Made by a program: the position numbers and the translations under genes. Source: Rhabdaerophilum sp. (GTDB lineage: Bacteria; Pseudomonadota; Alphaproteobacteria; Rhizobiales; Beijerinckiaceae). From it: a stretch of DNA of 64,000 bases. The notes below the pieces were generated by a model. That model worked only from the letters and a program-made list of their open reading frames with translations, was not told the origin of the DNA and searched no databases. Position 1 is the first letter of the stretch; each line of letters starts with the position of its first letter. The stretch is from NCBI GenBank assembly GCA_051654985.1, contig JBOFZC010000030.1, forward strand, positions 19,920 through 83,919, in the 5' to 3' direction. This document shows, piece after piece, positions 1 to 64,000 of this stretch.

Positions 1-796
1 CGACAATCGTCCAGTCGCCCTCCTTGGCAAGCACCGTGACAGGGCCCTCGCGATTGCCTGCCTTTGGCGAAGCGCCTTCGAGGCGCAAGCGGAAATGGCG
101 ATGCCCGCGCCGCGTCCTGACCAGTTCCGCGATCGCACCTTCGGCGACCGTGCGGCCCGCCACGATGATTCCGACCCGCGAGCAAAGGCGCTCGACATCG
201 TCAAGCAGATGCGTGCACAGCAGGATGCTGACGCCGTGATCGCGCGCCAGGCCGATCAGAATGTCGTGGATCTCCCGCCGGCCGCGGGGGTCGAGGCCGT
301 TGGTCGGTTCGTCAAGGAAAAGAACTTCCGGATCAGCGATCAGCGCGCGGGCCAGCCCGAGCCGCTGCCGCATGCCGCGCGAGAACTGCCCGATCGGCTG
401 GCCCGGCTTGGGCTCTAGCCCAACCTGCGACAGGCGCTTCTGGATATCTGAAAGCGAGAGGCGCGCGCCGTAGAGGCCTGCATAAAACCTCAGGTAGTTT
501 GAGGCAGTCATCCAGTCATAGAGGCCGTTGGGGTCCGGCAGGACGCCGACACGTTGCCGAAGCGCGACGCCATCCTTGACCGGATCCTGACCCAGAACGC
601 GGATGAATCCGCTTGTCGCAGGCATCAGACCAAGAGCGGCCGCGATAGAGGTGGTCTTGCCCGCGCCATTAGGGCCGAGAAGGCCGTAGATTTCGCCGGC
701 TTTCACCGAGATTGAGACGTCATGCAGAATCTCGGTCGCACCGAGCGTCAGCTTGAGATGATTGATGGTGATCGACATCGTGTTCTCCATCGCCAT
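1..796 (-). CDS. ABC transporter ATP-binding protein (ABC-2/CcmA-like), 3' end runs off the window
   Basis: Manual translation from ATG at 796: Walker A GPNGAGKTT, signature FSRGMRQR, Walker B LFLDEPTNGLD, H-loop LCTH. No stop inside the window, so it is absent from the ORF track. ATG overlaps the upstream TAA (796-798). Confidence 0.92.
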   Translation of the reverse strand, partial: MAMENTMSITINHLKLTLGATEILHDVSISVKAGEIYGLLGPNGAGKTTSIAAALGLMPATSGFIRVLGQDPVKDGVALRQRVGVLPDPNGLYDWMTASNYLRFYAGLYGARLSLSDIQKRLSQVGLEPKPGQPIGQFSRGMRQRLGLARALIADPEVLFLDEPTNGLDPRGRREIHDILIGLARDHGVSILLCTHLLDDVERLCSRVGIIVAGRTVAEGAIAELVRTRRGHRHFRLRLEGASPKAGNREGPVTVLAKEGDWTIV

Positions 797-1092
797 TACT
801 TTCGGCCTGCTGGACGCATCACGGACACCGGCCGTTCGACCGTGATGGCTTGTGTGATCATGTCAAAAAGGAGTGCCTGGGTGCCGCTGCTTGTCTCGAC
901 GTCGATTGTGATTGTGGAGCGCCCCTGGCGCATTGCCCCGTAGACCCGGACTGCATGGCCGCCCGCCTGCCGCTCTGATTGGGCGATAACGGCACCTAGC
1001 GTGAGCCATCCGAGATCTTGTGGGCCGGGCGATATCATTGACGAGCGCCCAGTTTCGAACAGCGGCTTGGATTTTTGGTGGTCAAGCATCAT
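796..1092 (-). CDS. Hypothetical protein
   Basis: GGAG just upstream of ATG at 1092. Stop overlaps the ABC gene start (TAATG). No recognisable domain. Confidence 0.45.
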   Translation of the reverse strand: MMLDHQKSKPLFETGRSSMISPGPQDLGWLTLGAVIAQSERQAGGHAVRVYGAMRQGRSTITIDVETSSGTQALLFDMITQAITVERPVSVMRPAGRK

Positions 1093-1264
1093 ATGCTCCG
1101 ATCGAATGTCTGAAGCGATCATGGCTTGAGGCACTATGGCGCGAGGTGGCGCTCGCTATACGGTTTTGTCGGAATTGTGTCCGAAAAAAAGAGGACGACT
1201 GCCGAGGTACGTCGGCGGTCGTCCTCCGTAATATCAAGCCGAGAGTAAAAGCGCTCAGGCACCG

Positions 1265-2059
1265 TCAGGCCTGCGGCTCGGTGGCAATGTCGATGCGGTC
1301 GCTCTTGCTGATGCTCAGATACGCAACCACGCTCACGATCACGGCCAGAAAAATCACGCTCGTTCCAACCGTTCCAAGGCCCAGCCCACCCGAAGCGATA
1401 GGCTTTGCGAGCAGATCGCCGGTCAAGGCGCCGAGCGGCCGGGTCAGGATGTAGGCCAGCCAGAACGACAGGATCCCGTTCATCTTGAAGCGGTAGTGCA
1501 GCAGGGCGACAAAGCCGATCAGCGCTCCGAAGACCAACGCAGACGGTCCGTAGCCCAGGCCCATCGCCTCGGCCATCAGGTCGCCGACCGAAGTTCCCAT
1601 CGCGAAGGTGAAGAGGATTGCTGCCCAGTAGAACAGCTCGCGTTTCGTCGTCCGGATCGTGTGCACGGACAGACTGTGCTCGCTGCGCTGCCAGAACAGG
1701 AACACGGCCGAGAGGATCAGGGCGAAGGCGATCGACGTAACCGGAAGGCCGATGCCCATGCCATCGACGAGATTGTCGGACACCAGCGTGCCAACCACGC
1801 TGATCAGCACGACGACCAGCCAGTAGATCGGCGGGATGTAGCGCTTGGCCTTGAGCTGAAAGACAAGGGCCGCAACAAATAGAGCCGCCATCACGTAGGA
1901 GGTGACGGTCAGGCCGAGTCCCAGCTTCGTCGCCAACAGGTCCGCGGCGGTTTCGCCGACGGTCGTCGCCAGGATCTTGATGATCCAGAAATAGGCGGTG
2001 ATCTCCGGCACCTTGTTGAGCATCGTCATCGATCGATCGTCAGAGAGGGAGGGGGGCAC
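1265..2059 (-). CDS. COG4705 / DUF347-repeat membrane protein
   Basis: LNKVPEITAYFWIIKILATTVGETAADL and repeated T-x-G(E/T)-x-x-x-D motifs, multiple TM helices, YILTRPLGA. Confidence 0.88.
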   Translation of the reverse strand: MPPSLSDDRSMTMLNKVPEITAYFWIIKILATTVGETAADLLATKLGLGLTVTSYVMAALFVAALVFQLKAKRYIPPIYWLVVVLISVVGTLVSDNLVDGMGIGLPVTSIAFALILSAVFLFWQRSEHSLSVHTIRTTKRELFYWAAILFTFAMGTSVGDLMAEAMGLGYGPSALVFGALIGFVALLHYRFKMNGILSFWLAYILTRPLGALTGDLLAKPIASGGLGLGTVGTSVIFLAVIVSVVAYLSISKSDRIDIATEPQA

Positions 2060-2238
2060 GATCTGGTTCCTTTCGTTGGCTGTTAAAGAGGCGGCGCGGC
2101 AAACGCGGAAAAGCCACCCAGTCGAGGAGCTTGCCGCCAGACCACCGTCGATCGCGGCTGCGATCCACCGTTGGACCCTGGCGGATGCGGCATGGCCTTG
2201 AATTGACGCGCCCTATACGAATCCGTCGGAAACAGCCC

Positions 2239-2274
2239 AAACGCGAAAGCGGCCGGTGCTGTCGCACCGGCCGC
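2239..2274 (-). terminator. Intrinsic terminator downstream of the PepSY gene
   Basis: Perfect 11-bp stem GCGGCCGGTGC / GCACCGGCCGC (2249-2274), followed on the minus strand by TTTCGCGTTT. Confidence 0.65.
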
Positions 2275-2321
2275 CATATCAGTCGCTCTACGGTTTTGCG
2301 CTGCGACGCGCTCAGCCGAAC

Positions 2322-2675
2322 TCAGTCGTCGTCGCCATCGTCGTCGGCGTCGGCGCTGGCCAGAACCTGCTTGGTGATCTTGCCGGTCTGGGTGTCGATT
2401 AGCACCTCGTGCTTGATGCCGTCCTTAACGACCTCGACCTCGAAGGCGATCACGCCCATCTCGTCGTCGATGCCGGAGCCGGTTGCCTTGCCGCCAACGG
2501 CCTGCTCGGCCGTGGCGATCGCCTGCTGCATGGTGATCTTGGCGTTCTGCATCACCTGCGCCTCGTTGGTTTCCTGACCCTTGCTCTCCTTGGCGAAGGC
2601 AAGCCCCGCCGCGCCGAGCGAGCCGACGGCGATGGTGGCGGCCATGAGAGCCGGGATAATCTTGCGGGAATTCAT
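2322..2675 (-). CDS. PepSY domain secreted protein
   Basis: Signal peptide, then ITMQQAIATAEQAVGGKA...FEVEV...EVLIDTQTGKI, acidic tail. Confidence 0.88.
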   Translation of the reverse strand: MNSRKIIPALMAATIAVGSLGAAGLAFAKESKGQETNEAQVMQNAKITMQQAIATAEQAVGGKATGSGIDDEMGVIAFEVEVVKDGIKHEVLIDTQTGKITKQVLASADADDDGDDD

Positions 2676-2813
2676 TGTTGTCTCCTGGGTTGCTGCATCG
2701 GTTCGGCTTCAAGACCGACCGTGAGACAGTTCTGACAGTAGGCAGGATGGCATGACTTGGACGGACCTATACCGTTTGGCAATCCGGCGCAGGGATAGCC
2801 AAGGATTGTTGCC

Positions 2814-3365
2814 TCAGTCGGCCTGCCTCTTCTCAAGCAGCAACGACAGCATTCGGTGCTGCTCCTTCTGTGCGGCGATCACGGCATCGATGCGGTCCAC
2901 CGTCAGCGCGTCCAGCTTCTCATGCAGGGCCATGATCTCGATCTCGGCCTTGAGGTTGACCTCGTAGTCGTGTGAAACCGCGAGACGGTCCTTCTGCGCC
3001 TGGCGGTTCTGCGACATCATGATGATAGGGGCCTGGATGGCCGCAATCATTGAGAGCAACAAGTTCAGGAAAATATACGGATAAGGATCGAAAGCGTTCG
3101 TTGCTAGCATGACAGTGTTGAGGATCGCCCAGGCAATAAGGAAGGCTCCAAAGCCGATGATGAAACCCCATGAGCCGCCAATCTCGGCAACGCGATCGGA
3201 AAGGCGCTCGCCGAACGTCAGCTTTTCGGAGAACTCCCGCTCGAGGTCGCGGCTGATTTGCGCGCGCCTGGCGATCCGCTTGAGAACTCTCTGGTCCCGC
3301 TCAGGCAAGGAGCCGGCACCCTGATTGAGGAGTCGCTCGGCAAGCCGCTGTAGATCGGAATTCAT
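2814..3365 (-). CDS. DUF1003 membrane protein
   Basis: TFGERLSDRVAEIGGSWGFI...FDPYPYIFLNLLLSMIAAIQAPIIMMSQNRQ...DYEVNLKAEIEI. RBS AAGGAG. Confidence 0.92.
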   Translation of the reverse strand: MNSDLQRLAERLLNQGAGSLPERDQRVLKRIARRAQISRDLEREFSEKLTFGERLSDRVAEIGGSWGFIIGFGAFLIAWAILNTVMLATNAFDPYPYIFLNLLLSMIAAIQAPIIMMSQNRQAQKDRLAVSHDYEVNLKAEIEIMALHEKLDALTVDRIDAVIAAQKEQHRMLSLLLEKRQAD

Positions 3366-3406
3366 GGTGATCTCCTTGATCTGGGGTGATTCGCACGCAG
3401 GTAGCC

Positions 3407-4016
3407 AGAGCTTGCTCGGTTTGTTTGAACAGTTTCGGCGCTGACGCTAAGTGGATTTCTGCCTCGGTTATGCCGCCATCGGGATTGATGGCAGCGCATT
3501 GAAGTACGCTTCGTCCGGCGTCAACCGGCCAAGGCTCGAATGGGGTCGGCGGGTATTGTAGAAGCCGGCGATGTAACGCCCCAGCGAGGCGCGTGCCTCC
3601 GAGACGCTTGTATAGGCCCGCAGGTCGACCTCTTCGTATTTGATTGTGCGCCAGAGGCGCTCGACAAACACGTTGTCCCGCCAGGCCCTCTTGCCGTCCA
3701 TGCTGATCGCGATGTCATGGCTTTTCAGCAGCTCTGTGAAGGCCAGGCTCGTGAACTGGCAGCCCTGATCCGTGTTGAAGATCTCCGGCTTGCCGTATTT
3801 GGCCAGTGCCTCCTCGACAGCCTCAATGCAGAAGGCAGTGTCGAGCGTGATCGAGAGCTTCCAGCTCAGCACTTTCCGGCTGAACCAGTCGATCACGGCC
3901 GCGAGATAGACGAAGCCCCTTCGCATTGGGATGTAGCTGATATCCATGGCCCAGACCTGATTGGGCCGCGTGATCGGCAGCTTTCTGAGCAGATAGGGGT
4001 AGATCTTGTGCGCCGG
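3407..4016 (-). mobile_element. IS3-family remnant: 3' half of OrfB (DDE core) plus right end
   Basis: HKIYPYLL...[14 protein letters not shown]...FNTDQG...[17 protein letters not shown], followed by a typical right-end sequence. The 5' part is missing. Confidence 0.9.
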
Positions 4017-4569
4017 CGTGGCGGTCGCAAACGCGCCTTGGGCACACGGCGCCCGATGCTGGTTCCGGATCGCGCCAATATCCGCTGGAGCCTCGACTTT
4101 GTGTCCGATGCCCTCACAGACGGCCGCCGCTTCCGCGTTCTGGCGGTCGTGGATGACTACACCCGCGAATGCCTTGCCCTCGTTGCAGATACCTCACTCT
4201 CGGGCATCCGGGTGGCGCGAGAGCTGGACGCGATCATCGCCAGGCGCGGCCGGCCATCGGCGATCGTGTCTGACAACGGCACCGAACTGACATCGATGAC
4301 CATCCTGCGCTGGTGTCAGCAAACCAGCGTCGAATGGCATTACATCGCGCCGGGAAAGCCGATGCAGAATGGCTTTATCGAGAGCTTCAACGGGCGCCTC
4401 AGGGCCGAATGCCTGAACGCCCACTGGTTCATGACGCTTGCGGACGCATCCGAAAAGTTGGAGGATTGGCGCAATTACTACAACACGGATCGGCCTCACG
4501 GCGCGATAGGCAATAAGCCTCCGATCCTGTTGCAAAGTCCCGGTAGCGTACCCAGCCCGCTACCGTGAC
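4010..4569 (+). mobile_element. IS3-family (IS407-like) OrfB fragment, 5'-truncated
   Basis: [11 protein letters not shown]...WSLDFVSD...IVSDNGTEL...[16 protein letters not shown]...DRPHGAIG. No OrfA or left end. Confidence 0.9.
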
Positions 4570-4573
4570 CAAG

Positions 4574-5848
4574 TGACCTGCCTCCGGTTTCCTGGACCGT
4601 TCATTTCTGGAAAATTCCAGTTTAGCAGCACGGGCTGCGGATGGAGTTTTCGGCATGAAGAAGTCGAAGTTCACGGAAGCTAGATCGCCTTCATCCTGCG
4701 TCAGGCTGAGGAGGGAACGCCTGTTCCCGAGGTCTGTCGGAAGGCCGGGATCAGCGATGCGACCTTCTATAACTGGCGCAAGAAGTACGCCGGACTGATG
4801 CCCTCGGAGATGAAGCGCTTGCGCCAGCTCGAGGAAGAGAATGCCCGGCTGAAGCGGATCGTGGCGGACCTGTCGCTCGACAAGGAGATGTTGCAGGACG
4901 TCATCAAACGAAAGCTCTGAGGCCTGCCCGCCAGCGGTCGATGGTCGATCATGTGCGGGCGACTTGGCAGGTGAGCATCCGTCGTGCTTGCCGCGCCTTG
5001 CCCGTCGAGCGTTCGACCTATCATTACCGCTCCCGACGGACCGGGCAGGCCCATCTCACCAAGCGGATCAAGGAAATCGCCGAGACGCGAATGCGCTACG
5101 GCTATCCCTTGGCCGACAGGTGATTGCTTGCAATCACCGAAAGGCGGCGGATCCATGTGTTGCTCAAACGGGAAGGCTGGAATGTCAATCCGAAGCGGAT
5201 CTATCGTCTTTACAAGGAGTTGGGACTCCAGCTCCGTAACAAAACTCCAAAGCGCCGGGTCAAGGCGAAGCTGCGCGAGGATCGGCGTCCAGCAACACGC
5301 ACGAACGAAATATGGGCGATGGACTTTGTGCATGACCAGTTGGCGACAGGCCGCAAGCTCCGTGTGCTCACTATTGTCGACACCTTCTCGCGCTTCTCGC
5401 CTGCGTTGGATGTCCGCTTCAACTTCCGAGGCGCGGATGTCGTCGAAGTCCTCGAGCAGGTTGGCCGGCTGCATGGCTTCCCGAGCGCAATCCGGGTTGA
5501 CCAGGGCACCGAGTTCGTGTCCCGCGATCTCGATCTCTGGGCCTATCAGCGCGGCGTGACACTCGACTTCTCCCGACCTGGCAAACCGACGGACAACAGC
5601 TATATCGAGTCGTTCAACGGCAAGTTCCGGGCCGAATGCCTGAACGCCCACTGGTTCATGAACCTCCCCGATGCCCGGGAGAAAGTAGAGGCTTGGCGGC
5701 GGGACTATAACGAGCTACGACCTCATAGCGCGATCGGGAACAAGCCCCCGATAACGCTCGTCAATCGGTCATCGGCATGCAGCCCGCGATGACCCGTTTA
5801 CCCCCTGGAAGCGGCCAGCGAGCCGGTCCAAAGTCGGGGGCAGGCTCA
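4574..5848 (+). mobile_element. IS3-family (IS407-like) element with both ends, inactivated
   Basis: Left IR TGACCTGCCTCCGGTTTCCTGGACCG and right IR (revcomp TGAGCCTGCCCCCGACTTTGGACCG). OrfA 4655-4920 (MKKSKFTEA, then a 1-bp frameshift near 4681). OrfB about 4920-5792 with DDE motifs, interrupted at 5106-5144. Confidence 0.9.
5106..5144. repeat. 39-bp palindromic insertion inside IS OrfB
   Basis: Splits the conserved RYGY|RRIH codons. Contains GGTGATTGC-TT-GCAATCACC and an in-frame TGA. Confidence 0.8.
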
Positions 5849-5898
5849 CAACCAGAACAGAGTCTGGTTATGAACGGGGGCAATCAGGGGGCAGGTCA
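5849..5898 (+). mobile_element. Second IS3-type right end (orphan IR)
   Basis: Ends ...GGGGGCAATCAGGGGGCAGGTCA, the reverse complement of a TGACCTGCC-type terminus, 50 bp after the first right end. Confidence 0.65.
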
Positions 5899-6046
5899 AC
5901 CGCAATTAGAACGGCCTACAGCGTCCAACCGAATGTCGAGTGATTGATGGTGGAGTTCAGAACACAAGACCCCAGTGAAGCATGGGCCTCGGGTTCGAGG
6001 CAACCGCCAACGATGTTTGGTCACCTATTCTTGGTTGGTGCTATTG

Positions 6047-6682
6047 TCAAAGCGGGGCCAGCCGCCGCATCTTGGAAAGCGCCATCTCTTCCTGTTCATG
6101 GAAATCGATCAAGCCAACGAGCCGATCATTCGAATCCATCATGAAGACTGATGCCGTGTGATCAACCGTATAGCCGCCCTCGGTATTTGGAACGCGGCGC
6201 ACAATGGCTCGATAGGCTTTCGCGACAGCATCAATTTCGGCTTGGCTGCCTGTCAAGCCGACGATCCTTGGATCAAATGAGGAGATGTATTCGGCCATCT
6301 GTCCGGGCGAATCCCGCTCCGGATCAGCGCTGATGAAAAGCACTTGGATACGGTTTGCCGCAGCGCCTAGTTTCTCAAGACGATTGGTGATCTCGAGCAA
6401 TGTGGTTGGGCATACATCAGGGCAGTGTGTAAACCCGAAAAAAACAAGTTTTGGCTTCCCCATGAAGTCCCTATCCGTGACGCGTTCACCTCTGTGATTG
6501 ATCAGCGAAAACGCCCCACCGATCTGCGGAACACCGGGGATCTCTTGCAATGTTCCCGATTGAGCCCCGCGAGATCCGGGACCATCGACTTGCCACCAGC
6601 CAAGGAAGATAGAGGTGCTCAGGAACCCGAGAACTGCTACTAATGCCCATCCGATTAGCCGGACCCGCCTAAGGAATAGCAT
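6047..6682 (-). CDS. SCO1/SenC family copper chaperone
   Basis: FFGFTHCPDVCP (CxxxC) and YTVDHTA. N-terminal TM anchor. GAGGTG RBS before ATG at 6682. Confidence 0.93.
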   Translation of the reverse strand: MLFLRRVRLIGWALVAVLGFLSTSIFLGWWQVDGPGSRGAQSGTLQEIPGVPQIGGAFSLINHRGERVTDRDFMGKPKLVFFGFTHCPDVCPTTLLEITNRLEKLGAAANRIQVLFISADPERDSPGQMAEYISSFDPRIVGLTGSQAEIDAVAKAYRAIVRRVPNTEGGYTVDHTASVFMMDSNDRLVGLIDFHEQEEMALSKMRRLAPL

Positions 6683-6689
6683 GCCCACC

Positions 6690-7157
6690 TCAGGGCGTCG
6701 GTGACGTTGCACCCAATTGCGCGACGCGGAACTGGACAGCAACGTTCCCGGCTTTCTCGAATGTCAGCCCGCCGTTCAGCACGTCGCCCATCTTCGGTGT
6801 TCTCGCAAGGTCGAGCCACATCAGATGCAGTCCGCTTGGTTGGAACACAACATTTTCGCCCGGCCTGATCTCCACCCCACCGCTCACCGAACGCATGCGC
6901 ATCACACCATCCTGAAGTGTCATAGTGTGGATCTCGACCCGTCCGGCCACTTCAACGTTGGCGGCAACCAGACGATCCGGCTGTGTTCCCTTGTTTTCAA
7001 TCACGAAATAGCCCCCGGCTACGCGCGCGCCTGAAGGCGTAGCACGGGACCAGGGGCTCTTGATAATAAGGTCGCCAGCCTGGAATTCCGATGCGGCGAG
7101 TGGAGTCGCAGCAAGCATTATGAAACCGGCGAGCGCTGCAAGGGGGGCAAAAAACAT
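6690..7157 (-). CDS. PCu(A)C copper chaperone
   Basis: PWSRATP...GGYF...EIHTM...GVMRM...GLHLM. Confidence 0.92.
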   Translation of the reverse strand: MFFAPLAALAGFIMLAATPLAASEFQAGDLIIKSPWSRATPSGARVAGGYFVIENKGTQPDRLVAANVEVAGRVEIHTMTLQDGVMRMRSVSGGVEIRPGENVVFQPSGLHLMWLDLARTPKMGDVLNGGLTFEKAGNVAVQFRVAQLGATSPTP

Positions 7158-7285
7158 CCGACACTTAACCTTGAAGGGGAAGTCGAGCTGGAGGAAAGGA
7201 GATTCAACCGCGCCTATCTATTGATTGCCGCTGAGATTTGACCCGGGGTTGGAGTCAGTTCTCACCTGCATTCAACATCGTGACC

Positions 7286-7903
7286 TTATCGAGCGTTCTT
7301 GGCAAGCCATTCGCGCATTTCAGCGATTTCGCGCTCCTGCGCCGCGATGATATCGTTGGCCCATTTCTTGGTCTGCTCATTTGTTCCAAACTGCAAAACG
7401 ACTTTAGCCATGTCGATCGCGCCTTGATGGTGCGGAATCATCCCGCGCACGAAATCAACATCTGCATTGCCGGAGAAGTTGATCGCCATGTCGCGATGCA
7501 TTTTCGCGTTTGCTTCTTCGAAAGCGCGCGTCGAAGGCGTTGTGTTGGCAGACTGCTGGCCATGCCCTTGGTGGCCAGGACCGGTCATGGCGCCCATTCC
7601 CATACCCTGTGCGCCCATCATGGCGTGCATCATAGGCATCATCTCCCGCATCATCGGAGCCATACGCTCCATCATCTGGGGACGCTCCTGCGGTGAAGCC
7701 GTCCGCATGCGCTCCATCATCGGCATCATGTCGCGCATGGTTCGCATCATCCGCTCCATGTCGGCATTTGGAGGCGACTGCTGTCCCTGAGGCTGAGCCG
7801 TGCCATGTCCGGCATGAGGATTCTGCGCGAAGCTGCTGGTACTTGCCGCGGTCGCTAGCAGCAGCGCGATTGCCGTGCGATGTGCTATTGCCTTGATCGA
7901 CAT
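7286..7903 (-). CDS. DUF305 / CopM-like Met-rich periplasmic metallochaperone
   Basis: Signal peptide, Met-rich linker, DVDFVRGMIPHHQGAIDMA...IIAAQEREIAEM. Confidence 0.9.
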   Translation of the reverse strand: MSIKAIAHRTAIALLLATAASTSSFAQNPHAGHGTAQPQGQQSPPNADMERMMRTMRDMMPMMERMRTASPQERPQMMERMAPMMREMMPMMHAMMGAQGMGMGAMTGPGHQGHGQQSANTTPSTRAFEEANAKMHRDMAINFSGNADVDFVRGMIPHHQGAIDMAKVVLQFGTNEQTKKWANDIIAAQEREIAEMREWLAKNAR

Positions 7904-7963
7904 GTTGAAATCTCCATTTTCGTTTCGTCTGACTTGATGAATAAATCAGCTTCGTTGCGGCGC

Positions 7964-7990
7964 GATTTCAAAGATGTAACGAAGTGTTGC
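7964..7990 (-). promoter_or_regulatory. Tripartite direct-repeat box, copy 1 (putative OmpR-family site)
   Basis: Minus strand GCAACA-N4-GTTACA-N5-GAAATC, 61 bp upstream of the DUF305 ATG. Confidence 0.65.
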
Positions 7991-7996
7991 TGCCGC

Positions 7997-8368
7997 TCAG
8001 AACTTCGCCTGCGCCGTTGCGCCGTCAGGTCCGATGATCTGAATTGCGCCTTTCACGCCCGACGGAACCGGCACAGGCGCAGTCCCGACCAAGCGGTTTG
8101 CCTCACCCGGCTGCAGGGCGAAGCGCTGGGTCGCGCCACCGACGACCAGGATCGCATTGGCGCGATAGCCTTGCGCCGCGACCGGCTGGTCGTTGGCGTC
8201 ATAGAGGAACACTACAACCTGCGTTGTTCCGTTCGCCACGAGTTCCGCGTGATGGCGTGCGCCGGCGTCGACCTTGAGACCGCCATTCGGCCCAGGGCGT
8301 GGTTCATGTGCGAAGGCGGGGGCGGCGAGCGATAGGCCGAGAAGCGCAGCGAGAAGAAGGCGAGTCAT
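7997..8368 (-). CDS. Small periplasmic protein of heavy-metal efflux operons
   Basis: Signal peptide AFA|HEPRPGPNGG...HHAELV. GGAG RBS directly after the RND gene. Confidence 0.8.
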   Translation of the reverse strand: MTRLLLAALLGLSLAAPAFAHEPRPGPNGGLKVDAGARHHAELVANGTTQVVVFLYDANDQPVAAQGYRANAILVVGGATQRFALQPGEANRLVGTAPVPVPSGVKGAIQIIGPDGATAQAKF

Positions 8369-8386
8369 GGAGTCTCCTTAGCGGGG

Positions 8387-11300
8387 TCAGAAGGATTCAA
8401 GAGGCTTCGCGGCTGTCGACATGCCGGCGGCGGCCGGCTCCGAATCTCGCACCTGTGCCACGAGGCGTTCCAGCGGCTTGCGGCCATAGCGCAGGAACAG
8501 CGTCGGGGTCAGAAATGTGTCGAGGATTGTCGCAGTGACAAGACCGCCGAAAATGGTGATCGCGACCGGGTGCAGGATCTCCTTGCCGGGCGCGTAGGCG
8601 TCGATCATCAGAGGCACGAGCGCAACGCCTGCCGAGAGCGCCGTCATCAGTACAGGCGTAAGCCGCTCCAGCGAGCCGCGCATGACAAGATCGCGGCCAA
8701 ACGGCATGTTCTCATGGATCGCCAGATTGATGTAATGGCTGATCTTGAGGATACCGTTTCGGGTGGCGATGCCAGTCAGCGTGATGAAGCCGACCATGGA
8801 GGCAACGGACAATGGCTGCCCGGCGAGCCAGAGCGCCGTGACCGAGCCGATCAATGCCAGCGGTACGCTCGCCATGATGATGGCGACGAACAGCACCGAT
8901 CGATAACGCGAGTAAAGGATCGCGAAGATCATCGCGAGCGAGACGAGACTCAAGAGTCCTATTGTCCGCATGGATTCTTCTTGGGCCTGGAATGTCCCTT
9001 CCAGACTGATGAAGAAGCCCGGCGGCAGTTTGTGCGTGGCGATCAGCTGTCGGATTTGCGCGACCACTGAGGCCATATCAGCGGCTCCATCGGTGTTTGC
9101 CATAACGACGACGCGTCGTTTGCCGTTTTCGCGCAGGATCTGGTTCGGACCGTCCGTCTCTACCACATCGGCAATCTGGCGTACCGGAATCCAGCCCACG
9201 GGCGTTTCGATCAGTAGATCAGCGAGGCCCTGTGTCGTCCTTCGGTCATCCTGAAGCCGCACGACGACATCGAAACGGCGGTTGCCATCGACGATCCGCG
9301 ACACGATACGCCCGTTCGAGAGACGCTCCAGTTGCTCTGTGATAGCCCCCGGCTGCAAGCCATAGAGGGCAGCGCGGCGATAGTCGACGATCACCTCCAG
9401 CTGAGGAATGCGAACCTGCTTTTCGACCTGTAGGTCGACGATGCCGGGAACGCCGGCGAGCTTCTGGCGCAGCTCTTCGGCTAACGCGCGGATCGTGTCG
9501 AGATCCTCGCCGAATATCTTCAGAGCAATCTGCGCGCGAACGCCCGACAGCATGTGGTCGAGTCGGTGCGAGATCGGTTGCCCCATGTTGGTAGTGACCG
9601 GAAGCACCGAGAGCCGGGCGCGGATGTCGTTGACGATCTCGTTCTTGGAGCGACCATTCGGGTGCAGATCGACGTCGATCTCGGATGAATGAACGCCTTC
9701 GGCGTGCTCGTCGAGTTCGGCGCGCCCGGTGCGCCTGCCCACCAATTTCACCTCAGGCACTTCCATGATGGTCCGCTCGGCGATCAATCCGACCCGATGG
9801 CTCTCAGCGAGCGAGATGCCGGGATTGAACAGCATCGAGATTGTCAGAGTGCCCTCATTGAAGGGAGGCAGAAACGACCGTGGCAACTGGGTGGCAAAGG
9901 CACCGGCGGCGAGAACGCCAGCGAGCGCACCTGCCATCAATGCCTTGGGATGGTGGAAGGACCAATCGAGCAAGCGTCGGTTGCCGCGCTTGAGAACCCG
10001 GATGAGCAGACTCTCGTGTTCGTCCAGGCGCTTCAGGCCTGGCAGCATGTAATAGGCCATGACCGGGGTCAGCGTGATCGAGACAACAAGGCTGGCGAGA
10101 ATGGAGATGATATAGGCCTGGCCCAGCGGCGCGAAGAGCCTGCCTTCGATGCCCGACAATGCGAACAGTGGAACGAAGACCAGCACGATGATCATCGTGG
10201 CGTAGACGATGCCCGAGCGTACCTCCTGGCTCGCCGAGACGACGACATCAAAAACCGAGCGCGGATTGCCCTTCTCGCGGTTCTCACGCAGCCGCCGGAA
10301 GATGTTTTCAACATCGACCACCGCGTCGTCGACCAGTTCGCCAATAGCGATGGCGAGACCGCCCAGCGTCATCGTGTTGATCGACAGCCCCATCAGATGG
10401 AAGACGATCGCGGTGATCAGGATCGAGACCGGGATGGCAGTGAGCGAAATCGCGGTGGTGCGGACATTCAGAAGGAAGGCGAAAAGGATGATCGCCACGA
10501 CCACGATGGCTTCCAGCAGCACCTTCTGCACATTGCCGATCGATGTCTCGATGAAGCTCGCCTGCCGGAACAGCACCTGATCAGCGCGGATGCCATTGGG
10601 CAGCGTCGCGGTGATATCGCGAATTGCCTGCTCGACCTGTCCGGTCAGGCGGATGGTGTCGATGCCCGGCTGCTTCTCGACAGATACGATCACCGCCGAG
10701 CGCCCTTGAAAGCCAGCCTCGCCGCGCTTGATGCGCGCAGCGAACGACACATCGGCGACCTGCCGCAAGGCAACGGGCTGGCCTGCGACCGTCGCAACAA
10801 CGACACTGCGCAGATCGTCGAGGCTATGGGTGCGCCCGATGTTCCGGATGAGGAACTCGCGGCTGTACTGGTCGGTGAAGCCGCCGCCGGTGTTCGCGCC
10901 AAACTGGGCCAAAGCCGCTTCGATCTGCGCCTGCGTGACGCCGAGAGCGCGCATGGCGGCCGGGTTCGGCGAGACGCGGTATTGCCGCACCTCGCCGCCG
11001 ATGGGAATAACCTGCGCGACGCCGGGAATGGTGAGCAGGCGCGGGCGGATCGTGAAGTCCGCCAACTCGCGCAGGTCCATGGCCGAGACACCGTCCGGGC
11101 CCGTCACGGCGATCAACATGATCTGACCCATGATTGAATTGATGGGCCCCATCTGCGGCACAACATTCGTCGGAAGCTGAGCCTGGACGAGCGACAGGCG
11201 CTCCGCGATCTGCTGACGATTGCGGAAGATGTCCGTGCCCCAGTCGAACTCCACATAGATGATCGACAAGCCGACCCCGGACGTCGAGCGCACGCGCGTG

Positions 11301-11536
11301 ACGCCAGGAAGTCCGTTCATCTGGGTTTCGAGGGGAAAAGTGACCAATTGCTCGACCTCGGGCGGGGCGAGCCCTTCCGCCTCCGTCATGATCGTCACGG
11401 TCGGACGGTTGAGGTCCGGAAAGACGTCGACCGGCAATTTCGTGACGGTGAAGGTACCGTAGAGGACCAGCACCGCAGCGAAGGCCAGAACGAAGAGCCG
11501 GTTACGAAGCGACTGCGTGACAAGGAAGTTGAACAT
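8387..11536 (-). CDS. CusA/CzcA-family heavy-metal RND efflux permease
   Basis: 1049 aa. [41 protein letters not shown], 12-TM RND layout. Confidence 0.95.
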
Positions 11537-11546
11537 CGCCTGCGCC

Positions 11547-13223
11547 TCAACGGATCTGGTTCAGGAGTTCAGCGCCCTGCGTCACGATGCGCTTTCCGGC
11601 ATCGATTCCGGAAACAATCAGCACCTGATTGCCGTCGAGCGGTTCGACCCGCACTTCGCGCGGCAGGAAGCGCTCGGCGTTGGTATGTTCATAGACGATG
11701 GATTGGCCATTAGGACCGCGCAGGACGCTGGTCCGAGGAACGGCGATACCCTTGCGCTCATCACTGGTGGAAGCGAGCACGGTGAGTAGCTGGCCCGCCC
11801 GAAGGCCACGCGATTCCCCTTCTACACTGAACTGGATCGGAATGGCCTGATTGCGGTCGGCCAGTCCCGAACCGCGATAGGAGAGCGGCACCGTCCGTCC
11901 GTCACCGAAACGCCCATTGGCTGAGCCATTGATGGCATGCGCCTCGAAACTTAGCGCTTCCACCCAGAAGCGCGAGGGATCGACGATCTGGAAGATGATC
12001 GCGTTCGGCTCCGCGATTTGACCTGCGATTGCCTGAACCGCGGCGATTACGCCCGAAACCGGGGCGACGAGCTTTTCGGGCTCGCGCGGAGCACGTTCGA
12101 GATTGCCACGCCTCGCGCGCAGACCTTGCAGTTCCAGCTCTGCATCTTCGATCTGAGACCGAGCGACCACGTTCTGAATTTGCCGAAACCGTTCCAGTCG
12201 CCGCTCGGCGATCGCGATCTGCTGGTCTAGTTCTCGTGACTGTTGCTGTTGGCTGGTAACGTCGGCGGCCCCGATCGCGGGTTGGACGAGGGCAAGAACG
12301 TCTCCGGCCGTGACGCGTGTTCCCAATCGCGGAAAACCGCCGGGTGGTGGGGCAAGCCGCCCGGCCACCGATGCCTGGACATAGCCCGCTGCACTCGGAT
12401 CCGAGATGACGCGGGCGGGAAGCTCCACAGTTCCCGAGAAAGTTCGAGACTCGGTGAACAGCGTCCGGATGCCGAGAATACGCTGCGTCGTCTTCGGAAC
12501 AAAGATCGCTCCGTCGGCAAATCGCTGCGCCACATCTCGCTCTGCGATCGCGGAAGCTGGAGCCGAAGGACTGGCGGCGTCAGATGGCGCGGTGTTGAGC
12601 ACGAGCAGTGTCGCAAGTATGGCAATGGAGGCCGTGCGCGCCCTTCGGCGAAATAGTCCGGAAACAATGAGGCCGACCAGGAAAGCGCCACCGCCAACCA
12701 CCCACAGGCCTGCATCTCTCGTCGCGAGCCGCGACTGAATGTCCTGCGCCCAGGCTGCGCCGATGACCGCGTTCCAAAGACTGGTTGTTCCAACGGGCGG
12801 CGCGGCCGGCTCAGGAATGGTGAGTGTGGCTGTCAGAATATCGATCGTCCCCTTGGCCTGAACAGTAAATGCAAGGTCGTAACCGCCGGGCCGCGCCAGC
12901 CACGGCGCGTCGATCGTGTAGGCGCCGTCTGGTGTTGCCGATACCTTGACGGTGCCGCCGGGACCATCGACTTCGATGTCCGCATCGTTGACAGGCTCGT
13001 TGCCCCGAAATGTATCGATGTAAATTCTCAGTTTCCCGCTTCGCGCGATTGCTACAAGTTCGAAATCCGCGGACGATGCATCTGCTCGTGGCGCAATCGT
13101 CAAGGATACCGGCGGTGGCGGTGCACCGTGATCATGCCCCTCGTGAGCGGTGGCAAGCGAGGCTCCGACGAGCGCAGCCAGTACCGTAAGAACCCGGCAA
13201 TAAATTGAAAACTTGGAGGTCAT
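11547..13223 (-). CDS. RND periplasmic adaptor with N-terminal His-rich extension
   Basis: AHEGHDHG after a signal peptide, internal TM segment, then a membrane-fusion domain ([11 protein letters not shown]...APVSGVI...[10 protein letters not shown]). Start inferred at 13223, not the longer ORF start. Confidence 0.88.
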
Positions 13224-13280
13224 TTCGGCCCTGTCGACAGATTGCGTCAGTTTGATCTTACTGATCGCTCTCTCCGAAAA

Positions 13281-13307
13281 CATTTCGGCTTTGTAACAGT
13301 TTGTTTC
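13281..13307 (-). promoter_or_regulatory. Tripartite direct-repeat box, copy 2
   Basis: Minus strand GAAACA-N4-GTTACA-N5-GAAATG, 58 bp upstream of the adaptor ATG. Confidence 0.65.
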
Positions 13308-14670
13308 AGGGAACTGATCGTTGCTTCGGCAAAGCGATGGAAACGATAAGGCCGCCTTCGGCATGGTTCGTGAACGATAGGCTCCCACCGTGCCCCTCAA
13401 TGATCGCCTGCGCAATGGTGAGGCCCAGTCCGAAGCCGCCGGTCTCCTGATTGCGCGACGGTTCGAGGCGCACGAAAGGTGACAGCGCGCGCTCAACATC
13501 ATCGGGCGCGATTCCTGGCCCGTGATCCCGAATGCTCACGATGGTGGAGCTGGGATTATCCTCGACGATCACCTGCGCTTGGCGACCATACTTGACCGCA
13601 TTGTCGATCAGATTGCCAAACGCCCGTTTCAATGCGAGCCGTCTGCCAGGAATTCTCGCATTGCCGATGCCCTCGAGCGAAACCGCAAGCCCACGATCGG
13701 AAGCATCATCCGTGATCGTTTTGAGGACCGCGACGATATCAATTGGCTTGATCTCCTCATCAGTCCGATCGCCGCGCAGATAGGCGAGCGTCTGATCCAG
13801 CATTCGTTCCATCTCATCGAGATCAGCCGCAATGGCAGTCCGCGTATCCAGCTCTGCCATGTCTTCGATCCTGAACCGAAGCCGTGTGATCGGTGTCTTC
13901 AGATCATGCGAGACCGCCGCCAGCGCCTGAGTGCGATCATCGATCAAGCGGCCAATCCGTCGCTGCATATCATTGAATGCGACCGCGAGAGCGCGAACCT
14001 CACGTGGCCCGATTTCCGGTACGAGGAATGCCTTCTTGTTCTTATAAAGCTCCTTAGAGGCCTTTACGAAGCCTGTTAGCGGCCGGGTGAGCCAACCGAC
14101 CAGAAGGACCGATACAATGATCGCCCCCAGCGCCATCAATGTTGTCGACAGAAGCGTTCCGTGACCGGCGGAGACGCGCGGGTTCCATGCAACGAGGCTG
14201 ACATTGATCCAAGATTGGTCGGGCAGACGGATGGAGATCAGAGCAAGGTGCGGGTCGTCGACAACACGTCGGTTTGCACCGATCACAAGGCCGTCGTCGG
14301 CGATTTCGGGGGCGATGTCCCGCAGACGTCGGCCTAACGCTTCCCACTCGCCAGCACCAGGCCCTCCTGCGAATGCATGTTCTGTCCGGCTCCAGTGTGC
14401 CTCAATAGGCCCACCAGACATATCATGGGCGAGTGTCTCGCGTTCCTGTTCCGGAACCCGCATCACCGACCGTTTAATCGCGATAAGCTGGTCAGCCAAC
14501 CTTGTTTCATTCGCCAAACTAAGTTCACGTGTCAGGCTATGCTGGTAGGTCCAAAGGCTTGCGATATGCACGAGGCCAATTCCGATCAGCACGACGAGCG
14601 TTGTCCGTAGGGCAAGGCTATCGATGCGCCGCAAAAAAGCGGTGATTGCGTTTAGCTGTCTTTCACCCAC
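13306..14670 (-). CDS. Sensor histidine kinase (EnvZ-like, HAMP-HisKA-HATPase)
   Basis: AVSHDLKTPITRL, NLIDNAVKYG, DHGPGI, GGFGLGL. GTG start overlapping the regulator stop (inferred). Confidence 0.93.
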   Translation of the reverse strand: MGERQLNAITAFLRRIDSLALRTTLVVLIGIGLVHIASLWTYQHSLTRELSLANETRLADQLIAIKRSVMRVPEQERETLAHDMSGGPIEAHWSRTEHAFAGGPGAGEWEALGRRLRDIAPEIADDGLVIGANRRVVDDPHLALISIRLPDQSWINVSLVAWNPRVSAGHGTLLSTTLMALGAIIVSVLLVGWLTRPLTGFVKASKELYKNKKAFLVPEIGPREVRALAVAFNDMQRRIGRLIDDRTQALAAVSHDLKTPITRLRFRIEDMAELDTRTAIAADLDEMERMLDQTLAYLRGDRTDEEIKPIDIVAVLKTITDDASDRGLAVSLEGIGNARIPGRRLALKRAFGNLIDNAVKYGRQAQVIVEDNPSSTIVSIRDHGPGIAPDDVERALSPFVRLEPSRNQETGGFGLGLTIAQAIIEGHGGSLSFTNHAEGGLIVSIALPKQRSVP

Positions 14671-15421
14671 GGATGACGTCCGCCGCGAAGAGATAACCGA
14701 CACCTCGCACTGTCTTGATGAGATCGTCGACGCCGTCGAGCTTGCGACGGAGACGGCTGATTTGCACATCAATGGAGCGGTCGAATACGTCAATCGATCG
14801 ATTCCGCGCCGCATCAAGGAGAAACTCCCGCGTAAGGACCCGTTGAGGTGCCTCCAGAAACGCGAGCAAGAGGTCATATTCGCCGGTCGACAAATCAACC
14901 ACAACGCCGCGCGGATCCATCAGTTCACGCTTGAGGGTATCGAGGCGCCAGCCAGTGAATTGAATGACCCGACCGCCTCGTTCGCCGGTTTGCTGATCCT
15001 GGGACCGAACGCGCCTTAACACAGCGTTGATCCGGGCGAGCAACTCCCGGGGATTGAAGGGCTTCGCGAGATAATCGTCCGCGCCTACTTCAAGCCCAAT
15101 GATGCGATCTGTCTCCTCACCCTTGGCCGTCAGCATGATAACGGGAATCATCGATGTACGACGCAAATCGCGGCATAGATCAAGGCCGCTCCGCCCAGGT
15201 AACATCAGATCCAACACGATCAGGTCGATTGCAGCGTGTTTAAGGGCTTCGTTCATTTCTGCGCCGCTACGCGCGGTATGAACCCGAAATCCGTTAGCGC
15301 GAAGAAATTTGGCGACGAGAGAAAGGATTTCGCCGTCATCATCGACGACAAGAACTTCGAATGACGATGGCAATGGGCCCTTGATGGGCTGCGCTTCTTG
15401 AGCGAGATCACGACTCATCAT
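14663..15421 (-). CDS. OmpR-family response regulator
   Basis: VLVVDDD, LIVLDLMLPG, MLTAKG, DDYLAKPF, winged-helix DRSIDVQISRLRRK...TVRGVGY. Confidence 0.95.
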   Translation of the reverse strand: MMSRDLAQEAQPIKGPLPSSFEVLVVDDDGEILSLVAKFLRANGFRVHTARSGAEMNEALKHAAIDLIVLDLMLPGRSGLDLCRDLRRTSMIPVIMLTAKGEETDRIIGLEVGADDYLAKPFNPRELLARINAVLRRVRSQDQQTGERGGRVIQFTGWRLDTLKRELMDPRGVVVDLSTGEYDLLLAFLEAPQRVLTREFLLDAARNRSIDVFDRSIDVQISRLRRKLDGVDDLIKTVRGVGYLFAADVIRG

Positions 15422-15450
15422 TCGACCCTGCAACTGCGCGGCTTCATCGT

Positions 15451-15477
15451 TGTTTCGACATTGTAACAGATCATTTC
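15451..15477 (-). promoter_or_regulatory. Tripartite direct-repeat box, copy 3
   Basis: Minus strand GAAATG-N4-GTTACA-N5-GAAACA, 30 bp upstream of the regulator ATG. Confidence 0.65.
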
Positions 15478-15711
15478 AGTCGGCTCGACATCCAGCGTGT
15501 GTTGGCCTATCTGGAAAGTCGCAGCCGACTCTCGAGTTGGCGCTGTCCTTTATTGCTCAGCGCCGCCCCCGACGACAGCTTGAAGTGAAAGTAAGCTGTC
15601 GGGATACGTTATCGTCTGACGTCCAGACGCAACCATGAGAGCGCGCCTGTCGAGGAGGCGGGACATGGTTCTGGCAGCTGCCGTTTCTCTAGAGCCAAGG
15701 GAAGCCGGCAT

Positions 15712-16578
15712 TCAGCCTGTGGCCTTCATGATGGCAGACAGGCAAGCCCGGGCAGGCGCCGTCTGCGGCAAGCTCGCCTGGGTGACCAGCCAGATATGCT
15801 TGTGAAGTTCGGTATTGGCGATCCGCAGCGCCACGAGGTGGCCCTGCTCCAGTTCGTCCAGCACCGCCGCCCTCAGGACAATCGAAATTCCCCGGCCCGC
15901 TCGAACGGCCCTTTTGACGGCTTCGGTGCTGGCGAGATGCTCCGTGACCCGTAACTGATCGGCGATTGGTCCGAGTGCTTCCCTAAGCACGCGGCCGGTA
16001 CCACTCCCGCGCTCTCCGCCGAGCAGGGGCTCGGCCAAGAGATCGTTGACATCAATCCACTGGCGCGAAGCCCAGGCGTGAGCGGTCGATACTATTACGA
16101 CCAGGTCCTCGCGGCGCCAGACCACAGCCTCGAATCCTGGTCGCTCGTCCCACCATTCCAGTGCGGCCAAGTCCGCTTCGCCACGCTCGAGCCGGTCGAC
16201 GGCATCATGATTGGGCCCAATCCAGTTATGGACGCCGATCCCGCTTGCGGTTTGGAATGCTGCGATCGGATCTTGCAAGAGATACACGCCGACATTGCTG
16301 GCGGAGGCAATTCTTAGATGGTCCCCGGCAACAACCGCATGGACCCGCTCGGCGGTCGCCAAGAGCGAGCGGCCCAGAGGGAGGAGCCTCTCGCCCTGCC
16401 GGGTCAGCAAGGCTCCGGCAGATCGACGCGTGAGGAGCGGGGCCGCAAGGGTTTCTTCCAGTTGGCGAATATGATCGAGAATGGTCGAGGCCGAGACTCC
16501 GAGCGCCCGCGCAGCCGCTCTATATGTGCCATGTTCACAGACCGTGACGAAGGAACGGACATGAACAAGGTTCAGCAT
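15712..16578 (-). CDS. ptxE: LysR-family regulator of the ptx operon
   Basis: N-terminal LysR HTH, CysL/CbbR-like effector domain, overlaps the ptxD stop. Confidence 0.88.
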   Translation of the reverse strand: MLNLVHVRSFVTVCEHGTYRAAARALGVSASTILDHIRQLEETLAAPLLTRRSAGALLTRQGERLLPLGRSLLATAERVHAVVAGDHLRIASASNVGVYLLQDPIAAFQTASGIGVHNWIGPNHDAVDRLERGEADLAALEWWDERPGFEAVVWRREDLVVIVSTAHAWASRQWIDVNDLLAEPLLGGERGSGTGRVLREALGPIADQLRVTEHLASTEAVKRAVRAGRGISIVLRAAVLDELEQGHLVALRIANTELHKHIWLVTQASLPQTAPARACLSAIMKATG

Positions 16579-17579
16579 TTTTTGTGCAATCGTTCGAGCG
16601 GAGTGACAAGCCCATCCGGCACTTCGCCTGACAAGGCCTGAACGATGCTCCGAGCGGCGGCGCCTTCAATCAACCGTCGCGCAGACACCGTCGCGGAACC
16701 AATATGCGGGGTCAGCACGGTGCGCGCACCCGGCCGGCGCAAACTTTGGTCGATCTGAGGGGGGCGATCGTCCCGCGCCCAGTCTTCGAAAGCAAACACA
16801 TCCGCCGCGTAGCCGCCCAGATATCCGGCTTCGAGAGCATCGGCAACAGCGGTCTCATCGACAAGCGATCCGCGTGCGGGATTGATCAAGAGCGCTCCAC
16901 GCTTCATCCGCGTCAGTTCCGCTGGCCCGATCAAGCCAGCCGTCTCCCCCGTCAGCGGGAGAGCCAGAAAGACGAAATCCGACGCCTCAAGCAGATGTTC
17001 TGGTGTAACAAATCTGACCTGCGGTGCGGTTTCGACCACGGCGCTTAAGTCACTCGCGAGTATTGAACAGCCGAAGCCGGCAAGCTGTCGCGCGATCGCC
17101 TGCCCCACCTTCCCGAACCCGAGAATGCCAACACTGGAGCCATGCAGGCCGACACCATAATGATTGGGACGCCACCCGTAGAACGCACCGCCCCGGATTA
17201 GCGCATCGCCTTCCAGAACACGACGGCCAAGTGCGATTGCAAGGCCGATCGCGAGTTCGGCGGTTGGTTCGGTCAAGAGATCGGGAACGATCGTCACCAT
17301 CACGCCGCGCTGCGCTGCGGCTAGGATGTCAATATTGTCATAGCCCTTGAGCGCAGCGCCGATTATTCGAAGTTCGGGGCATGCGTCGAGAAACTCTGCA
17401 TCGATCCGGTCCGTCATGAAAGCCATCAGACCATTGGCATTGCGCGCTTCTTCCAGAAGCCGGGCACGCGGCCACGGCTCCGCGTCATCATTGGCGATGA
17501 TGCGCATGCGATCTTCGAAAACCGCGCGTGTTTCGGGAAAGGTCCGATTGGTCAGGACGACCCGTGGAAGGTCAGGCAT
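16572..17579 (-). CDS. ptxD: NAD-dependent phosphite dehydrogenase
   Basis: MAFMTDRID...ALKGYDNID, DLLTEPTAELAIGL, GFGKVG, NPARGSLVDE, DVFAFEDWAR, TPHIGSA: D-2-hydroxyacid dehydrogenase fold with the PtxD catalytic R/E/H. Confidence 0.93.
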   Translation of the reverse strand: MPDLPRVVLTNRTFPETRAVFEDRMRIIANDDAEPWPRARLLEEARNANGLMAFMTDRIDAEFLDACPELRIIGAALKGYDNIDILAAAQRGVMVTIVPDLLTEPTAELAIGLAIALGRRVLEGDALIRGGAFYGWRPNHYGVGLHGSSVGILGFGKVGQAIARQLAGFGCSILASDLSAVVETAPQVRFVTPEHLLEASDFVFLALPLTGETAGLIGPAELTRMKRGALLINPARGSLVDETAVADALEAGYLGGYAADVFAFEDWARDDRPPQIDQSLRRPGARTVLTPHIGSATVSARRLIEGAAARSIVQALSGEVPDGLVTPLERLHKKC

Positions 17580-17606
17580 TTCGTCAATTCCAGCTCAAAG
17601 CCCTTG

Positions 17607-18410
17607 TCACTTCAACGATTTGCGCAGGAATGCGCCGATCGAGTCGACAACAAGCACGCATGCGAGGATCGACAGCAGGATCGCCGACACCTGATCATAA
17701 TTGAGCAGCCGCAATGCTGCCATTAACTCGAAGCCAATTCCCCCGGCCCCGACAATGCCCAGGACTGCCGAGGCGCGGAAATGATACTCCCAGCGATAGA
17801 TCGTCACGTCCGTCAGTTGCGGCAGGACTTGCGGCAGAACAGCGTGTGTAATCACCTGAAACGGGCTGGCACCTGCCGCGCGGGCTGCCTCGAGCGGTTT
17901 CGGGTCAACGTGTTCGATGGCTTCGGCATAGAACTTCCCGACCATACCGACCGAGTGGAGCGCCAGTGCAAGCACGCCGGGCAGCGCGCCAAATCCGACC
18001 GCCGCAACAAACAGGACGCCCAGAATAATCTCGGGCACCGACCTAAGGAACGCGAGTATGGTGCGAGTGACGAAATAGACGGCGGTATGAGGGCTTGTGT
18101 TCGGTGCCGCGAGCAATGCCAGCGGCAGCGAGAGGATAACGGCGAGCGCGGTGCCCGCAATCGACATGGCGAGCGTGTCGAAAAGCGGCCGAAGCCAAGT
18201 CCGCCAACGGCCAAAGTCCGGCGGAACCATCTCCGAGGCGAGTTGCTGGATGGCTGGACCCGCTTCCGCAAAGCGCTGAGCATCAAAAAAGCCTGTCACC
18301 GCCAGCGCGGCCACAGCGATGCAAATGATCGCCCCAACGATCAGGATGCCGCGCCGTGCGGCCTTTCCCTCGGCAACGAGCACAGATTCATAGAATGCGG
18401 CGCGGCTCAT
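17607..18410 (-). CDS. ptxC: Phosphite ABC transporter permease (PhnE-like)
   Basis: RSVPEIILG...GKFYAEAIE...YRWEYHFRASAVLGIVGAGGIG. Confidence 0.92.
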   Translation of the reverse strand: MSRAAFYESVLVAEGKAARRGILIVGAIICIAVAALAVTGFFDAQRFAEAGPAIQQLASEMVPPDFGRWRTWLRPLFDTLAMSIAGTALAVILSLPLALLAAPNTSPHTAVYFVTRTILAFLRSVPEIILGVLFVAAVGFGALPGVLALALHSVGMVGKFYAEAIEHVDPKPLEAARAAGASPFQVITHAVLPQVLPQLTDVTIYRWEYHFRASAVLGIVGAGGIGFELMAALRLLNYDQVSAILLSILACVLVVDSIGAFLRKSLK

Positions 18411-18414
18411 CCGA

Positions 18415-19284
18415 TCAACCCAGCTTTGCGATGTCGAGTTCAAGCACTTTCGCCATGTCGCGAAGGACGTCGTAGTCCTTGTCCGTGGCGGCGGCGAGGC
18501 CCTCGACTCTAAAGAGTTTGAGGATCAATGGATCATTGAGTTCGAGGAACGCTTTCCGGATCTCCACCTTGAGTTCGGGCTTGAGATAGCCCTGCAAGGT
18601 CATGGGATAATTTGGGATTGGATCAGAGAGGCCCAGCTGGATCACCTTTGTCGCATCAACCTTCTTGCCATCGACGAGGCTCCGGAAAATGGGCTCGGAA
18701 AGCGCTCCGGCCGGCACCTGTCCCGCTGCCACTGCGCGCGCGACCGCATCGTGCTTGCCGAGATGGACTACCTTGTAATCCTTGTCTCCGATAAGGCCTG
18801 CCTTGGCAAGAAAAGCGCGCGGAGCGAGATGGCTGGAGGTTGAAGCCTGATCGCCGAAAGCGAAGGGTTTGCCGCGTATATCGGCGACTGTCTTCACCGG
18901 ACCGTTCGCATTCGCGATGAGGATGGACTGGTAATTCGCCTTGCCACGCTCGACGCCAACGGCGAACGGCTCAATCTCCGGCGCCTTGGACTTGGCAAGC
19001 ACATAGGAGAACGGGCCAAAATACGCGACTTCGATCCGTCCAAATCGCATGGCCTCGATCATCGATGAATAATCTGTCGTCACAATGATGTCGACGGCCT
19101 TCCCGAGAGCCTTTTCGAGATAGGCCTTAAGCGGCTGGGCATTCTGGATGATCGTTGACGCATTCTCGTCTGGCAGAAGCGCGACGCGCAGCTTGTCCGG
19201 ATTTGACTTGTCGGCATGCGCTGGCAACACGCCAGCCGCTAATGTCACGCTGGCGGACAGGAAAAGAAAGTCGCGGCGGTTCAT
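18415..19284 (-). CDS. ptxB: Phosphite ABC transporter substrate-binding protein (PhnD-like)
   Basis: RRDFL Tat-like signal, LLPDENASTII, TTDYSSMIEAMRFGRIEVAYFGPFSY, STSSHL, KHDAV. Confidence 0.92.
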   Translation of the reverse strand: MNRRDFLFLSASVTLAAGVLPAHADKSNPDKLRVALLPDENASTIIQNAQPLKAYLEKALGKAVDIIVTTDYSSMIEAMRFGRIEVAYFGPFSYVLAKSKAPEIEPFAVGVERGKANYQSILIANANGPVKTVADIRGKPFAFGDQASTSSHLAPRAFLAKAGLIGDKDYKVVHLGKHDAVARAVAAGQVPAGALSEPIFRSLVDGKKVDATKVIQLGLSDPIPNYPMTLQGYLKPELKVEIRKAFLELNDPLILKLFRVEGLAAATDKDYDVLRDMAKVLELDIAKLG

Positions 19285-19308
19285 AGGATGCTCCATTGGC
19301 GGTAGGGA

Positions 19309-20070
19309 TTATTCAGCGGCAACTGGAAGAACGACCGCGGGTTGGGGATAGATCGTTTCGATGGACTCGCTGGCGAGTTCGGTCGGCGCGGCTGAAAACA
19401 CAACGCGTCCGCCCGCCAGCCCGATAATCCGGTCGGCGAAGCGGCGTGCGAGGTCGAGTTGATGGAGACTTACGATGGTCGTGATCCCGTCTTCCCGGCA
19501 GATCCGGTGCAAATCTCCGAGAACCTGTACAGCCGTAGTGGGATCGAGGCTTGCGACAGGTTCGTCTGCAAGCATGAGCATCGGTTGCTGTGCCATTGCC
19601 CGCGCAATCCCGACGCGCTGCTGCTGGCCTCCTGAAAGTTGGTCGGCGCGTGTCAGCGCTCGATCAGCGAGGCCGACCCTGTCCAGTACCTCAAGCGCTG
19701 CTAGACGATCAGCTTTGCCAAAAGGCAGCAACGTGCGGAAGGCGCCATGTCGGGAAAGACGTCCCATGAGCACATTTTCCAGTGCGCTGAGCCGCCCGAT
19801 AAGATGGTGCTGCTGAAAGACCATCCCCGTGCGCCGACGATGTTCGCGCAATGTCGACCGGCTTGCGAATATCGATCCGAACGCCTCGACGCGAATGTCA
19901 CCAGAGGTCGGGCGGACGAGGCCGTTGAAGCACCGCAGAAGCGTTGATTTGCCAGCTCCTGACTTTCCGAGCAGGACAACGAACTGTCCTTGCCCGACAT
20001 CAATGCTCGCCGAGTCGAGCGCCGTAACGCCGTTCGCGTAGATAACTGACACGTCGCGGGCCGACAGCAT
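19309..20070 (-). CDS. ptxA: Phosphite ABC transporter ATP-binding protein (PhnC-like)
   Basis: GKSGAGKSTLLR, LSGGQQQRVGIARA, ADEPVASLDP. Confidence 0.93.
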   Translation of the reverse strand: MLSARDVSVIYANGVTALDSASIDVGQGQFVVLLGKSGAGKSTLLRCFNGLVRPTSGDIRVEAFGSIFASRSTLREHRRRTGMVFQQHHLIGRLSALENVLMGRLSRHGAFRTLLPFGKADRLAALEVLDRVGLADRALTRADQLSGGQQQRVGIARAMAQQPMLMLADEPVASLDPTTAVQVLGDLHRICREDGITTIVSLHQLDLARRFADRIIGLAGGRVVFSAAPTELASESIETIYPQPAVVLPVAAE

Positions 20071-20391
20071 CCGAAAACCTCTCACTCTGTTCGGAAAAAT
20101 CGAACAAAACCGACTTTTGTTTGGGGTTTGGTAGATGCTGACTGCAACATTCGTGTGACAGGCGATGACCGTGTATCGACTGGAATGTCTGGAATAGGGC
20201 CACAACCCAACCGGGCTGTTCGTTGATCAAAAAAGGTCTGCGCGCGGGACTTGAAATGATCTGAATCGATAGCCGCTTTGGGAGCGCGAAGCAGGCCCAA
20301 CCTGATGCTGCAATCTGATCGCCCCTGGCTAGAAAAAGAATCGCAAGCCGGGCGGCAGAAGCCGCTTTTTGAAACCAGGGACTCTGCCCCC

Positions 20392-20540
20392 ATGGTGACT
20401 TTCGCCGCCTATGGCGGCGTTTGCGTCGCTGAATCTCTTTTCTGGCTATGGCAGGTTGAGGGACAGCGGCCAGACATGTGGGATCTATCTGGCGCATCAC
20501 TTTGCCTGATGGGAGCCGCAATCATCCTCTTCGGACCGCT
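20392..20540 (+). pseudogene. ynfA: C-terminal fragment of a YnfA-family membrane protein
   Basis: [46 protein letters not shown] matches the YnfA C-terminal half. The N-terminal half is absent. Confidence 0.75.
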
Positions 20541-20663
20541 CCGCTCCCGAACCTTGACGCCATCCGGTTCGGAAGGAATCGCACGGGAGGGCCGCAGACC
20601 TGCGGATGCCTGCAGCCGCAAACTGCCTGGGAACTCCGGGGAAGGCCTGAGTCTTGGCCTGTT

Positions 20664-21266
20664 CTAGCGCGTTCCGATCCAGCGGTTGACCCTCGCCATA
20701 TACGCTTGATAGGGCTCTCCCAGACTGGTGATGAAAACGCGCTCCTCGATTTTGACCTGAAGATGCGCCGCAAGGATGATGGCGGCGGTCAGACCGAGCT
20801 GGACGATGTCCGGGAAAACGGCGAACAGCCCGATAAACAGGATGATCTGCCCGACGAAGACCGGATTTCGCGAGATCGCAAACGGCCCGTCATCAACGAG
20901 GTCGCCTGTCTTGCCCTCTGCCGTTCCGACCCGCCATGAAGCGCCCATATGCATCTGCGATACCGCCGCGATACAGGCGCCGATGGCGATCAGCAGATGG
21001 CCAACCATATCCATTGCGATCCCGTCGAGCATCGCCCTGAAAAGATCAGTGTAACCTTCACCGATCCACGCCCGGATCAATGGCCAGATCGCGGCACCGG
21101 CAAAACCAAGCCGGAACAGCATGGCCGGGAAGGCCTGCCCGGATGTTCGGCTGCCGAAAAGCCAAACTGGCTTGCCGGCCTGTCGCGCGGCCGCGAAAGT
21201 GAGCCCGAAAAAGCTCACAAGATAGACAACAAAGAGCAGGTAGCTCACGGCTTCCATGGCGCTCAT
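20664..21266 (-). CDS. Isoprenylcysteine carboxyl methyltransferase / PEMT-family membrane protein
   Basis: [11 protein letters not shown]...[17 protein letters not shown]...EERVF...[14 protein letters not shown]. Confidence 0.88.
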
Positions 21267-21276
21267 GTTGAGATCC

Positions 21277-23616
21277 TCACGCCTTTTCCGGGTTGTAGCC
21301 GAGCAGCCGCAGGGCGTTCAGTGTCACCAGCACGGTTGCGCCGGTATCGGCGAGAATGGCGATCCAGAGCCCGGTCATTCCCAGAACCGAGGTGACGAGG
21401 AACACCGCCTTCAGGCCGAGCGCGAGCACGATATTCTGCCGAATGTTGGCCATCGTCGTCCGCGAAAGCCGGATCAGCGAGGGTGTATCCTTCATCCGGT
21501 TGCGCAGCAGCGCGCCATCGGCGGTTTCAAGCGCCACATCCGTGCCCGATCCCATGGCGATGCCGATGGTGGCCGCGGCCAAGGCCGGCGTATCATTGAT
21601 GCCATCGCCGATCATCATCACATGCTGGCTTTCGGCGAGCGCCCGGATCTCGCGGACCTTGTCATCCGGGAGTAATTCGGCCCGCACATCCATGCCCAAT
21701 GTGTCTGCAATCGCCTTGCCCGTCCGAGCATTGTCGCCTGTCAGCATGATCGAGCGAATACCGAGAGAAGAAAGCTCTGCGATGGTCGCCTTGGCATCCT
21801 CGCGGGGCTCGTCCCGCAAGGCGACAAGCCCGATCGCCTGCCCGGCCTTGAAGATGGCAGCAACCGTCTTGCCTTCCGACTCCATAGCTTCGGCGGCCTC
21901 GCGTACCGACGGTGAAAGGGCACCAATTTCCGAGGCAAAGCGGGGTGAACCGACGAATACACTTTCACCCGCAATCCGCGCCTCTACGCCGCGACCGGGA
22001 ATGACACGGGCATCGACAGCCGGCAGAGGCGCAATCCCCTTCGTCGCAGCCAGCGCCAGGATGGCCTCGGCCAGCGGATGGCTTGACCCGGCTTCCACGC
22101 CAGCGGCGAGCGCCAGGACGTCGCTTTCCGGCATGCCGAAGGTCCGGACATCCGTGACCACCGGTTTTCCCCGGGTGAGCGTGCCCGTCTTGTCAAACGC
22201 GATCACGGTTGTGCGCGACGCCGCCTCGATCACCGCGCCACCCTTGAGAAGCAGGCCGCGCTTGGCGCCAGCCGAAAGCGCGGAGGCAATGGAAGCGGGA
22301 ACCGAGATAACGAGCGCGCAGGGACAGCCGATCAGCAACAGAGCCAGGCCCCGATAGATCCACGTGTTCCAGTCCGCGCCCGTCGCAAGTGGCGGCACAA
22401 TGGTTACGAGGATGGCCAGCCCGACGATGATCGGCATGTAGATGCGCGAGAACCTGTCAATGAACCGCTCGGTTGGCGCCTTGGCATCCTGGGCTTCCTC
22501 GACGAGGCGGATGATGCGGGCAATCGTGTTGTCGCTGGCCTCTTTTGTCACCCGGATCCGCAGCAGGGCTTCGCTGTTGATCGAGCCCGCAAACACCGGC
22601 TCGCCTGGTCCTTTGCTTTTCGGAACGGACTCCCCGGTCACGGGGCTTTCATCGATGCCCGAGACGCCCTCGATGATCTCGCCGTCCGCGGGGATGCGAT
22701 CTCCGGGCCGGGCCAGCACGACCTGTCCGATGCGAAGGGCCGCCGCATCAATCGTCCGCGTTGCTCCGCCTTCCTCAATGATCGCGGATTTCGGCACAAG
22801 GTCGGCCAGCGCCTTGATGCTGGCGCGCGCCTTGTTGGCCGCGACGCCTTCCAAAACCTCCCCGACGGCAAAGAGGAACACAACGAGCGCTGCTTCCTCC
22901 GCCGCGCCGATCGCCAGCGCGCCGACAGCGGCAATCGTCATCAGCATCTCGATCGTGAACGGCATGCCGGCGCGCAGGGCCGCAAGCGCCCGTCTTGCGA
23001 CCGGGATCGTTCCGATGATGCAGGCCAGAATGAACGCCCAATGGGCGAGGTTTTCCGCCGCCGCGAGCTTGACGCCCCAGGCGAGCGCAAGCAGCGCACC
23101 CGTGACAAGGACAAGCTTACCCTTCCCCGTCTCAAACCAGCGAACCCCATCCGGCGTCGGTCCATGATCATGGCCGTTTCCATCCACCGGACTGTGTTTC
23201 GCAATCAGAACTTGGGCGCGCTCATGGTCGGGCTTATGGTCGTGACCATGGTTGCAGCCTGGCCCGTGGGCATGATCGTGGGCATGGTGTTTGTGGCCAT
23301 GCTGATCAGAGCCATGTCCATCATCATGTCCGCAGCCGCCATCGCCAGACAGGTTCGGAGCCGCCGACTTGGCGGGTTCGCGCAGCGAGATGCTGTAGCC
23401 AAGCGCGGTCACGCGCGTCTCGATCTCGGCCTTTTTGGTCTGCTCGGCATCGAGGGTCAGGGACAACGTCTCCGACATGACAGAGACCTTGACGTCGCTC
23501 ACACCTGGCAGCCGCTCGACGGCCCCACGGATCTTTGCTGCGCAACTCGCGCAATCCATGCCGGAAACGGACCAGTTGACGGTTTCGAGCGACCGCGTGG
23601 TTGATGGTGCATTCAT
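21277..23616 (-). CDS. zntA: Zn/Cd/Pb P1B-type ATPase with His-rich linker
   Basis: GMDCASC HMA domain, TGES, CPCALVIS, DKTGTLT, HPLA, GDGIND. Confidence 0.93.
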   Translation of the reverse strand: MNAPSTTRSLETVNWSVSGMDCASCAAKIRGAVERLPGVSDVKVSVMSETLSLTLDAEQTKKAEIETRVTALGYSISLREPAKSAAPNLSGDGGCGHDDGHGSDQHGHKHHAHDHAHGPGCNHGHDHKPDHERAQVLIAKHSPVDGNGHDHGPTPDGVRWFETGKGKLVLVTGALLALAWGVKLAAAENLAHWAFILACIIGTIPVARRALAALRAGMPFTIEMLMTIAAVGALAIGAAEEAALVVFLFAVGEVLEGVAANKARASIKALADLVPKSAIIEEGGATRTIDAAALRIGQVVLARPGDRIPADGEIIEGVSGIDESPVTGESVPKSKGPGEPVFAGSINSEALLRIRVTKEASDNTIARIIRLVEEAQDAKAPTERFIDRFSRIYMPIIVGLAILVTIVPPLATGADWNTWIYRGLALLLIGCPCALVISVPASIASALSAGAKRGLLLKGGAVIEAASRTTVIAFDKTGTLTRGKPVVTDVRTFGMPESDVLALAAGVEAGSSHPLAEAILALAATKGIAPLPAVDARVIPGRGVEARIAGESVFVGSPRFASEIGALSPSVREAAEAMESEGKTVAAIFKAGQAIGLVALRDEPREDAKATIAELSSLGIRSIMLTGDNARTGKAIADTLGMDVRAELLPDDKVREIRALAESQHVMMIGDGINDTPALAAATIGIAMGSGTDVALETADGALLRNRMKDTPSLIRLSRTTMANIRQNIVLALGLKAVFLVTSVLGMTGLWIAILADTGATVLVTLNALRLLGYNPEKA

Positions 23617-23649
23617 GGACTTGTCCTTCAGGAGACTCAGCACCATGCT

Positions 23650-23680
23650 GGCCTACAACCTGTAGCCACTAGAGGATCAA
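23650..23680 (-). promoter_or_regulatory. MerR-type promoter/operator for the ATPase
   Basis: TTGATC, a 19-bp spacer and TAGGCC, with the dyad CCTCTAG-TGG-CTACAGG across the spacer. Confidence 0.8.
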
Positions 23681-23687
23681 GCGCAAA

Positions 23688-24140
23688 ATGCCGGGCTCAT
23701 CACAAAAATCGTCTCTCCCCCGGGTCATGCCCATCGGAGCGCTGGCCGACCGCACGGGCGTGAAGGTCGAGACGATCCGCTATTACGAACAAGCCGGGCT
23801 CTTGCCCGAGCCGGAGCGCTCCGAAGGCAATCAGCGGCGTTATGGAAAGGCGCATCTCGAACGGCTCGCCTTCATCAAGCACGGCCGCGATCTCGGCTTC
23901 AGCGTCGATGCCATCCGCGCCCTGCTCATGCTCTCAGATCGGCCAACCATGCCGTGCGACGAAGCGCATGCAATCGCGTCGCGGCATCTTGCCGATGTCC
24001 GGAGCAAGATTGCCCGTCTGCGCTCACTCGAGACCGAGCTTGAACGGATTTCCACCTCATGCCGCGGCGGCGTTCCCGTGGCCGATTGTCAGGTGATCGA
24101 TGCTCTGGCGGATCATGGCAACTGCACGCACGAGCACTGA
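23688..24140 (+). CDS. MerR-family metal regulator (CadR/PbrR/ZntR-like)
   Basis: IGALADRTGVKVETIRYYEQAGLL...C78-like PCDEAH...CRGGVPVADCQVI. Alternative start at 23727. Confidence 0.92.
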   Translation: MPGSSQKSSLPRVMPIGALADRTGVKVETIRYYEQAGLLPEPERSEGNQRRYGKAHLERLAFIKHGRDLGFSVDAIRALLMLSDRPTMPCDEAHAIASRHLADVRSKIARLRSLETELERISTSCRGGVPVADCQVIDALADHGNCTHEH

Positions 24141-24266
24141 AGTGGGATATCGAGTTTAGACTGGATTCACACTGTTCTCGATTGCGGGCAATTGTCGGAC
24201 TATTTTTTAAGTCGATGCGAGCCAATCTGAAGCTGAGGCATAAATGGCGAGAGGCTGGCGAGTGCT

Positions 24267-25460
24267 ATGAATTCACGTGAAGGGCAGAGATTTATTGCAC
24301 TTGATGCGTGGCGCGGGATAGCTGCCCTGCTTGTTGCTCTCTATCGCCTCGAAGCGGATGGATTTCTCCACGGTTTGCAGCTGATTCAGAACGCTTGGCT
24401 TTTCGTAGATTTCTTCTTCGTTCTCTCAGGATTCGTGATCGCGCACGCCTATCTTGACCGTATCGACAGTGGATCATCAGTCCGTGTTTTCGTCATTCGG
24501 CGCTTCGGTCGGGTTTGGCCTCTTCATGCAGTCCTTTTGTTCGTCTTCGTCTTCATTGAGCTTGCCCGCTTTGCCTTTGCGGTCATGAAGGGCGACCCAT
24601 CGAACACATTTGTCGATGGAAAGGCACCCATTACTATCCTTTGGGATTTGATGCTTGTCCAGGCGATCGGTTTTACAGGAACGACTTTGTGGAACACACC
24701 CGCGTGGTCGATCTCAACCGAATTCTGGACATACATTGTTTTTGCGATCCTATGTCTTGGCGGCCGCAAGGTGGTTATGCTCGCTGCACCGGCGATTGTT
24801 GCGTCAGGACTATGGGTCGTTGGCTCCTTCTCGCCGAACGGCATGGATACAACATTCCAATTCGGATTTGCTCGCTGCCTTGCGGGGTTTTTCACAGGCG
24901 TCATTGTCCTCATGCTTTGGCGCCGCTATTTCCGAACATTGGTCCTGGGTAATGACATTGCGACGCTTCTTGAAGCAGCGGCCATTACGATTGTCGGCGC
25001 ATTCGTAGCAACTGTTGGGCGATCACAATGGACGCTGCTTGCGCCATTCGTGTTCGCTATGATCGTGATTGTCTTTGCGTTTCAACGGGGGCGCATTTCA
25101 CAAGCCCTGGCTTCAGGCATTGGCCGGCTTCTAGGCGACCTGTCCTACTCGATCTACATGACGGCTCTCTTGGTCAGTCTTGCCTTCAACAAGGCGCCTG
25201 TTGTGATTTCGACCAAGATCGGGCACCCCGTCGCGACCTCACCCCATATTGGCGCGGGCAACCCTCACACCAATTTTGATCTCGGCCCGACATGGCTCAA
25301 TGATGCCTACACGCTGCTGTATCTCGCAGTGGTGATCGTGGTCTCGTGGGTAACATTTCGATGCATTGAGGTTCCGGCTCGTAATTGGTTCAACCAAAAT
25401 GCCAGCAAGGCGTTTTGGCCATTCAACAACATTGCCGCGAGAGACAAGCGCCTCGTCTGA
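24267..25460 (+). CDS. Acyltransferase-3 (OafA-like) membrane O-acyltransferase
   Basis: LDAWRGIAALLV, VDFFFVLSGFVI, IRRFGRVWPLH, WSISTEFWTY, LGDLSYSIY, IEVPAR. Confidence 0.9.
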   Translation: MNSREGQRFIALDAWRGIAALLVALYRLEADGFLHGLQLIQNAWLFVDFFFVLSGFVIAHAYLDRIDSGSSVRVFVIRRFGRVWPLHAVLLFVFVFIELARFAFAVMKGDPSNTFVDGKAPITILWDLMLVQAIGFTGTTLWNTPAWSISTEFWTYIVFAILCLGGRKVVMLAAPAIVASGLWVVGSFSPNGMDTTFQFGFARCLAGFFTGVIVLMLWRRYFRTLVLGNDIATLLEAAAITIVGAFVATVGRSQWTLLAPFVFAMIVIVFAFQRGRISQALASGIGRLLGDLSYSIYMTALLVSLAFNKAPVVISTKIGHPVATSPHIGAGNPHTNFDLGPTWLNDAYTLLYLAVVIVVSWVTFRCIEVPARNWFNQNASKAFWPFNNIAARDKRLV

Positions 25461-25639
25461 GCAACAGCCAATTGCCAAGAGAGCGTAGAATATCCCGCTG
25501 CTCGCCATGGCAAGCAGGATGAACACCGGTCGATAGCCCGCAATCAGCAAGCCGGCGAGCACGGCCTCCAATTGCGCAGGCAAGATTTGTTGCTGTGAGG
25601 AATGCCGCGAGGAAGAGCTCACCAAGGTGGCACGATCGC

Positions 25640-26830
25640 TCATTCGGCTCTGGGTTCAGTTGGCCAGAGGAATCTCGCGGCCAGAACACCGCAGGCCGCC
25701 AGCCCGGCCAACAGGAGAGCGGCGATTGGCAACCCGAATTTTGCCCCAGCCCATCCGGCCAAGGGATAGGTGATGAGCCAGCAGGCATGGCTGAGAGCGA
25801 ATTGTGCGGCGAACAACGCCGGTCGATCCTCCGGCGAAGACGAACGGCGGAGCAACCGGCCTGATGGCGTCTGTGCCATGGAGTAGCCCGCACCAAGCAG
25901 GAACCAGAGTGCGAGGAGCCAGGCAAATCCGGACAGAAGCGCTGCCAGCCCGGTGCCAAACCCAAGCAGGCTTGCGCCCGCCAACATCACGGGCCTGTCC
26001 GGAAGTCGGTCCAGAAGCTTCGGTAAAGCAACAGCGATCGTCATCGATCCTGCACCGAAAGCGGCCAGCGCCAAGGCCGTGTCTGCCTGAGTCATCGCAA
26101 ACTTCGCCTGCACGAACACCACCGTATTCACAATCACAAGAGCGCCGCCAGAGGCAACCGCGAGACTGATCGCTAGAAGCCCGCGAAGCCTCGGGGTGGC
26201 AAGATAGAGCCTGATGCCCCGCGTGGTCCGGTCATAGATCCCGCGCGGTGCGGTGGGCTTCGGGCTCGGGAGTGAGACAGATAAAACCAGGGCGGCGGAT
26301 GCCAGAAAGCCGATCACCGTGCCAACAAAGAGCGTGTGGAAGCTCATCACCGTTAACAGCAAAGCTGCAAGCATTGGGCTCAGCAGGCTTTCCAGATCAT
26401 AGGCCAGCCGCGAGAGCGAGAGTGCGCGGGTGTATTCCGCTTCATCCGGCAGCACATCAGGGATCGTCGCCTGAAAGGTTGGGGTAAAAGCAGCCGACGC
26501 CGATTGGAGGACAAAAATCAGCAGGTAGACCTGCCAGATCTCGGTGACGAAGGGCAAGAACAGAGCGACGCCCGCCCGCACCAGATCAAGCGCCACGAGC
26601 ATTGCCCGGCGAGGCACGCGTTCGGCGAACGCTGCTGCGACTGGCGCCACACCAACATAGGCAACCATTTTGATGGCGAGAGCTGTGCCGAGCACCGCTC
26701 CGGCATTCTCTCCCGCCAGGGAAAACGCGAGCAGGCCCAAAGCCACTGTGGCAAGGCCCGTCCCGATCAGGGCCACAACCTGTGCTATAAACAAGTGGCG
26801 ATAGGTTCGGTTGGCAAGAACGGCCAGCAT
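25640..26830 (-). CDS. nreB: MFS Ni/Co exporter, NreB-like
   Basis: LANRTYRHLFIAQVVALIGTGLATVALG...FTPTFQATIPDVLPDE...FAAQFALSHACWL. Confidence 0.85.
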   Translation of the reverse strand: MLAVLANRTYRHLFIAQVVALIGTGLATVALGLLAFSLAGENAGAVLGTALAIKMVAYVGVAPVAAAFAERVPRRAMLVALDLVRAGVALFLPFVTEIWQVYLLIFVLQSASAAFTPTFQATIPDVLPDEAEYTRALSLSRLAYDLESLLSPMLAALLLTVMSFHTLFVGTVIGFLASAALVLSVSLPSPKPTAPRGIYDRTTRGIRLYLATPRLRGLLAISLAVASGGALVIVNTVVFVQAKFAMTQADTALALAAFGAGSMTIAVALPKLLDRLPDRPVMLAGASLLGFGTGLAALLSGFAWLLALWFLLGAGYSMAQTPSGRLLRRSSSPEDRPALFAAQFALSHACWLITYPLAGWAGAKFGLPIAALLLAGLAACGVLAARFLWPTEPRAE

Positions 26831-26837
26831 CGTCGCC

Positions 26838-27107
26838 TCACAGATATTTCGTGATGGCTTTGAACTCGTCGATCACATGGCGCTGGTCGCGCGAGATCGC
26901 TCCAGCGACATCCTCAAGGCAATGATCAAGGTGATCGTGGATCAGGGTTTTCTTGGCTTCCGCGATGGCCTTCTCGACCGCATGAAGCTGCTGCGCAACG
27001 TCGAGGCAGGGTCGCCCGGCCTCGATCATGCCGATAACGGAATGAAGGTGCCCCTCGGCCCGCTTCAACCGCTTGATGATCTCGGGGTGAGACTGATGAA
27101 CCGACAT
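26838..27107 (-). CDS. nreA: RcnR/CsoR-family metal-sensing repressor, NreA-like
   Basis: HQSHPEIIKRLKRAEGHL...CLDVAQQLHAV...IHDHLDHC. Confidence 0.9.
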   Translation of the reverse strand: MSVHQSHPEIIKRLKRAEGHLHSVIGMIEAGRPCLDVAQQLHAVEKAIAEAKKTLIHDHLDHCLEDVAGAISRDQRHVIDEFKAITKYL

Positions 27108-27146
27108 GCCACTTGCCTTTCACAGCGATGAATGAATTGCCAAGAG

Positions 27147-27166
27147 TCCTATCCCCCCCGATAGGA
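27147..27166. promoter_or_regulatory. RcnR/CsoR-type operator
   Basis: TCCTATC-CCCCCC-GATAGGA: perfect inverted repeat around a C-tract, between the divergent nreA and His-rich genes. Confidence 0.85.
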
Positions 27167-27253
27167 TGCAGCAATCAAAATTTAACCGCATTCGTGGTTT
27201 GAGGAGGAGAGATTGCCTTGCCTGTTCGTGGGCATCGGACCAGTTACGACCAC

Positions 27254-27622
27254 ATGCACGTTCTGCGAGCCCTCTTGTTCGGAATGCTGACGCTGGCCTT
27301 GCTGCTGGCGCCGCCCTTGCGTGCCGAGTTCCACCTTCACGGCAAGCCGGGCGCCGAGATGACCGATCCGGCAGGCCTTCTGACCGCGGATCAAGACCAC
27401 CGGCAGGCTGATCACGGACATTCCCATGACGACGACGAACCGGGCCATGCCAACCACAAGCCGCATAACCCCGGCGATCACAGCCACGAAACCGCCGTTG
27501 CGGCACGGCTGATCAACCCGCTTCTCTGTCCGCTGCCGAAAACAGTCGTGATTTTCGAAACCATGGTCGGCCGCGACGGCGAGGCATCGCGGTTGGAACG
27601 TCCGCCACGTCAATCCTGGTGA
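27254..27622 (+). CDS. His-rich secreted hypothetical protein
   Basis: Signal peptide, DHGHSHDDDEPGHANHKPHNPGDHSHE. Confidence 0.65.
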   Translation: MHVLRALLFGMLTLALLLAPPLRAEFHLHGKPGAEMTDPAGLLTADQDHRQADHGHSHDDDEPGHANHKPHNPGDHSHETAVAARLINPLLCPLPKTVVIFETMVGRDGEASRLERPPRQSW

Positions 27623-27675
27623 ACCGGCGCGGATTGATCCCGCGCTCGAGTTATCCCCTCATCAGGAGCAATTCC

Positions 27676-28422
27676 ATGCAAGAGACTGTCCCAAGGGCAG
27701 ACTTCCGGTTTGGCCGGAATTCCGCCTTCACCCTCGCGCTTGTTGCGTTCAGCACCTTTACGCTGGGCCTTCTCGCCATACCCGGCAATGCTCTCGCGCA
27801 TGCCGTGGCAGAAGGCGACAAAGGCTATATCCAGGAGATCACCGGCGTTCATTTCATCCCCTTCATGTATCTCGGGGCGAAGCATATGATGACCGGCTAC
27901 GATCACCTTCTCTTCCTCGCCGGCGTGATCTTCTTCCTCTATCGGCTCAATCACATCGCGATCTATGTGACGCTGTTTGCCATCGGCCATTCGACCACGA
28001 TGATCCTCGGCGTCTATTTCAACATCGCGATCAGCGCCTACATTATCGATGCCATCATCGGTTTTTCGGTCGTCTACAAGGCGCTCGATAATATGGGCGC
28101 ATTTCAGCGCTGGTTCGGGTTCCAGCCGAACACCAAGGCAGCAACCCTGATTTTCGGCCTGTTCCACGGCTTCGGTCTCGCGGCCAAGGTTCAGGAATAC
28201 CAGATCGCAAAAGATGGCCTGCTTACCAACCTCATCGCCTTCAATATCGGTGTCGAACTCGGCCAGTTGCTGGCGCTGGGCGCGATCCTGATCGCCATGA
28301 GCTTCTGGCGCCGTTCCCCAAGGTTCTGGCGCCACGCCTACACCGCCAATGTCGCGATGATGTCTGCCGGCTTCATCCTGATGGGCATGCATATCGCCGG
28401 CTACATCAAATCACTCGCTTGA
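27676..28422 (+). CDS. HupE/UreJ-family membrane protein
   Basis: YLGAKHMMTGYDHLLFL, FAIGHSTT, FGLFHGFGLA, AFNIGVELGQ. Confidence 0.9.
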   Translation: MQETVPRADFRFGRNSAFTLALVAFSTFTLGLLAIPGNALAHAVAEGDKGYIQEITGVHFIPFMYLGAKHMMTGYDHLLFLAGVIFFLYRLNHIAIYVTLFAIGHSTTMILGVYFNIAISAYIIDAIIGFSVVYKALDNMGAFQRWFGFQPNTKAATLIFGLFHGFGLAAKVQEYQIAKDGLLTNLIAFNIGVELGQLLALGAILIAMSFWRRSPRFWRHAYTANVAMMSAGFILMGMHIAGYIKSLA

Positions 28423-28433
28423 GGACCTGACCC

Positions 28434-29078
28434 ATGTACAATTCCGACATTCCCACTCGCGCCGAACTGCCAAGCACGGCCCAGCTGATCAAATCGACAA
28501 TCATCGCCTTTATTGTCGCGATCGTCCTGCTCTTCACGGTCGTACTCCCGGCCGAACATGCGATCGATCCCACCGGTATCGGCCGCATGCTGAAGCTAAC
28601 CGAAATGGGCGAGATCAAGAAGCAGCTTGCGGCAGAAGCCGAGGCCGACCGCAAGATGGATCAGCAGACCCAGCCGGAGAAGAAGTCCGGCCTTGGCTTT
28701 TTTGTGGCGAGCTTGTTCATCAGCTCCGCTCATGCTCAGGACCTCAAGGTTGCCCAGTCCGCCGCACGTTCAGAGGAACTGACGATCTCACTCAAGCCCG
28801 GCGAAGGGGCTGAGTACAAGATGACCATGAAGAAGGGTGCCAAGGTCAACTACGTCTGGGAGGTGAGCGGCGGCAAGGTCAACTATGACATGCACGGCAC
28901 GCCATGGACCAAGATCGAGACGAGCTACAAGAAAGATCGCGGCGTGGCTGGCGATACAGGCATTCTTGAAGCCAAATTCGATGGCACCCATGGCTGGTTC
29001 TGGCGCAATCGCGACAAGGAGACCGTGACAATCAAGTTGAAAGTCTCCGGCGACTATACCGACCTCAAGAAGGTCTAG
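28434..29078 (+). CDS. Conserved membrane-anchored protein partnering HupE/UreJ
   Basis: MYNSDIP...VVLPAEHAIDPTGIG...NYDMHG...GTHGWFWRNR. Confidence 0.82.
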   Translation: MYNSDIPTRAELPSTAQLIKSTIIAFIVAIVLLFTVVLPAEHAIDPTGIGRMLKLTEMGEIKKQLAAEAEADRKMDQQTQPEKKSGLGFFVASLFISSAHAQDLKVAQSAARSEELTISLKPGEGAEYKMTMKKGAKVNYVWEVSGGKVNYDMHGTPWTKIETSYKKDRGVAGDTGILEAKFDGTHGWFWRNRDKETVTIKLKVSGDYTDLKKV

Positions 29079-29092
29079 TCGAGGCGAGCCGG

Positions 29093-29117
29093 GCGGGCGA
29101 CCGATCTGGTCGCCCGC
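29093..29117 (+). terminator. Stem-loop after the HupE module
   Basis: Perfect 10-bp stem GCGGGCGACC-GATCT-GGTCGCCCGC. No clear U-tract. Confidence 0.45.
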
Positions 29118-29319
29118 ATTGGGCCGACACGCGAAAGACAGGCTGTTCGAGACCTATCATCGACCCTAACGGTGCCAGCATAGGCACACAGGTCAGATAA
29201 ACCGCTTTTGGGTCATCGAAACGAACAATCGTCTCATTTCTTATATGTACGAAGGTTTTATCCGATCTTTGCGCGGGCCCTCCGCGGGCGAACGCACCCT
29301 TCAGAAGGCGGCATAACTG

Positions 29320-29832
29320 ATGCAAGAAAAGTATTCCGGGACGCAGCAAGCCCTGCATTGGGCTACCGTAGTGCTCCTGCTCATACAGCTATGGACTTAC
29401 CCCGCCATTGCACGGACGCATCACGCACCTCATCTTGGGCTACCAATTGATCCGTTCGATCTTGTTTTGCATCAAATTCATGCGGTTTCAGGTGGTCTCA
29501 TTCTGCTTTTTGTCGGATTGCGCCTTTGGCTGCGTTTTCGCTACCCGGTGGCACCTCCAACATTTCCAAAGCCATACCTGGCCACGCTTTCGAAACTGAC
29601 GCATGCCGGCATCTATCTGATCTTGATCCTGCTTCCGGTGACCGGATTTCTGAAGATGTACATCATCTCCGGTGCCGGTCCTGTCCATGTCCTGCTGACC
29701 CGTGCGCTCTATGCCTTGCTCATGCTTCACATAGTCGGCTCCCTCATCCATGTCGTCATTTGGCGCGATGGCCTGCTGGGACGGATGGGCGTCGAGCTTC
29801 CCTTTCAGCGCCCAATTCAGAAACAAAACTGA
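29320..29832 (+). CDS. Cytochrome b561-type membrane protein
   Basis: QALHW, HQIHAVSGGLIL, LTHAGIY, HVLL...LHIVGSLIH: four heme-ligand His. Confidence 0.88.
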   Translation: MQEKYSGTQQALHWATVVLLLIQLWTYPAIARTHHAPHLGLPIDPFDLVLHQIHAVSGGLILLFVGLRLWLRFRYPVAPPTFPKPYLATLSKLTHAGIYLILILLPVTGFLKMYIISGAGPVHVLLTRALYALLMLHIVGSLIHVVIWRDGLLGRMGVELPFQRPIQKQN

Positions 29833-29932
29833 AATATTCTGCAATAATTCCCGTGCGATAGATCAAGTACATTACCGAGCTGCGGGCCTAAGCTCAGGCT
29901 CTCGCTTGAAAAGCCGGACTGAGGAGATCTCA

Positions 29933-31435
29933 ATGCCAATAACTCGTCGATCTTTTGTCGCAGCGACTGGCGCTGCCGCTTTCGTCGCACCATTTTCCAA
30001 CGGTCCTTCCTTGGCTGAAACCCCGCTTCTGACTGTTGCCAGCCGCACCCTGGAGGTGAATGGCAAACCAGCCAAGGTCTTTGGCATCGAAGGGCGCAAC
30101 GGCCATAGCGGTCTCCTCATGAACGAAGGCCAACGGTTTTCCGGCATCGTTCGGAATGCCACTAGCGATCCCTTGATCATGCATTGGCATGGCCAGGTGC
30201 ATGCCGCGGCTGATCAGGATCGCGCGCGGCCGAATGGCGGTACACTCGCACCGGGAGCCCAAGACATCCATGATTTCCTGCTCACACCTGGAACGCATTG
30301 GATGCATTCGCATCAACTGACTGAACAGCAATTGCTCGCTGCGCCGATGATCGCAAGGGAACGCGACGCCGGCGACGTGCAGGACGTCGTTGTCATGCTG
30401 CATGACTTTGCCTTTCGTTCCCCGGCCGAAATTCTCGCCGAGCTTGGAGGCGCCAATGCACACGAGGCAGGTACTCACGGCTCCACAGGATCGCCTCCAG
30501 GTGGTCCAGCCTCCCCGCCAATGCCGGGACAATCCGGGATGAACCATGGCTCCACGCCCATGGGTGGCATGATGCAGGGCAACATGAACCATCGTGGCGG
30601 CGGAATGATACCCGGGATGGCCGGCATGCGCGTGCACGCTAACGATGTCCGCTATGATGCCTATCTCGCCAATGATCGGACCCTTGATGATCCGGAGGTT
30701 GTCCGCGTCGAGAAGGGCGGCACGGCGCGCCTTCGGATTGTGAATGGCGGAACGGCGACAGCCTTTTTCATCGACACGGGCGCTCTCGAAGCCGAGTGCA
30801 TCGCGGTTGACGGGTCGCGCTGCCAGCCGCTGAAGAGCCGGCGGTTTCCGCTGGCTCAGGGCCAAAGGATTGATCTTCTCGTTAGGATCCCAAGGGAAGG
30901 TGGGGCCTTCCCCATTTTTGCGCAGGTCGAGGCAGACCGTCGACGCACGGGGATCATCCTTGCAACGTCTGGCGCGGCGATCACCAAACTTGGCGAAACG
31001 GCTCTCGATGATGCGCCTTACACGTCCCTCGCCTTGGACGAGCGCCTGCGAGCCATGACACCGCTGCCGGAGCGGAAGGCCGATCGCACCTATCATCTGA
31101 TGTTAGGCGAGGAAGCAGGGTATCGCTGGACGATCAACGGCAAAGTCCACGGCGAGCATCAAGCACTCGAAGCCAGGGTTGGCGAGCGGATCGAGATCAT
31201 GTTCATGAATCCGACAATGATGATGCATCCGATGCATCTGCATGGGCATCATTTCCAGGTCGTCGGCTCCCGCGCCGGGCGCTTTTCCGGGCCGGTTCGC
31301 GATACAATCATCGTGCCGCCACATACGCCGGTGATGGTGGCTTTCGATGCCGATAAGCCCGGCGGCTGGTACATCCATTGCCATCACCTCTATCACATGG
31401 CGACCGGCATGATGACCGAGCTGTCCGTTTCCTGA
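29933..31435 (+). CDS. Multicopper oxidase (Tat-exported)
   Basis: RRSF Tat motif, HWHG, WMHSH, HPMHLHGH, HCHHLYHMATGM, Met/His-rich insert. Confidence 0.93.
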   Translation: MPITRRSFVAATGAAAFVAPFSNGPSLAETPLLTVASRTLEVNGKPAKVFGIEGRNGHSGLLMNEGQRFSGIVRNATSDPLIMHWHGQVHAAADQDRARPNGGTLAPGAQDIHDFLLTPGTHWMHSHQLTEQQLLAAPMIARERDAGDVQDVVVMLHDFAFRSPAEILAELGGANAHEAGTHGSTGSPPGGPASPPMPGQSGMNHGSTPMGGMMQGNMNHRGGGMIPGMAGMRVHANDVRYDAYLANDRTLDDPEVVRVEKGGTARLRIVNGGTATAFFIDTGALEAECIAVDGSRCQPLKSRRFPLAQGQRIDLLVRIPREGGAFPIFAQVEADRRRTGIILATSGAAITKLGETALDDAPYTSLALDERLRAMTPLPERKADRTYHLMLGEEAGYRWTINGKVHGEHQALEARVGERIEIMFMNPTMMMHPMHLHGHHFQVVGSRAGRFSGPVRDTIIVPPHTPVMVAFDADKPGGWYIHCHHLYHMATGMMTELSVS

Positions 31436-31459
31436 CTTCATCCATGAAGGAGAACGATC

Positions 31460-31706
31460 ATGCAGCTTTCACTACGGGAATGACGGATATGGCTGGATGA
31501 TGGGTTCCGGTTGGGGTTTGGGCCATTGGCTGATGTTCGCGCTGATGGCTGCGGCGATCCTTTATCCCGTTGGCCTGATCCTGAAGCGGCTCGGTTTTTC
31601 GCCTTTCTGGTCGGTGCTTGCGCTTGTACCGGGCGTCAACCTGATCGCGCTCTGGATTCTGGCGCTGACGAATTCGACAAATGGCAAAATGGAGACGCGC
31701 TCATGA
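31460..31706 (+). CDS. Small membrane protein, probably with a 5' frameshift
   Basis: 31497-31706 reads MMGSGWGLGHWLMF...FSPFWSVLALVPGVNLIALW. The RBS AGGAGA precedes ATG at 31460, which is out of frame by 1. Confidence 0.6.
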
Positions 31707-32170
31707 TCACCCGGCGCCTGACATTAAGCCTTCTGGCCGCCACCATCGCCACCCCGCTGGCCGCGACAGCGCGCCCGTCTGTTGTCGTCCATCGCAGCCC
31801 GACTTGTGGCTGCTGCGGTGCATGGGCGAACTATCTGCGACGGGCTGGCTTTGCAGTGACGATTGTCAACGAGGATAATCTCGCTCCGATGAAGCTCCGG
31901 GCCGGCGTGCCTACTAGCCTGCAATCCTGCCACACCGCCTTTATCCAGGGCTATGTCGTGGAGGGACATGTGCCCATCGAGGCGATCGAGAAAATGCTGG
32001 CTTTGAGTCCACCCATTCTCGGGATCGCCGTCCCGGATATGCCCGGAGGTTCGCCCGGCATGGAGGTTCTCGGGATGAAACCGGATCCGTTCAAAGTCAT
32101 ATCCTTCGCCAAGGGCGGAGAACAAAGCGTGTTTCTCGACTACCCAAATGGATTCTCGTTACCTCGTTAA
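31703..32170 (+). CDS. DUF411 (CopG-like) metal-binding protein
   Basis: SPTCGCC, SCHTA...YVVEGHVP, GIAVPDMPGGSPGM. ATGA overlap with the previous gene. Confidence 0.92.
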   Translation: MITRRLTLSLLAATIATPLAATARPSVVVHRSPTCGCCGAWANYLRRAGFAVTIVNEDNLAPMKLRAGVPTSLQSCHTAFIQGYVVEGHVPIEAIEKMLALSPPILGIAVPDMPGGSPGMEVLGMKPDPFKVISFAKGGEQSVFLDYPNGFSLPR

Positions 32171-32577
32171 TTTGGGATAATGTTCGCCGTCTTTCTGCCG
32201 AGCCCGTCAAGAATCGGGCAATCGGGCCGGGAATCGCCATTGCAGGCATGGAGCAACTCTCGGAGTGTCGCTGCCATCGCCTGCAATTCCACGATCTTGC
32301 CCTCGATATCGGAAAGATGCCTCGCGGCCAATTGGTGAACGTCGCGACTGCTTCGACCTTTGTTGCGCCATAGATCCAGGAGCGTTCTGATTTCATCCAG
32401 CGAGAACCCGAGATCGCGCGCGCTGCGAATGAAGCGCAACTCGTGGACATCGCGGGAATCATAGTCGCGATATCCGTTTGTCTGTCGGGCGCCGGACTGG
32501 ATGAGCCCGATAGCTTCGTAATGCCGGATCATTTTCGCCGAGACGCCACTGGCTTTGGCGGCGGTTCCGATCTGCAT
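32167..32577 (-). CDS. cueR: Cu(I)-responsive regulator
   Basis: [21 protein letters not shown]...[13 protein letters not shown]. Alternative start at 32592. Confidence 0.93.
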
Positions 32578-32600
32578 CTGGATGGCTCCCATTTTTGTCC

Positions 32601-32631
32601 TTGACCTTCCCATTATGGGAAGGTGCTGACT
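32601..32631 (+). promoter_or_regulatory. CueR box / copA promoter
   Basis: TTGACC -35 overlapping ACCTTCC-N7-GGAAGGT (32604-32624). Confidence 0.9.
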
Positions 32632-32675
32632 GGTTTCAAGAACGCCTTTTCCGCATTCGATTACAGGAGGATCAC

Positions 32676-35093
32676 ATGATCAAAGCGACGCTGGACACCA
32701 GTTCAAACCACGCAAAGCCGGCAGGAGGATGTTGCGCCGGTCATGGCGAACAGGCGCATCACCACCATGGGCCAGGGCATCACGGGCACGATGCAGCCGG
32801 TCGGCCAGGTCTGGTCAAGGACCCGGTTTGCGGGATGGATGTCGATCCTGCGACTGCGAAACATCAATTCAGCCATGAAGAAGTGGATTACTATTTCTGC
32901 TCGGCGGGGTGCCGGACGAAGTTCGAGACCAATCCGCAGAAATATCTTGAACCCGCTGCCAAGCATGTCGTCGAGCCGATGCCGGAAGGTACGATCTATA
33001 CCTGCCCGATGCACCCGGAAGTGCGGCAGGAAGGCCCGGGCTCCTGCCCGATCTGCGGCATGGCGCTCGAACCGGAGATGATCAGCCTGGACGACACCCC
33101 CAATCCTGAACTGGCGGATATGACTCGCCGGTTCTGGTTCGGACTGGCCCTGACGATCCCTGTATTCTTCCTCGAAATGAGCGCGCATCTCTTCAATTTT
33201 CATGCGCTGATGGCGGGGCAAACCTCGAACTTCGTCCAACTCGCGCTTGCAACCCCCGTTGTGCTTTGGGCGGGCTGGCCTTTCTTCGAACGCGGCTGGG
33301 CTTCACTCGTCTCCCGCAACTTGAACATGTTCACGCTGATCGCGATCGGAACCGGCGCTGCTTGGGTCTACAGTATCGTTGCGACCCTCTCCCCCAGCCT
33401 GTTCCCATCGGCTTTCCAGGCGAGGGATGGCTCGGTTGCGGTCTATTTCGAAGCGGCCGCCCTGATCACCGTCCTGGTTCTGCTTGGGCAGGTGCTGGAA
33501 TTGCGGGCGCGCGAACAGACTTCCGGTGCGATCAAGGCCCTGCTGGGTCTGGCACCGAAAACCGCCCGGAAAATCGATGCGAAGGGCATGGAAACCGACA
33601 TCCCACTCGAACATGTCCATCTCGGCGATCGGCTGCGCGTCCGCCCCGGTGAGAAAATCCCGGTCGACGGTGCTGTGGTCGAAGGGCGATCGAACGTTGA
33701 TGAAGCCATGGTAACCGGCGAGCCAGTGCCAGTTGCAAAAGCTGTTGGCGCGCGCGTGATCGGCGGCACGATCAACACCACTGGTTCTCTCGTCATCGAG
33801 GCAACCGCTGTCGGGCGCGATACGATGCTGGCGCGGATCGTCCAGCTTGTTGCGCAGGCGCAGCGTTCGCGTGCACCAATCCAGCGCCTTGCGGATACGG
33901 TATCCGGCTGGTTCGTTCCTGCCGTCATGCTGATCTCGGTTCTGGCCTTCGCAGGCTGGTATGTCTTCGGCCCGGCACCGCAATTCTCCTACGCGCTGAT
34001 CGCTGCGGTTGCGGTGCTGATCATCGCCTGCCCTTGTGCGCTCGGGCTCGCGACGCCCATGTCGATCATGGTCGGTGTCGGCGCCGGCGCCCGCGCTGGT
34101 GTGCTCGTGAAAAATGCCGAAGCGCTCGAGCGGATGGAGAAGGTCGATATGCTTGTGATCGACAAAACCGGCACGCTGACCGAAGGGCGGCCGAGTGTCA
34201 CCGGGATTGTGACGACGGGCTCAATCGATGAGACCGAGTTGCTCCAACTCGCTGCCTCGGTGGAGAAACTTAGCGAACACCCGCTGGCGCATGCCATCGT
34301 TTCGGAAGCCGGGAAGCGTGGCATCGCCCTCCTGCCTGCGCTCGAATTCGATTCGCCCATTGGCAAAGGTGCCCGTGCGAAGATCAACGGCCGCGATATC
34401 ATCATCGGCCAGGAGCGCTATCTCGCCGAGATCGGCGTGGCTGTGAATTCTGGTGCGGCAGTGAACATGCGCTATGAAGGCGCAACAGCGGTCTTCTTGG
34501 CGGTTGACGAACAGCTCGCCGGGATTCTCCGCATTGAAGATCCAATCAAGGGCTCAACTCCGGCAGCACTCGCTGCTCTGCGCGCGGCGGGCATCGAGAT
34601 CATGATGTTGACCGGTGATGCAAAAGGCACAGCCAAAGCCATTTCGGAACGGCTTGGAATTGCCCGTTTCGAGGCTGAAGTCACCCCGGAGCGCAAGCAG
34701 GAAGTCGTTGCTCAATTGCGTACCGAGGGGCGGATTGTGGCAATGGCCGGTGATGGGGTGAACGATGCACCGGCGCTTGCTGCCGCCGATGTAGGCATCG
34801 CCATGGGCAATGGTACCGATGTCGCGCTCGAAAGCGCTTCGGTGGCATTGCTCAAGGGTGATCTCAACGGCATCGTCAAGGCGCGCCAGCTCTCCGCCGC
34901 GACGATGGCGAATATCCGGCAGAACCTGTTTTTCGCATTTTTTTACAACGCAGCTGGGGTTCCGATCGCGGCCGGCATTCTTTACCCGAGCTTCGGCATC
35001 CTTGTCTCGCCGATCATTGCAGCGGCAGCGATGGCGCTATCCTCCGTGAGCGTCATCATGAACGCCTTGCGGCTGCGAACCCTGAAGCTGTGA
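32676..35093 (+). CDS. copA: Cu(I) P1B-type ATPase with YHS and CPMHP domains
   Basis: DPVCGM...[48 protein letters not shown]. Confidence 0.95.
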
Positions 35094-35103
35094 AGCGAAC
35101 GCG

Positions 35104-35655
35104 TCACGGGTTCTTCGTGTAGCCCCGAAGCCGCGCATAGTCCCGGATCTGTTCGGGGCTAAGCGCGGCTTTCGTTTCGAGATGGTATCGCAAGTGGGCT
35201 TGGCGCAGCCGGCCTTGTGCCTCCGCTACCGTTTTCACTGCTGACGCCAAGGATGCGGCATCGGCACGGTTTTCGGAAAAAAGACTGTCAAGAGCTCGCT
35301 CCGCCATGATGACGTCTTCGCCGATCCCAATTGTCTCCTGCTTCATCGCATGGACCATATCCTGCATGCGGATGCGCTGATCAGGCGTCAGTCCAAGCTT
35401 GTCCGCCAGTTCCAGCACATGCATCGGACCAGGATAACCGTTGAGCTCGGCCGCCAACGCGAGGCCCATTCCACGCCCTGCCTTGAGATCAGCAATCTGG
35501 GCTTCCGATAACGCCTTGATCGAGCGGGTTTCAAACCCGGAATACGGTGAGTGCTGCGGGTTTTGATGGTGCCCCTGATGCTGTGCGAGCGTGGACGAGG
35601 TCGAGAAGGCGGAGCCTAAAAGCGCGTAGGCGGCCAAGACTAGAGCGCGGTTCAT
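35104..35655 (-). CDS. Spy/CpxP-like periplasmic protein
   Basis: Signal peptide, QHQGHH, LKAGRGMGLALAAELNGYPGP, KLGLTPDQ, LSPEQ. Confidence 0.8.
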   Translation of the reverse strand: MNRALVLAAYALLGSAFSTSSTLAQHQGHHQNPQHSPYSGFETRSIKALSEAQIADLKAGRGMGLALAAELNGYPGPMHVLELADKLGLTPDQRIRMQDMVHAMKQETIGIGEDVIMAERALDSLFSENRADAASLASAVKTVAEAQGRLRQAHLRYHLETKAALSPEQIRDYARLRGYTKNP

Positions 35656-35718
35656 CGAGGTTTCTTATTCTCACGTGAAAAAGTGACACCCATCTTGCAT
35701 GTTGTTCTGAGGGGCAAC

Positions 35719-36264
35719 ATGATCATGATCATGCTGTCGTTGAAATCGCTTATCCTTGCCGGGCACCCTCAAGAATATACTCTCGCGACACGCGAAACCC
35801 TGTTTCGCCTTGGTGAGCAGGTTACGCGGCTTTACGTGGTTCTCGAAGGCGACGTCGCGCTGGAGCGACTGTCGACGGAAGGCCAGCGCCTTATTCTGCA
35901 ACGGGCGCGGCGGTGCGATGTGCTTGCGGAGGCGTCATTATTCTCTGCTACCTATCACTGCGATGCGGTCGCACTCACGCCGGCTCGCGTTGCTGGAGCC
36001 TGTCTGAAGCGCTTGAGGGCTGCCTCCCGAGACGATCCGATGATTATGGAGACGATAGCTCGGCACCTTGCCGGGCAGGTACAGCATACCCGTGCCCGAG
36101 CGGAAATTCTCTCGTTCAAACGCGTGAGCGAAAGGCTTGATGCCTGGCTCGTTCTCAATGCTGGTAAGCTTCCAGCTAAAGGCGATTGGCATGCCCTCGC
36201 TGATGAACTCCGCGTGTCAGCCGAGGCCCTTTATCGCGAATTAGCGCGAAGAAGGACGCTCTAA
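35719..36264 (+). CDS. Crp/Fnr-family regulator
   Basis: LFRLGEQV...VVLEGDVAL...LAEASLF...HCDA, C-terminal HTH ALADELRVSAEALYREL. Exact start uncertain. Confidence 0.85.
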   Translation: MIMIMLSLKSLILAGHPQEYTLATRETLFRLGEQVTRLYVVLEGDVALERLSTEGQRLILQRARRCDVLAEASLFSATYHCDAVALTPARVAGACLKRLRAASRDDPMIMETIARHLAGQVQHTRARAEILSFKRVSERLDAWLVLNAGKLPAKGDWHALADELRVSAEALYRELARRRTL

Positions 36265-36279
36265 ATGAGCCGACGCAGG

Positions 36280-37932
36280 TTAACTGATTTTGGCCTTGCC
36301 CACATACAGCGGTCTAGATCCGATCATCAAAAGTAACGATTTCTCTCGCCGCATTTTCATCAGTGCTTCTGGCCTCATCAGGGGTACACCGATCTTCGTC
36401 ACTGAGATCCGTGCCGATTGCGTAATCCCTGTGCCCAGGATCTTCGTTCGATTATCGGTCGTGTAGTTCCCGAGCGCTTCGGAGACATATTGCGCGGTGG
36501 CGTTATCGTTGATCGCAACGAACAGCTTCGCGGCACATCCTGCAATCAGTGTCTCGCGGGTTGCTTTCCCGTAGAGCTCGTCAAGCTGGGAAAGGTTTTG
36601 CAGGATGATCGCCATTCGGAACCCGTACCCCGCCGAAACCGCGATTTTCGCGGCGAGTGACGTCATCCTTCCCAAGGCAAAGAACTCGTCGAGCATCAGG
36701 AGCACCTGATGGGGCTCGTCCTTGCCCGGCAGGTTGCGCATCAGGACGTCGTGAATTTGCTGGAACAGAATACGGATCAGGGGGCGATAGCTCTCGAGAT
36801 CCGCCAGGGGTGTGCCAATGAAGATAGTCATCCTTACGCGCCGGAGTTCCCGGATGTCAAAGTCGCTCGCTGATGTCGCTTCCGCGATCAGCTCGGATGA
36901 CCATGGCGCAAAGGCGTTGGCGACGTTGAATAATACCGATCCGCGCGTGCGCTCTGGGATTGCAATGAACTGATTGAAGTCATCGATGACCCATTGCGGG
37001 AGGAACTGCCGTTCAGTTGCCACCAGCACCTTGAGGACATCGGCGATATCGTTCCCCGTTGATATTACGTTGACGGCGGTACGGATGGTGCGCGCGTTCT
37101 CTTGGAGTGGGCTCGTAAGTACATAACCGAGAAGCGCTGCAACCAGTTTTCTTGCGGCGAGCGACCATTCATTTTCATTCTGAACGACCGTCAGGAACCC
37201 GGCGATGTTCTGGCAATCCGTTGCCATCTCCGGGCCGGGACGCACAAAGTCCAATGGGTTGTAACGATGAGTTTTGAGTGAGCCCGGGGCAAACACAAAG
37301 ATCGTATTTCCTGCCGCCTTCCTCGCCTTCGCGAAGGCATCGTGGTTTTCCATTTTGATGTCGAGCACAACCATGGAGCCGGCCCAGGCATAGCCATTGG
37401 GGATCACGAAGGAGATGCCCTTGCCCGAGCGCGTCGGGCCAACGACGAGAATGTGACCGGGATCATTCGACCGGAGGACGTGCCCGCCGAGTTTTCCGAG
37501 GATGAGGCCTTCCTTGCCGAGTAGGCGTGCATTTCGGGCATCACGGATCGTCCCGAACCGTGCATCGCCGTGAAGGGTCGAGGGGCGGTTGGCGAGAAAT
37601 AGGATAGCAATGCCGCCGGCAATAAGCACAAGAACGCCGAACGCGAGACCTGCATTCTCAAAGATCCGCTGGCGATATCGAGGGTCCTGCCCATAGGTCC
37701 AGGCATGCCAATACGCCAGCGGAAACCCGTGACGCATCGAAATCGGCGGGGTGTTGGCAAAATCCCATTTCGGGTTCTCGGTCGAGACCCTAACCAGCAG
37801 CTCCCATTTCTTGGTGGGGTCGGTATGTCCCGAGCGCAGGCCGGTGATCGCCGCATAAGGAATGACCCAGGCGAGGGCGACCGACACGACAATAAAAATC
37901 CCGATGAAGAGAGAGCCGGCCAGGCGCGCCAT
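36280..37932 (-). CDS. virD4: Type IV coupling protein
   Basis: HGDARF, GPTRSGKG, LDIKME, RYNPLD, MLDEF, ILQNLSQL. Confidence 0.93.
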   Translation of the reverse strand: MARLAGSLFIGIFIVVSVALAWVIPYAAITGLRSGHTDPTKKWELLVRVSTENPKWDFANTPPISMRHGFPLAYWHAWTYGQDPRYRQRIFENAGLAFGVLVLIAGGIAILFLANRPSTLHGDARFGTIRDARNARLLGKEGLILGKLGGHVLRSNDPGHILVVGPTRSGKGISFVIPNGYAWAGSMVVLDIKMENHDAFAKARKAAGNTIFVFAPGSLKTHRYNPLDFVRPGPEMATDCQNIAGFLTVVQNENEWSLAARKLVAALLGYVLTSPLQENARTIRTAVNVISTGNDIADVLKVLVATERQFLPQWVIDDFNQFIAIPERTRGSVLFNVANAFAPWSSELIAEATSASDFDIRELRRVRMTIFIGTPLADLESYRPLIRILFQQIHDVLMRNLPGKDEPHQVLLMLDEFFALGRMTSLAAKIAVSAGYGFRMAIILQNLSQLDELYGKATRETLIAGCAAKLFVAINDNATAQYVSEALGNYTTDNRTKILGTGITQSARISVTKIGVPLMRPEALMKMRREKSLLLMIGSRPLYVGKAKIS

Positions 37933-37938
37933 AATAGA

Positions 37939-39066
37939 TCAGGCTCTCGGGGATCGAGGTATGGCTCTCTTTGCCGATCCATTGCCCTTGGATCCCCTGT
38001 TCACGTATCCCCTGCCCCGCTCCTTGTGATTGTTCTCTTGGCGCCACTCCGCCATTTTGGAGAAATAGATCTCGGCCGTTCCGCGCCATCCGCCGATCTT
38101 CCTTTGCTGGATGACGATGGGGAGGACGGCTCGGATATAGGCAATGATCTCGTCCTTCCGTAGGCCAAGACCGGATTGCATGACCATGAGGGCCAGCTGT
38201 TCGAAGGCGCCGGTGGGGCTATCGGCATGAACTGTGGTGACGGAGCCGGGATGTCCCGTGTTGATGGCTCGGAGGAAGGAATAGGCTTCAGCGCCCCGGA
38301 TTTCTCCGAGGAAGATGCGGTCGGGTCGGAGACGGAGCGAAGCCTGAAGGAGGCTATCGACCGTGACACGCGCCTGACCCTGATCACCCTTGGATGCCAC
38401 TAGGGGGAGATAGTTGGGCTGGTGGGGCTTTAGCTCCCGTGTATCCTCGATCGAGAGGATACGCTCCTCGACGGGAACCTCCTTTAGGACGGCATTGAGG
38501 AAGGTCGTCTTGCCCGAGGAGGTGCCGCCGGAGACAAGCATCGAGATCCGGCTTTGTGCCGCAAGACGGATGAAGGCCTCGATCTCGTTCCCCTCAAGAA
38601 GTGTGCACAGTTCCCGGTCGAGATCCGTGAGGTCTGTTTCACCGCTGGCCCGGACGCGATCAAAAGACCCGATACGGCGATAGTCTTCGAGGCGCATGTC
38701 CTTGATGACCTGTTTACGGATGGCGAAGGCGCCACCCTCCGTGGTCGCCGGTGGCAGGACGCCCTGAAACCGTTCGCCCGAGGGAAGCGCCGCCGAGAGC
38801 AGTGGGTGCTCTTCATTGATCGATTGTCCGGAATGCCCGGCGATGCGCTCCGCGATATGGCGCAGAGCATGGTGCGTGAGTTCGGGCAACGCATGCCGGA
38901 CCATGGCCGGAGCCCCGATGATCTCGACCCAGATCTCCCCCGGACGATTGGCGCAGATTTCGACAACGTTGGGATCATCAAGCCAGGGCCGGAGTGGCTG
39001 CAAGGCGGTCTCGATAAAGACCGTCTCGTGCGTCGCTGCGGCCTTCGTCATCGCCCGAACGCTCAT
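37939..39066 (-). CDS. virB11: T4SS ATPase
   Basis: SGGTSSGKTT, IEDTRE, LRLRPDRIFLGEIRG, NTGHPGS. Confidence 0.95.
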   Translation of the reverse strand: MSVRAMTKAAATHETVFIETALQPLRPWLDDPNVVEICANRPGEIWVEIIGAPAMVRHALPELTHHALRHIAERIAGHSGQSINEEHPLLSAALPSGERFQGVLPPATTEGGAFAIRKQVIKDMRLEDYRRIGSFDRVRASGETDLTDLDRELCTLLEGNEIEAFIRLAAQSRISMLVSGGTSSGKTTFLNAVLKEVPVEERILSIEDTRELKPHQPNYLPLVASKGDQGQARVTVDSLLQASLRLRPDRIFLGEIRGAEAYSFLRAINTGHPGSVTTVHADSPTGAFEQLALMVMQSGLGLRKDEIIAYIRAVLPIVIQQRKIGGWRGTAEIYFSKMAEWRQENNHKERGRGYVNRGSKGNGSAKRAIPRSPRA

Positions 39067-40433
39067 TTCACAATTCGGCTGCTGGATGCGGCTGCGGGAG
39101 CGGAGATCGAAGGAGCCGGTTCTCGATTCATCTCTGCCTTGATCTCCGAAAGCGCCTCGCGGATCGGGTCCGGATAGAACAGCGAGAAATCGAGATCGCG
39201 CCGCACGAAGACCGTGATCGGTGTCCCCTGGTTCACGTGGACCGTCGGCGGAATGTTGATCGAGTTCTTCAAGGCCTCGTTGGCGAGATTGGTGAGGGTC
39301 TGGGAGACCTGCTGGGCTCCGATCTGGCGGGCATTCCCGAGCGTGCCATCGGGCTGAATGGTCGTCGTCGAGGTCTGCCCCGTAACAGGATCGGTCACGG
39401 TTATCGCGCGTCCCTGCTGGCTTTGGCTCGACTGACCGAGGCCCGCAATGAACTGGGAGACGCCGCCCACGAGGCTGAGGAGCACGGCAGAACCATAGCG
39501 CTCGAGGTAATGGTTATCGACATATCCCGAGCTGCCAGCGCGCCCGAGATTATCGGTGCCGATTGACGCCAACTGGACCGAAACGCCGTCGCTTCGAAGG
39601 AGCCGGGTCCAAACGATGAAGACGCGGGTCTGGCCTTGCGCGATGCCGGATTTGTATTCTCCGATGAGGCGCGAGCCTGCAGGGATCAGCACGCGCCGAC
39701 CATCAAACGACCAGACATTCTCACTTGTTACCGCACGGACCATGCCCGGCAAATCTGACTGGATCGCGGTTTCGAGAATGCCGCGGATGAACGTGCCCTG
39801 CGCGATCAGGGCATCGATGCGGTTGTTCTTCGTGGCGGCCGAGACCTCAACGCCCGCACTTCCTGCACTCGCGAGGAACCGGCGATTGGGATCATCTTCG
39901 CGATCAGCGGGACTGCGGGCTGAGTTCGCATTGTCACCCCCTGCCCTGACGGGCATGGAGGCATCGGCATTGTCCGCGACGACCTGAGGTGCCCGCAGGC
40001 GTTCCCATTTCCGGCGCTCCTCCTCTTCACGCCTCTGCCTTTCGAGTTCAGCCAATCGCCGCGCCTCCCCATCATCGGGTGGCGCGAAGGGAGGCGCCAG
40101 GCTGGCAACCGGGGGTGCGATCGGGGGAGGCGGCGGTGGGGGCGGGACAGGTTCCGGAGGAGGTACGGTGAAGCGTCCGGTATCGACTTGCGCCCGAGGC
40201 GCTTCGAGGTTCGGCGCCGAGAATTGCGTTGTTCGGAATTCCTCCCGGTCCGCGTTTGTCGTCGGCCCCTTTGCTCCATAAAGGCTCTGGTAAATCATGA
40301 AGGCGGCAAGCCCCACTGCGCCGAGCGGGACGCCGACCTTGAGGAAAGCTCCGAAGGTTGTGGCGCCTCGCGCGACGGACGTCGCTGCAGCGTGATCGAG
40401 TTCGAGATTGCGATAATCCCTAGGGCTCGGCAT
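39063..40433 (-). CDS. virB10: T4SS core protein
   Basis: TM anchor, Pro-rich linker, IAQGTFIRGILETAIQSDLPG, VDNHY, NIPPTVHVNQG. Confidence 0.95.
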   Translation of the reverse strand: MPSPRDYRNLELDHAAATSVARGATTFGAFLKVGVPLGAVGLAAFMIYQSLYGAKGPTTNADREEFRTTQFSAPNLEAPRAQVDTGRFTVPPPEPVPPPPPPPPIAPPVASLAPPFAPPDDGEARRLAELERQRREEEERRKWERLRAPQVVADNADASMPVRAGGDNANSARSPADREDDPNRRFLASAGSAGVEVSAATKNNRIDALIAQGTFIRGILETAIQSDLPGMVRAVTSENVWSFDGRRVLIPAGSRLIGEYKSGIAQGQTRVFIVWTRLLRSDGVSVQLASIGTDNLGRAGSSGYVDNHYLERYGSAVLLSLVGGVSQFIAGLGQSSQSQQGRAITVTDPVTGQTSTTTIQPDGTLGNARQIGAQQVSQTLTNLANEALKNSINIPPTVHVNQGTPITVFVRRDLDFSLFYPDPIREALSEIKAEMNREPAPSISAPAAASSSRIVK

Positions 40434-41257
40434 CAGCGCGCCTCCGGAGTTACTCTGGCATCAAAACCGATGCGCTGAAGGGCGGGCGAAGCAACGGGCT
40501 GATTGTCCGGATCAAGACGGAGATTGAAGAGGCAGGTAACCTCGTCCCCGTGCCGAAGGGTCCATTGGAAATTGACCTTGTCGATGACGAGAAAATTCCC
40601 CTCGCGGCGGAAATTGACGAGGCTCTCGTTCCGATCCTTGTCGACGATGAAGATCGCTGGCGTCTCGGTTTCGGGACGGAACTCGATCCAGGTCTTGACA
40701 CCATCATCGAAGGCGAGGACCGGTTTGATCCGGGTCGAGCCCTTGAAGCCATAGTCCGTATTGCCGTTGGCCCTGTTGAAGTCGCGCATGTTCGGCATCG
40801 CTGCCCGTTCCTTCGCCTTGGCGAGGAGGCGTTGATCGAGATCATCCTCGGGATAGCGAAAGCGTATCTTGAAGATCTGGCGCCTCGGATCGCGGAAGGC
40901 CGAGCGCAGGATGAAAGAATAGAGTCGCTTGTTCGTGACGACATTCAGGTTCGAATGCGCGTCCTTGTCGACTGGCTTGATGAAGATGATATTCCCGCGC
41001 CGATTGGGCTCGACCTTCCAGGCGATCGAATCCCCCAAAGCCAGCGTCTCGATTTTCTCATCCTCGCCAAGGATGATCATGGTCGAGACGCCGTAGCTCG
41101 CGTCGACGCCGACCACATTGTCTTTATTGTAGACGACATCGCGGACGCGCGGATCGAGCTGCCCGGCGCGCGGCGAGGATTCGGCACGTGACAGAGCGGG
41201 AGCCAAAAGGATCATCGCAGCGGCAAGAAAAGCACGGGTGATCGTCTGGAGCGTCAT
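40433..41257 (-). CDS. virB9: T4SS core protein
   Basis: DPRVRDVVY, FIKP, NLNVVTNKRLY, FDDGVKT, PAIF. ATGA overlap with virB8. Confidence 0.93.
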   Translation of the reverse strand: MTLQTITRAFLAAAMILLAPALSRAESSPRAGQLDPRVRDVVYNKDNVVGVDASYGVSTMIILGEDEKIETLALGDSIAWKVEPNRRGNIIFIKPVDKDAHSNLNVVTNKRLYSFILRSAFRDPRRQIFKIRFRYPEDDLDQRLLAKAKERAAMPNMRDFNRANGNTDYGFKGSTRIKPVLAFDDGVKTWIEFRPETETPAIFIVDKDRNESLVNFRREGNFLVIDKVNFQWTLRHGDEVTCLFNLRLDPDNQPVASPALQRIGFDARVTPEAR

Positions 41258-42003
41258 GGCTTGACCCCCGGAACGGTTCCCGGCGACGGCACCGTTTCCT
41301 GATCGCGACGATACTCCGTGACCTGAAACCCGAGGGGGTTCTCGAAGCGGTATTCGTTGCGGATCGGGGTCGAGGTGTAGCGAAAGCGGACGAGCGAGAC
41401 CCAATGACGGGTCACAATGTTGGTCTGGCTTTTTTCCTCGGTGGAGAAGCGCACGAGAGCAGTGCGGCTATTGGGGAAGGTCACGGATTTGATTGTGGTC
41501 GCGACAACGGTGTTGAGACCGAGAACCTTGATCGGGTTTTTCGGGTTCGCCGGCGAATAGATCTCGGTGAGTTCGCGTGCGGCGTCTCCGGTCGCAAGGA
41601 GTTGCGCGATCTCGAAATTTTCCTTCAAGGCCTTGGGATCGTAGGTCTCGCGCATCCGGATGTAGCGGACGACATTGAAGGTCGTGACCGCTTCGTCCTG
41701 ATTGAGCACGCCCTCGGCCATCGGGCGTTTAACCTCGACGAAGCCTGTCGCCTTGTCGACGACCACCATATAGGGCTCATAGGACTTCAATGGCACGAGC
41801 AGGACGAGCGCGAGAAGCGCTGTAACCGCAAGGATCGTCATGACGCTCGCGATGACCCAGGCGATGGCGCGGCTGTTCCGGTTGCGCCGCGCGATATCAT
41901 GCTCCCAGGTCCGGGCTTCGTCATAGTAGCGGGAAGCTGACAGGGGTGGCGGCGGAACGTTTCGCTGTGCTGGCGGCGCATGGTCCGCATTGGGGATGGT
42001 CAT
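41254..42003 (-). CDS. virB8: T4SS inner-membrane protein
   Basis: LVPLKSYEPYMVVVDKATG, YIRMRETYD, NPLGFQVTEYRRD. Confidence 0.93.
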   Translation of the reverse strand: MTIPNADHAPPAQRNVPPPPLSASRYYDEARTWEHDIARRNRNSRAIAWVIASVMTILAVTALLALVLLVPLKSYEPYMVVVDKATGFVEVKRPMAEGVLNQDEAVTTFNVVRYIRMRETYDPKALKENFEIAQLLATGDAARELTEIYSPANPKNPIKVLGLNTVVATTIKSVTFPNSRTALVRFSTEEKSQTNIVTRHWVSLVRFRYTSTPIRNEYRFENPLGFQVTEYRRDQETVPSPGTVPGVKP

Positions 42004-42060
42004 ATCAAGATCTCTGAAAATTCGTTCGGGGAGTGAAGGCGCGTTGGATTGCTTGCGCCG

Positions 42061-43143
42061 TCAGATCGGTTGCCTCAGCTGGTTTGCGAGGCGGTTCTGA
42101 TCAGGGTTTTCACGGGCTCGCCCAAGCGGAGCCGGCATCCCCGTTTCGCGATAGCCTGCGACGGTATTCTGCATCCGCGCCGAGCGGCGCGCCGCAATAC
42201 GCTCATTGATCGAGAGCATGTTCGTGCCCGGGATTCGGGCATTGCCTGCCGCGTTGAAGAAGCGTCCGAGGCGGGTATAACCCATGGGAATCCCGCCAGC
42301 GATGGAGGCTGCGACAGCGTTCAACTGGTGGAGCAGAAGGATGCCGATGATGGCGATGAGAATGACGGGCGCGACATCCGCGAATGTCGTCGTGTAGCTG
42401 TTATTTGCCGTGTTGAGACGATCGAAAAACTGATGGGTCAGGCCGACATAGAAGGCGATGAACGCGTAGACCATGACCTGCACAATGAAATACTGCACCA
42501 GCGTCGCGAACCAGCCGGAGAAGAAGCGCGAGGTCACCCCAAACAGAAGCAACACGATGAAGATCGGAGCGAGGCCAAGAAGCAGCCACATGAAGACCTT
42601 CGAGAGGATGATCAGGAAGAGCCCGAAGCCGATCAGGATGGCCATGGCGATCAGCAGAGCCGTCGCGATGAAATAGGGGCCGGGATTGGTGATGCCCGCG
42701 TTCTTGACGAAGGCCGCGACCGCATTTCCCGTCGTATCCCAGAGGTTCTGGAGCGCGGTCTGGACGGCATTGACCGAGGTCAGGTTGATCGATAGCCCCG
42801 TATTGTTCATGGAGCCGACCGTGTTGAGGAGCGAGTTACCGATCGCAGCGGGCCCATCATTCATGGCCGTGTAGACGAGGCTCTGGAAACTGCCCCACTC
42901 GGTCGCGAGCGTGTAGATCAGGAAGGCCCGGAAGAGCCGGAAGGCGTGATCGGCAGGGCCACCGCTGGCTGTTCCCTGCCAGATCCCGATCCCCCAGAAA
43001 ATGACGTAGAGCGTCAACATCAGGCCGCCGACCGAGACGGGTCCGCCATCCGTCAGGGCCTGAGCCAGCGCGCCATAGGCATTGGCGACGTAGGTGTTCC
43101 CTGCACGGTCCACGTTGCTGAGGAGATCGGTGACGAGTGACAT
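42061..43143 (-). CDS. virB6: T4SS polytopic membrane protein
   Basis: Multiple TM helices, LGLAPIFI..LLF..TSRFFSGW. Position between virB7 and virB8. Confidence 0.9.
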   Translation of the reverse strand: MSLVTDLLSNVDRAGNTYVANAYGALAQALTDGGPVSVGGLMLTLYVIFWGIGIWQGTASGGPADHAFRLFRAFLIYTLATEWGSFQSLVYTAMNDGPAAIGNSLLNTVGSMNNTGLSINLTSVNAVQTALQNLWDTTGNAVAAFVKNAGITNPGPYFIATALLIAMAILIGFGLFLIILSKVFMWLLLGLAPIFIVLLLFGVTSRFFSGWFATLVQYFIVQVMVYAFIAFYVGLTHQFFDRLNTANNSYTTTFADVAPVILIAIIGILLLHQLNAVAASIAGGIPMGYTRLGRFFNAAGNARIPGTNMLSINERIAARRSARMQNTVAGYRETGMPAPLGRARENPDQNRLANQLRQPI

Positions 43144-43159
43144 CGGGCGACAGGTCCAA

Positions 43160-43348
43160 TCAGAGCGGGCGCAAAGGGCCGCATTCCGCGGCCGGAAGAA
43201 GCGCCGCAAGGGGCTCGGGCAAGATCGACATGACGAATGACGAGAGCGGCTGGGCATCACCGGGCTCACAGGGCGCCTTGAGTGGCCTGTGCCCACAGGC
43301 GCTGAGCAGAACCGCAAGGCCTATCACTTTAAAAAGCTTCCCGATCAT
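43160..43348 (-). CDS. virB7: Small lipoprotein (VirB7-like)
   Basis: Lipobox LSAC, second Cys in KAPC, ATGA overlap with the upstream gene. Confidence 0.7.
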   Translation of the reverse strand: MIGKLFKVIGLAVLLSACGHRPLKAPCEPGDAQPLSSFVMSILPEPLAALLPAAECGPLRPL

Positions 43349-44100
43349 CGCGCAGCACCATCTGGCGTATTGGTCGCGTTGAAAGGGCGATAGGTCATGG
43401 CATTGGCGGCGGCAGAAGCGGCAGCGAGACGGTCGAGATTGGCCTGATTGGTCGCGGTCACCGCTGTGTTCACGACACCGGTCAGTTCGTTCACGGTCTG
43501 CCCGGTTTGGATCTGCACTTGGGTGTTCTGGTCGATCGATCCTTTGAGATCGGGAGCCGAGCCGATCTGGTTTCCGCCCTGCATGAAAGCCGAGCTCCTT
43601 TGCTGAACGGCGCCCTGCGTCGCCGAGACGAGACCGGTGATGGTCGCCGCGACATTGACCGAGTTCTGGTAGGCCTGATCCGTCGGACGTGACGAACCAT
43701 TGATGAGGCCCGTGATCGAGCGGACGAGCTGCAGCCCGTTGATGAGGTTCGAGACGATTCCCTGGGCATCCGAACCCATCCCACCAAAAGCGAGCGTGCC
43801 GCCGGAGATCACGGAACCAAGGGAGGGCGCGCTGGCCATCGTGAACCCGCCGCCAAGAGCCATCTGGGCGAGCGACCCTTGCGCGACAGAGGAGCGATCG
43901 CCGGTGATCGCCTGCAAGGTCCGCTGTGTGTTCGTCAGGATCTCCCGGTCCGTCTCGAGGATCTGTCGCGTGGAGGAGGCGATCTCCTGCGCTTTGGCGA
44001 GATTGGCAGCATCATTCACAGGGACCTGCGCCAGGGCGGTTCCGCAACCAAGGCAAAGGAGGAGACCACCCAGGGCCGTGGAAATGCTCGAATGACGCAT
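43345..44100 (-). CDS. virB5: VirB5-like minor pilin, copy 1
   Basis: Signal peptide then QVPVND, DLKGSIDQN...Q..NEL helical region. Confidence 0.75.
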   Translation of the reverse strand: MRHSSISTALGGLLLCLGCGTALAQVPVNDAANLAKAQEIASSTRQILETDREILTNTQRTLQAITGDRSSVAQGSLAQMALGGGFTMASAPSLGSVISGGTLAFGGMGSDAQGIVSNLINGLQLVRSITGLINGSSRPTDQAYQNSVNVAATITGLVSATQGAVQQRSSAFMQGGNQIGSAPDLKGSIDQNTQVQIQTGQTVNELTGVVNTAVTATNQANLDRLAAASAAANAMTYRPFNATNTPDGAAR

Positions 44101-44110
44101 GGGAGTTCCT

Positions 44111-45034
44111 TCAGTTTTGACCGACAGCGCGCGCGCGGCTCGCAGCGAGTGCTTCAACGAGATCGGCTTCGGTGATCGTTCTGGTGTTGGGCTGCCTCGG
44201 TGCTGCAACCGGGGTGTCGAGCACGCGTCGGGAGGCAAATTCGAGATAGGTCAGGACATTGCCGTGGCTGTCGGTGTAGCGCCTGACGATGCAGGCGGGA
44301 TCAACCGGGGTGCCTGAGGGCGTCGTCGAACATTGGGAAGGGCGGCAGGGATCTGCATTCGTCCCGGAGCCGGTCATCCCTGCCGGGCAGGTTCGCCCTG
44401 GCAAAACAGGTGGTTGTGGCCCGACAAATACCCTCGCGCCTTGGCTGGAGTCACTCTGGTTCGCCAGATTGAGCGCATTCAGGGCCTGAACGAGGAGGTT
44501 TGCCGTGGCGATGGTCTGGTTCCAGCTCATCCCGTTCTGGACGCGGATTGAGGTGTTCTGGTCGAAGGCTTCCATGACGGTTTTCGTGGAGCCGACCTCA
44601 CCAGTGCGGGCTCGGTAGGCCCCTTGTGTTGCTTGAACCGTGCCTTGCGCCGCCTCGACGCCGGAGATGACCTTCCCGGTTTCTGATCCGAGTTGCTGTT
44701 CGCTGAGCGTGCCGCCCGTAGTACCGGGCTGTGGCGCTGCCGGCATGCCGGGCGTGTAACCCTGCACGGCGTTCGATCCCGTCGCGGGATTGGTCTGGCT
44801 CTCCGGATTCTTCACATTGCCACGGCCGCCTTTGGTCACTGCGCAGTTGATCCCCTCGCGTTTTCTTTTGTGATCGAGAAGGATCGTTTTCAGCTCGGTC
44901 TTGTGCCCGCTTTCCTGCGCTTTTCGCTCAAGGATCGCGGAATCGCGGACAGGCACATTCGCGTAAGCCGTGCCGGCGCCGATGAACATCCAGCCGACTA
45001 CGCCGAGGAAGGGGACAGAGCGAAGCTGCTTCAT
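44111..45034 (-). CDS. VirB5-like protein, copy 2, with Cys/Pro-rich tail
   Basis: Signal peptide then NVPVRD, TVMEAFDQNTSIRVQN. ATGA overlap with the virB4 stop. Confidence 0.7.
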   Translation of the reverse strand: MKQLRSVPFLGVVGWMFIGAGTAYANVPVRDSAILERKAQESGHKTELKTILLDHKRKREGINCAVTKGGRGNVKNPESQTNPATGSNAVQGYTPGMPAAPQPGTTGGTLSEQQLGSETGKVISGVEAAQGTVQATQGAYRARTGEVGSTKTVMEAFDQNTSIRVQNGMSWNQTIATANLLVQALNALNLANQSDSSQGARVFVGPQPPVLPGRTCPAGMTGSGTNADPCRPSQCSTTPSGTPVDPACIVRRYTDSHGNVLTYLEFASRRVLDTPVAAPRQPNTRTITEADLVEALAASRARAVGQN

Positions 45035-47460
45035 GCCGGGTTTCCTCCCGATGCTGAGGCGCGTCCCATGAATATAGGCAGCCAGATTGAGGGGTCGGTT
45101 CCGACCGTCCCCATCAGGAGTTCGAGCTCGGCGACGGTTTCCGTCCGGCCCGAGAGGACCTTGATGAGATCGCTCATGCCGGAAAGGTTGAGTTTGGCGA
45201 TGACACTGTCCTGCCCGTGCTTGATCAGGAAGGAGCGCTGCTCCGGTACGGAAGTCCGGATCCATTCGACCTCACGCGCCGAGAGCCTGAAGGCCTTCCG
45301 GTAGCTCTCGTCATCCGCCTTGGGGTTCGGGAAAAAGATATTGGTAGAGGTCTGTTCGATCAGGGTGTTGGCTGATTTCGAACGGACGATATCGGCTGCG
45401 GATTGAGTTCCAAACCCGATGATCCCGTTCTGCTTCCTGATCGTCTTGAGCTTGTCCTTGATGAAGGAAGCGAAGACCTCATCGTCGAGAAGCCGCCAGC
45501 CCTCGTCGAGGAAGATCATGACGGGATCGCCATTCAGCAGCTCGTTCGTCCGGTGGAAGATATACATCAGCGCAGCTGTGCGAATGACCGGGTCATCCAG
45601 CACCCGGGTCATGTCGAAGCCGTAGATTGAACCAAGCGAAAATTTGTCTGTCTCGTTATTGAAGAGCCAGCCGCGCTGATCCGGCTTCAGCCAGGTCTCG
45701 AGACGCCCGAGAAGATCGCCCTCGCTCGCGCGAATGCGACCGCGGAGGAGAGTGGCGAAGGCGGGAAGTGTCTTGCCTTCGACGGGGCCAGTCAGAACCG
45801 CAGCGATCGCGTTGCGGATCACCTGCTCTTCGGATGCTGACATCAGCCGATCATCGACCGGTTTTAACATGTAGGCAAAGAGCTGGAACAGGAACTCGCG
45901 GTTTTCGCCATTGTCCGGAAGCGCCAGCGGATTGAAGCCCGTGGGCTCGCCCGGTGAGAGTACTTCATATTGCCCGCCCATGGCGCGGATGAAGATTTCA
46001 GCGCCCCGATCCTTGTCGACAAAGAGGAGCTTCGGACGCGGCACAATCCGCTGCGCCTGAGCTGACAGAAACGACAGGAAGACTGTCTTTCCCGAACCTG
46101 AGGGCCCGACCACCGTGAAATTCCCGAGATCGCGGATATGGGCATTGAAATAATACGCCGTCTGGGAGCTCGTCTCGAAGACCGAGAGTGCGGGTCCCCA
46201 ATGGTTCCCCTTGGCTTGTCCCGAGGGGTAATTGTGGAGCGAAGCAAAGCCGGAGAAATTCTTCGAGGAAAGTGTGGCTTTACGCGCGATATAGGCGAAA
46301 TTCCCGGGGAGCTGCGCCCAGAAGGCCGGCTCGCAATTGAGATCCTCGCGCACCCAGATGACGGAGCGATCCGTAAGCGCTGCGCCAAGCGCGGTAATCG
46401 CGGCATTGACCTCGTGGAGATTGCGCCCGAGCGGCATCACCGAGAAATGGTGCTCGCCATAGATTGCTTCAGACGCGAGAAGCTCGTCCCTTGCGATCGC
46501 GAGATGGTCAGCGACGACGGATTCTGCTTCATCCGACATATCGACCTGGCGCGTCACGCGATCGATCTGTTTGGCGGCTTCAGGACGATCGATGATCGCA
46601 AAACTCTGGGTCAGGATAAACTCGTGCGGGACCTTCAGAAGGAGGTCCAGGGATCCCGGCCCGGAAAAGGCAGGGTATTCCCGGATCGAGAGCATCGCGC
46701 CGAAGCGCGTTTCGGCATCGGACGCTCCTCGGATTTCGATGGCATTGCGACCGAAGAAGATGCGCTTCTGGGAGAGCGCTTCATCGAGCGGCATGCGCGG
46801 CAGGGGCATGGGACGCGGCACACCGCCATTGACGAGCTGGAGCAGGAACTCGAGCGGCTCGGAATGCCAGATGCCGTCACGGGCTTCAACCGAAAGGCTT
46901 CGTGCGCCATAGGCACCGAGGGTTTCGCGAATGGCGGTCGTCACATCACTGAGTTCAGAGAGAGCTTCCGCTTCGTCCGCAGAATGGCCGCCAGCGGTCT
47001 TCTTGCCGAGAATGGCTGCAAGGAGACCTTCGAAATTGCCGGCCTGTCCCTGGAGTGGGCGGCGGAGAATCGTCAAGTAGATGTCGTTGACGAACATCCG
47101 GCGTTTCCCGAGCGCCTGATGGTAGCGACGGTCGAGCTCGGCACAGAAAGCGTTGTCAAAGGTCGAAGGGATGCCCGGTTCGACCTCCCGGCGGATGATG
47201 TGCTGGTAAAGTGCGAAACGGGAATTCCCGAGCATGCGCACGAGATCGTTACGCGCCATCATGCGTGCGTTGATCTCGCTCATATCCGCCGTCTCGAAAC
47301 AGTAACCCTCGAGCTTGAGCGTCGTCAGGAGGAGGCCCGTCTTAGTCCTGATGGTGCGATCATCGACATGACGGGCATAGGGGATATGGATCCCGAGCGG
47401 GCGCTCGCGACTGGCAGCCGTCCCAAAGGTCATTTCCGAGAGAAGTGCCCGCGCAACCAT
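45031..47460 (-). CDS. virB4: T4SS ATPase
   Basis: FWAQLPGN, GPSGSGKT, DKDRG, GFNPL, FLDEGW, RKQNG. Confidence 0.95.
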   Translation of the reverse strand: MVARALLSEMTFGTAASRERPLGIHIPYARHVDDRTIRTKTGLLLTTLKLEGYCFETADMSEINARMMARNDLVRMLGNSRFALYQHIIRREVEPGIPSTFDNAFCAELDRRYHQALGKRRMFVNDIYLTILRRPLQGQAGNFEGLLAAILGKKTAGGHSADEAEALSELSDVTTAIRETLGAYGARSLSVEARDGIWHSEPLEFLLQLVNGGVPRPMPLPRMPLDEALSQKRIFFGRNAIEIRGASDAETRFGAMLSIREYPAFSGPGSLDLLLKVPHEFILTQSFAIIDRPEAAKQIDRVTRQVDMSDEAESVVADHLAIARDELLASEAIYGEHHFSVMPLGRNLHEVNAAITALGAALTDRSVIWVREDLNCEPAFWAQLPGNFAYIARKATLSSKNFSGFASLHNYPSGQAKGNHWGPALSVFETSSQTAYYFNAHIRDLGNFTVVGPSGSGKTVFLSFLSAQAQRIVPRPKLLFVDKDRGAEIFIRAMGGQYEVLSPGEPTGFNPLALPDNGENREFLFQLFAYMLKPVDDRLMSASEEQVIRNAIAAVLTGPVEGKTLPAFATLLRGRIRASEGDLLGRLETWLKPDQRGWLFNNETDKFSLGSIYGFDMTRVLDDPVIRTAALMYIFHRTNELLNGDPVMIFLDEGWRLLDDEVFASFIKDKLKTIRKQNGIIGFGTQSAADIVRSKSANTLIEQTSTNIFFPNPKADDESYRKAFRLSAREVEWIRTSVPEQRSFLIKHGQDSVIAKLNLSGMSDLIKVLSGRTETVAELELLMGTVGTDPSIWLPIFMGRASASGGNPA

Positions 47461-47467
47461 CCCTGCC

Positions 47468-47764
47468 TCACACGGAATAGCTGTCCGCGCCCCAGAAGGC
47501 GCGAGAGCGGGGTGGGCATTTCGTGGAGCGAACGAAGAGAATCTCGAAGATCCTCTCATCGCGCAGGGTCATCACGAACCCGAAGAGATGGAGCGGGATC
47601 GCAACGAGCAGCATGGCCAAGTTGTGGCTCGCCAGAAAGATGACGGCGGTCGCGACGCCGTTCATCATAAAATACATGTAGGGAACGCCCATCAGCGTCG
47701 GCGCGCGCGTCAGAGCCCTGACGAGCGGGACGATCAGGGGCTTTTCGAGATCGTTCTCGGTCAT
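47468..47764 (-). CDS. virB3: T4SS protein
   Basis: PLVRALTRAPTLMGVPY, FWGADSY. Confidence 0.92.
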   Translation of the reverse strand: MTENDLEKPLIVPLVRALTRAPTLMGVPYMYFMMNGVATAVIFLASHNLAMLLVAIPLHLFGFVMTLRDERIFEILFVRSTKCPPRSRAFWGADSYSV

Positions 47765-48111
47765 CGGCCCACAGCCGACTGGAAGAACTGGACGATCTGC
47801 GCGGAGCCAAAGACCAGTACGATCCCGAAGATGACTGAGCCGGCGATGCCCCAGGTCAACCGGCCAGTGAAGGCAAGGAAGCCGCAGGCGATGACCGCGA
47901 GAATGGCAAGCGAAGTCGCGATCGGTCCGGTCAGAGCCTGAACAAGGGTCTGGAGCGTCGATTGCACCGGCTGGAGCGTGCCTTGCGCGAAGGCCTCACC
48001 AGCGAAAACGAGGAATGCGAGGGCAATCCCTGCGAAGCGACCGGCTAGGCATGGGGCAGAGTGCCCAGTGAAACGTGCGGTCAAACGTTGAAACGCAAAG
48101 GTCATGATCAT
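47761..48111 (-). CDS. virB2: Major pilin
   Basis: Long signal peptide AFA|Q, LTGPIATSLAILAVIACG..AFTGRL.W, two hydrophobic helices. Confidence 0.92.
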   Translation of the reverse strand: MIMTFAFQRLTARFTGHSAPCLAGRFAGIALAFLVFAGEAFAQGTLQPVQSTLQTLVQALTGPIATSLAILAVIACGFLAFTGRLTWGIAGSVIFGIVLVFGSAQIVQFFQSAVGR

Positions 48112-48900
48112 TTACTCGAGGTTGAAGACAAAGCCCGAGACCCAGCGGGGATCGGAGTTACTGGTTTGGGGGGTGCGATTGGCGGCGGCTTGCGGCGCAG
48201 CCACAGCTGGTGGCGCTCCCGCTTTTCTGGTGCTCTGTGGCCGATTAGCTGCCGCGAGTTCGCCCGGAGGCGTCGCAAGCTCGTTCAGCGCTGTCACGAT
48301 GAACCGCAGGGTCTCCGAGCGCTCGGGAATTCCCCCGCTCGTGAGGAAGGCTTCCTCACCCTCGCGATAGGCTGTGAGGTGGTGAACCGACGCTGGGTAG
48401 AGCTGACGCATGCGTGCGAGATGCGCGACAGCCTTGCGAATGGCGCCTTCCTGATCGGCGCAGGATCCCTCCGCAGACCCCTGTTTGAGCATCGCAGCGC
48501 CTGTTGCGGATGTATCAGGACCCACAAGGCCTTCTGCGCGGATCACGGCGACAACCAGATCTTGCGACAGCCCGATCCGCTCCGCCTCCGCCTCCGCGAT
48601 CTTTCGGATCTCGGCCGGCCGCATGCGGCGCCCGGATGTGCATTCCCTCCCTGGATGCACCGCGTCGACATTCACAGCGGCCAAGGGAACAACACGCCCA
48701 TGCGCGTCGAGAATGGCGTTTGGCTGCGGCGCGGGCGCCTCGCGAAGCGACACGCGCGTCGGCGGCAGTCGCGCCTCGACCTTTGCCGACATGTGGGCAG
48801 GCGATCCGGCGGGATTTTGCGCGTTCTGCGCCATCACGGCTCCTGATCCGGCGACAAGAAGGGCGAGGCCGGCGCTAAAAATTCGAATCATGGGGATCAC
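48112..48900 (-). CDS. VirB1-like SLT-fold protein, degenerate
   Basis: First gene of the operon. AVIRAE, AYREGE, GGIP..SET echo SLT motifs, but the GLMQ motif is absent. Confidence 0.65.
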   Translation of the reverse strand: MIPMIRIFSAGLALLVAGSGAVMAQNAQNPAGSPAHMSAKVEARLPPTRVSLREAPAPQPNAILDAHGRVVPLAAVNVDAVHPGRECTSGRRMRPAEIRKIAEAEAERIGLSQDLVVAVIRAEGLVGPDTSATGAAMLKQGSAEGSCADQEGAIRKAVAHLARMRQLYPASVHHLTAYREGEEAFLTSGGIPERSETLRFIVTALNELATPPGELAAANRPQSTRKAGAPPAVAAPQAAANRTPQTSNSDPRWVSGFVFNLE

Positions 48901-49001
48901 CGTTCTGGGGTTGCGGTGATCTCTTTCAAGCGATATGCAATAAACAATGTATTAAAGTCAACGCAACAAATGCTCCTTTTTGGGGCGGGTCGAGTCTCCA
49001 C

Positions 49002-49541
49002 ATGTTTCTGGTATTTCTGCTGCGTCGATATGCGATTGCAGGCGCCACCGGCGCGATCCTGGCAGTGATGCCTTCTCTACCTGCACGCGCGCAGGATGCC
49101 TCTTTCGGCTGCAAGGTTCTGCTCTGCGCTGCTGCTTCGAACCCGTCCTGGTCCGGCATTCCCTACTGCGTGCCGGTGATGACGCAGCTTTTCCGGATGC
49201 TCGCTCGTGGTCGTCCCTGGCCAACTTGCCCGGAAGGCAATGCTGGCGGCCTCGGTTATGATCCTTATCTCCCCTGCCTGGCGCCTATGATCGCCTATTC
49301 CGGGGGGCGCCCGACGGGCGGTGACAATGGTCCCGAGCCCTTGCGGCCCGATCCCAATGGCGACCAATGCGCGGATCCGGCGCGGCTCGAACGCGCCTGC
49401 CCGAGCCGTGGTGACAATGGGCCGGTCTGTGATCCGGCCGACCTCCCAATCCCAAGGCCCCAACGAGATAACCCGCATTACGTCGACATCACCTCCGGCG
49501 GTCAGACCACGCGGTTCTATTTTTCGCTTCGGGGCTATTGA
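49002..49541 (+). CDS. Secreted Cys-rich protein, TrbM/KikA-like pattern
   Basis: AQDASFGCKVLLCAA...PYCVP...WPTCP. Family assignment rests on the Cys pattern only. Confidence 0.65.
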   Translation: MFLVFLLRRYAIAGATGAILAVMPSLPARAQDASFGCKVLLCAAASNPSWSGIPYCVPVMTQLFRMLARGRPWPTCPEGNAGGLGYDPYLPCLAPMIAYSGGRPTGGDNGPEPLRPDPNGDQCADPARLERACPSRGDNGPVCDPADLPIPRPQRDNPHYVDITSGGQTTRFYFSLRGY

Positions 49542-49544
49542 GCG

Positions 49545-50120
49545 ATGGCCCGATCAAGCCTGTTGTTGGTCGCGGGTGTGTTCGTGGCGTTGTTCCCTGC
49601 GGCAGCCCAAACATCGCCTTGGGCTGCCATCCCCGAGAATGCAGTTTTTGATACCGGTGATAGCTGGAACGTCGGGGGACAGCGTTTCAGGCTCTATGGC
49701 GTGCAAGCCTGCTTGCGAGGCACATCCTTCACCAATGCATCGGGCCAGAAGCGGGACTGCGGCGAAGCGAGCCTCGCCATGCTGATCAGCCTGATCCGGG
49801 ATTATCGGCCACTCTGTGCGCCCGTCCTTGAAGGCGCACCCAACGGTATCCGCTACGTGACTTGTGTTGCGGCATCCAAGGGAAGCCCATCGTCAGGATC
49901 TCGGATCGACCTTGGGACCGCGCTTATTGCCTCAGGTTTCGCATTCGCCGCTCTGCAGCCTGACGGCAAGCCGGTTCACCTGCCCTATTTCGTGGCGGAG
50001 CTTGATGCGAAGCGGGCGAAGGCAGGCCTTTGGGCCTTTGCCGATTTACCAGAGCCTGGGCCGATCATCCTCAAGACGCTCCGCGCGGTTCAACCCGCTG
50101 CAACAGGAGCGCCGCGATGA
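49545..50120 (+). CDS. Thermonuclease (SNase)-fold secreted protein
   Basis: DTGDS...FRLYGVQAC, DCGEAS, DLGTALIASGFA, AKRAKAGLWA. Confidence 0.82.
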   Translation: MARSSLLLVAGVFVALFPAAAQTSPWAAIPENAVFDTGDSWNVGGQRFRLYGVQACLRGTSFTNASGQKRDCGEASLAMLISLIRDYRPLCAPVLEGAPNGIRYVTCVAASKGSPSSGSRIDLGTALIASGFAFAALQPDGKPVHLPYFVAELDAKRAKAGLWAFADLPEPGPIILKTLRAVQPAATGAPR

Positions 50121-50671
50121 CGCCATGGCTTTTGATATGCTCTCTGGCGGTGAGCATGCTAGGGAATGCCCCGACTACGTCGAGGGCTGAAAGCAAGGTG
50201 CATCCGGCAAAGGCCTGGCAGACCCTGACAATGGTCGATCTTCGCCTCATCGGACCGACCCAGTTGCCCACGGCACGGCTTTGGCATGACCGGCTCGCAG
50301 TTTCTTCCAGGTCTAAGAGTGCCCCGTTCAGTTCGTCTGTAGGCGGCCAAGCGGCGATGGCCGCCAATATCGTGATCCGCTCTCCCGACACAGTGGTCAT
50401 GCTCTCGATCCTGCAGGTCGAAGGGGCATGTGAGCCTCGGCCCGTCGCGCCGCAGGTCTTGATTTGTCCAATGCGTCTCGTGCGCTTCGATCCCAACGGG
50501 ACGACGATCCGCGAGGGCAAGGCCTGTTTCGTGGGTGCTTCCGCAGGCGGTGCGGCGCCGCGCGCCTATGCATCATATGACCCCAGATCCCGCGCGATCC
50601 GCCTCGGTGTTGTGGTGGGAGGAGAGGCCGTGGAGGGCTGTTCGCAATCGGTCCCCGTGAGAGGAGAGTGA
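50117..50671 (+). CDS. Secreted hypothetical protein, 4-Cys family paralog A
   Basis: ATGA overlap with the SNase gene, signal peptide, similarity to the next gene. Confidence 0.72.
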   Translation: MTPWLLICSLAVSMLGNAPTTSRAESKVHPAKAWQTLTMVDLRLIGPTQLPTARLWHDRLAVSSRSKSAPFSSSVGGQAAMAANIVIRSPDTVVMLSILQVEGACEPRPVAPQVLICPMRLVRFDPNGTTIREGKACFVGASAGGAAPRAYASYDPRSRAIRLGVVVGGEAVEGCSQSVPVRGE

Positions 50672-50674
50672 GAG

Positions 50675-51238
50675 ATGAGACCTGTCGGATTTGGCCTCGT
50701 GATTGGCGTGCTTCTCGGCGCGACCACTGGCACTGCCTTCGCCCAGAACACCGAGTGGAAGGCGATGGAGTTCCGCGATCTCCGCGAGAAATCCTCAACA
50801 GATATTCTGCAGACCACGATCTGGTCGAATGAGATCCGCTCGCAGAATGACTTCATCGAAAAGGAACTCAAGCGCGCTCTTGGTGGGCGCAACGCCTGGA
50901 TCAATGCGCTCGTGTCGACATTCACGCTCGGCGAGCAGCGCCTCGTGGTATCAGTCCTGACATCCCAAAAATGCGACAATGGTGCAAACCATAATGCCAG
51001 CGGACGAGAAGCTTCGGTTTGTCCGCTGAAGATCGCGTTGGTATCCGGGGGGAATGTCCAGATCGCGATAGAGGATACCGGCTGCCTTGTTGAGCCGCCT
51101 GAGCAAGGGGCACCTCTGGTCAACCAGCATGATAGCGTGCAGGTGCAGTTCGACCTCGAGAGGCGTATCATTCGGATGCGCGCGCTAGTCGGTGGCCAAT
51201 GGGCTCCTCGCTGCTCCCGTGAGTTTCGGGTGCCGTGA
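50675..51238 (+). CDS. Secreted hypothetical protein, 4-Cys family paralog B
   Basis: RBS GAGGAG, signal AFA|Q, shared Cys spacing with paralog A. Confidence 0.78.
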   Translation: MRPVGFGLVIGVLLGATTGTAFAQNTEWKAMEFRDLREKSSTDILQTTIWSNEIRSQNDFIEKELKRALGGRNAWINALVSTFTLGEQRLVVSVLTSQKCDNGANHNASGREASVCPLKIALVSGGNVQIAIEDTGCLVEPPEQGAPLVNQHDSVQVQFDLERRIIRMRALVGGQWAPRCSREFRVP

Positions 51239-51960
51239 TGTTGTGCCTCCAGAAACGGAAGCCGGGCCAACTCTCCCTTGCCATGACGCTAGCTATGGTC
51301 GCCTTCATGATGCCGTTCTCGGCTGTCGCCCAGCGCCAGCAATACTGCGAGCGAACCAACTATTCCGCGCAGGAAATCACGAATGCGGTGAACGCCTCGC
51401 CTCTGCGCGATGAGCTCAAGGCGACATCCTGTTCCCTGGGGGGGCTCGGCCGGTTTGAATCGGGTGGAAACAAGGGCGTCTACAATGGGAGCTGCTGCAC
51501 CGGCATCTTCCAGCTCAACAATCGGAATGTCCGAGACTATGCCGGTGTCGATCGAGAAACCTTCGGCTGCATGAGTTTGCAGGAGCAGGTTGACGCGTGG
51601 GCGCGCCTGACCAATGACGGATATAGAACCGGTGTCATCCGTCGCTTGACGGAAATGGGCGTATTCGATGGGCGACGCGTGGATGCGAGCTTTATCGCTG
51701 CCTGCATCCAGCTCGGTGTTGGCAATTGCCAGACCATGGTGAATTCCGGGCGCTGCTCGGGTTTTGCGGATTCGAACGGCACAACCATCTGCGATATGGC
51801 GCGTGCTGCTCAAGCCAATGCCGACCCGAATTGCCAGAACAATCCCAACACGCCCGCCTGCGAGCAGGGACCTGGGGACTTTCCACCTGGCCAACCTGTT
51901 GCTGCCGTGCCGCCGGCGCCGGCCGCAACGGATATCATGGTGGGTTTGGGAGAGGTTTGA
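51235..51960 (+). CDS. Secreted lysozyme/lytic-transglycosylase-like protein, Cys-rich
   Basis: RFESGG...GIFQL motif pair, signal peptide, GTGA overlap with the upstream stop. Confidence 0.7.
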   Translation: MMLCLQKRKPGQLSLAMTLAMVAFMMPFSAVAQRQQYCERTNYSAQEITNAVNASPLRDELKATSCSLGGLGRFESGGNKGVYNGSCCTGIFQLNNRNVRDYAGVDRETFGCMSLQEQVDAWARLTNDGYRTGVIRRLTEMGVFDGRRVDASFIAACIQLGVGNCQTMVNSGRCSGFADSNGTTICDMARAAQANADPNCQNNPNTPACEQGPGDFPPGQPVAAVPPAPAATDIMVGLGEV

Positions 51961-52020
51961 TTCACAGGCCAAGCGCTGCCTTCCAATACGGCACGTTAGA
52001 CATGGTGCTTGACAATCTTT

Positions 52021-52056
52021 GCACTTATTTCATTTGTAGCACTTAATGCATTTAAG
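52021..52056 (+). repeat. Four 9-bp tandem imperfect repeats in the excisionase-HTH promoter
   Basis: GCACTTATT / TCATTTGTA / GCACTTAAT / GCATTTAAG, just downstream of TTGACA (52009-52014). Confidence 0.65.
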
Positions 52057-52085
52057 AGTGCGCAAGCACCGTCAGAGAGAGTGTC

Positions 52086-52547
52086 ATGTCCCGCGCCACC
52101 ACCGCACACCGTGCTCCGCCGCCCAACCAGGCTGAAATTACGCTTGCCCGCTCCTCGGCTCAGCGCCTGGGTTCGCTTGTCCGCAGAAGCGAGCCCTTGC
52201 GTGTCCGTGTGATTGATCGCGGACAGGAGGCGCCGATCGAGCTTCCTGCCGTCGCCGTCGACCTCTTGCTGGATATCCTTGGCGCGATGGCTGCCGGCCA
52301 AGGCGTGACCATCATCCCTGAGAATGCCGAACTCACGACCGTGCAGGCTGCCGGGGTTCTCAATGTCTCGCGACCGTTTTTGATCAAGCTCCTTGAGGAT
52401 AATGCCATTCCGCACCGGAAAGTCGGGAAGCACCGCCGGGTCAGAATGGAAGACGTCATGGCTTATAAGGCGCGGATCGACCGTGACCGGGAAGCCGTGC
52501 TCGACGCTCTTGTCGCCGACGCTCAGGAGCAGGGCATGGGATACTGA
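52086..52547 (+). CDS. Excisionase-type (HTH_17) DNA-binding protein
   Basis: IELP..AVDLL..IL.AMAAGQGV, LTTVQAAGVLNVSRPFLIKLL...VGKHRRV. Confidence 0.92.
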   Translation: MSRATTAHRAPPPNQAEITLARSSAQRLGSLVRRSEPLRVRVIDRGQEAPIELPAVAVDLLLDILGAMAAGQGVTIIPENAELTTVQAAGVLNVSRPFLIKLLEDNAIPHRKVGKHRRVRMEDVMAYKARIDRDREAVLDALVADAQEQGMGY

Positions 52548-52553
52548 GCGGGG

Positions 52554-53123
52554 ATGACCTACACCGCGCTCCTCGACGCCAATGTGCTCTATCCCGCTGT
52601 CACGCGGGATATTCTCATGCGCCTTGCTGTCACCGACATCTACAAGGCGCGCTGGAGTAACGACATTCACCGGGAATGGATCGAAAATCTCATCGATAAT
52701 GAGCCAAAACGCGAGCGCGCCAAACTGGAGCGCACGCGTGAACTCATGGACCTCAATGTCCGGGATGCGCTGGTTACAGGATACGAGCCGCTCATTCCTG
52801 GGATTGTCGGCTTGCCCGACCCGGATGATCGGCATGTCCTTGCGGCCGCAATCGTCGGCCGCTGCGATGTGATCGTGACCGCGAACTTGCGAGATTTCCC
52901 GGAGGCAGCGATCGCACCTTATGGGATCGAGGCGATCCACCCCGATGAGTTCCTGGGCTCCCATCTCAGTCTTGCCCCGGGTCTCTTCTGTGGCTGCGTG
53001 AAGCGCATTCGGGCTCAGCTCAAGAACCCTCCCATGAGCGTCGAGGACTATCTCGGAAAGCTGGTCGCATGTGGATTGGTCGCGACCGCAAAGGCGCTCG
53101 AGCAATATGCCGAATTAATCTGA
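52554..53123 (+). CDS. PIN-domain protein
   Basis: LLDANVLYP, WSNDIHREW, LPDPDDRHVLAAA, IVTANLRDFP. Confidence 0.92.
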   Translation: MTYTALLDANVLYPAVTRDILMRLAVTDIYKARWSNDIHREWIENLIDNEPKRERAKLERTRELMDLNVRDALVTGYEPLIPGIVGLPDPDDRHVLAAAIVGRCDVIVTANLRDFPEAAIAPYGIEAIHPDEFLGSHLSLAPGLFCGCVKRIRAQLKNPPMSVEDYLGKLVACGLVATAKALEQYAELI

Positions 53124-53155
53124 GCGGTCTCTCGATTTGCCGTGTTTTCAAGCAC

Positions 53156-53560
53156 CTAGTCCCGGCGGCGCGTCTTTGCCGATTGCCCCGTGGATTTCTT
53201 TTTGAACTCGACGCGCTGGCTTTCGAGTTGCGCGAGCGCCTCGACGCGTGCCCGACTGGAAGCCTTGATGGCCTCGAGATCAATGTCCCTGGCATCCAGC
53301 GCTTTCTTCACAACGCCATCGTTGAGCCCGAGGAGTTCCCAGACCGAAAGGCCAAGTCCCTTGGCAATGAGTTCGAGGGTATCGAGCGTCGGGTTGGCGT
53401 CGCCCTTGACGAGGAGGTAGTAGGTCCCCGGTGAAATCCCGACCTTCGCCAGAAAGCTTGCCAGATCCTCGTGGTCAGCCGCAAGCTGTTCGAGCCTGAT
53501 GCCGAGTACCGATGCCAATGTCTTTTCCGCGGTTCTGCCGCGCCCCGCTTTGGGAGCCAT
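53156..53560 (-). CDS. XRE-family HTH regulator
   Basis: FLAKVGISPGTYYLLVKGDANPTLDTLELIAKGLGL. Confidence 0.8.
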   Translation of the reverse strand: MAPKAGRGRTAEKTLASVLGIRLEQLAADHEDLASFLAKVGISPGTYYLLVKGDANPTLDTLELIAKGLGLSVWELLGLNDGVVKKALDARDIDLEAIKASSRARVEALAQLESQRVEFKKKSTGQSAKTRRRD

Positions 53561-53694
53561 CTGCCTGCCCGATCCATGATCCAATGATTGGCTGCAGCGT
53601 GCATACATTTTCTACGATACGCAATAGATCGCACAACCAGAGACCTTCCGCTGGATGACTGTTCCCATTGGGTCGGGTGGAAGGGAATTCCGTT

Positions 53695-53955
53695 CTATTG
53701 GTTCACCGGCGCCAGTTTGGCCAATCGGTCAATCGCTTCGGCGAGAAGTGATGCGTGCAGAGCTTTGCCGGAATAGGCGATCTGGACCGTCGCCCAGTAG
53801 AGAACCTCGTTCGGATCGTTGTAAAACACGCCGGTCGCGAGATTGCGGGCAATCAGCTCTTTCACATTGGCTTCGGGGCGTGTCAGCAGATAGGAGAGCA
53901 GCGTATCGATCGGCGCACGCTCTGGTATCGTCGGCATCTTCAGGCTTTCCGGCAT
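53695..53955 (-). CDS. Hypothetical protein
   Basis: GGGGAGAGAG RBS before ATG at 53955. Protein-like composition, co-directional with the XRE gene. Confidence 0.55.
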   Translation of the reverse strand: MPESLKMPTIPERAPIDTLLSYLLTRPEANVKELIARNLATGVFYNDPNEVLYWATVQIAYSGKALHASLLAEAIDRLAKLAPVNQ

Positions 53956-54125
53956 CTCTCTCCCCTTTGATTGCCGTGGGCGGAAAGCGCGGAGCCATGC
54001 CATAGACTTTTGTATAATACAATCTGCAATATATTAGATCATGTATTGACTGTTTTTCGTGAAACTGTCGAGGTTTACCGCCATCTGGTCGTGGTTGGAG
54101 CAAGAGGTGATTTCGGGCCGTTTGT

Positions 54126-54173
54126 GACGGTTTGAGAGGGGAAGAGAGAGGTTCTGCCCCGACCGTCGTGGAG
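54126..54173 (+). promoter_or_regulatory. Purine-rich hairpin leader of the ParB-like gene
   Basis: GACGGT(54126-31)/ACCGTC(54162-67) outer stem, GGGG/CCCC inner stem, GGAG RBS immediately 3'. Confidence 0.5.
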
Positions 54174-54182
54174 ATGACGGAC

Positions 54183-56324
54183 ATGACCCAGACGGATTCC
54201 AGCACTGTTACTCACCGGCCCATAGTTGGTGCCCTCGCCGCCCCTCGCGAGGTTCCCCTTTCCCAGCTCGTCTCTTCTGCTGCCAATGTCCGGAAGGTTC
54301 GAGCCTTCATGAGCATTGACGATCTCGCGGAGGACATCGCGCGTCGGGGGCTCCTGCAGTCGCTCTCTGTCCGTCCCGTGATAAATGATGCTGGCGTCGA
54401 GACGGGGCAGTTCGCTGTTCAAGCCGGAGGGCGACGCCTCGCCGCCCTTCAGAAGCTTCAAGCAGAAGGCCGCATCAGCCCTGATCATCCGATCCCCTGC
54501 CTCGTCAAATCCACCGGCATCGAGGTCGAGGATTCGCTTGCTGAGAATGTGATGCGCTCCGGTCTTCATCCGCTCGACCAGTTCCGGGCCTTCAAGGCTC
54601 TGGCCGACGATGAAGGGCTCTCGGTCGATGAGATCGCGGCACGGTTTTTCGTCTCGCCGCAGGTCGTTCGCCAACGCCTGAAGCTCGCCTCTGCAAGCCT
54701 GACCCTGCTTGCGGCCTATGCCGAGGACGAGATGACGCTCGATCAACTCATGGCGTTCTGCGTGACGGCGGAGCATGCCCGCCAGGAAGGGGTCTGGGAG
54801 CAGATCCGGCATGGCTACAACAAGGAGCCCTACCTGATCCGGCGCCTTCTCATGGAAGGTGCGGTCAAGGGCAATGATCGGCGCGTCCTTTTCGTGGGAG
54901 CTGCCTCCTACGAAGCCGCTGGCGGTGTGATCCTGCGCGATCTCTTCTCGGAGGATGGCGGGGGCTGGTTTCAGGCTGGTGCGCTGCTCGACCGTCTCGC
55001 CATGGAGAAGCTGGCCGAGGAAGCCAAGGGCATCGCCACCGAGGGCTGGAAATGGGTCAAAACGGCCCTCACCTTCCCCTATGGCCATCTCAACGGCCTG
55101 ACACGGCTCTCATCGACACCGGTGCCGGTCTCGGCTGATGAGCATGCGCGTTATGACGCCACCCTTGCCGAGTACAATGCGCTGTCAGAGGAATTCGAGG
55201 GCGTCGAGGAACTTCCCGAGGAGATCGACCAGCGCATGGGCGAGCTCGAAGACATCCTCGCGAGGGTCGATGAACGCCCCGAGATCTTCAATCCAGAGGA
55301 AATCGCCAATGCCGGGGTTTTCGTCAGCATCGAGCACGATGGTCGTCTGCGCGTCGAAGCTGGCTATGTCTGCCCAGAAGATCGCGTTGCAATTGCACCT
55401 CGTCAGTCGTCGAGCAGTCCGACCACAGGCGATGATTCTGCTTTGTCCTGCCAGACTGGAGGCGTTGGACCGAAAACGTCAGAGGATGCCGATGACGTCG
55501 AAACGGAGACCACGGCCCGCCTCTCCGACCGCCTCGTCGCCGAACTCACGGCCTATCGGACGCTCGCCTTGCGGGAAGCCATGGCTGATGATCCCGATAC
55601 CGCGCTCCTCACCTTGACGCATGCCCTAGTGCTCAAGAGCTTCTACCGCTTCGCTGGTTCGGAGACCTGCCTCGAGCTCGATATCCGGTCCTCCTCGTTG
55701 GAGGCGTATGCACCTGACCTCGGCGAAAGCGATGTCGCCAATCGGATGAGCGCCCGCCAGGCGCGCTGGGCTGGGATGCTGCCGAAAAATCCCGGTGATC
55801 TCTGGGATGCGCTTGTCGCCTTTGATGCGGATTCGCTCGCAGCCCTCTTCGCGTGGTGCGTCTCGACAGGCGTCAATGCACTGCAACTCCCGCACATACG
55901 CCGCACCCGTGAACTCGATCATGCCGACCGGCTCGCGGATCATGTCGATCTCGATATGCGCCGCCATTGGTCTGCGACCTCGAAAAGCTTCTTCGGGAAG
56001 GTCACGAAATCCCAGATCCTCGTGACGGTGCGCGAGGTGAAGGGCGAGGCGGCAGCCCAAATGATCGATCACCTCAAGAAGTCTGACATGGCAACTGAGG
56101 CAGAGCGCCTTGTCGCCGGCGCAAACTGGTTGCCGGCTCCCTTGCGATCGATCCATGAGATGGGCTTGCACGCGCTTGTCGCCCCATCTGCAACGACGGT
56201 CGAAGCTCCCACACAGCCCGCGAGCGAAGGGAGTGAGGATGCCGATTCAGAGGCTGTTACGCTCCCAGCCTTCCTGACTGAGGGCCTGGCAACGGCGTCA
56301 ACTTATCCCATCGCCGCCGAATAG
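54183..56324 (+). CDS. Large ParB/Spo0J-like protein of conjugative elements
   Basis: NVRKV, IARRGLLQSL.V, AGGRRL.AL, SLAEN..R..LHPLDQF, HTH V.QRLKL, C-terminal LPAFL...IAAE. Confidence 0.92.
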   Translation: MTQTDSSTVTHRPIVGALAAPREVPLSQLVSSAANVRKVRAFMSIDDLAEDIARRGLLQSLSVRPVINDAGVETGQFAVQAGGRRLAALQKLQAEGRISPDHPIPCLVKSTGIEVEDSLAENVMRSGLHPLDQFRAFKALADDEGLSVDEIAARFFVSPQVVRQRLKLASASLTLLAAYAEDEMTLDQLMAFCVTAEHARQEGVWEQIRHGYNKEPYLIRRLLMEGAVKGNDRRVLFVGAASYEAAGGVILRDLFSEDGGGWFQAGALLDRLAMEKLAEEAKGIATEGWKWVKTALTFPYGHLNGLTRLSSTPVPVSADEHARYDATLAEYNALSEEFEGVEELPEEIDQRMGELEDILARVDERPEIFNPEEIANAGVFVSIEHDGRLRVEAGYVCPEDRVAIAPRQSSSSPTTGDDSALSCQTGGVGPKTSEDADDVETETTARLSDRLVAELTAYRTLALREAMADDPDTALLTLTHALVLKSFYRFAGSETCLELDIRSSSLEAYAPDLGESDVANRMSARQARWAGMLPKNPGDLWDALVAFDADSLAALFAWCVSTGVNALQLPHIRRTRELDHADRLADHVDLDMRRHWSATSKSFFGKVTKSQILVTVREVKGEAAAQMIDHLKKSDMATEAERLVAGANWLPAPLRSIHEMGLHALVAPSATTVEAPTQPASEGSEDADSEAVTLPAFLTEGLATASTYPIAAE

Positions 56325-56349
56325 CCCTTCCTTGCCTCATCGATCCCCT

Positions 56350-56382
56350 GCCCGGCCGAGCCTGTCTCGTGTCGGGCTTTTT
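56350..56382 (+). terminator. Intrinsic terminator after the ParB-like gene
   Basis: GCCCGGC-CGAG...CTCG-T-GTCGGGC stem followed by TTTTT. Confidence 0.7.
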
Positions 56383-56848
56383 CATTCTGGAGTGCTCCAC
56401 GGGCCGGGGTGATTTCGATTGAGCCTTTCTTTAGCTTGTGCGGCCAAGCCAGTGAATGGAGACTTGGCGCCTCAATTGCGGTCTTCCAAGCGGATGTCAT
56501 GTGATTCCGGAATCGGACCGTCCGTTTTTGAACAGCCGATGACCAGTTTCGAAAGTCCGCGTCCCTTGTGGGCGCCAAGTCAGTCGCTGAAATCGTTGCC
56601 GTTGGCATCTGTTGCGCCAGGCTCGAACCTGGCAACGCCGCGTGGGCATGGGCCTGCGCGGCGTTCTTGCTTTGGCGCCAGGTCAGGCAGGTTCGCCAGA
56701 CGCGCAGGGTAGGTCCGTGGGGGCCCATCCGAGGTTCCGCTCAAACGGCATCGTGCCTGTTCCTCAGGGAACAGCGCCCGGGCGCGGGGGGCTCTAGGGT
56801 CATCACATCGGCGGAACGAACCGCCCCCCAGCCAGATGGAGACACAAC

Positions 56849-57202
56849 ATGACCCGCAAGTTCGCTCTCGCCGCCCTCGCCGTCGCCGCTCTGGCTGCCG
56901 GCCCGATTTTCACCACCCAAGCCGAGGCCAAGAATGGCCGCCAGGGCGCCGGCATCGCCCTCGGTGTCGCCGCGGGCATCGGCGGCCTGATCATCGGCTC
57001 GGCCATCGCCAACGCCCGTTCCCCCGGCTACGGCGAGACCCGCTATCACGCGGAGCCCCGCCATCGTGGCCATGGCTATGGCTTCCGGACCGTCAATGCC
57101 TACGCGGTCGATGAAGAGGATTGCTTCCAGAAGCCGATCCGCCGCTTCGATCCCTATTCCGGCCGGGTTGTCGTCGTCGGCAGCAAGGTGGTCTGCCGCT
57201 GA
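56849..57202 (+). CDS. Small secreted Gly-zipper protein, very GC-rich codons
   Basis: RBS GGAGA, signal AEA|K, GIALGVAAGIGGLIIGSAIA, C-terminal Cys pair (DC...VC). Confidence 0.85.
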   Translation: MTRKFALAALAVAALAAGPIFTTQAEAKNGRQGAGIALGVAAGIGGLIIGSAIANARSPGYGETRYHAEPRHRGHGYGFRTVNAYAVDEEDCFQKPIRRFDPYSGRVVVVGSKVVCR

Positions 57203-57897
57203 GGCAGGCCATCAGAACCGGGGGCAAAAGGCGCAAAGATTGCAACTTGGGCTAGTCGGCTTCGCGCCCCCAATGCGGTCACTGAGGGGAAGCTTCAGTT
57301 AACCCGGAAGCGGCCGATCGGAGCGGCTTGTTTGGCACCAGTTACAGCGATGCCTGCAACTCAGTCAGTTTGATCATCAGCGTTCGCGGCTGGGCGGGCG
57401 CAGCTTCCAGCCCTACCGCTCGACAATATGCTGCTGCCTCGTTGGAAATGGCGTGAATGAGCAGACATCGAATGCTGATGGTGTCCGCTGCGATCTTGAG
57501 GTGTGGCGTGGTCACTCTACCACTGGAGAGGCGGCTACTCACGTTCCCGGTTGTCCACTTACCCACAGCAAGCCTTGGCGGATAAGGTGGGACCGCCACA
57601 GGGTTTGGCCTCATTCTGAGTTTCAAGCGGCGTACCACTCGCCGGGCGGGCAGACAGTTAAACCTGAACCCTGACGTTGATGAGATCGGGCGTGATGGGC
57701 CCGAAAGAGCTGCATCGGACGCACGCTGCCGTTGACTTCCAAAGTCGACTTTGCCGCCTGCTTGAGTATTTCACGTTCAGAGACTTTCCGCACGATCGCG
57801 GCGAGCTTGCCCGAGCGCACGTGCTGTGGGGAGCTTGTCAGTCCGCCGAACCACAAAGGCCACTGCCGTAATTTGCAGAAAAAACTCTTGTCTATGA

Positions 57898-57950
57898 ATT
57901 GTCAGAAAAAACATTAGAGATATTGACATTGTCAGTTTTTGTCTCCATGT
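57898..57950 (+). promoter_or_regulatory. AT-rich promoter with TGACA/TGTCA repeats
   Basis: TTGACA at 57922-27 inside the palindrome TGACA-T-TGTCA. ATTGTCAG occurs twice. Confidence 0.55.
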
Positions 57951-57970
57951 TTTGACGCATGGAGGGTGCC

Positions 57971-58549
57971 ATGACCGATGGTCCGTTCAAAAATTTAAAA
58001 CTCGGGAACTGCTGGAAGCGGTTGGTCGACGCCGTGCAAAACGACGCGGCATCGTCCGAGGAATGTCGCGCCGTCGCGTCAGATGCGCTAGCCCGCCACC
58101 TCGTTACGAAAGAGCATATCAAGGCAATTAACGAGCTCGACGCACATCTTAGTAAGGGTCAGCTAGAGCTCGATCCGGTGGGGTCGATCGACGCCATCTT
58201 CGACCGCTGCGGGAAGACGCCGTTCCTCGACGCGCTTCAGAAAGAACTGGCGTATCGGACGGCCAATGACACGCCGCTCAGCGATGCCGTTGCACCCGCG
58301 CTCGACGCCGCCATCGCTTTGCAGATCGGCGAAACGCAGAGCCGGTTCCATGAGGAATGCATCCGCGCATACGAAGACGGTGAGATCAGCCGGAGTGCAT
58401 CAGACAACGCGCGTAGAAAAGTGGATGTCGCCTTCGACGCCCTAGACTACGGGAAGGTCCGCACCGCACTGATTGAAGGTCGAAAGGACGCCTTCGAGAG
58501 CGACTTCGGCAAGAGCGACGGTGTCGATGATGGGATGGTCCGATTGTGA
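57971..58549 (+). CDS. Unknown helical protein (N-terminus MTDGP)
   Basis: GGAGG RBS before ATG at 57971. Stop overlaps the next GTG (GTGA). Acidic DxxDDG C-terminus. Confidence 0.85.
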   Translation: MTDGPFKNLKLGNCWKRLVDAVQNDAASSEECRAVASDALARHLVTKEHIKAINELDAHLSKGQLELDPVGSIDAIFDRCGKTPFLDALQKELAYRTANDTPLSDAVAPALDAAIALQIGETQSRFHEECIRAYEDGEISRSASDNARRKVDVAFDALDYGKVRTALIEGRKDAFESDFGKSDGVDDGMVRL

Positions 58550-59937
58550 ATACCCAAGTGACTAGTCCCGAGCACTATGGCCTGAGATTGTGCGTCGTCG
58601 AGGCAGGACGACGGCAGGTGCGATCCCAGCATCGATCAACGATCATCGCTGAAATCGGCCGGGAGATCACCTTTGTCCCGGATGCGCTGGATACCTACAC
58701 CTATGACGGATGGAAACCGATCCACCACGATCTTCTGGTCATAAGCGCAGCGGTTGAATATTCGGATCGCCGCACGGCAAGGCGGATCAGCCAGTGGGCG
58801 CGCGATTTTGACATCACGGTGCCCGTTGTCGAATGGGCTACGTGGCAACAACCCGAGGTGCAGGCGAGCCTTCGTGCTGCGTTGCGGCATCTGACCGGCG
58901 ACGAGTGGCACTTCACCTTTGTTCCCTGGCAGGGAGCAAGCGTTCTCGGCGCGCGGCAGCGGTTGCTCCCGTTTGGGACGGAAAAAAGCTTCGTCATCGC
59001 CTACAGCGACGGACTGGATTCGCGCTGTGTCTCCAAGGTGTCTGGGATAGGGCGCGATGCCGTTTGCGTCCGCGTTACCAAACATCGTCATGCCCATAAG
59101 GCGGGTGATGAGCCGTTCGACCAGATCCCCTTCCGTGTCGATGTCCCCTCCGCCCGGGAAAGCAGTGTGCGATCGCGCGGATTCAAGTTTGCCGCCGTGA
59201 CGGCTATTGCCGCGCATCTAACGGGACTGACTAGAATTGTCGTTCCTGAGAGCGGTCAGGGTGCACTGGGTCCGGTGCTACTGCCCTTGCACAACGTCTA
59301 TGCCGACTATCGCAATCATCCGACCTTTTTTCGCAAAATGGAGCGGTTCATCAGGGCGTTGCTCGGCCATCAAGTCCGCTATGAGCAACCGCGCCTCTGG
59401 AACACGAAAGGCGAGACGATTTCTGCCTTTCGGCTTGCAACGAATAAGGCAGTCGAGGAACTCTTCGATACTCGCTCGTGCTGGCAGCAGCGCTGGAACG
59501 CGAAGGTGGACGGCAAGCTGCGGCAGTGCGGCCTTTGCGCCGCTTGTCTGCTTCGCCGGATGAGTATGCACGCGGCAAGGATAGACGAGCCGAAAGACAC
59601 CTATGTCATCGCCGATCTGACGGTTCCGTCGTTTCAGGATGCGCTGCCGGGCAGGAAAAAGGTCCGACTCAGCCGGTCGATGGCCGAGTATGGCAGCGTC
59701 GGCGCGCGGCACCTCCAGCAATTGGCTGACTTGGCGGACCGGTCCGACGGAGATCTGAAGGTTCACGCATTCGAGATCGCGCGCGCGATGGGGGAGCCAC
59801 CGGACGACGTGTTGAAGAAACTCAGGACCATGTTGCTGACGCACGCGAAGGAATGGCGCGGCTTCATGGCCGCTCAAGGAGAAAAAAGCTTCCTCAGAAG
59901 CTGGACGAAGGGAGGGCGTCATGGCCGATCTGAATGA
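58546..59937 (+). CDS. QueC-like (QatC-type) PP-loop enzyme
   Basis: N-terminal DLL...AVEYSDR..W.RDF.ITVPV...LTGDEWHFTF domain, YSDGLDS PP-loop, RSRGF, PESG, TKGE, TRSCW, CGLCAACLLRR zinc site. Confidence 0.88.
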   Translation: MNTQVTSPEHYGLRLCVVEAGRRQVRSQHRSTIIAEIGREITFVPDALDTYTYDGWKPIHHDLLVISAAVEYSDRRTARRISQWARDFDITVPVVEWATWQQPEVQASLRAALRHLTGDEWHFTFVPWQGASVLGARQRLLPFGTEKSFVIAYSDGLDSRCVSKVSGIGRDAVCVRVTKHRHAHKAGDEPFDQIPFRVDVPSARESSVRSRGFKFAAVTAIAAHLTGLTRIVVPESGQGALGPVLLPLHNVYADYRNHPTFFRKMERFIRALLGHQVRYEQPRLWNTKGETISAFRLATNKAVEELFDTRSCWQQRWNAKVDGKLRQCGLCAACLLRRMSMHAARIDEPKDTYVIADLTVPSFQDALPGRKKVRLSRSMAEYGSVGARHLQQLADLADRSDGDLKVHAFEIARAMGEPPDDVLKKLRTMLLTHAKEWRGFMAAQGEKSFLRSWTKGGRHGRSE

Positions 59938-61111
59938 GTTGAGCGCACAGGAAATAGGTCGGCGCCTGCGTCTGGCTCGAGAGAATGCGGGCATTCGCCA
60001 GGATGAGGCGGCCGACGTAATTGGCATGTCACGCCCGACACTGGTCTCCATCGAAAAGGGCACGCGGCGCGTTCGCATACAGGAGCTACAATTACTAGCG
60101 CGGCACTACGGGGTCTCCGTCAACGCGCTTCTGCGTCGAGAAGCCGTTCATACCGATCTGGTGCCGCGGTTTCGCAAGATGCGGGAGACGGAAGACGACC
60201 ATACGCTGGAAGCCATCGAGCTTCTCAATGACCTGGTGAAGGCTGAAGTGGAACTCGAAAACGTCCTCGGCGTCGAGCGGAGGCGCCACTATCCGCCCGA
60301 GAAAGGGATCAACGACGGCGACGCTATAGAGCTAGCAGAGAAGCATGCGCAGGAGCTGCGTGATTGGCTCGGCCTGGGTGGAGGGCCGATTGCCGACATC
60401 TTTGCCGTCATCGAACTCGATCTCGGCGTTCGCCTGTACCAGCGACGCCTGTCCTCGACGTCAAAAGTCGCAGGCTTGTTCGCGTATGACGAGGTCGTCG
60501 GCGCATGCATTCTTCTCAACGCGAATCATCCGCTGGAACGGCGCATCCAGTCTGCTGCCCATGAAATCGGGCATTTCGTCGGAACGCGCCGAGTGCCCGA
60601 AGTTCTGGAAGATGACGAGCAGTTCTTCTCGCGGGACGAGCGGTATGCGAATGCTTTCGGCCGCGCCTTCGTGACGCCTCGAAAGAGCTTCTCGGAGTGC
60701 TTCAAACAGCTGACGGCTGGCGCGGACATGCTTACCCGTCGGCATGTCATTCTGCTGGCCCACCAGTACAACATCTCCCGCGAGGCATGCGTCCGTCGAC
60801 TCGAAGAGCTGGAGCTTTTAAAGAAGGGCACGTGGGAATGGCTCAAGACGAAGGGCGGGATCAAGGACCATCACGCGCGTGAAGTACTAGGAGACGCCGC
60901 CGTTCGTCTCGACATGGCCAAGACAGATGCCAACCGACCAATCTCCCACAGAATGAGCCTCATGGCGCATGCGGCGTGGAAGCGTAGCATCATGTCGGAA
61001 GGGCAGCTGGCGGAGCTACTGAGGATGCGGCGCGTTGAGGTGCGCGAGCTGATCGACCAGATCGAGCTTGAGGAAAACGTGACGGATGACCTTCTCAAGC
61101 TCCCTGGCTGA
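59921..61111 (+). CDS. XRE-HTH fused to ImmA/IrrE Zn metallopeptidase
   Basis: IGRRLRLARE...QDEAA...RPTLVSIEKG HTH, AAHEIGH (HExxH), ERYANAF. Start overlaps the QueC-like gene. Confidence 0.93.
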   Translation: MADLNELSAQEIGRRLRLARENAGIRQDEAADVIGMSRPTLVSIEKGTRRVRIQELQLLARHYGVSVNALLRREAVHTDLVPRFRKMRETEDDHTLEAIELLNDLVKAEVELENVLGVERRRHYPPEKGINDGDAIELAEKHAQELRDWLGLGGGPIADIFAVIELDLGVRLYQRRLSSTSKVAGLFAYDEVVGACILLNANHPLERRIQSAAHEIGHFVGTRRVPEVLEDDEQFFSRDERYANAFGRAFVTPRKSFSECFKQLTAGADMLTRRHVILLAHQYNISREACVRRLEELELLKKGTWEWLKTKGGIKDHHAREVLGDAAVRLDMAKTDANRPISHRMSLMAHAAWKRSIMSEGQLAELLRMRRVEVRELIDQIELEENVTDDLLKLPG

Positions 61112-61748
61112 TGACCACAGGCCGCTGGTACTCGACACGAGCGTTCTGGTGAACCTGCACGCCTGCACATACGGTGAGCGGGTGCTGTCGGCAATTCAAA
61201 ATGAAATCGTAGTTGCTGACATCGTCGCCGGCGAATTGGAGCACGAGACGAGCCGGAGGAACGGGGAACTCAGCTTCCTCCATGACATGATTAGACGCGG
61301 CAAGGTCACCATCATCGGCATGACCGAAGCGGAGGGCAACCTGTTTGCGAGGCTTTCCGGTGGCCCCTCCTCTCTGGATGACGGCGAAGCGGCCACGGTT
61401 GCCATCGCCACCCATCGCGGCTTCCGCACCGTCATCGATGAACGAAAGGGCCGCGCCCGCGCCGTGGCGATGATGAACGGCGACGCGCCCGCCTGGTCCC
61501 TTGATCTGCTACGACACATCAGCGTCATAAAGAGCCTCGGCGAGAAACTGGCCGCAGACGTCGTCTATCTGGCACTTCGATACGGGCGGATGCGCATCCC
61601 ATCGGAGTGCGGCGATGATGTCGTGGCTCTGATCGGACGCGACCGCGCCCTTGAATGCACCTGCCTGCCGAACTTCAAAAGCCTGTTGCAGGAGGCGCGG
61701 TCGAGCAATGAAATGGAAGCGGCACCGAGTTCTCGGAATCGGCGATAA
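61086..61748 (+). CDS. PIN-domain nuclease
   Basis: LVLDTSVLVNL, V..EL, LDDGEAATVAIA, IDERKGR, SLDLL. Start overlaps the peptidase gene. Confidence 0.88.
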   Translation: MTFSSSLADDHRPLVLDTSVLVNLHACTYGERVLSAIQNEIVVADIVAGELEHETSRRNGELSFLHDMIRRGKVTIIGMTEAEGNLFARLSGGPSSLDDGEAATVAIATHRGFRTVIDERKGRARAVAMMNGDAPAWSLDLLRHISVIKSLGEKLAADVVYLALRYGRMRIPSECGDDVVALIGRDRALECTCLPNFKSLLQEARSSNEMEAAPSSRNRR

Positions 61749-61821
61749 GACGCCGATCAATCCACATAATGAAAGACGAAGTTCGCCATATTGTGGCAAC
61801 ATTTAGTTGTGGAGGCACAAA

Positions 61822-63555
61822 TTGACTCGTATACGCGCGGTTGAGATCAAGCACTTCAGAGGGATAAAGGATCTCGTCTGGTATCCATCTCCCGGCATTA
61901 ACTGCTTGATAGGTCCTGGCGACAGTGGGAAATCATCAATTCTCGATGCCATCGACTTCTGTTTGGGTGCGCGTCGAAACATCCAGTTCACTGACGCGGA
62001 CTTCCATCAGCTACACGTAGAGACGCCGGTCACGATCACAGTGACGCTGGGCGAACTTGAGGATGGACTCAAGAACATCGACACCTACGGAATGTTCGTC
62101 CGTGGTTTCGACCCAGCGACCAAGAAAATCGAGGATGAACCAGAGAAAGACGCCGAAACGGTCTTAAGCCTGCGGCTGACGGTCGCCAGCGATCTAGAGC
62201 CGAGCTGGACGCTGGTGTCGGAGAGGGCGGAAGCGCAAGGCCTTGGCCGAAATCTCAGTTGGGGAGACCGCATCAGGCTGGCGCCGACGAGGATCGGTGC
62301 GCTGGCCGATTACCATTTAGGTTGGCGGCGCGGCTCGGTTCTGAACCGTGTATCGGAAGAGCGTGCGGATACTTCGGCCGCACTTGCGAAGGCAGCAAGG
62401 GATGCCCGGGCGGCCTTCGGCGAAGAGGCCCAAGGGCAACTTGGTGATACGCTGATGATCGTAGCGGCAACCGCCAAGGAACTAGGCATCCCGATAGGTG
62501 AGAATATCAAAGCGATGCTGGACACCCACTCCGTATCGTTCAGCGGCGGGACGATTTCGCTGCATGATGAGGGGGGTATACCGCTTAGGGGATTGGGCAT
62601 CGGGTCTACCCGACTGCTGATCGCTGGGCTTCAGCGAAAGGCGGCCTCTCAGTCGACAGTGATCCTTATCGACGAGCTGGAACATGGGCTCGAACCGCAC
62701 CGCATTATCCGCCTTCTAGGGTCACTCGGTGCCAAGGAAAAGACGCCGCCACTCCAAGTTTTCATGACGACACACTCACCCGTCGCGTTGCGCGAGCTCT
62801 CCGGCAGCCAGTTGTTCGTGGCACGACGGTCTGGTGACCGCCAAGACGTATTGAGCGTCGGCACCGCCGACGGTGTCCAGAGCACGATCCGGCTCTATCC
62901 AGATGCTTTCCTCGCGCCTTCGGTGATCGTCTGCGAAGGCGCAAGCGAGGTCGGTCTTGTGCGAGGGCTGGATCAATACAGGACAGCGCAAGGTAAGGAA
63001 GCCATCACAGCGCGGGGAGTCGCGTTAGTCGATTGCGGTGGCGGCGATTCTGACCGGCCTTTCGAAAGAGGAGGAGCTTTCCAAGGCCTTGGATACAAGG
63101 TTGCCGTCGTTCGCGACGATGACAAGAAGCCGACACCTGATATTGAAAGCAAATTTATCGCCGAAGGCGGCGAAGTAATTGCTTGGCGTGACGGCCGCGC
63201 ATTGGAAGACGAGCTCTTCTTAAGCCTGTCTGAAGATGGGGTCAGAAAACTTGTGGCTCGTGCGATCGATCTTCATGGCCACGATCTGGTGAACGAGCAC
63301 ATCAAATCAGCCAGCAAGAATGCAAAGGACCTTGGGGCGATCCTGACCGAGACAGAAGCAGGAGAAGTCACCACGGAAAGTAGAGCGGCGCTTGGCACAG
63401 CGGCGCGCACAAAACGCGCCGGGTGGTTCAAGTCGGTCACTTGGATGGAGGACGTGGCGCGAGACATTATTGGCCCGGACTTGCCAAAAGCGGATGCCAG
63501 CTTCCGCGACCTTGTTGAGAGCATCTTCGCGTGGAGCGCTAATGCCGATGCCTGA
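61822..63555 (+). CDS. OLD-family ATPase-TOPRIM nuclease (GajA-like)
   Basis: IKHFRGI, GPGDSGKS, GLGIGS, IDELEHGLEPH, TTHSP, VCEGASE, RDDD. GGAGG RBS before TTG at 61822. Confidence 0.92.
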   Translation: MTRIRAVEIKHFRGIKDLVWYPSPGINCLIGPGDSGKSSILDAIDFCLGARRNIQFTDADFHQLHVETPVTITVTLGELEDGLKNIDTYGMFVRGFDPATKKIEDEPEKDAETVLSLRLTVASDLEPSWTLVSERAEAQGLGRNLSWGDRIRLAPTRIGALADYHLGWRRGSVLNRVSEERADTSAALAKAARDARAAFGEEAQGQLGDTLMIVAATAKELGIPIGENIKAMLDTHSVSFSGGTISLHDEGGIPLRGLGIGSTRLLIAGLQRKAASQSTVILIDELEHGLEPHRIIRLLGSLGAKEKTPPLQVFMTTHSPVALRELSGSQLFVARRSGDRQDVLSVGTADGVQSTIRLYPDAFLAPSVIVCEGASEVGLVRGLDQYRTAQGKEAITARGVALVDCGGGDSDRPFERGGAFQGLGYKVAVVRDDDKKPTPDIESKFIAEGGEVIAWRDGRALEDELFLSLSEDGVRKLVARAIDLHGHDLVNEHIKSASKNAKDLGAILTETEAGEVTTESRAALGTAARTKRAGWFKSVTWMEDVARDIIGPDLPKADASFRDLVESIFAWSANADA

Positions 63556-64000
63556 GATCGACTTGCTCGCGGTCGACCGGGGGACAGTGACAGCGCCGGC
63601 CGGGTGCGGCAAGACACACATGATCGCTGAGGCACTGACGCGGCACAGCGGTGACAAACCCATCCTCGTTTTGACTCACACCAATGCTGGCGTCGTCGCC
63701 TTGAGAGGCCGCCTCGACAAAGCGGGCGTACCGTCGCAGGCATATCGGCTCTTGACGATCGACGGCTGGGCAATGCGGCTCATCTCGACGTTCCCTAAAC
63801 GCAGCGGACACGATCCAAATCTTCTCAAGCTAGCCAGCCCGGGTACGGATTATCCGAACATCAGGGTTGCTGCCTCAAAGTTGTTGAAGGCAGGCCACGT
63901 CGCTGACGTGCTCAAGGCGAGCTATGCGCGGCTCATTGTTGACGAGTATCAGGACTGTTCGATCCGCCAACACGCTGTTGTCGGCTTTGCGGCACAAACG
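63548..64000 (+). CDS. UvrD-like helicase (GajB-like), runs off the window
   Basis: Manual translation: MPEIDLL...APAGCGKTH, LTHTNAG, TIDGW, IVDEYQDC. Start overlaps the OLD stop. Confidence 0.9.
   Translation, partial: MPEIDLLAVDRGTVTAPAGCGKTHMIAEALTRHSGDKPILVLTHTNAGVVALRGRLDKAGVPSQAYRLLTIDGWAMRLISTFPKRSGHDPNLLKLASPGTDYPNIRVAASKLLKAGHVADVLKASYARLIVDEYQDCSIRQHAVVGFAAQT

Follow-up and report, generated by a model that had tools for sequence, protein, structure and literature searches.

Four open reading frames on the plus strand make up the locus within the window (the whole 64,000-nucleotide stretch of DNA that was analysed): gene 1 (57971-58549; ATG at 57971, stop codon at 58547-58549), gene 2 (58546-59937; GTG at 58546, stop codon at 59935-59937), gene 3 (59921-61111; ATG at 59921, stop codon at 61109-61111) and gene 4 (61086-61748; ATG at 61086, stop codon ending at 61748). 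The overlapping stop/start junctions described by the original prediction were confirmed, with 4 nt shared by genes 1 and 2 (GTGA), 17 nt by genes 2 and 3, and 26 nt by genes 3 and 4; since order and overlaps are also kept across loci, the claim of one translationally coupled operon was upheld. No terminator-like site was detected on the plus strand in the interior of the module. A ribosome-binding site, GGAGGG (57961-57966), precedes gene 1. A second in-frame ATG lies upstream at 57959, and in every homologue the start of gene 1 is the methionine of the M-T/S-D-G-P sequence.

Upstream of gene 1, a −35 element, TTGACA (57923-57928), is fused to a proximal operator-like box (57923-57935, plus strand), in which TGACA-T-TGTCA (57924-57934) forms an 11-bp palindrome and TGTCAG occupies 57930-57935. 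A distal operator-like box, AATTGTCAG (57897-57905, plus strand), was recognised by cross-locus conservation and carries TGTCAG at 57900-57905. Among 80 distinct upstream regions, most have the distal TGTCAG near −71 relative to the gene 1 ATG, and the two boxes are 30 bp apart in 63 of the 66 loci with two copies; with both strands counted, the hexamer has a background frequency of about 0.5 per kb. Conservation of TTGAC at −48 and TGTCAG at −41 extends across phyla. The candidate −10 element, CATGTT (57946-57951), follows the −35 element after a 17-nt spacer; it is nearer to consensus at other loci (for example, TACATT at locus L042) and weak in the window, which is why a simple promoter scan of the window did not call the gene 1 promoter. 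The promoter and operator assignment therefore rests on cross-locus conservation, and we infer that the TGTCAG boxes are bound by the gene 3 protein.

Properties of the four proteins

Gene 1 encodes a protein of 192 aa, in a family of 185-196 aa with both termini conserved. Conservation is strongest at the extreme N-terminus, where M-[TS]-D-G-P-[FHY] hardly varies (of 163 full-length members, 155 have D3, 152 have G4 and 153 have P5), and the C-terminal tail G-[LVI]-D-[ED]-G was found in 124 of these 163 proteins. The AF2 model contains nine helices (pLDDT 85, pTM 0.80). Searches against Pfam, NCBIfam, PADLOC and PDB returned no match, the QatB models of PADLOC and NCBIfam gave none even at E 10, and hhalign of the gene 1 profile with seven canonical QatB sequences yielded a probability of 1.2%. 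A profile HMM search of 1.84 billion proteins recovered only relatives of the same family (185-196 aa). Foldseek comparison of the model with PDB folds (library to 2026-04-08) gave generic helical bundles and none at E ≤ 0.001, a result that says nothing on a QatB-like fold because the library may lack QatB structures. Gene 1 is therefore more than the "unknown protein" of the original prediction, representing a distinct family with conserved termini. Gene 1 lies directly upstream of gene 2 at all compared loci, and its near-invariant N-terminus suits the role of an N-terminal substrate. We propose from these features that it may be the N-terminal substrate or partner of the gene 2 enzyme, and a putative analogue of QatB by position and conserved N-terminus, without detectable homology.

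Gene 2 encodes a predicted QatC-like PP-loop ATPase (QueC family) of 463 aa with a Zn site. It matched QatC structures in PDB (9vlk, E 8e-15; 9zee, 6e-11) and the PADLOC QatC model (2.9e-31), and it reached 117.7 bits against the NCBIfam QatC equivalog, under the cutoff of 280; identity to canonical QatC is 20-24%. All QatC signature motifs and the residues of the PP-loop and Zn site are retained; residues common to both include D62, D74/R79/W84/R86, D119-x-W121-xxx-F125, S154-x-G156-x-D158-S159, R209-x-R211, E235-x-G237, H258-P259, T287-K288-G289, C312/C328/C331/C334 and R337-R338. The substrate loop is unlike those of QatC, Cap9 and QueC, reading D-Y-R-N-H-P where QatC has S-T-R-T-T-H-P, so that both threonines are gone. 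The Pfam QueC model scored 20.5 bits (cutoff 22), over aa 257-342 in the Zn-site region only. Judged by sequence, gene 2 belongs to a clade sister to QatC and is not an equivalog.

The 396-aa gene 3 product combines an XRE HTH domain (aa 11-75) with an M78/ImmA-IrrE Zn-peptidase domain (aa ~166-300) whose HEIGH motif (214-218) is invariant; at 57-93% identity, it is better conserved than the other three proteins. It matched HTH_3 (4e-13) and Peptidase_M78 (6e-15) in Pfam, RmrA (3e-22 to 1e-7 over aa 13-326), capP (1.8e-12) and capH (2.6e-7) in PADLOC, and phrog_2439 (1e-36). A C-terminal UPF0175-like region (aa ~347-380) gave sub-threshold Pfam matches in 9 of 16 members, with a best E of 5e-4. 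We propose on this domain make-up that gene 3 could serve as autorepressor, protease switch and PIN antitoxin. Gene 4 encodes a PIN nuclease of 220 aa of the COG2405/DUF3368 group with a helical C-terminal extension of about 70 aa. Asp17 lies in LVLDTS, and the acidic site (D17, E50, E54, D99, E101, D118) is invariant. Pfam PIN was detected in 19 of 21 members, precomputed PF11848 assignments were present on all listed homologues, and PDC-S70 (1.2e-8) was the only PADLOC match. The AF2 model (pLDDT 90) resembles VapC (5x3t_B, TM 0.72) and SSO1118 (2mdt, TM 0.73); gene 4 is proposed as the effector toxin. Accordingly, the QueC-like enzyme named originally was corroborated by the QatC matches and the retained signature motifs, the XRE-ImmA peptidase by an XRE-HTH plus M78 architecture resembling RmrA and CapH-CapP, and the PIN nuclease by Pfam matches and a VapC-like model fold; the motifs cited for them were all located (YSDGLDS at aa 153-159 and CGLCAAC at aa 328-334 of gene 2, HEIGH in gene 3, the PIN Asp17 in gene 4).

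Conservation, mobility and genomic neighbourhood

The gene-neighbourhood search that the original prediction had suggested as a check showed that the four genes co-occur. Seeded with gene 2, the search recovered the complete quartet in the same order from 76 of 80 species genomes, which represent about eight phyla; of the other four, three are truncated by contig ends and the last (L069) has an interruption within gene 3. With gene 4 as seed, the same arrangement occurred at 75 of 80 loci, the remainder being contig-edge or decayed copies. The hosts belong to Alpha-, Beta- and Gammaproteobacteria, Desulfuromonadota, Acidobacteriota, Verrucomicrobiota, Melainabacteria and Gemmatimonadota. The overlap of genes 3 and 4 is 26 nt at 74 of 79 loci, that of genes 2 and 3 is 17 nt at 54 loci and 8 nt at 15, and that of genes 1 and 2 is 4 nt at 26 of 28. 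Gene order holds down to 34% identity in gene 2, and loci at ≤30% are canonical QatABCD. The four-gene arrangement is far beyond chance.

Flanking sequences are almost all unrelated between loci (442 ORFs falling into 364 clusters), and the quartet therefore moves as a unit. Some copies are located on conjugative plasmids or ICEs and many are chromosomal, for example on Paraburkholderia xenovorans chromosome 1 (NC_007951) and several complete MAG chromosomes. No relative of gene 2 was found among IMG/VR viral contigs, so the module is not phage-borne. A search for flanking repeats at the cassette boundaries found none, and a search of sequencing runs gave matches only in metagenomic DNA runs.

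Gabija lies directly downstream of the quartet in the window and at loci L007 and L011, and nearby upstream at L024, L026 and L035. It was rejected as part of the unit, adjoining downstream at only 2 of 80 gene 2-seeded loci (L007 and L011). In qualitative terms, other copies adjoin Shedu, Lit, a type IIG R-M enzyme, AriA, AbiEi and mad3, and PADLOC analysis of 128 non-redundant flanking ORFs recovered many defence families, including type IIG R-M, GajA, AriA, AbiEi, mad3 and Old. A second PIN TA-like pair is present elsewhere in the window (52086-53123).

Proposed function and alternative explanations

We interpret the quartet as a self-contained, horizontally mobile operon, most likely a Qat-family defence system directed against phages or MGEs whose output module differs (probability about 0.55), a role assigned from homology and neighbours. 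In the working scheme, dimers of the gene 3 protein would bind the TGACA-N-TGTCA palindrome over the −35 element together with the upstream TGTCAG and hold operon expression low, while its UPF0175-like C-terminus would keep the gene 4 PIN inactive, as in type II toxin-antitoxin systems. The gene 2 enzyme would bind gene 1 and catalyse ATP-driven acylation of its N-terminus (Thr/Ser2 after removal of Met), a step modelled on the action of Cap9 on CdnD and of QatC on QatB, with 7-carboxy-7-deazaguanine or another carboxylate as the acyl donor. Infection might then alter the state of gene 1/gene 2, or otherwise signal to the M78 peptidase of gene 3, leading to gene 3 cleavage; the operon would be de-repressed and the PIN freed, RNA would be degraded and the infection aborted. 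We infer both the link between genes 1/2 and genes 3/4 and the role of gene 4 as a peptidase-gated PIN toxin. The specific version, that a QueC-family enzyme adds an acyl or nucleobase adduct to a Thr/Ser N-terminus and that modification or demodification of gene 1 trips gene 3 and releases the PIN, is possible though doubtful.

The same operon could also be mainly an addiction or stress TA cassette that stabilises plasmids and ICEs, in which genes 1 and 2 modify the antitoxin circuit in an accessory capacity and which plays no anti-phage role. Copies on conjugative elements and large plasmids, the PIN plus HTH-peptidase architecture of predicted TA systems and the further PIN pair nearby at 52086-53123 agree with such a cassette; however, many copies are chromosomal, the closest characterised relatives of gene 2 are defence enzymes and bona fide defence genes recur as neighbours. 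TA function and abortive-infection defence are moreover compatible, and we consider a mainly stabilising cassette rather unlikely. Still less probable is that two independent neighbours, a QatBC-like pair (genes 1 and 2) and a RosmerTA-like TA pair (genes 3 and 4), lie side by side without cross-talk. QatB and QatC alone suffice against some phages (PMC13279940), HTH-COG2856 plus PIN has been predicted as a stand-alone TA (PMC2701414, PMC5499597) and clustering of defence genes is common, but the two halves did not occur separately at the loci compared: all full-length gene 2 relatives at ≥34% identity have genes 3 and 4 downstream, and genes 1 and 2 precede 75 of 80 gene 4 relatives, the remainder being truncated or decayed. 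The conserved 17-nt overlap of genes 2 and 3, a conserved promoter/operator upstream of gene 1 with no intergenic space upstream of gene 3, and the constancy of the quartet amid unrelated flanks likewise argue against separate pairs.

That gene 2 is a metabolic preQ0 (7-cyano-7-deazaguanine) synthase, in an operon for queuosine/deazaguanine metabolism, is extremely improbable. PGAP labels homologues "7-cyano-7-deazaguanine synthase" and there is the weak Pfam QueC match (20.5 bits), yet this score falls under the gathering cutoff and covers the Zn-site region only. The protein carries QatC-specific extensions and motifs and not the catalytic motifs of QueC (PMC13329287), a queC deletion is not rescued by QatC (PMC13329287), and queD, queE, queF and tgt were absent among the flanks read.

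Relationship to Qat and other known systems

QatABCD is an anti-phage system (Gao et al., 2020; PMC13279940, PMC13376578, PMC13639016) in which QatB and QatC form the minimal functional unit, the pair sufficing against some phages (PMC13279940). The QatC reaction has not yet been reconstituted, and PMC13279940 names as open questions the product of QatC and the way in which QatB modification acts against phage. In the quartet, a QatBC-like core stands beside two components of recognisable role, a predicted protease-repressor switch and a predicted PIN toxin. The system would thereby offer a tractable read-out for Qat chemistry, in that gene 3 cleavage, the release of a defined promoter from repression and PIN toxicity could be followed. 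If the adduct on gene 1 acts as a signal, a protein-nucleobase conjugate would be coupled directly to a TA-type effector, showing what acts downstream of Qat-type modification. RefSeq mis-annotates the family, labelling its members [quoted passage not shown]. It is also absent from a PF06508-based survey, whose neighbourhood table for the QatC cluster gives only KAP_NTPase and TatD_DNase (PMC13329287), probably because most gene 2 relatives have no Pfam QueC match.

In line with the original prediction, which knew of no named system of this kind, the four-gene architecture has no name in PADLOC v2, NCBIfam 2026 (r20) or the searchable literature. Because genes 1 and 2 mirror the QatB-QatC core, however, the locus is more aptly described as a variant within the Qat family than as an entirely new design. 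Of the parts that the original prediction saw joined here, the pairing of HTH-COG2856 with a COG2405 PIN had already been predicted as a three-component TA type (PMC2701414, PMC5499597). The stated lack of QatA, QatD and a CD-NTase held in the window and the module: QatA (KAP NTPase) and QatD (TatD) are absent from the window and from the module at every locus with genes listed or annotated, whereas both are present at control canonical loci, and no CD-NTase or TGT-like gene was found in the module or the window flanks.

The likeness to QatB-QatC lies in an all-helical small protein with a highly conserved extreme N-terminus, encoded directly upstream of and overlapping a QueC-family PP-loop ATPase of about 460 aa that has the N- and C-terminal extensions, Zn site and signature motifs of QatC. 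In contrast to QatABCD, the quartet has no QatA or QatD, and it includes an HTH-peptidase and a PIN nuclease. Gene 1 (192 aa, N-terminal tail of about 12 residues) differs from QatB (250-330 aa, long disordered tail, M-G-T-S), and gene 2 has D-Y-R in place of the Thr-x-Thr that is essential in the substrate loop of QatC. The strong conservation at the gene 1 N-terminus has its counterpart in the N-termini MGTS of QatB and MGGS of CdnD, which are essential, as is Gly2 in both (PMC13279940; bioRxiv 10.1101/2025.04.06.647259), whereas residue 2 of gene 1 is Thr/Ser; QueC-family enzymes may thus target proteins at N-termini other than Gly.

A three-component TA built on HTH-COG2856 and PIN (COG2405) has been predicted (Makarova 2009, PMC2701414; Matelska 2017, PMC5499597), as has an antitoxin role alongside PIN proteins for the COG2886/UPF0175 family (PMC2701414, PMC5499597). 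The fused HTH-peptidase of gene 3, overlapping a downstream PIN gene with an intact acidic site, conforms to the Xre-COG2856 plus PIN class, and its matches to RmrA profiles across HTH and peptidase recall RosmerTA. Unlike either, genes 3 and 4 are always preceded by genes 1 and 2 in the same operon, and gene 3 carries the extra UPF0175-like region; gene 4 matches no RmrT model, and the unit comprises four genes where RosmerTA has two. Type IV CBASS, with its deazaguanylation of CdnD by Cap9, also pairs a QueC-family enzyme with a protein of conserved N-terminus, but the quartet has no CD-NTase, Cap10 (TGT-like) or cyclic-nucleotide effector, and gene 2 is of the long QatC type, whereas Cap9 has about 185 aa. 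The HTH plus M78 architecture of gene 3 is shared with ImmR/ImmA, and with CapH/CapP, where HTH and M78 protease together switch transcription of a defence operon; in gene 3 the two are fused and lie inside the operon, not upstream of it.

Conservation of the four-gene operon

Direct reading of the sequence bore out the four overlapping plus-strand ORFs of the original prediction (57971-61748), and all the motifs named for this region were found. These ORFs are g1 (57971-58549, 192 aa), a small helical protein; g2 (58546-59937, 463 aa, GTG start), a QatC-like enzyme; g3 (59921-61111, 396 aa), an HTH-M78 peptidase; and g4 (61086-61748, 220 aa), a PIN nuclease. Successive junctions overlap by 4 nt (GTGA), 17 nt and 26 nt, and a ribosome-binding site, GGAGGG, lies 4 nt 5' of the g1 ATG. 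The in-frame ATG at 57959 was ruled out as the g1 start, since all homologues begin at the Met of M-T/S-D-G-P, often with a stop codon just 5' of it.

Eighteen g2 homologues were aligned, and a scan of GTDB with one genome per species yielded 162 confirmed relatives. The best 80 of the 162 loci were fetched and searched by tblastn with the four window proteins; the order g1-g2-g3-g4 was kept in 76 of these 80, while three loci were cut by contig ends (L039, L080, L081) and one was broken inside g3 (L069). The reciprocal g4-seeded scan found the complete quartet in 75 of 80 loci, the other five being two contig-edge cuts and three decayed or truncated copies, so the predicted co-occurrence across genomes held from both seeds. 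Hosts included Alpha-, Beta- and Gammaproteobacteria, Geobacter/Geoalkalibacter, Bryobacterales, Puniceicoccaceae/Opitutales, Melainabacteria/Obscuribacterales and Gemmatimonas. The overlaps were conserved as well: 26 nt for g3/g4 in 74 of 79 loci, 4 nt for g1/g2 in 26 of 28, and 17 nt (54 loci) or 8 nt (15 loci) for g2/g3. The quartet alone is constant, because the 442 flanking ORFs split into 364 clusters. Among plasmid copies (R. rhizogenes, Methylocystis, Roseomonas) the order holds down to 34% g2 identity, and g2 matches at ≤30% identity are canonical QatABCD; the QatC superfamily thus comprises two cleanly separated architectures. The module was not found in IMG/VR viral contigs. Two decayed modules retain a seemingly intact PIN gene, preceded only by a g2 fragment (L165, 3129-5043) or a g3 fragment (L180, 4341-5115).

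Genomic neighborhood and promoter

The window belongs to a conjugative plasmid or to an ICE, because it contains a type IV secretion block on the minus strand (36280-47559; VirD4/TraG coupling protein, VirB11, TrbI/VirB10, CagX/VirB9, TrbL/VirB6, VirB4/TrbE). It also carries metal-resistance cargo (8387-35093; RND pump with membrane-fusion protein and sensor kinase, two P-type metal ATPases, multicopper oxidase), an IS with rve integrase (3540-4568), and a second PIN TA-like pair, in which an excisionase-type HTH gene (52086-52547; TIGR01764) is separated by 6 nt from a RSP_2648-family PIN gene (52554-53123; NCBIfam 1e-36, below the equivalog cutoff). Between the secretion block and the defence genes lies a gene for a 730-aa ParB-like protein (54132-56324), which starts with a ParB domain (PRTRC-ParB-like, E 3e-18) and continues into a long C-terminal region that has no annotation; at the equivalent position, L002 and L003 carry an ArdC-like antirestriction gene. 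Gabija follows the module, with a complete GajA (61807-63555; PADLOC 1e-238) 58 nt 3' of g4 and a GajB (63542-64000; 7.6e-70) that starts at about 63542, over the GajA end, and runs off the end of the window. It was rejected as a component, because among the 80 g2-seeded loci just two others (L007, L011) have this same GajA directly 3' of the module. Other copies adjoin Shedu, Lit, DUF3800, a type IIG R-M enzyme, AriA, AbiEi and mad3, and such neighbors are, qualitatively, in keeping with a defence-island habitat.

Comparison of 80 distinct regions 5' of g1 revealed a common TTGAC at -48 and TGTCAG at -41 and -71, with a TGTCAG spacing of 30 bp in 63 of 66 two-copy loci. By this cross-locus conservation, the proximal TTGACA/TGTCAG site was placed at 57923-57935 and the distal TGTCAG box at 57900-57905. 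In the proximal site, TGACA-N-TGTCA is palindromic, and the -35 hexamer makes up its left arm. Farther out, 27 bp 5' of the distal box, there is a third operator-like box of degenerate sequence, AATTTGCAGAAAAAAC (57870-57885), and an extra TGTCAG occurs at 57836. Judged from its sequence, the upstream region has the predicted geometry of a repressor-occluded promoter. Since the operon encodes no DNA-binding protein other than g3, the natural inference is that g3 represses its own operon through this candidate operator.

Properties of the four proteins

The QueC-like reading of g2 was upheld by matches to solved QatC structures (9vlk, E 8e-15; 9zee, 6e-11), to PADLOC QatC (2.9e-31) and to NCBIfam QatC (117.7 bits, far below the equivalog cutoff of 280). 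In an alignment with seven canonical QatCs, g2 retains the PP-loop Ser/Gly/Asp/Ser, the four cysteines of the Zn site and the RR pair. Also kept in g2 are the QatC-specific motifs listed in PMC13329287, namely D62, D74..R79..W84-x-R86, D119-x-W-xxx-F125, R209-x-R211, E235-x-G237, H258-P259 and T287-K288. The single clear difference is the loop before the HP motif, S-T-R-T-T-H-P in canonical QatC, where both Thr are essential (PMC13279940), but D-Y-R-N-H-P in the g2 family, and the bound substrate may therefore differ from that of QatC.

The XRE-ImmA peptidase and PIN assignments also stood. The most conserved of the four proteins (57-93% identity), g3 combines an XRE HTH with an M78 (ImmA/IrrE, COG2856) peptidase with invariant HExxH, and resembles PADLOC RmrA, capP and capH as well as a phage HTH-peptidase regulator family. 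Its residues ~347-380 gave weak UPF0175/COG2886 matches in 9 of 16 members; COG2886 proteins are predicted to be HTH-type antitoxins, with a link to PIN genes (PMC2701414). In g4, D17, E50/E54, D99/E101 and D118 are invariant, Pfam PIN matched 19 of 21 members, and precomputed DUF3368 was present on all homologues listed; a confident model of g4 aligns in structure with VapC toxins and with SSO1118, which represents COG2405. Pairs of HTH-COG2856 and COG2405 PIN proteins are predicted three-component TA systems (PMC5499597, PMC2701414).

Searches of Pfam, NCBIfam, PADLOC, PHROGs and PDB sequences with g1 found no match. AF2 models g1 with confidence as a bundle of nine helices (pLDDT 85, pTM 0.80), which has no significant PDB neighbor in a fold library that may predate QatB entries. 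Profile-profile comparison with seven canonical QatBs from annotated plasmids, which all start with MGTS (7/7) and have long low-complexity tails, was null. An exhaustive profile search gave 201 clusters, with full-length members nearly all of 185-196 aa. Although g1 evolves fastest of the four (25-74% identity), both of its ends are conserved: of 163 full-length members, 142 have Thr/Ser at position 2, 155 have D3, 152 have G4 and 153 have P5, and in 124 there is a G-[LVI]-D-[ED]-G motif 6-7 residues before the C-terminal end. Because of this conserved extreme N-terminus, the neighboring QueC-family enzyme and a position-2 Thr or Ser that allows Met removal, we read g1 as a putative functional analogue of QatB, not a demonstrable homologue. 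The QatB and CdnD substrates are defined by a conserved extreme N-terminus beside a QueC-family enzyme (PMC13279940; bioRxiv 10.1101/2025.04.06.647259). The g1 C-terminus (58514-58546) is a disordered tail with G-[LVI]-D-[ED]-G-[PMV]-x-[LR], kept family-wide. This motif looks like the D-G-P of the N-terminus and might serve as another site of recognition or cleavage, with the g3 peptidase as one conceivable agent. The g1 search also returned a 418-aa protein (P0348) in which the first ~300 residues of a g2-like enzyme are joined to residues 74-190 of a g1-like protein, probably a rearranged or mis-assembled locus, not a natural fusion.

Alternative readings and relation to known systems

We consider it highly probable (about 0.9) that g1-g4 form a single functional unit. 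They might instead be two independent adjacent systems, but the never-broken linkage of the quartet counts against this. That the unit serves in defence is the favored reading, held with less assurance; an addiction-type TA cassette would be the competing one, against which the defence homologies and defence neighbors count. If g2 were a metabolic QueC, neither its motif content nor its sub-threshold Pfam QueC score would be expected. The best-supported model is a single unit in which a Qat-type substrate/enzyme pair (g1-g2) would be wired to a protease-repressor-antitoxin (g3) and a PIN effector (g4), the individual steps being tentative.

The structure papers on QatBC and the survey of the QueC family make no mention of a peptidase or PIN variant, and literature full text returned nothing for QueC combined with PIN, peptidase or ImmA. 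RefSeq names the four products hypothetical, 7-cyano-7-deazaguanine synthase, XRE regulator and hypothetical. PADLOC v2 and NCBIfam r20 recognize only fragments (QatC-like, RmrA-like and PDC-S70-like), in agreement with the earlier remark that no named system is known with this architecture. Both halves, g1-g2 and g3-g4, are of known kinds, and the locus provides an output from which Qat-type chemistry could be read.

Follow-up and report, generated by a model that had tools for sequence, protein, structure and literature searches.

A probable, hitherto undescribed relative of the Qat anti-phage system: a four-gene cassette combining a QatC-type enzyme with a partner other than QatB

The described systems closest to the locus reported here are the anti-phage system QatABCD and type IV CBASS. 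In both, a QueC-family enzyme receives the end of another protein: the N-terminal tails of QatB and CdnD insert into the active sites of QatC and Cap9, respectively (PMC13376578, PMC13639016, 10.1101/2025.04.06.647259). A preliminary description of the present locus started from the premise that QatC and Cap9 attach a deazaguanine group to the N-terminal Gly of a partner protein. This premise is solid for Cap9, whereas for QatC it goes too far. CDG gave no activity with QatC in the hands of two groups, who regard the reaction as unresolved (PMC13279940, PMC13376578). [quoted passage not shown] Since canonical QatC resisted reconstitution in vitro and does not accept CDG, any analogy to our locus rests mostly on Cap9.

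The same description treated the genes for partner (57971-58549) and enzyme (58546-59937) as a pair. Their coordinates are correct, but the two genes make up one half of an operon of four genes, strictly conserved and equipped with an operator of its own, which was overlooked, and the nature of the system thus differs from the one assumed there. The following features were located within the window, i.e., the whole stretch of 64,000 nucleotides that was analysed.

57897..57965, + strand: promoter/operator region (direct reading of the sequence, comparison of loci)
57971..58549, + strand: gene 1, partner protein, 192 aa, not QatB (homologues, alignment, AF2 model, profile and fold searches)
58546..59937, + strand: gene 2, QatC-type PP-loop ATP pyrophosphatase, 463 aa (NCBIfam, PADLOC, PDB sequence matches, Foldseek, hhalign)
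59921..61111, + strand: gene 3, fused Xre-type HTH and M78 (ImmA/IrrE) zinc metallopeptidase, 396 aa (Pfam, PADLOC, conservation)
61086..61748, + strand: gene 4, PIN-like/DUF3368 protein, 220 aa (Pfam matches of homologues, PADLOC, conserved acidic residues)

All four genes (57971-61748, + strand) lie behind a single conserved promoter and each overlaps the next; the enzyme starts with a GTG that overlaps the stop codon of the partner as GTGA. Relatives of the enzyme are encoded in 223 species-level genomes, and we compared 85 loci, which include 80 species-representative genomes out of these 223 hits. The collinear order of partner, enzyme, HTH-M78 and PIN/DUF3368 gene is intact in 83 of the 85 loci, across several phyla, and persists in clades whose enzyme is only 40% and 34% identical. 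No partner-enzyme pair without genes 3 and 4 was seen among the loci compared. The flanking genes vary from locus to locus and often belong to known defence systems; in different genomes the following adjoin the cassette: Gabija, Kiwa, Shedu, Hachiman, a Mokosh-like protein and PDC-S28. Such a location, on mobile elements and in defence islands, is shared with QatABCD, whose canonical layout is present for comparison at locus L087. Carriage of the cassette by phages was considered and rejected, as relatives of the enzyme are absent from IMG/VR contigs. A search for RNA-seq support returned the sequence from metagenomic DNA runs only. Our literature search found no description of an architecture that joins QueC to DUF3368, ImmA or PIN, and neither PF11848 nor PF06114 appears in one supplementary file of the network paper on the QueC family.

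We propose that the locus is an autoregulated four-gene cassette, related to QatABCD but distinct from it, that it most likely acts as an anti-phage system on mobile elements, and that its enzyme modifies the N-terminal Thr or Ser of the partner. Taken as a whole, this reading has in our judgement an even chance of being right. As to its kinship, the cassette is probably an undescribed relative of Qat, one that current defence-finder models miss.

The downstream half of the operon belongs to types of proteins known from other contexts. Gene 3 matches HTH_3 (4e-13) and Peptidase_M78 (6e-15) in Pfam, and the RmrA (3e-22), capP (1.8e-12) and capH (2.6e-7) models of PADLOC. Its HExxH motif is intact (HEIGH, 60560-60574), with H214, E215 and H218 at least 97% conserved. 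At this level of at least 97%, 121 of its 396 positions are conserved, and the median identity to the window is 75%, which makes it the most conserved gene of the cassette. In gene 4, the homologues match PF11848 (DUF3368) and also PF01850 (PIN), the latter with 29.5 bits at a cut-off of 23.6, a cut-off that the protein of the window itself does not reach (16.8 bits). It further matches PDC-S70 of PADLOC (1.2e-8), and the acidic residues D17, E50, D99, E101 and D118 are at least 97% conserved. Gene 4 is a candidate nuclease effector.

An Xre HTH, an M78 zinc peptidase, a toxin-like neighbour gene and a conserved operator at the promoter are all found in RosmerTA, CapH/CapP and ImmR/ImmA modules as well. 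The cassette differs from these modules in that HTH and M78 are fused in one chain, encoded in third place within the very operon that this protein presumably regulates, in that its gene is strictly linked to a QatC-type pair, and in that the adjacent protein of gene 4 has no match to the RmrT models of PADLOC. DUF3368 toxins pair with UPF0175 antitoxins, and gene 4 resembles such toxins as a DUF3368/PIN protein with conserved acidic residues. In contrast to those pairs, the putative antitoxin would here be the tail of a 396-aa regulator-protease and not a small free protein; the UPF0175-like matches in the C-terminal region of gene 3 are weak and stay below the cut-off (E 0.007-0.018), and two divergent homologues give such matches.

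Upstream of gene 1, two TGTCAG repeats (57900-57905 and 57930-57935) are spaced 30 bp apart. A perfect -35 box, TTGACA (57924-57929), directly abuts the second repeat, and a Shine-Dalgarno sequence, GGAGG (57961-57965), ends 5 nt before the ATG of the partner. At least two TGTCAG copies occur in 68 of 80 unique upstream regions, exactly 30 bp apart in 65 of these, against a background of 0.34 copies per kb; the second repeat lies approximately 41 nt 5' of the ATG, and TTGACnnTGTCAG was found in 70 of the 80 regions. The element TGTCAG-N24-TGTCAG, which overlaps the -35 box, sits 5' of gene 1 only. A simple sigma-70 scan did not call this promoter, because its -10 element is weak; the promoter emerges from the comparison of loci.

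These observations bear on the possibility that two independent modules merely travel together, namely a QatBC-like defensive pair and a Rosmer-type Xre-M78/PIN toxin-antitoxin or regulator without functional link to the modification. We consider this possible, though unlikely. QatB and QatC alone are sufficient against some phages (PMC13279940), and HTH-M78 proteins partner promiscuously with many toxins and defence operons, in line with the simultaneous match of gene 3 to the RmrA, capH and capP models. Against independence speak the strict gene order with overlapping starts and stops in 83 of the 85 loci, across phyla, the single promoter and operator in front of gene 1, and the lack of any locus with the pair alone in our comparison. 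Moreover, that gene 3 is the most conserved of the four suggests constraints from several partners.

We return to the proposed single cassette and to its first gene. An AF2 model of the partner (pLDDT 84.7) consists of an N-terminal tail of about 12 residues (MTDGPFKNLKLG), predicted to be unstructured, a nine-helix bundle and a disordered C-terminal tail that bears a conserved G-[L/V]-D-[E/D]-G motif. Of 72 homologue clusters, almost all have 192 aa and begin with MTDGP. It had been suggested to check whether the extreme N-terminus is invariant, and M-[T/S]-D-G-P-F-[K/R]-N is indeed kept in 83 loci from several phyla, with position 2 occupied by T (63), S (19) or V (1). A set of 38 diverse sequences shows no change at D3, G4, P5, F6, N8 and L11, despite an overall identity of only about 35%. 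In the most divergent clade (L088), the partner has R-D-G-I-W where the others have T-D-G-P-F. The first 12 codons vary synonymously among homologues, so selection on the N-terminus acts on the protein, and a cause at the nucleotide level was rejected. An alternative start at 57959 (MEGAMTDGP) was also rejected, since its ATG is not conserved in other loci and falls within the conserved Shine-Dalgarno context.

The partner had been described as a protein other than QatB, and all searches agree. It has no match in Pfam (including the QatB family PF28083), PADLOC or NCBIfam, hhalign against the QatB family gives a probability of 0.18%, and a profile search of PDB sequences returned no QatB. Foldseek against the PDB found nothing below E 0.29, although the library contains the QatB-QatC complex. 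An HMM search of 1.84 billion representatives retrieved 199 partner matches, nearly all of about 190 aa and none of QatB size. A diverged QatB was rejected on these grounds, and a phage-like protein because no fold match was found in BFVD.

The partner might nevertheless be a scaffold or sensor rather than a substrate. The enzyme would then modify a small molecule, a nucleic acid, or the protein of gene 3 or gene 4, and the conserved N-terminus would serve in binding or regulation. In favour of this alternative, modification of the partner is so far a proposal, QatC has no established first substrate, and the partner also has a conserved C-terminal tail, G-[L/V]-D-[E/D]-G-P, which resembles its N-terminal D-G-P. 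On the other hand, an unstructured, invariant N-terminus with a residue 2 that permits removal of Met is what marks the substrates QatB and CdnD, and the translational coupling of partner and enzyme fits a substrate-enzyme pair. Altogether, we regard the scaffold as rather improbable. If the partner is the substrate, as we prefer, a Thr exposed after Met removal need not imply a different acceptor residue or chemistry, as had been argued. The CD-NTases of type IV CBASS, with an N-terminus of M(G/S)G(G/S)GG, already have the option of Ser at position 2, and an N-terminal Thr or Ser offers an alpha-amine just as usable as the one of Gly.

The assignment of the enzyme as QatC-type, made before from the letters, holds. 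The best Foldseek matches are the QatC chains 9y01_B (E 8.9e-13, TM 0.62/0.66) and 9y02_B, over the full length, with E about 1e-12 and TM-scores of 0.62-0.67 for the two. The PADLOC QatC model matches as well (2.9e-31). QatC-like extensions are present at both ends; the N-terminal one, already noted in the preliminary description, aligns to the solved QatC from residue about 60 onwards by HMMER and also appears in the fold search. With QatC the enzyme further shares most motifs, namely D-x4-R...W-x-R, DxWxxxF, RxRxxxF, ExG, HP and P-x4-TK, as well as a Cys4 zinc site (59479-59550), which had likewise been noted and reads C312-x15-C328-G-x-C331-x2-C334-LLRR (59479-59559). As in QatABCD, its translation is coupled to that of an all-helical partner encoded upstream, whose unstructured N-terminus is invariant.

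This likeness might suggest an ordinary member of QatABCD, with a diverged QatB as partner and with qatA and qatD lost. In fact, QatC HMMs are the only enzyme models that match (PADLOC, NCBIfam), and in the QatC cluster as published, no more than roughly one third adjoins qatA or qatD (PMC13329287). We nevertheless hold this to be very unlikely. The enzyme scores 117.7 bits (E 5.6e-34) against NCBIfam NF041925, below the equivalog cut-off of 280. The partner lacks homology to QatB by profile or fold, and differs in size (about 190 versus about 250 aa), in the length of its tail (12 versus 30-90 residues) and in its N-terminus (M[T/S]DGPF versus MGTS). In place of the KAP NTPase QatA and the TatD nuclease QatD, the cassette consistently has the HTH-M78 and PIN/DUF3368 genes (83 of 85 loci), and it has a conserved operator of its own.

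The enzyme also departs from QatC at two motifs. The PP-loop, previously read as SDGLDS, is confirmed as YSDGLDS (59002-59022), where QatC has SGGxDS. SDGLDS occurs in 84 of 120 close homologues; in the others the second residue is E or N and in rare cases S or R, and SGG was found in none of the 120. Over the 85 loci this residue is D in 49, E in 19, N in 15, S in one and T in one, which gives S[D/E/N]G[L/I/V]DS for the clade. No covariation was detected between this residue (D/E/N) and position 2 of the partner (T/S). The second departure is YADYRNHP (59299-59322), where canonical QatC reads LSTRTTHP, i.e., Y-x-D-x-R instead of L-S-T-R-T. HMMER, MAFFT and hhalign align Y252-A-D254-Y-R256-N to Y-P-D-C-R-D of QueC, in a register two residues off the published structural equivalence with T278/T280. 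These two Thr residues are invariant in the substrate loop of QatC (PMC13279940), and D254 and R256 of our enzyme align with them.

Among described QueC-family clusters the PP-loop is reported to be strictly SGGxDS (PMC13329287). The exchange of G for D, E or N is unprecedented there and could alter or abolish the use of ATP. It may therefore be asked whether the protein is a catalytically dead pseudo-enzyme that acts by binding alone, given that the backbone of this loop binds pyrophosphate and that SGGxDS has lost its first Gly. Two facts make this highly improbable. The replacing residue is almost always D, E or N, a restriction suggestive of selection for a function, and the ATP-binding residues S154, D158, S159, R211 and F215, as well as G156 and the Cys4 site, are invariant.

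That the enzyme is a metabolic QueC making free ADG or preQ0 is hardly credible: the Y-x-D-x-R and zinc motifs are retained and GenBank and plasmid records carry the label '7-cyano-7-deazaguanine synthase', but this label is probably wrong, since PF06508 stays below its gathering threshold (20.5 versus 22 bits), hhalign and Pfam align only the C-terminal half and leave the N-terminal motif region of QueC unmatched, these two are the only ones kept of the QueC motifs SGGxDS, YxQxHxxE, VPxRN (here V-R-S-R-G), YPDC and zinc, the enzyme carries QatC extensions and has double the size of QueC, it always resides in a mobile four-gene operon without que linkage, and canonical QatC does not complement a queC deletion (PMC13329287). 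In line with what was stated earlier, no queD, queE, folE or dpd gene was found among 30 large ORFs at 1-47.6 kb and nine ORFs at 52-64 kb of the window. Such an absence carries little weight, since CDG would be supplied by the queuosine pathway of the host itself.

Type IV CBASS offers the precedent for the chemistry we propose. Cap9, itself of the QueC family, joins an adenylated carboxylate to the alpha-amine of an N-terminus from which Met has been removed. Its nucleobase-recognition motif Y-x-D may have a counterpart in Y252-A-D254 of the cassette enzyme, by sequence alignment and with the shift of two residues relative to the published QatC equivalence. Cap9 is minimal, however, with about 185 aa compared to 463 aa in a QatC architecture, and its chain 9nto_B is a weak fold match (Foldseek E 0.1). 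CBASS modifies a CD-NTase and reads the modification by the TGT-like Cap10, neither of which is part of the cassette: Pfam, PADLOC and NCBIfam returned no match to CD-NTase, Cap9 or Cap10 among the four proteins. Finally, the N-terminal motif of the partner, unlike that of CdnD, is not Gly-rich and contains an invariant Asp-Gly-Pro.

Within the proposed cassette, the HTH-M78 protein would bind the two TGTCAG repeats and repress the operon, by analogy to CapH/CapP or ImmR/ImmA. The QatC-type enzyme would bind ATP and adenylate a carboxylate, probably that of 7-carboxy-7-deazaguanine, because the clade appears to keep the QueC/Cap9-type Y-x-D-x-R lost in canonical QatC. The partner would dock on the enzyme, and after removal of Met its 12-residue tail (Thr2-Asp3-Gly4-Pro5-Phe6) would enter the active site, where the alpha-amine of Thr/Ser2 would attack the acyl-adenylate. 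The product would be an N-terminally modified partner, with an expected gain of about 176 Da in the case of an NDG-like adduct. In the PP-loop, the acidic or amide residue that is specific to the clade (D155), together with D254/R256, may read the clade-specific Thr/Ser-Asp N-terminus. The fast-evolving body of the partner could act as the infection sensor, and the PIN nuclease as the output, presumably restrained by the HTH-M78 protein for as long as the latter stays uncleaved.

A bolder version assumes a distinct N-terminal chemistry dependent on one or both of two groups, the beta-hydroxyl of Thr/Ser2 and the carboxylate of the invariant Asp3, and a modified partner that directly gates the M78 protease, which frees the PIN nuclease. 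The nucleobase adduct might, for instance, be ester-linked or cyclised (oxazoline-type), or Asp3 itself might be activated. We find this version distinctly doubtful; if true, it would link protein-nucleobase conjugation to protease-controlled abortive infection.

Three structural studies have not settled the reaction of QatC, and a widespread sister clade could reveal the function of QatC-type enzymes. Reconstitution may be easier with this clade, since it appears to keep the nucleobase motif of the QueC/Cap9 type and its putative substrate tail is short and invariant. If our proposal is true, N-terminal protein-nucleobase conjugation extends beyond Gly-first substrates. The cassette also offers a concrete candidate effector, the PIN nuclease, and a regulator with a defined operator, the HTH-M78 protein, neither of which is offered by canonical Qat.

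The QatC-type enzyme and its upstream partner, which the preliminary description treated as a pair, are the first two of four plus-strand genes that follow one another in the window with overlapping ends:

57971-58549, + strand: gene 1, the partner, 192 aa, beginning MTDGPFKNLKL
58546-59937, + strand: gene 2, the enzyme, a 463-aa QueC-family protein whose GTG start overlaps the stop of gene 1 as GTGA
59921-61111, + strand: gene 3, 396 aa, with an Xre-type HTH and an M78 (ImmA/IrrE) peptidase domain
61086-61748, + strand: gene 4, a 220-aa PIN-like protein

A GGAGG lies 5 nt upstream of the partner start at 57971, and almost all homologues are called at the same start; an in-frame upstream ATG at 57959 was discarded as an alternative, as it is not conserved. 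Four distant homologues that we looked up have this four-gene set, each in different surroundings. A species-level scan with one genome per species yielded 223 enzyme relatives, the best 80 of which were compared together with five other loci (n = 85). Of these 85 loci, 83 preserve the order partner, enzyme, HTH-M78, PIN; the loci include plasmids and derive from Alpha-, Beta-, Gamma- and Deltaproteobacteria, Melainabacteria, Verrucomicrobia and Acidobacteria. On the chromosome of Allorhizobium sp. Av2, two copies of the cassette (loci L030 and L031; about 47-60 kb and 2.31-2.32 Mb) have identical gene coordinates and scores, which suggests that the cassette is carried there on a duplicated mobile element.

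The description of the enzyme as QatC-type, with an SDGLDS PP-loop, a Zn site and a QatC-like N-terminal extension, was confirmed; the PP-loop with its preceding residue reads YSDGLDS. Its PADLOC and NCBIfam matches are QatC models only, with 117.7 bits against the NCBIfam QatC model (equivalog cut-off 280), and the Pfam QueC model scores slightly under threshold. Likewise, the only strong PDB sequence matches are solved QatC chains, and the alignment begins inside the N-terminal extension. The AF2 model (pLDDT 76) resembles the QatC chains of PDB entries 9y01 and 9y02 over the full length (E about 1e-12, TM 0.62-0.67), while QueC (2pg3) and Cap9 (9nto) are far weaker fold matches. The sequence also carries D-x4-R...W-x-R, DxWxxxF, RxRxxxF, ExG, HP, P-x4-TK and the Cys4 site, that is, most of the QatC-specific motifs listed in PMC13329287. 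A metabolic QueC identity was rejected. Enzymes of this clade are labelled '7-cyano-7-deazaguanine synthase' or 'Queuosine biosynthesis protein QueC' in GenBank, PLSDB and JGI, with the partner as 'hypothetical protein'; the enzyme name is probably a misnomer.

Two features set the clade apart. The second position of the PP-loop is D in 49, E in 19, N in 15, S in one and T in one of the 85 loci; G occurs neither there nor in the 120 closest database homologues. Because G is never found at this position, and because S154, D158 and S159, which bind phosphate, and R211 and F215, which bind adenine, do not vary, the substitution is, judged by its sequence pattern, clade-defining and constrained and does not have the appearance of decay. 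Furthermore, the enzyme reads Y-A-D-Y-R-N-H-P where canonical QatC has the loop L-S-T-R-T-T-H-P, into which the T278/T280 positions fall (PMC13279940). Three methods, HMMER (against QueC 2pg3), MAFFT and hhalign (probability 91.8%), agree in pairing Y252-A-D254-Y-R256-N with Y-P-D-C-R-D of QueC, although in this sequence alignment the Y-x-D register is shifted by two residues relative to the structural equivalence published for QatC. In QueC and Cap9, Y-x-D recognises the 7-deazaguanine base. As aligned, the clade keeps a QueC/Cap9-like motif where QatC has none.

That the partner is not QatB, as proposed earlier, holds by every test applied. No Pfam, PADLOC or NCBIfam model matches it, although Pfam includes the QatB model PF28083, and QatB is absent from the PDB sequence matches of a partner profile built from 38 homologues. 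In the AF2 model (pLDDT 84.7), nine helices form a bundle between an unstructured N-terminal tail (about 12 residues) and a C-terminal tail that is disordered; the model has no fold match in BFVD or in the PDB (best E 0.29), the PDB library including the QatB-QatC complex. For a direct comparison of families, we built a QatB alignment starting from a canonical qatABCD operon of an Acinetobacter towneri plasmid. Here, M1 G2 T3 S4 are invariant, and hhalign gives a probability of 0.18% against the partner family. QatB was thus rejected. Among 1.84 billion representatives, an HMM search found 199 partner relatives, almost all of about 190 aa.

The partner is the fastest-evolving of the four genes (overall identity only about 35%), and its extreme N-terminus is nevertheless almost fixed: M-[T/S/V]-D-G-P-F-[K/R]-N across 83 loci, with T in 63, S in 19 and V in one. 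D3, G4, P5, F6, N8 and L11 are invariant in 38 diverse sequences. The Gly and the Pro positions each use all four codons, and Ser is encoded by both of its codon families; with such synonymous variation, selection acts at the level of the peptide, not of the nucleotide sequence. Even divergent clades retain the theme, with MSDGPHKSLPL (enzyme 40% identical) and (V/M)RDGIWKGLPL (enzyme 34%). Thr and Ser at residue 2 are compatible with Met removal. The near-exclusive use of these two, and not of any small residue, suggests that the hydroxyl matters. The exposed Thr had been read as a sign of different chemistry; since Ser2 is also seen in substrates of type IV CBASS, Thr/Ser2 alone does not force this conclusion. 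At the other end, the disordered tail (58490-58549 in the window) shows conservation of G-[L/V]-D-[E/D]-G-(P) in all loci, an echo of the N-terminal D-G-P; conceivable roles are those of pseudo-substrate, protease site or docking peptide.

Of the four genes, gene 3 is the best conserved (median identity 75%): 121 of its 396 positions reach at least 97% conservation, among them the HEIGH residues H214, E215 and H218. At the domain level, it agrees with the RmrA and CapH/CapP-type definitions. Gene 4 homologues exceed the Pfam PIN or DUF3368 thresholds and keep the acidic residues D17, E50, D99, E101 and D118. UPF0175 proteins are antitoxins of DUF3368 toxins, and in two divergent members the gene 3 C-terminus has weak matches of UPF0175 type. 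The region upstream of gene 1 contains in the window:

57900 and 57930: TGTCAG repeats
57924: TTGACA, the -35 box

Both repeats are present in 68 of 80 unique sequences, 65 of them with a spacing of exactly 30 bp, against a background rate of 0.34 TGTCAG per kb. The second is fused to the -35 box (TTGACAnTGTCAG in 70 of the 80), about 41 nt upstream of the ATG. Most simply, the element is a predicted operator for the gene 3 HTH. A third, inverted half-site, (C/T)GACA, lies at most 45 nt from the ATG in 29 of 80 upstream regions, just before the Shine-Dalgarno sequence (e.g., loci L045, L063 and L083), and pairs with the second TGTCAG as an inverted repeat that encloses the -10 region; in the window this half-site is degenerate (TGACGC).

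Beyond the observed anatomy and conservation of the cassette, we infer its mechanism by analogy with Cap9-CdnD (10.1101/2025.04.06.647259) and QatB-QatC (PMC13279940, PMC13376578, PMC13639016). The enzyme would adenylate a carboxylate, probably 7-carboxy-7-deazaguanine (CDG) in view of its Y-x-D-x-R motif, and join it to the partner at the alpha-amine of Thr/Ser2; candidates for reading the Thr/Ser-Asp N-terminus are D155 of the PP-loop and D254/R256. Via the TGTCAG repeats, the HTH-M78 protein would repress the operon and perhaps also neutralise the PIN nuclease, and its cleavage upon infection would release the nuclease. We consider the chances of this overall model to be evenly balanced and those of the partner being the substrate, taken alone, to be a little better; its weakest step is the link from modification to nuclease. 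The earlier interpretation is supported in part, and should be widened from a pair to a four-gene system. Deazaguanine attachment by QatC, cited before as established, is unsettled: in the hands of two groups CDG gave no activity (PMC13279940, PMC13376578), and another saw the NDG-modified N-terminal peptide of QatB by LC-MS/MS, the reaction not being reconstituted (PMC13639016). That no que genes were found among the ORFs scanned in the window (30 large ones in 1-47.6 kb and nine in 52-64 kb) carries no information, as the host's own pathway would supply CDG.

In its working the cassette is likened to Qat and type IV CBASS, but it belongs to neither. The enzyme is under the QatC equivalog cut-off and lacks SGGxDS and T278/T280, and the cassette is without QatA, QatB and QatD on the one hand and without CD-NTase and Cap10 on the other. 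A literature search for the four-gene architecture found no paper describing it. In the published QueC-family network, only about a third of the QatC cluster adjoins qatA or qatD (PMC13329287), which leaves room for the clade within this cluster.

The window looks like a conjugative element, plasmid or ICE. It carries type IV secretion genes (VirB/Trb), including one for a coupling protein (36-48 kb), copper/heavy metal resistance genes (6-35 kb; an RND pump, two P-type ATPases, a multicopper oxidase and SCO1) and a ParB-like protein of 730 aa (54132-56324). The cassette is followed by Gabija genes:

61807-63555: GajA, directly 3' of the cassette (PADLOC 1e-238)
about 63542-64000: GajB-like UvrD helicase, running past the window end, its N-terminus matching GajB of locus L001

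Cassettes adjoin Gabija in loci L001 and L013, Kiwa with HEPN and Fic genes in L002, Shedu in L088, Hachiman with a methyltransferase in L040, a Mokosh-like protein in L017 and PDC-S28 in L033; in other loci the neighbours are unremarkable. Enzyme relatives were not found in IMG/VR viral contigs. The window also holds a putative separate toxin-antitoxin pair (52086-53123), an HTH_17 protein (153 aa) followed by an overlapping PIN_3 protein (189 aa), with an HTH_3 protein on the opposite strand (53156-53608). In Geoalkalibacter (locus L004, 10182-15126), deoxynucleoside kinase-like and adenylosuccinate synthetase-like genes and an opposite-strand RNase_H_2-domain gene lie 3' of the cassette and may represent another nucleotide-based defence module.

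Follow-up and report, generated by a model that had tools for sequence, protein, structure and literature searches.

Organization of the locus

The window, which is the whole stretch of 64,000 nucleotides from Rhabdaerophilum sp. that was analysed, carries a four-gene operon at 57971-61748 in which each gene overlaps the next. It encodes a 192-aa helical protein (ORF1), a QatC-like PP-loop enzyme, an XRE-M78 peptidase protein and, as the last gene, a PIN protein. An earlier note had singled out the last two as a pair, and both open reading frames lie exactly where it placed them (59921-61111, plus strand, 396 aa; 61086-61748, plus strand, 220 aa). Its description of the pair as "embedded in the operon" is correct, since these are genes 3 and 4 of the overlapping four-gene operon. 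A start of ORF1 at 57959 was considered and rejected; the true start is the ATG at 57971. The features are the following.

57900..57905, plus strand: operator-like box 1, TGTCAG, 71 nt before the ORF1 ATG, read from the sequence
57923..57935, plus strand: TTGACATTGTCAG, a -35 hexamer at 57923-57928 joined to box 2 at 57930-57935
57946..57951, plus strand: -10-like hexamer CATGTT, 17 nt past the -35 element, read from the sequence
57961-57965, plus strand: Shine-Dalgarno sequence GGAGG ahead of ORF1
57971..58549, plus strand: ORF1, 192 aa, all-helical, N-terminus MTDGPF-N--L---WK
58546..59937, plus strand: QatC-like PP-loop ATP-pyrophosphatase (QueC superfamily), 463 aa
59005-59022, plus strand: PP-loop S154-x-G-L-D-S159 of the QatC-like enzyme, invariant
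59479-59547, plus strand: Zn Cys cluster C312...C328-G-x-C-x-x-C334 of the QatC-like enzyme, invariant
59921..61111, plus strand: XRE HTH - M78 peptidase - UPF0175-like protein, 396 aa
59951..60145, plus strand: XRE-type HTH domain, aa 11-75 (Pfam HTH_3, HTH_31)
60458..60802, plus strand: Peptidase_M78 (ImmA/IrrE) domain, aa 180-294 (Pfam), with HEIGH at 60560-60574
60953..61075, plus strand: C-terminal UPF0175-like domain, aa 345-385, MSLMAHAAWKR-IMSEGQLAELL...
61086..61748, plus strand: PIN-domain nuclease, 220 aa, predicted toxin/effector
61125-61475, plus strand: VapC-like core of the PIN protein, aa 14-130
aa 138-212 of the PIN protein, plus strand: helical C-terminal extension
61134-61136 (D17), 61233-61235 (E50), 61380-61388 (D99/E101) and 61437-61439 (D118), plus strand: invariant acidic residues of the PIN protein

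The region upstream of ORF1 is conserved together with the genes. Two TGTCAG boxes at -71 and -41 are present in 70 of 81 distinct upstream regions, and in 68 of these 70 the spacing between them is exactly 30 nt. Box 2 overlaps the -35 element, and the resulting motif TTGAC[AT]nTGTCA was detected in 71 of the 81 regions; in the window it occurs once, against 0.23 occurrences expected by chance. Within TTGACATTGTCAG, TGACA-T-TGTCA forms a palindrome. A consensus promoter scanner made no call at the -10-like hexamer of the window (57946..57951); the aligned upstream regions show TATGTT or TATTTT at the equivalent position, and also GGAGG. Because two TGTCAG boxes stand at a constant 30-nt spacing in a conserved promoter, autorepression of the operon is proposed, and the sequence pattern suggests it.

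Conservation and genomic context of the cassette

The comparison of 92 distinct loci for the four-gene arrangement revealed that the peptidase-PIN pair closes one fixed operon in nearly all of the approximately 90 distinct loci from other genomes. Gene order and overlaps are unchanged in 67 loci retrieved by the QatC-like protein and in about 77 retrieved by the PIN protein, and the arrangement is also kept in subfamilies in which identity of the QatC-like protein falls to 34-40%. All catalytic motifs of the cassette, namely the PP-loop and Zn cluster, HExxH and the PIN acidic set, are intact.

Members of the cassette family are common among Alphaproteobacteria, and ICEs and plasmids carry them. 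The window itself is a conjugative element with a T4SS and metal-resistance genes, and many other loci adjoin ICE or plasmid genes (DUF736, ArdC-like, KlcB, ParB-like, Trb). Some loci are chromosomal and flanked by housekeeping genes; the contexts of the cassette are unrelated and include non-mobile ones. The flanks vary from locus to locus, and the genes beside the cassette are very often other known defence systems: BREX-like, Gabija (on either strand), RES/TIR/Bub, AbiE, HipA, Lit/DUF3800 and Shedu. Gabija also adjoins the cassette in the window, where it is a neighbour only and no part of the cassette. The cassette sequence of the window was found in metagenomic DNA runs only.

The QatC-like enzyme and ORF1

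The second gene had been taken for a "QueC module" that might tune the pair. Identity as a queuosine enzyme was rejected, as the protein is QatC-like: it scores 117.7 bits with NCBIfam QatC (cut-off 280) and 3e-31 with PADLOC QatC, and the profile of its family matches the QatC structures 9vlk (3e-31) and 9zee (1e-25), while Pfam QueC gives 20.5 bits, under the cut-off of 22. Clearly related to QatC, it appears to have the extended QueC fold of that enzyme, along with the PP-loop, the Zn cluster and the motifs RxRxxxF, ExG, P(x)4TK and CGxCxxC..RR. The T-R-T-T-H-P segment of QatC (the T-x-T substrate segment), in contrast, is replaced by Y-R-N-[H/Y/F]-P, which follows the invariant Y252 and D254. 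Since the enzyme is QatC-like and Qat defence has QatBC as its core unit (PMC13279940), a pair that alone protects against some phages, the enzyme is as probable a core of the cassette as a tuner, if not more so.

ORF1 is proposed to be a QatB-like substrate or partner of this enzyme. Like QatB, it is encoded directly upstream of the enzyme gene and overlaps it, and its body is all-helical, its N-terminal tail is free and conserved, and the G-P-x5-L-x3-W spacing is present. In the AlphaFold2 model (pLDDT 85) the protein is all-alpha with residues 1-12 unstructured. Residues M1, D3, G4, P5 and F6 are invariant among homologues, with T or S as residue 2, and D3-G4 is steadier than residue 2 across subfamilies. 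QatB, however, starts with M-G-T-S and ORF1 with M-T/S-D-G-P-F, so that the glycine motif of QatB is missing. No family, PDB, Foldseek or NCBIfam match was obtained for ORF1, and hhalign against five QatB sequences gave a probability of 0.2%, with no detectable similarity in sequence or fold; the G-P-x5-L-x3-W spacing is all that the sequences have in common.

The repressor-peptidase and the PIN protein

Neither protein of the pair is a chance open reading frame, since the closest homologues are found at E=1e-234 for the peptidase protein and at E=1e-104 for the PIN protein. The intact HExxH peptidase fused to an XRE HTH, as described in the earlier note, was recovered by Pfam with HTH_3 (4e-13, aa 16-68) and Peptidase_M78 (6e-15, aa 180-294); 63 distinct homologues preserve H214-E215-x-x-H218 and, downstream of it, an ERYAN motif. 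The protein matches 16 PADLOC RmrA profiles, the best at 3e-22, covering aa 13-326. Further PADLOC matches are capP (2e-12), PDC-M69B (2e-12) and capH (3e-7). Among the nearest solved relatives of the HTH are DdrO (6rnz) and ImmR (7t8i), which are M78 substrates. No sign of a cysteine-switch loop was seen in the 396-aa protein, and Pfam gave no GAF match; beyond the M78 domain the protein continues for only about 100 residues, which are UPF0175-like.

Of 22 diverse C-terminal fragments, 13 have UPF0175 as their highest-ranking Pfam family, with a best E of 9.6e-6. The highest score seen among related fragments, 26.8 bits (E 4e-6), stays under the gathering cut-off of 27.9, and the fragment of the window reaches 15.1 bits. 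An S-E-G-Q motif is invariant in the domain. UPF0175 has been reported solely beside PIN proteins of COG2405/DUF3368 (PMC5499597), and the domain therefore argues for a toxin-antitoxin relationship. We propose that it is a PIN-binding antitoxin module, and that the 396-aa protein unites autorepressor, PIN antitoxin and peptidase in one polypeptide. The protein is the most conserved of the four (62-93% identity across loci), at about 75% identity against about 55% for the PIN protein. Antitoxin-toxin pairs typically show the reverse, which implies that additional constraints act here.

The PIN gene overlaps the peptidase gene by 26 nt in the window and by 23-26 nt across loci. The acidic residues DTS, DDGE and DE, which had been read as a retained active site, are indeed invariant in 60 distinct PIN sequences (D17-T18-S19, D98-D99-G100-E101 and D118-E119), as is E50. 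Pfam PIN matches the window protein weakly (E=0.011), and PF01850 is matched by 24 of 24 relatives, again weakly, with a best E of 4e-6. Precomputed Pfam annotation assigns PF11848 (DUF3368) to the window protein and all homologues; this label was not reproduced by hmmscan with a local Pfam, which returned PF01850 and PIN_4 alone. In genome annotation the homologues are usually labelled "DNA-binding protein". The PADLOC scan of the PIN protein yielded PDC-S70 profiles only (1e-8) and no RmrT. Its AlphaFold2 model (pLDDT 89.5) matches VapC toxins in the PDB (5x3t_B, TM 0.72) and the COG2405 representative 2mdt (TM 0.73), and the top 26 Foldseek matches are all PIN-domain proteins, mostly VapC toxins. 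From the modelled VapC fold and the invariant acidic set, the protein is predicted to be catalytically complete. Outside the core, the N-terminal 13 aa and the helices of aa 138-212, with an invariant G-R-M-R motif, are conserved.

Natural deletion variants

Locus L148 keeps just residues 341-396 of the peptidase protein, together with an intact PIN protein, and suggests that the minimal antitoxin consists of the last ~55 residues. In L146 the peptidase gene is absent and the PIN protein has lost the D17 segment. Six loci (L063, L086, L102, L103, L135 and L150) have a decayed QatC-like gene and a complete peptidase gene; five of them retain a complete PIN protein, and in L135 the match covers residues 21-201 only. 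Pair-only loci are decay products with QatC-like remnants, and decay affects the QatC-like gene more often than the pair. The reverse pattern, a decayed pair beside a kept QatC-like gene, was absent among the variants examined. In this handful of loci, some of them MAGs, the PIN protein appears to remain whole wherever the peptidase protein still has its C-terminal domain, a pattern that points to a toxin-antitoxin relation of the two.

Proposed mechanism and alternatives

The reading we put forward, with about an even chance of being right, is that the pair supplies the regulator/antitoxin and the effector, and thereby one half, of a Qat-related defence cassette of four genes, in which an autorepressor/antitoxin-peptidase holds the PIN protein and is coupled to a QatBC-like protein-modification core. 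The XRE domain would bind both TGTCAG boxes and repress the operon, and the UPF0175-like domain, acting like a type II antitoxin, would bind the PIN protein and hold the nuclease inactive. When the cell is infected or its DNA damaged, the M78 peptidase contained in the 396-aa protein might cut that protein in cis or in trans, which would free the PIN protein and derepress the operon; the freed PIN protein would then degrade RNA (or DNA) and arrest the cell. Upstream, the PP-loop enzyme may spend ATP on modifying the invariant N-terminal tail of the 192-aa protein, and the QatB-QatC-like pair could serve as infection-sensing input to the peptidase or as a second, independent defence arm. The earlier note had suggested that the pair, an antitoxin and a toxin, could be the sensor and effector arm. 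Gene architecture, the RmrA profile matches, the UPF0175-like domain and the natural deletions speak for a toxin-antitoxin pair, but the pair is not free-standing. The activation by ssDNA or DNA damage suggested there rests on analogy only: CapP and IrrE form their ssDNA groove with a GAF domain, which is absent here, and the ssDNA trigger is therefore not simply transferable to the 396-aa protein.

A purely transcriptional switch appears rather unlikely. Here the XRE-M78 protein would be a damage-responsive repressor of fused CapH+CapP or ImmR+ImmA type, confined to controlling expression of the operon, and the PIN protein would be a latent effector under the QatBC-like pair. In this scenario XRE-M78 does not neutralise the PIN protein, and the arrangement is likened to QatB contacting the QatD nuclease. 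The capP and capH profile matches, the conserved operator boxes and the resemblance of the HTH to DdrO and ImmR all fit, as does the binding of QatB to both QatC and QatD (PMC13639016). The very high conservation of the protein is also easier to reconcile with a DNA-plus-enzyme constraint than with a simple antitoxin. The protein, however, has no GAF domain, and the switch leaves the conserved extra C-terminal domain unexplained, along with its retention beside an intact PIN protein in L148 and the outliving of the QatC-like gene by the pair.

That the pair is an addiction or maintenance module, which stabilises an ICE or plasmid without a role in phage defence and next to unrelated upstream genes, we consider improbable. 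The conjugative nature of the window, the ICE and plasmid genes at many loci and the persistence of the pair where upstream genes decay are in favour of it. However, overlaps couple the four genes, which stay together even between widely diverged loci, their neighbours are very often known defence systems, QatC relatives of known role act in phage defence, and some loci lie in chromosomes between housekeeping genes.

Only a slim chance is given to a protease-activated nuclease, that is, a PIN proenzyme blocked, for example, by its helical C-terminal extension or the 13-aa leader and activated by cleavage through a triggered M78 peptidase, on the model of protease-effector modules described of late. 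The conserved non-core segments of the PIN protein would suit a zymogen, and defence systems repeatedly recruit protease-nuclease pairs (PMC12799240, PMC12642450). The modules described, though, combine trypsin-like or other proteases with MBL or other effectors, not M78 with PIN; a zymogen needs no retained C-terminal domain of the peptidase protein, yet L148 keeps one; and gene order and overlap are of the antitoxin-toxin type.

Of similarly low probability is a peptidase-gated protein-nucleobase conjugation, in which M78 trims ORF1, the QatC-like enzyme conjugates Gly4 and the modified protein triggers PIN release. Removal of M-T/S-D would expose Gly4 as a counterpart of the N-terminal glycine that acts as acceptor in QatB and in type IV CBASS CD-NTases; a carboxylate, possibly 7-deazaguanine, would be joined to the new N-terminus, and the product would signal the peptidase to destroy its own antitoxin/repressor half. 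The steadiness of D3-G4 relative to residue 2 is compatible with this and no proof of it.

An ImmR/ImmA-like master regulator of excision or transfer of the host element, with the PIN protein as bystander, is very improbable: ImmA/ImmR do control ICEBs1 and prophages and the HTH is similar to ImmR, but the sole conserved operator found is in the cassette's own promoter, with the motif once in the window, and the cassette occurs in unrelated contexts, non-mobile ones included.

The cassette may become useful for the study of Qat-type reactions. What QatC-type enzymes attach to their partner, and how the phage is blocked as a result, are stated as open questions in three structure papers of 2026. 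The cassette swaps the poorly understood QatA and QatD for a putative toxin of the PIN type, with growth arrest and RNA cleavage as outputs, and a repressor-peptidase, with reporter derepression and self-cleavage as outputs; all of these are simple and assayable, and the QatBC-type reaction could therefore gain a clean genetic readout. Moreover, the cassette would be the first case of the long-predicted HTH-M78-PIN three-component toxin-antitoxin system wired to a protein-modification module. The family escapes current annotation, with the QueC-like protein under the Pfam and NCBIfam cut-offs and the PIN protein hidden behind its "DNA-binding" label.

Comparison with known systems

The pair had been called RosmerTA-like. 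RosmerTA is a two-gene anti-phage system of an RmrT toxin and an RmrA HTH-ImmA antitoxin (Millman 2022 preprint; PMC10440598), and the RmrA-type HTH + ImmA antitoxin candidate and the defence-island setting are common to both. In contrast, the RmrA profiles stop at aa 326 and leave the C-terminal domain uncovered, the PIN protein matches no RmrT profile, and the pair belongs to a four-gene operon in nearly all loci instead of forming a self-contained two-gene unit. As RmrT families are diverse, the missing RmrT match only weakens membership. A closer precedent is the three-component toxin-antitoxin system of HTH, DUF955/COG2856 (M78) and a PIN of COG2405/DUF3368, a computational prediction (Makarova 2009, PMC2701414; Matelska 2017, PMC5499597). 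Shared features are an HTH-M78 fusion gene that directly precedes a PIN gene on the same strand, the DUF3368 label that precomputed annotation gives to the PIN, and the UPF0175 link; in our case, however, the HTH-peptidase itself carries the UPF0175-like module at its C-terminus, and the pair is tied to QatB-like and QatC-like genes.

VapBC systems likewise have the VapC PIN fold with four acidic residues, an upstream neutraliser gene in an overlapping frame and, as is likely here, autoregulation from a promoter operator. The proposed neutraliser in the cassette, however, is not a small labile protein but a multidomain enzyme-repressor of 396 aa, and its conservation exceeds that of the toxin. 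CapH/CapP, IrrE/DdrO and ImmA/ImmR also place an M78 peptidase and an XRE repressor inside, or at the start of, an immune or mobile-element operon, and by analogy the same logic, in which cleavage leads to derepression, would be expected; here HTH and peptidase are one polypeptide with an extra antitoxin-like domain.

With QatABCD (PMC13279940, PMC13376578, PMC13639016) the cassette has in common a four-gene operon ending in a nuclease. QatA (KAP NTPase) and QatD (TatD) are absent from the window and from every related locus examined, and the XRE-M78 protein and the PIN protein stand in for them. We found no paper that describes the architecture of a QatBC-like pair with XRE-M78 and PIN, and the four-gene cassette is apparently previously undescribed. 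It is composed of known kinds of parts in a new combination: a four-gene Qat-like cassette that ends in XRE-M78 and PIN.

The cassette and its distribution

The earlier note had proposed an XRE-ImmA antitoxin and a PIN toxin as a pair. This peptidase-PIN pair is not a free-standing unit; it is part of a four-gene cassette with overlapping open reading frames, of which it comprises the last two:

57959/57971-58549, forward strand, ORF1 (helical protein, 192 aa)
58546-59937, forward strand, QatC-like enzyme (463 aa)
59921-61111, forward strand, peptidase protein (396 aa)
61086-61748, forward strand, PIN (VapC-fold nuclease, 220 aa)

We show here the anatomy of this cassette and its co-inheritance. 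The identical row of four genes, coding for proteins of ~191, 460, 396 and 210 aa, was present between unrelated flanks at the three loci of PIN homologues that were looked up. When one genome per GTDB species was scanned, the QatC-like protein as query recovered 67 loci and PIN recovered 80, which amount to 92 distinct cassette loci after de-duplication. Gene order and overlaps are unchanged in essentially all complete loci (tblastn), and the layout is kept in plasmid relatives with only 34-40% identity of the QatC-like protein and in one metagenomic relative with 36%. The majority of hosts are Alphaproteobacteria; Paraburkholderia, Hydrocarboniphaga, Azospira, Geobacter, Bryobacterales and Opitutales are also represented. 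Measured against the window copies across loci, identity is highest for the peptidase protein (62-93%), followed by the QatC-like enzyme (47-86%), PIN (41-76%) and ORF1 (29-74%). Many QatC-like and ORF1 genes seemed to be interrupted by stops, which turned out to be natural stop codons, located two residues earlier than those of the window. Carriage by phages was considered and rejected, as the peptidase protein found no close relative in IMG/VR.

Genomic context

The window represents a conjugative element; it comes from a metagenome of drinking water, and its sequence is present only in metagenomic DNA runs. The following features surround the cassette:

8387-47559, conjugative region, with copper/metal-resistance cargo at 8-35 kb (RND pump, two P-type ATPases, multicopper oxidase)
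36280-47559 (36-47.5 kb), reverse strand, T4SS genes VirD4/TraG, TrbI and VirB4/TrbE
52086-52547 and 52554-53123, forward strand, a separate VapBC-like pair (HTH_17 protein, then PIN_3 protein, 6 nt gap)
53156-53608, reverse strand, XRE HTH_3 protein
54132-56324, forward strand, protein of 730 aa, weakly matching ParB_N and typical of ICE/plasmid backbones
56849-57202, forward strand, Gly-rich 117-aa protein with signal-peptide-like N-terminus, just 5' of the cassette promoter
61823-63555, GajA, directly 3' of the cassette (PADLOC 1e-238; likely start TTG 61823 behind GGAGG, rather than 61807)
63548 (ATG) to 64000 and past the window end, GajB-like UvrD helicase (Walker A APAGCGKT)

Gabija was considered as a component of the operon and rejected: it is a neighbour, because GajA adjoins only few other loci, on either strand. 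The neighbours of the cassette are often other defence systems, comprising BREX-like genes, Gabija, RES/TIR/Bub, AbiE, HipA, Lit and DUF3800, and Shedu.

The QatC-like enzyme and ORF1

By its sequence, the 463-aa enzyme is classified as a distant relative of QatC. It scores 117.7 bits with the NCBIfam QatC model (cut-off 280) and 3e-31 with that of PADLOC, and the family profile matches the QatC crystal structures 9vlk (3e-31) and 9zee (1e-25). Neither the PP-loop S154-x-G-L-D-S159 nor the Cys cluster varies in the family, and all of the motifs described for the QatC type, RxRxxxF, ExG, P(x)4TK and CGxCxxC..RR (PMC13329287), were found. Since its Pfam QueC score of 20.5 lies slightly below the cut-off of 22, the family would be missed by the survey based on PF06508. 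A difference from QatC concerns the T-R-T-T-H-P segment (L-S-T-R-T-T-H-P), two threonines of which are reported as essential in the QatC literature. Both are missing from the QatC-like family, where the segment is replaced by Y-R-N-[H/Y/F]-P following an invariant Y252 and D254:

59299-59322, Y252-x-D254-Y-R-N-[H/Y/F]-P, residues 252-259 of the QatC-like enzyme, invariant

With this substrate segment replaced, what the enzyme activates cannot be inferred. The Y-x-D two residues upstream is reminiscent of the nucleobase-binding pair of QueC/Cap9.

[quoted passage not shown] ORF1 resembles QatB in gene position, helical body and a free conserved tail. Its true start is ATG 57971, in agreement with gene callers (192 aa), and M-[T/S]-D-G-P-F-[K/R]-N follows GGAGG in every homologue compared. 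The model is all-helical (pLDDT 85) with residues 1-12 free, and the spacing G-P-x5-L-x3-W is common to QatB (MGTSxxxxGPxxxxPLxPSW) and ORF1 (MTDGPFKNLKLGNCW). However, the N-terminus of ORF1 is not glycine, and homology to QatB was rejected by an hhalign probability of 0.2% against five QatB sequences from plasmid qatABCD loci. Pfam, NCBIfam, PADLOC and PHROGs contain no family for ORF1, and neither a profile search of PDB sequences nor Foldseek with the AlphaFold2 model gave a match. The likeness would therefore be one of position and N-terminal tail, by analogy only, and ORF1 is not demonstrably a QatB.

Across distant ORF1 subfamilies (MTDGPF, MSDGPH, (V)RDGIW), D3-G4 is less variable than residue 2, as judged from these N-termini:

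57971-58015, the window
4396-4440, cassette locus L151
4405-4449, cassette locus L152
6360-6404, cassette locus L067

Therefore, the acceptor in ORF1 may be other than the residue that is bared when methionine is removed. Conservation extends to the C-terminal tail G-V-D-E-G-P, yet this tail is predicted to be disordered.

The peptidase protein and PIN

The earlier note was right in every detail that it had read from the sequence of the pair, from the HExxH and XRE motifs and the gene overlap to the acidic residues DTS, DDGE and DE. In the peptidase protein, an XRE HTH (Pfam HTH_3, 4e-13, aa 16-68) is followed by a Peptidase_M78/ImmA-IrrE domain (6e-15, aa 180-294), whose H214-E215-x-x-H218 and downstream ERYAN motif are kept in 63 distinct homologues. 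A further conserved domain, marked by an invariant S-E-G-Q, occupies the last ~55 residues. UPF0175 is its only recurrent Pfam match, obtained for 13 of 22 diverse fragments (best E 9.6e-6); related C-terminal fragments reach 26.8 bits, and every match lies below the gathering score of 27.9. UPF0175 was described to occur exclusively beside PINs of COG2405/DUF3368 (Matelska et al., PMC5499597).

Small stand-alone homologues of the C-terminal domain were rejected as independent antitoxins, as the database proteins P0318, P0324 and P0353 are frameshift artefacts of long-read contigs with 1-3x coverage. At three such metagenome loci (L159, L160, L161), frameshifts split the peptidase gene and PIN into 321+73, 344+52 and 342+62 aa. 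The pieces figure as small 'stand-alone' entries in protein databases, a trap when free UPF0175-like genes are counted.

For PIN, the sequence match is weak in the window protein (E=0.011); PF01850 is matched by all 24 relatives scanned (best E 4e-6). A sequence search of the PDB gave no match, so a comparison of folds was needed. The AlphaFold2 model is confident (pLDDT 89.5). Its 26 best Foldseek matches among PDB entries are PIN-domain proteins without exception, VapC toxins for the most part, led by 5x3t_B (TM 0.72) and 2mdt, the COG2405 representative (TM 0.73). The acidic set D17, E50, D99/E101 and D118 is invariant in alignments of 24 and 38 sequences. A precomputed Pfam label, DUF3368, is attached to PIN and all homologues, but was not reproduced by our own hmmscan, and PIN has no PHROGs family. 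The leader of PIN (aa 1-13, 61086-61124; M1, S5 and L7 invariant) overlaps the part of the peptidase gene that codes for an acidic tail (61086-61111), and may be conserved because the stretch is read in two frames, rather than for its function.

Toxin-antitoxin evidence and decayed loci

The gene of the candidate neutraliser comes first and overlaps the PIN gene by 23-26 nt, an arrangement of type II toxin-antitoxin systems. The extra C-terminal domain of the peptidase protein, with its sub-threshold UPF0175 matches, and deletions found in nature likewise speak for a role as antitoxin of PIN. In locus L148, on a 580-kb MAG contig, unrelated genes replace everything upstream of residue ~341 of the peptidase protein. 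What remains (5857-6648), a minimal variant formed in nature, is a 52-codon open reading frame for the C-terminal domain, which begins 11 nt past the stop of a TOPRIM-like, unrelated gene; it overlaps an intact PIN gene with all catalytic residues. L146 has no peptidase gene, and its PIN lacks the first ~45 residues including D17. At six loci (L063, L086, L102, L103, L135, L150) the QatC-like gene is cut short or has all but disappeared, and the peptidase gene is complete; PIN is complete in five of these, and in L135 matches residues 21-201 only. The reverse was not found at any locus. This asymmetric decay, with few loci behind it, is what an addictive toxin-antitoxin pair would predict. The reading of L150 as an ancestral state, with peptidase and PIN on their own, was rejected: KSFLRSWIKG, from the 3' end of a QatC-like gene, can still be read immediately before the pair, which marks the locus as a decayed cassette.

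Promoter

A shared promoter was detected across 81 distinct upstream regions, with TGTCAG at -71 and -41 from the ATG. Both boxes are present in 70 of the 81 regions, spaced by exactly 30 nt in 68 of the 70. Box 2 abuts the -35 element as TTGACAnTGTCAG, forming the palindrome TGACAnTGTCA. In the window they are located as follows:

57900-57905 and 57930-57935, TGTCAG boxes (the 13-mer of -35 and box 2 occurs once in the window)

A promoter/terminator scanner found nothing beyond shuffle background and missed this conserved promoter. The closest solved relatives of the HTH domain include DdrO and ImmR, both repressors that are cleaved by M78 peptidases. The XRE domain would be the factor that binds the boxes, in keeping with autoregulation of the operon.

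Proposed mechanism and rival explanations

The best-supported reading is a scheme of four steps, each functional step of which we infer. The XRE domain of the peptidase protein would repress the operon, and its C-terminal domain would keep PIN inactive. Upon a trigger, the M78 peptidase would inactivate the peptidase protein, which would release PIN and lift the repression of the operon. The QatBC-like pair would modify the N-terminal tail of ORF1, either to provide the sensing input or to act in parallel as an arm of its own. Weighed against this scheme are the sub-threshold UPF0175 matches, the status of ORF1 with regard to QatB, the absence of a GAF domain from the peptidase protein, owing to which the ssDNA mechanism of CapP/IrrE cannot be assumed, and the stronger conservation of the antitoxin candidate than of the toxin candidate.

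A purely transcriptional switch like CapH/CapP is one rival. Another takes PIN as a proenzyme activated by the protease (compare PMC12799240 and PMC12642450). A third is a plain addiction module of the mobile element. Finally, the pair might be an ImmR/ImmA-like regulator of the element.

The interpretation given in the earlier note is thus right in part. Under the four-step scheme, its sensor and effector arm would persist as regulator and effector arm, bound into a fixed four-gene cassette.

Comparison with known systems

The peptidase-PIN pair matches a three-component HTH-DUF955-PIN toxin-antitoxin system known from computational prediction. As for the RosmerTA-like nature proposed before, the pair is TA-like and RosmerTA antitoxin profiles match the peptidase protein, but two traits of Rosmer are absent, namely a toxin recognised as RmrT and a system of two genes only. 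No paper was found that ties a QueC-family enzyme to an M78 peptidase or PIN, in a literature coverage that is incomplete and leaves the absence unproven. More interesting than the pair itself is that it is always coupled, in a fixed manner, to a QatBC-like module. A QatBC-like core is common to QatABCD and the cassette; on sequence criteria, however, the cassette is not QatABCD, having no QatA, QatD or QatB signature and an enzyme below the QatC cut-off. It is a widespread, unannotated variant among known kinds of defence.
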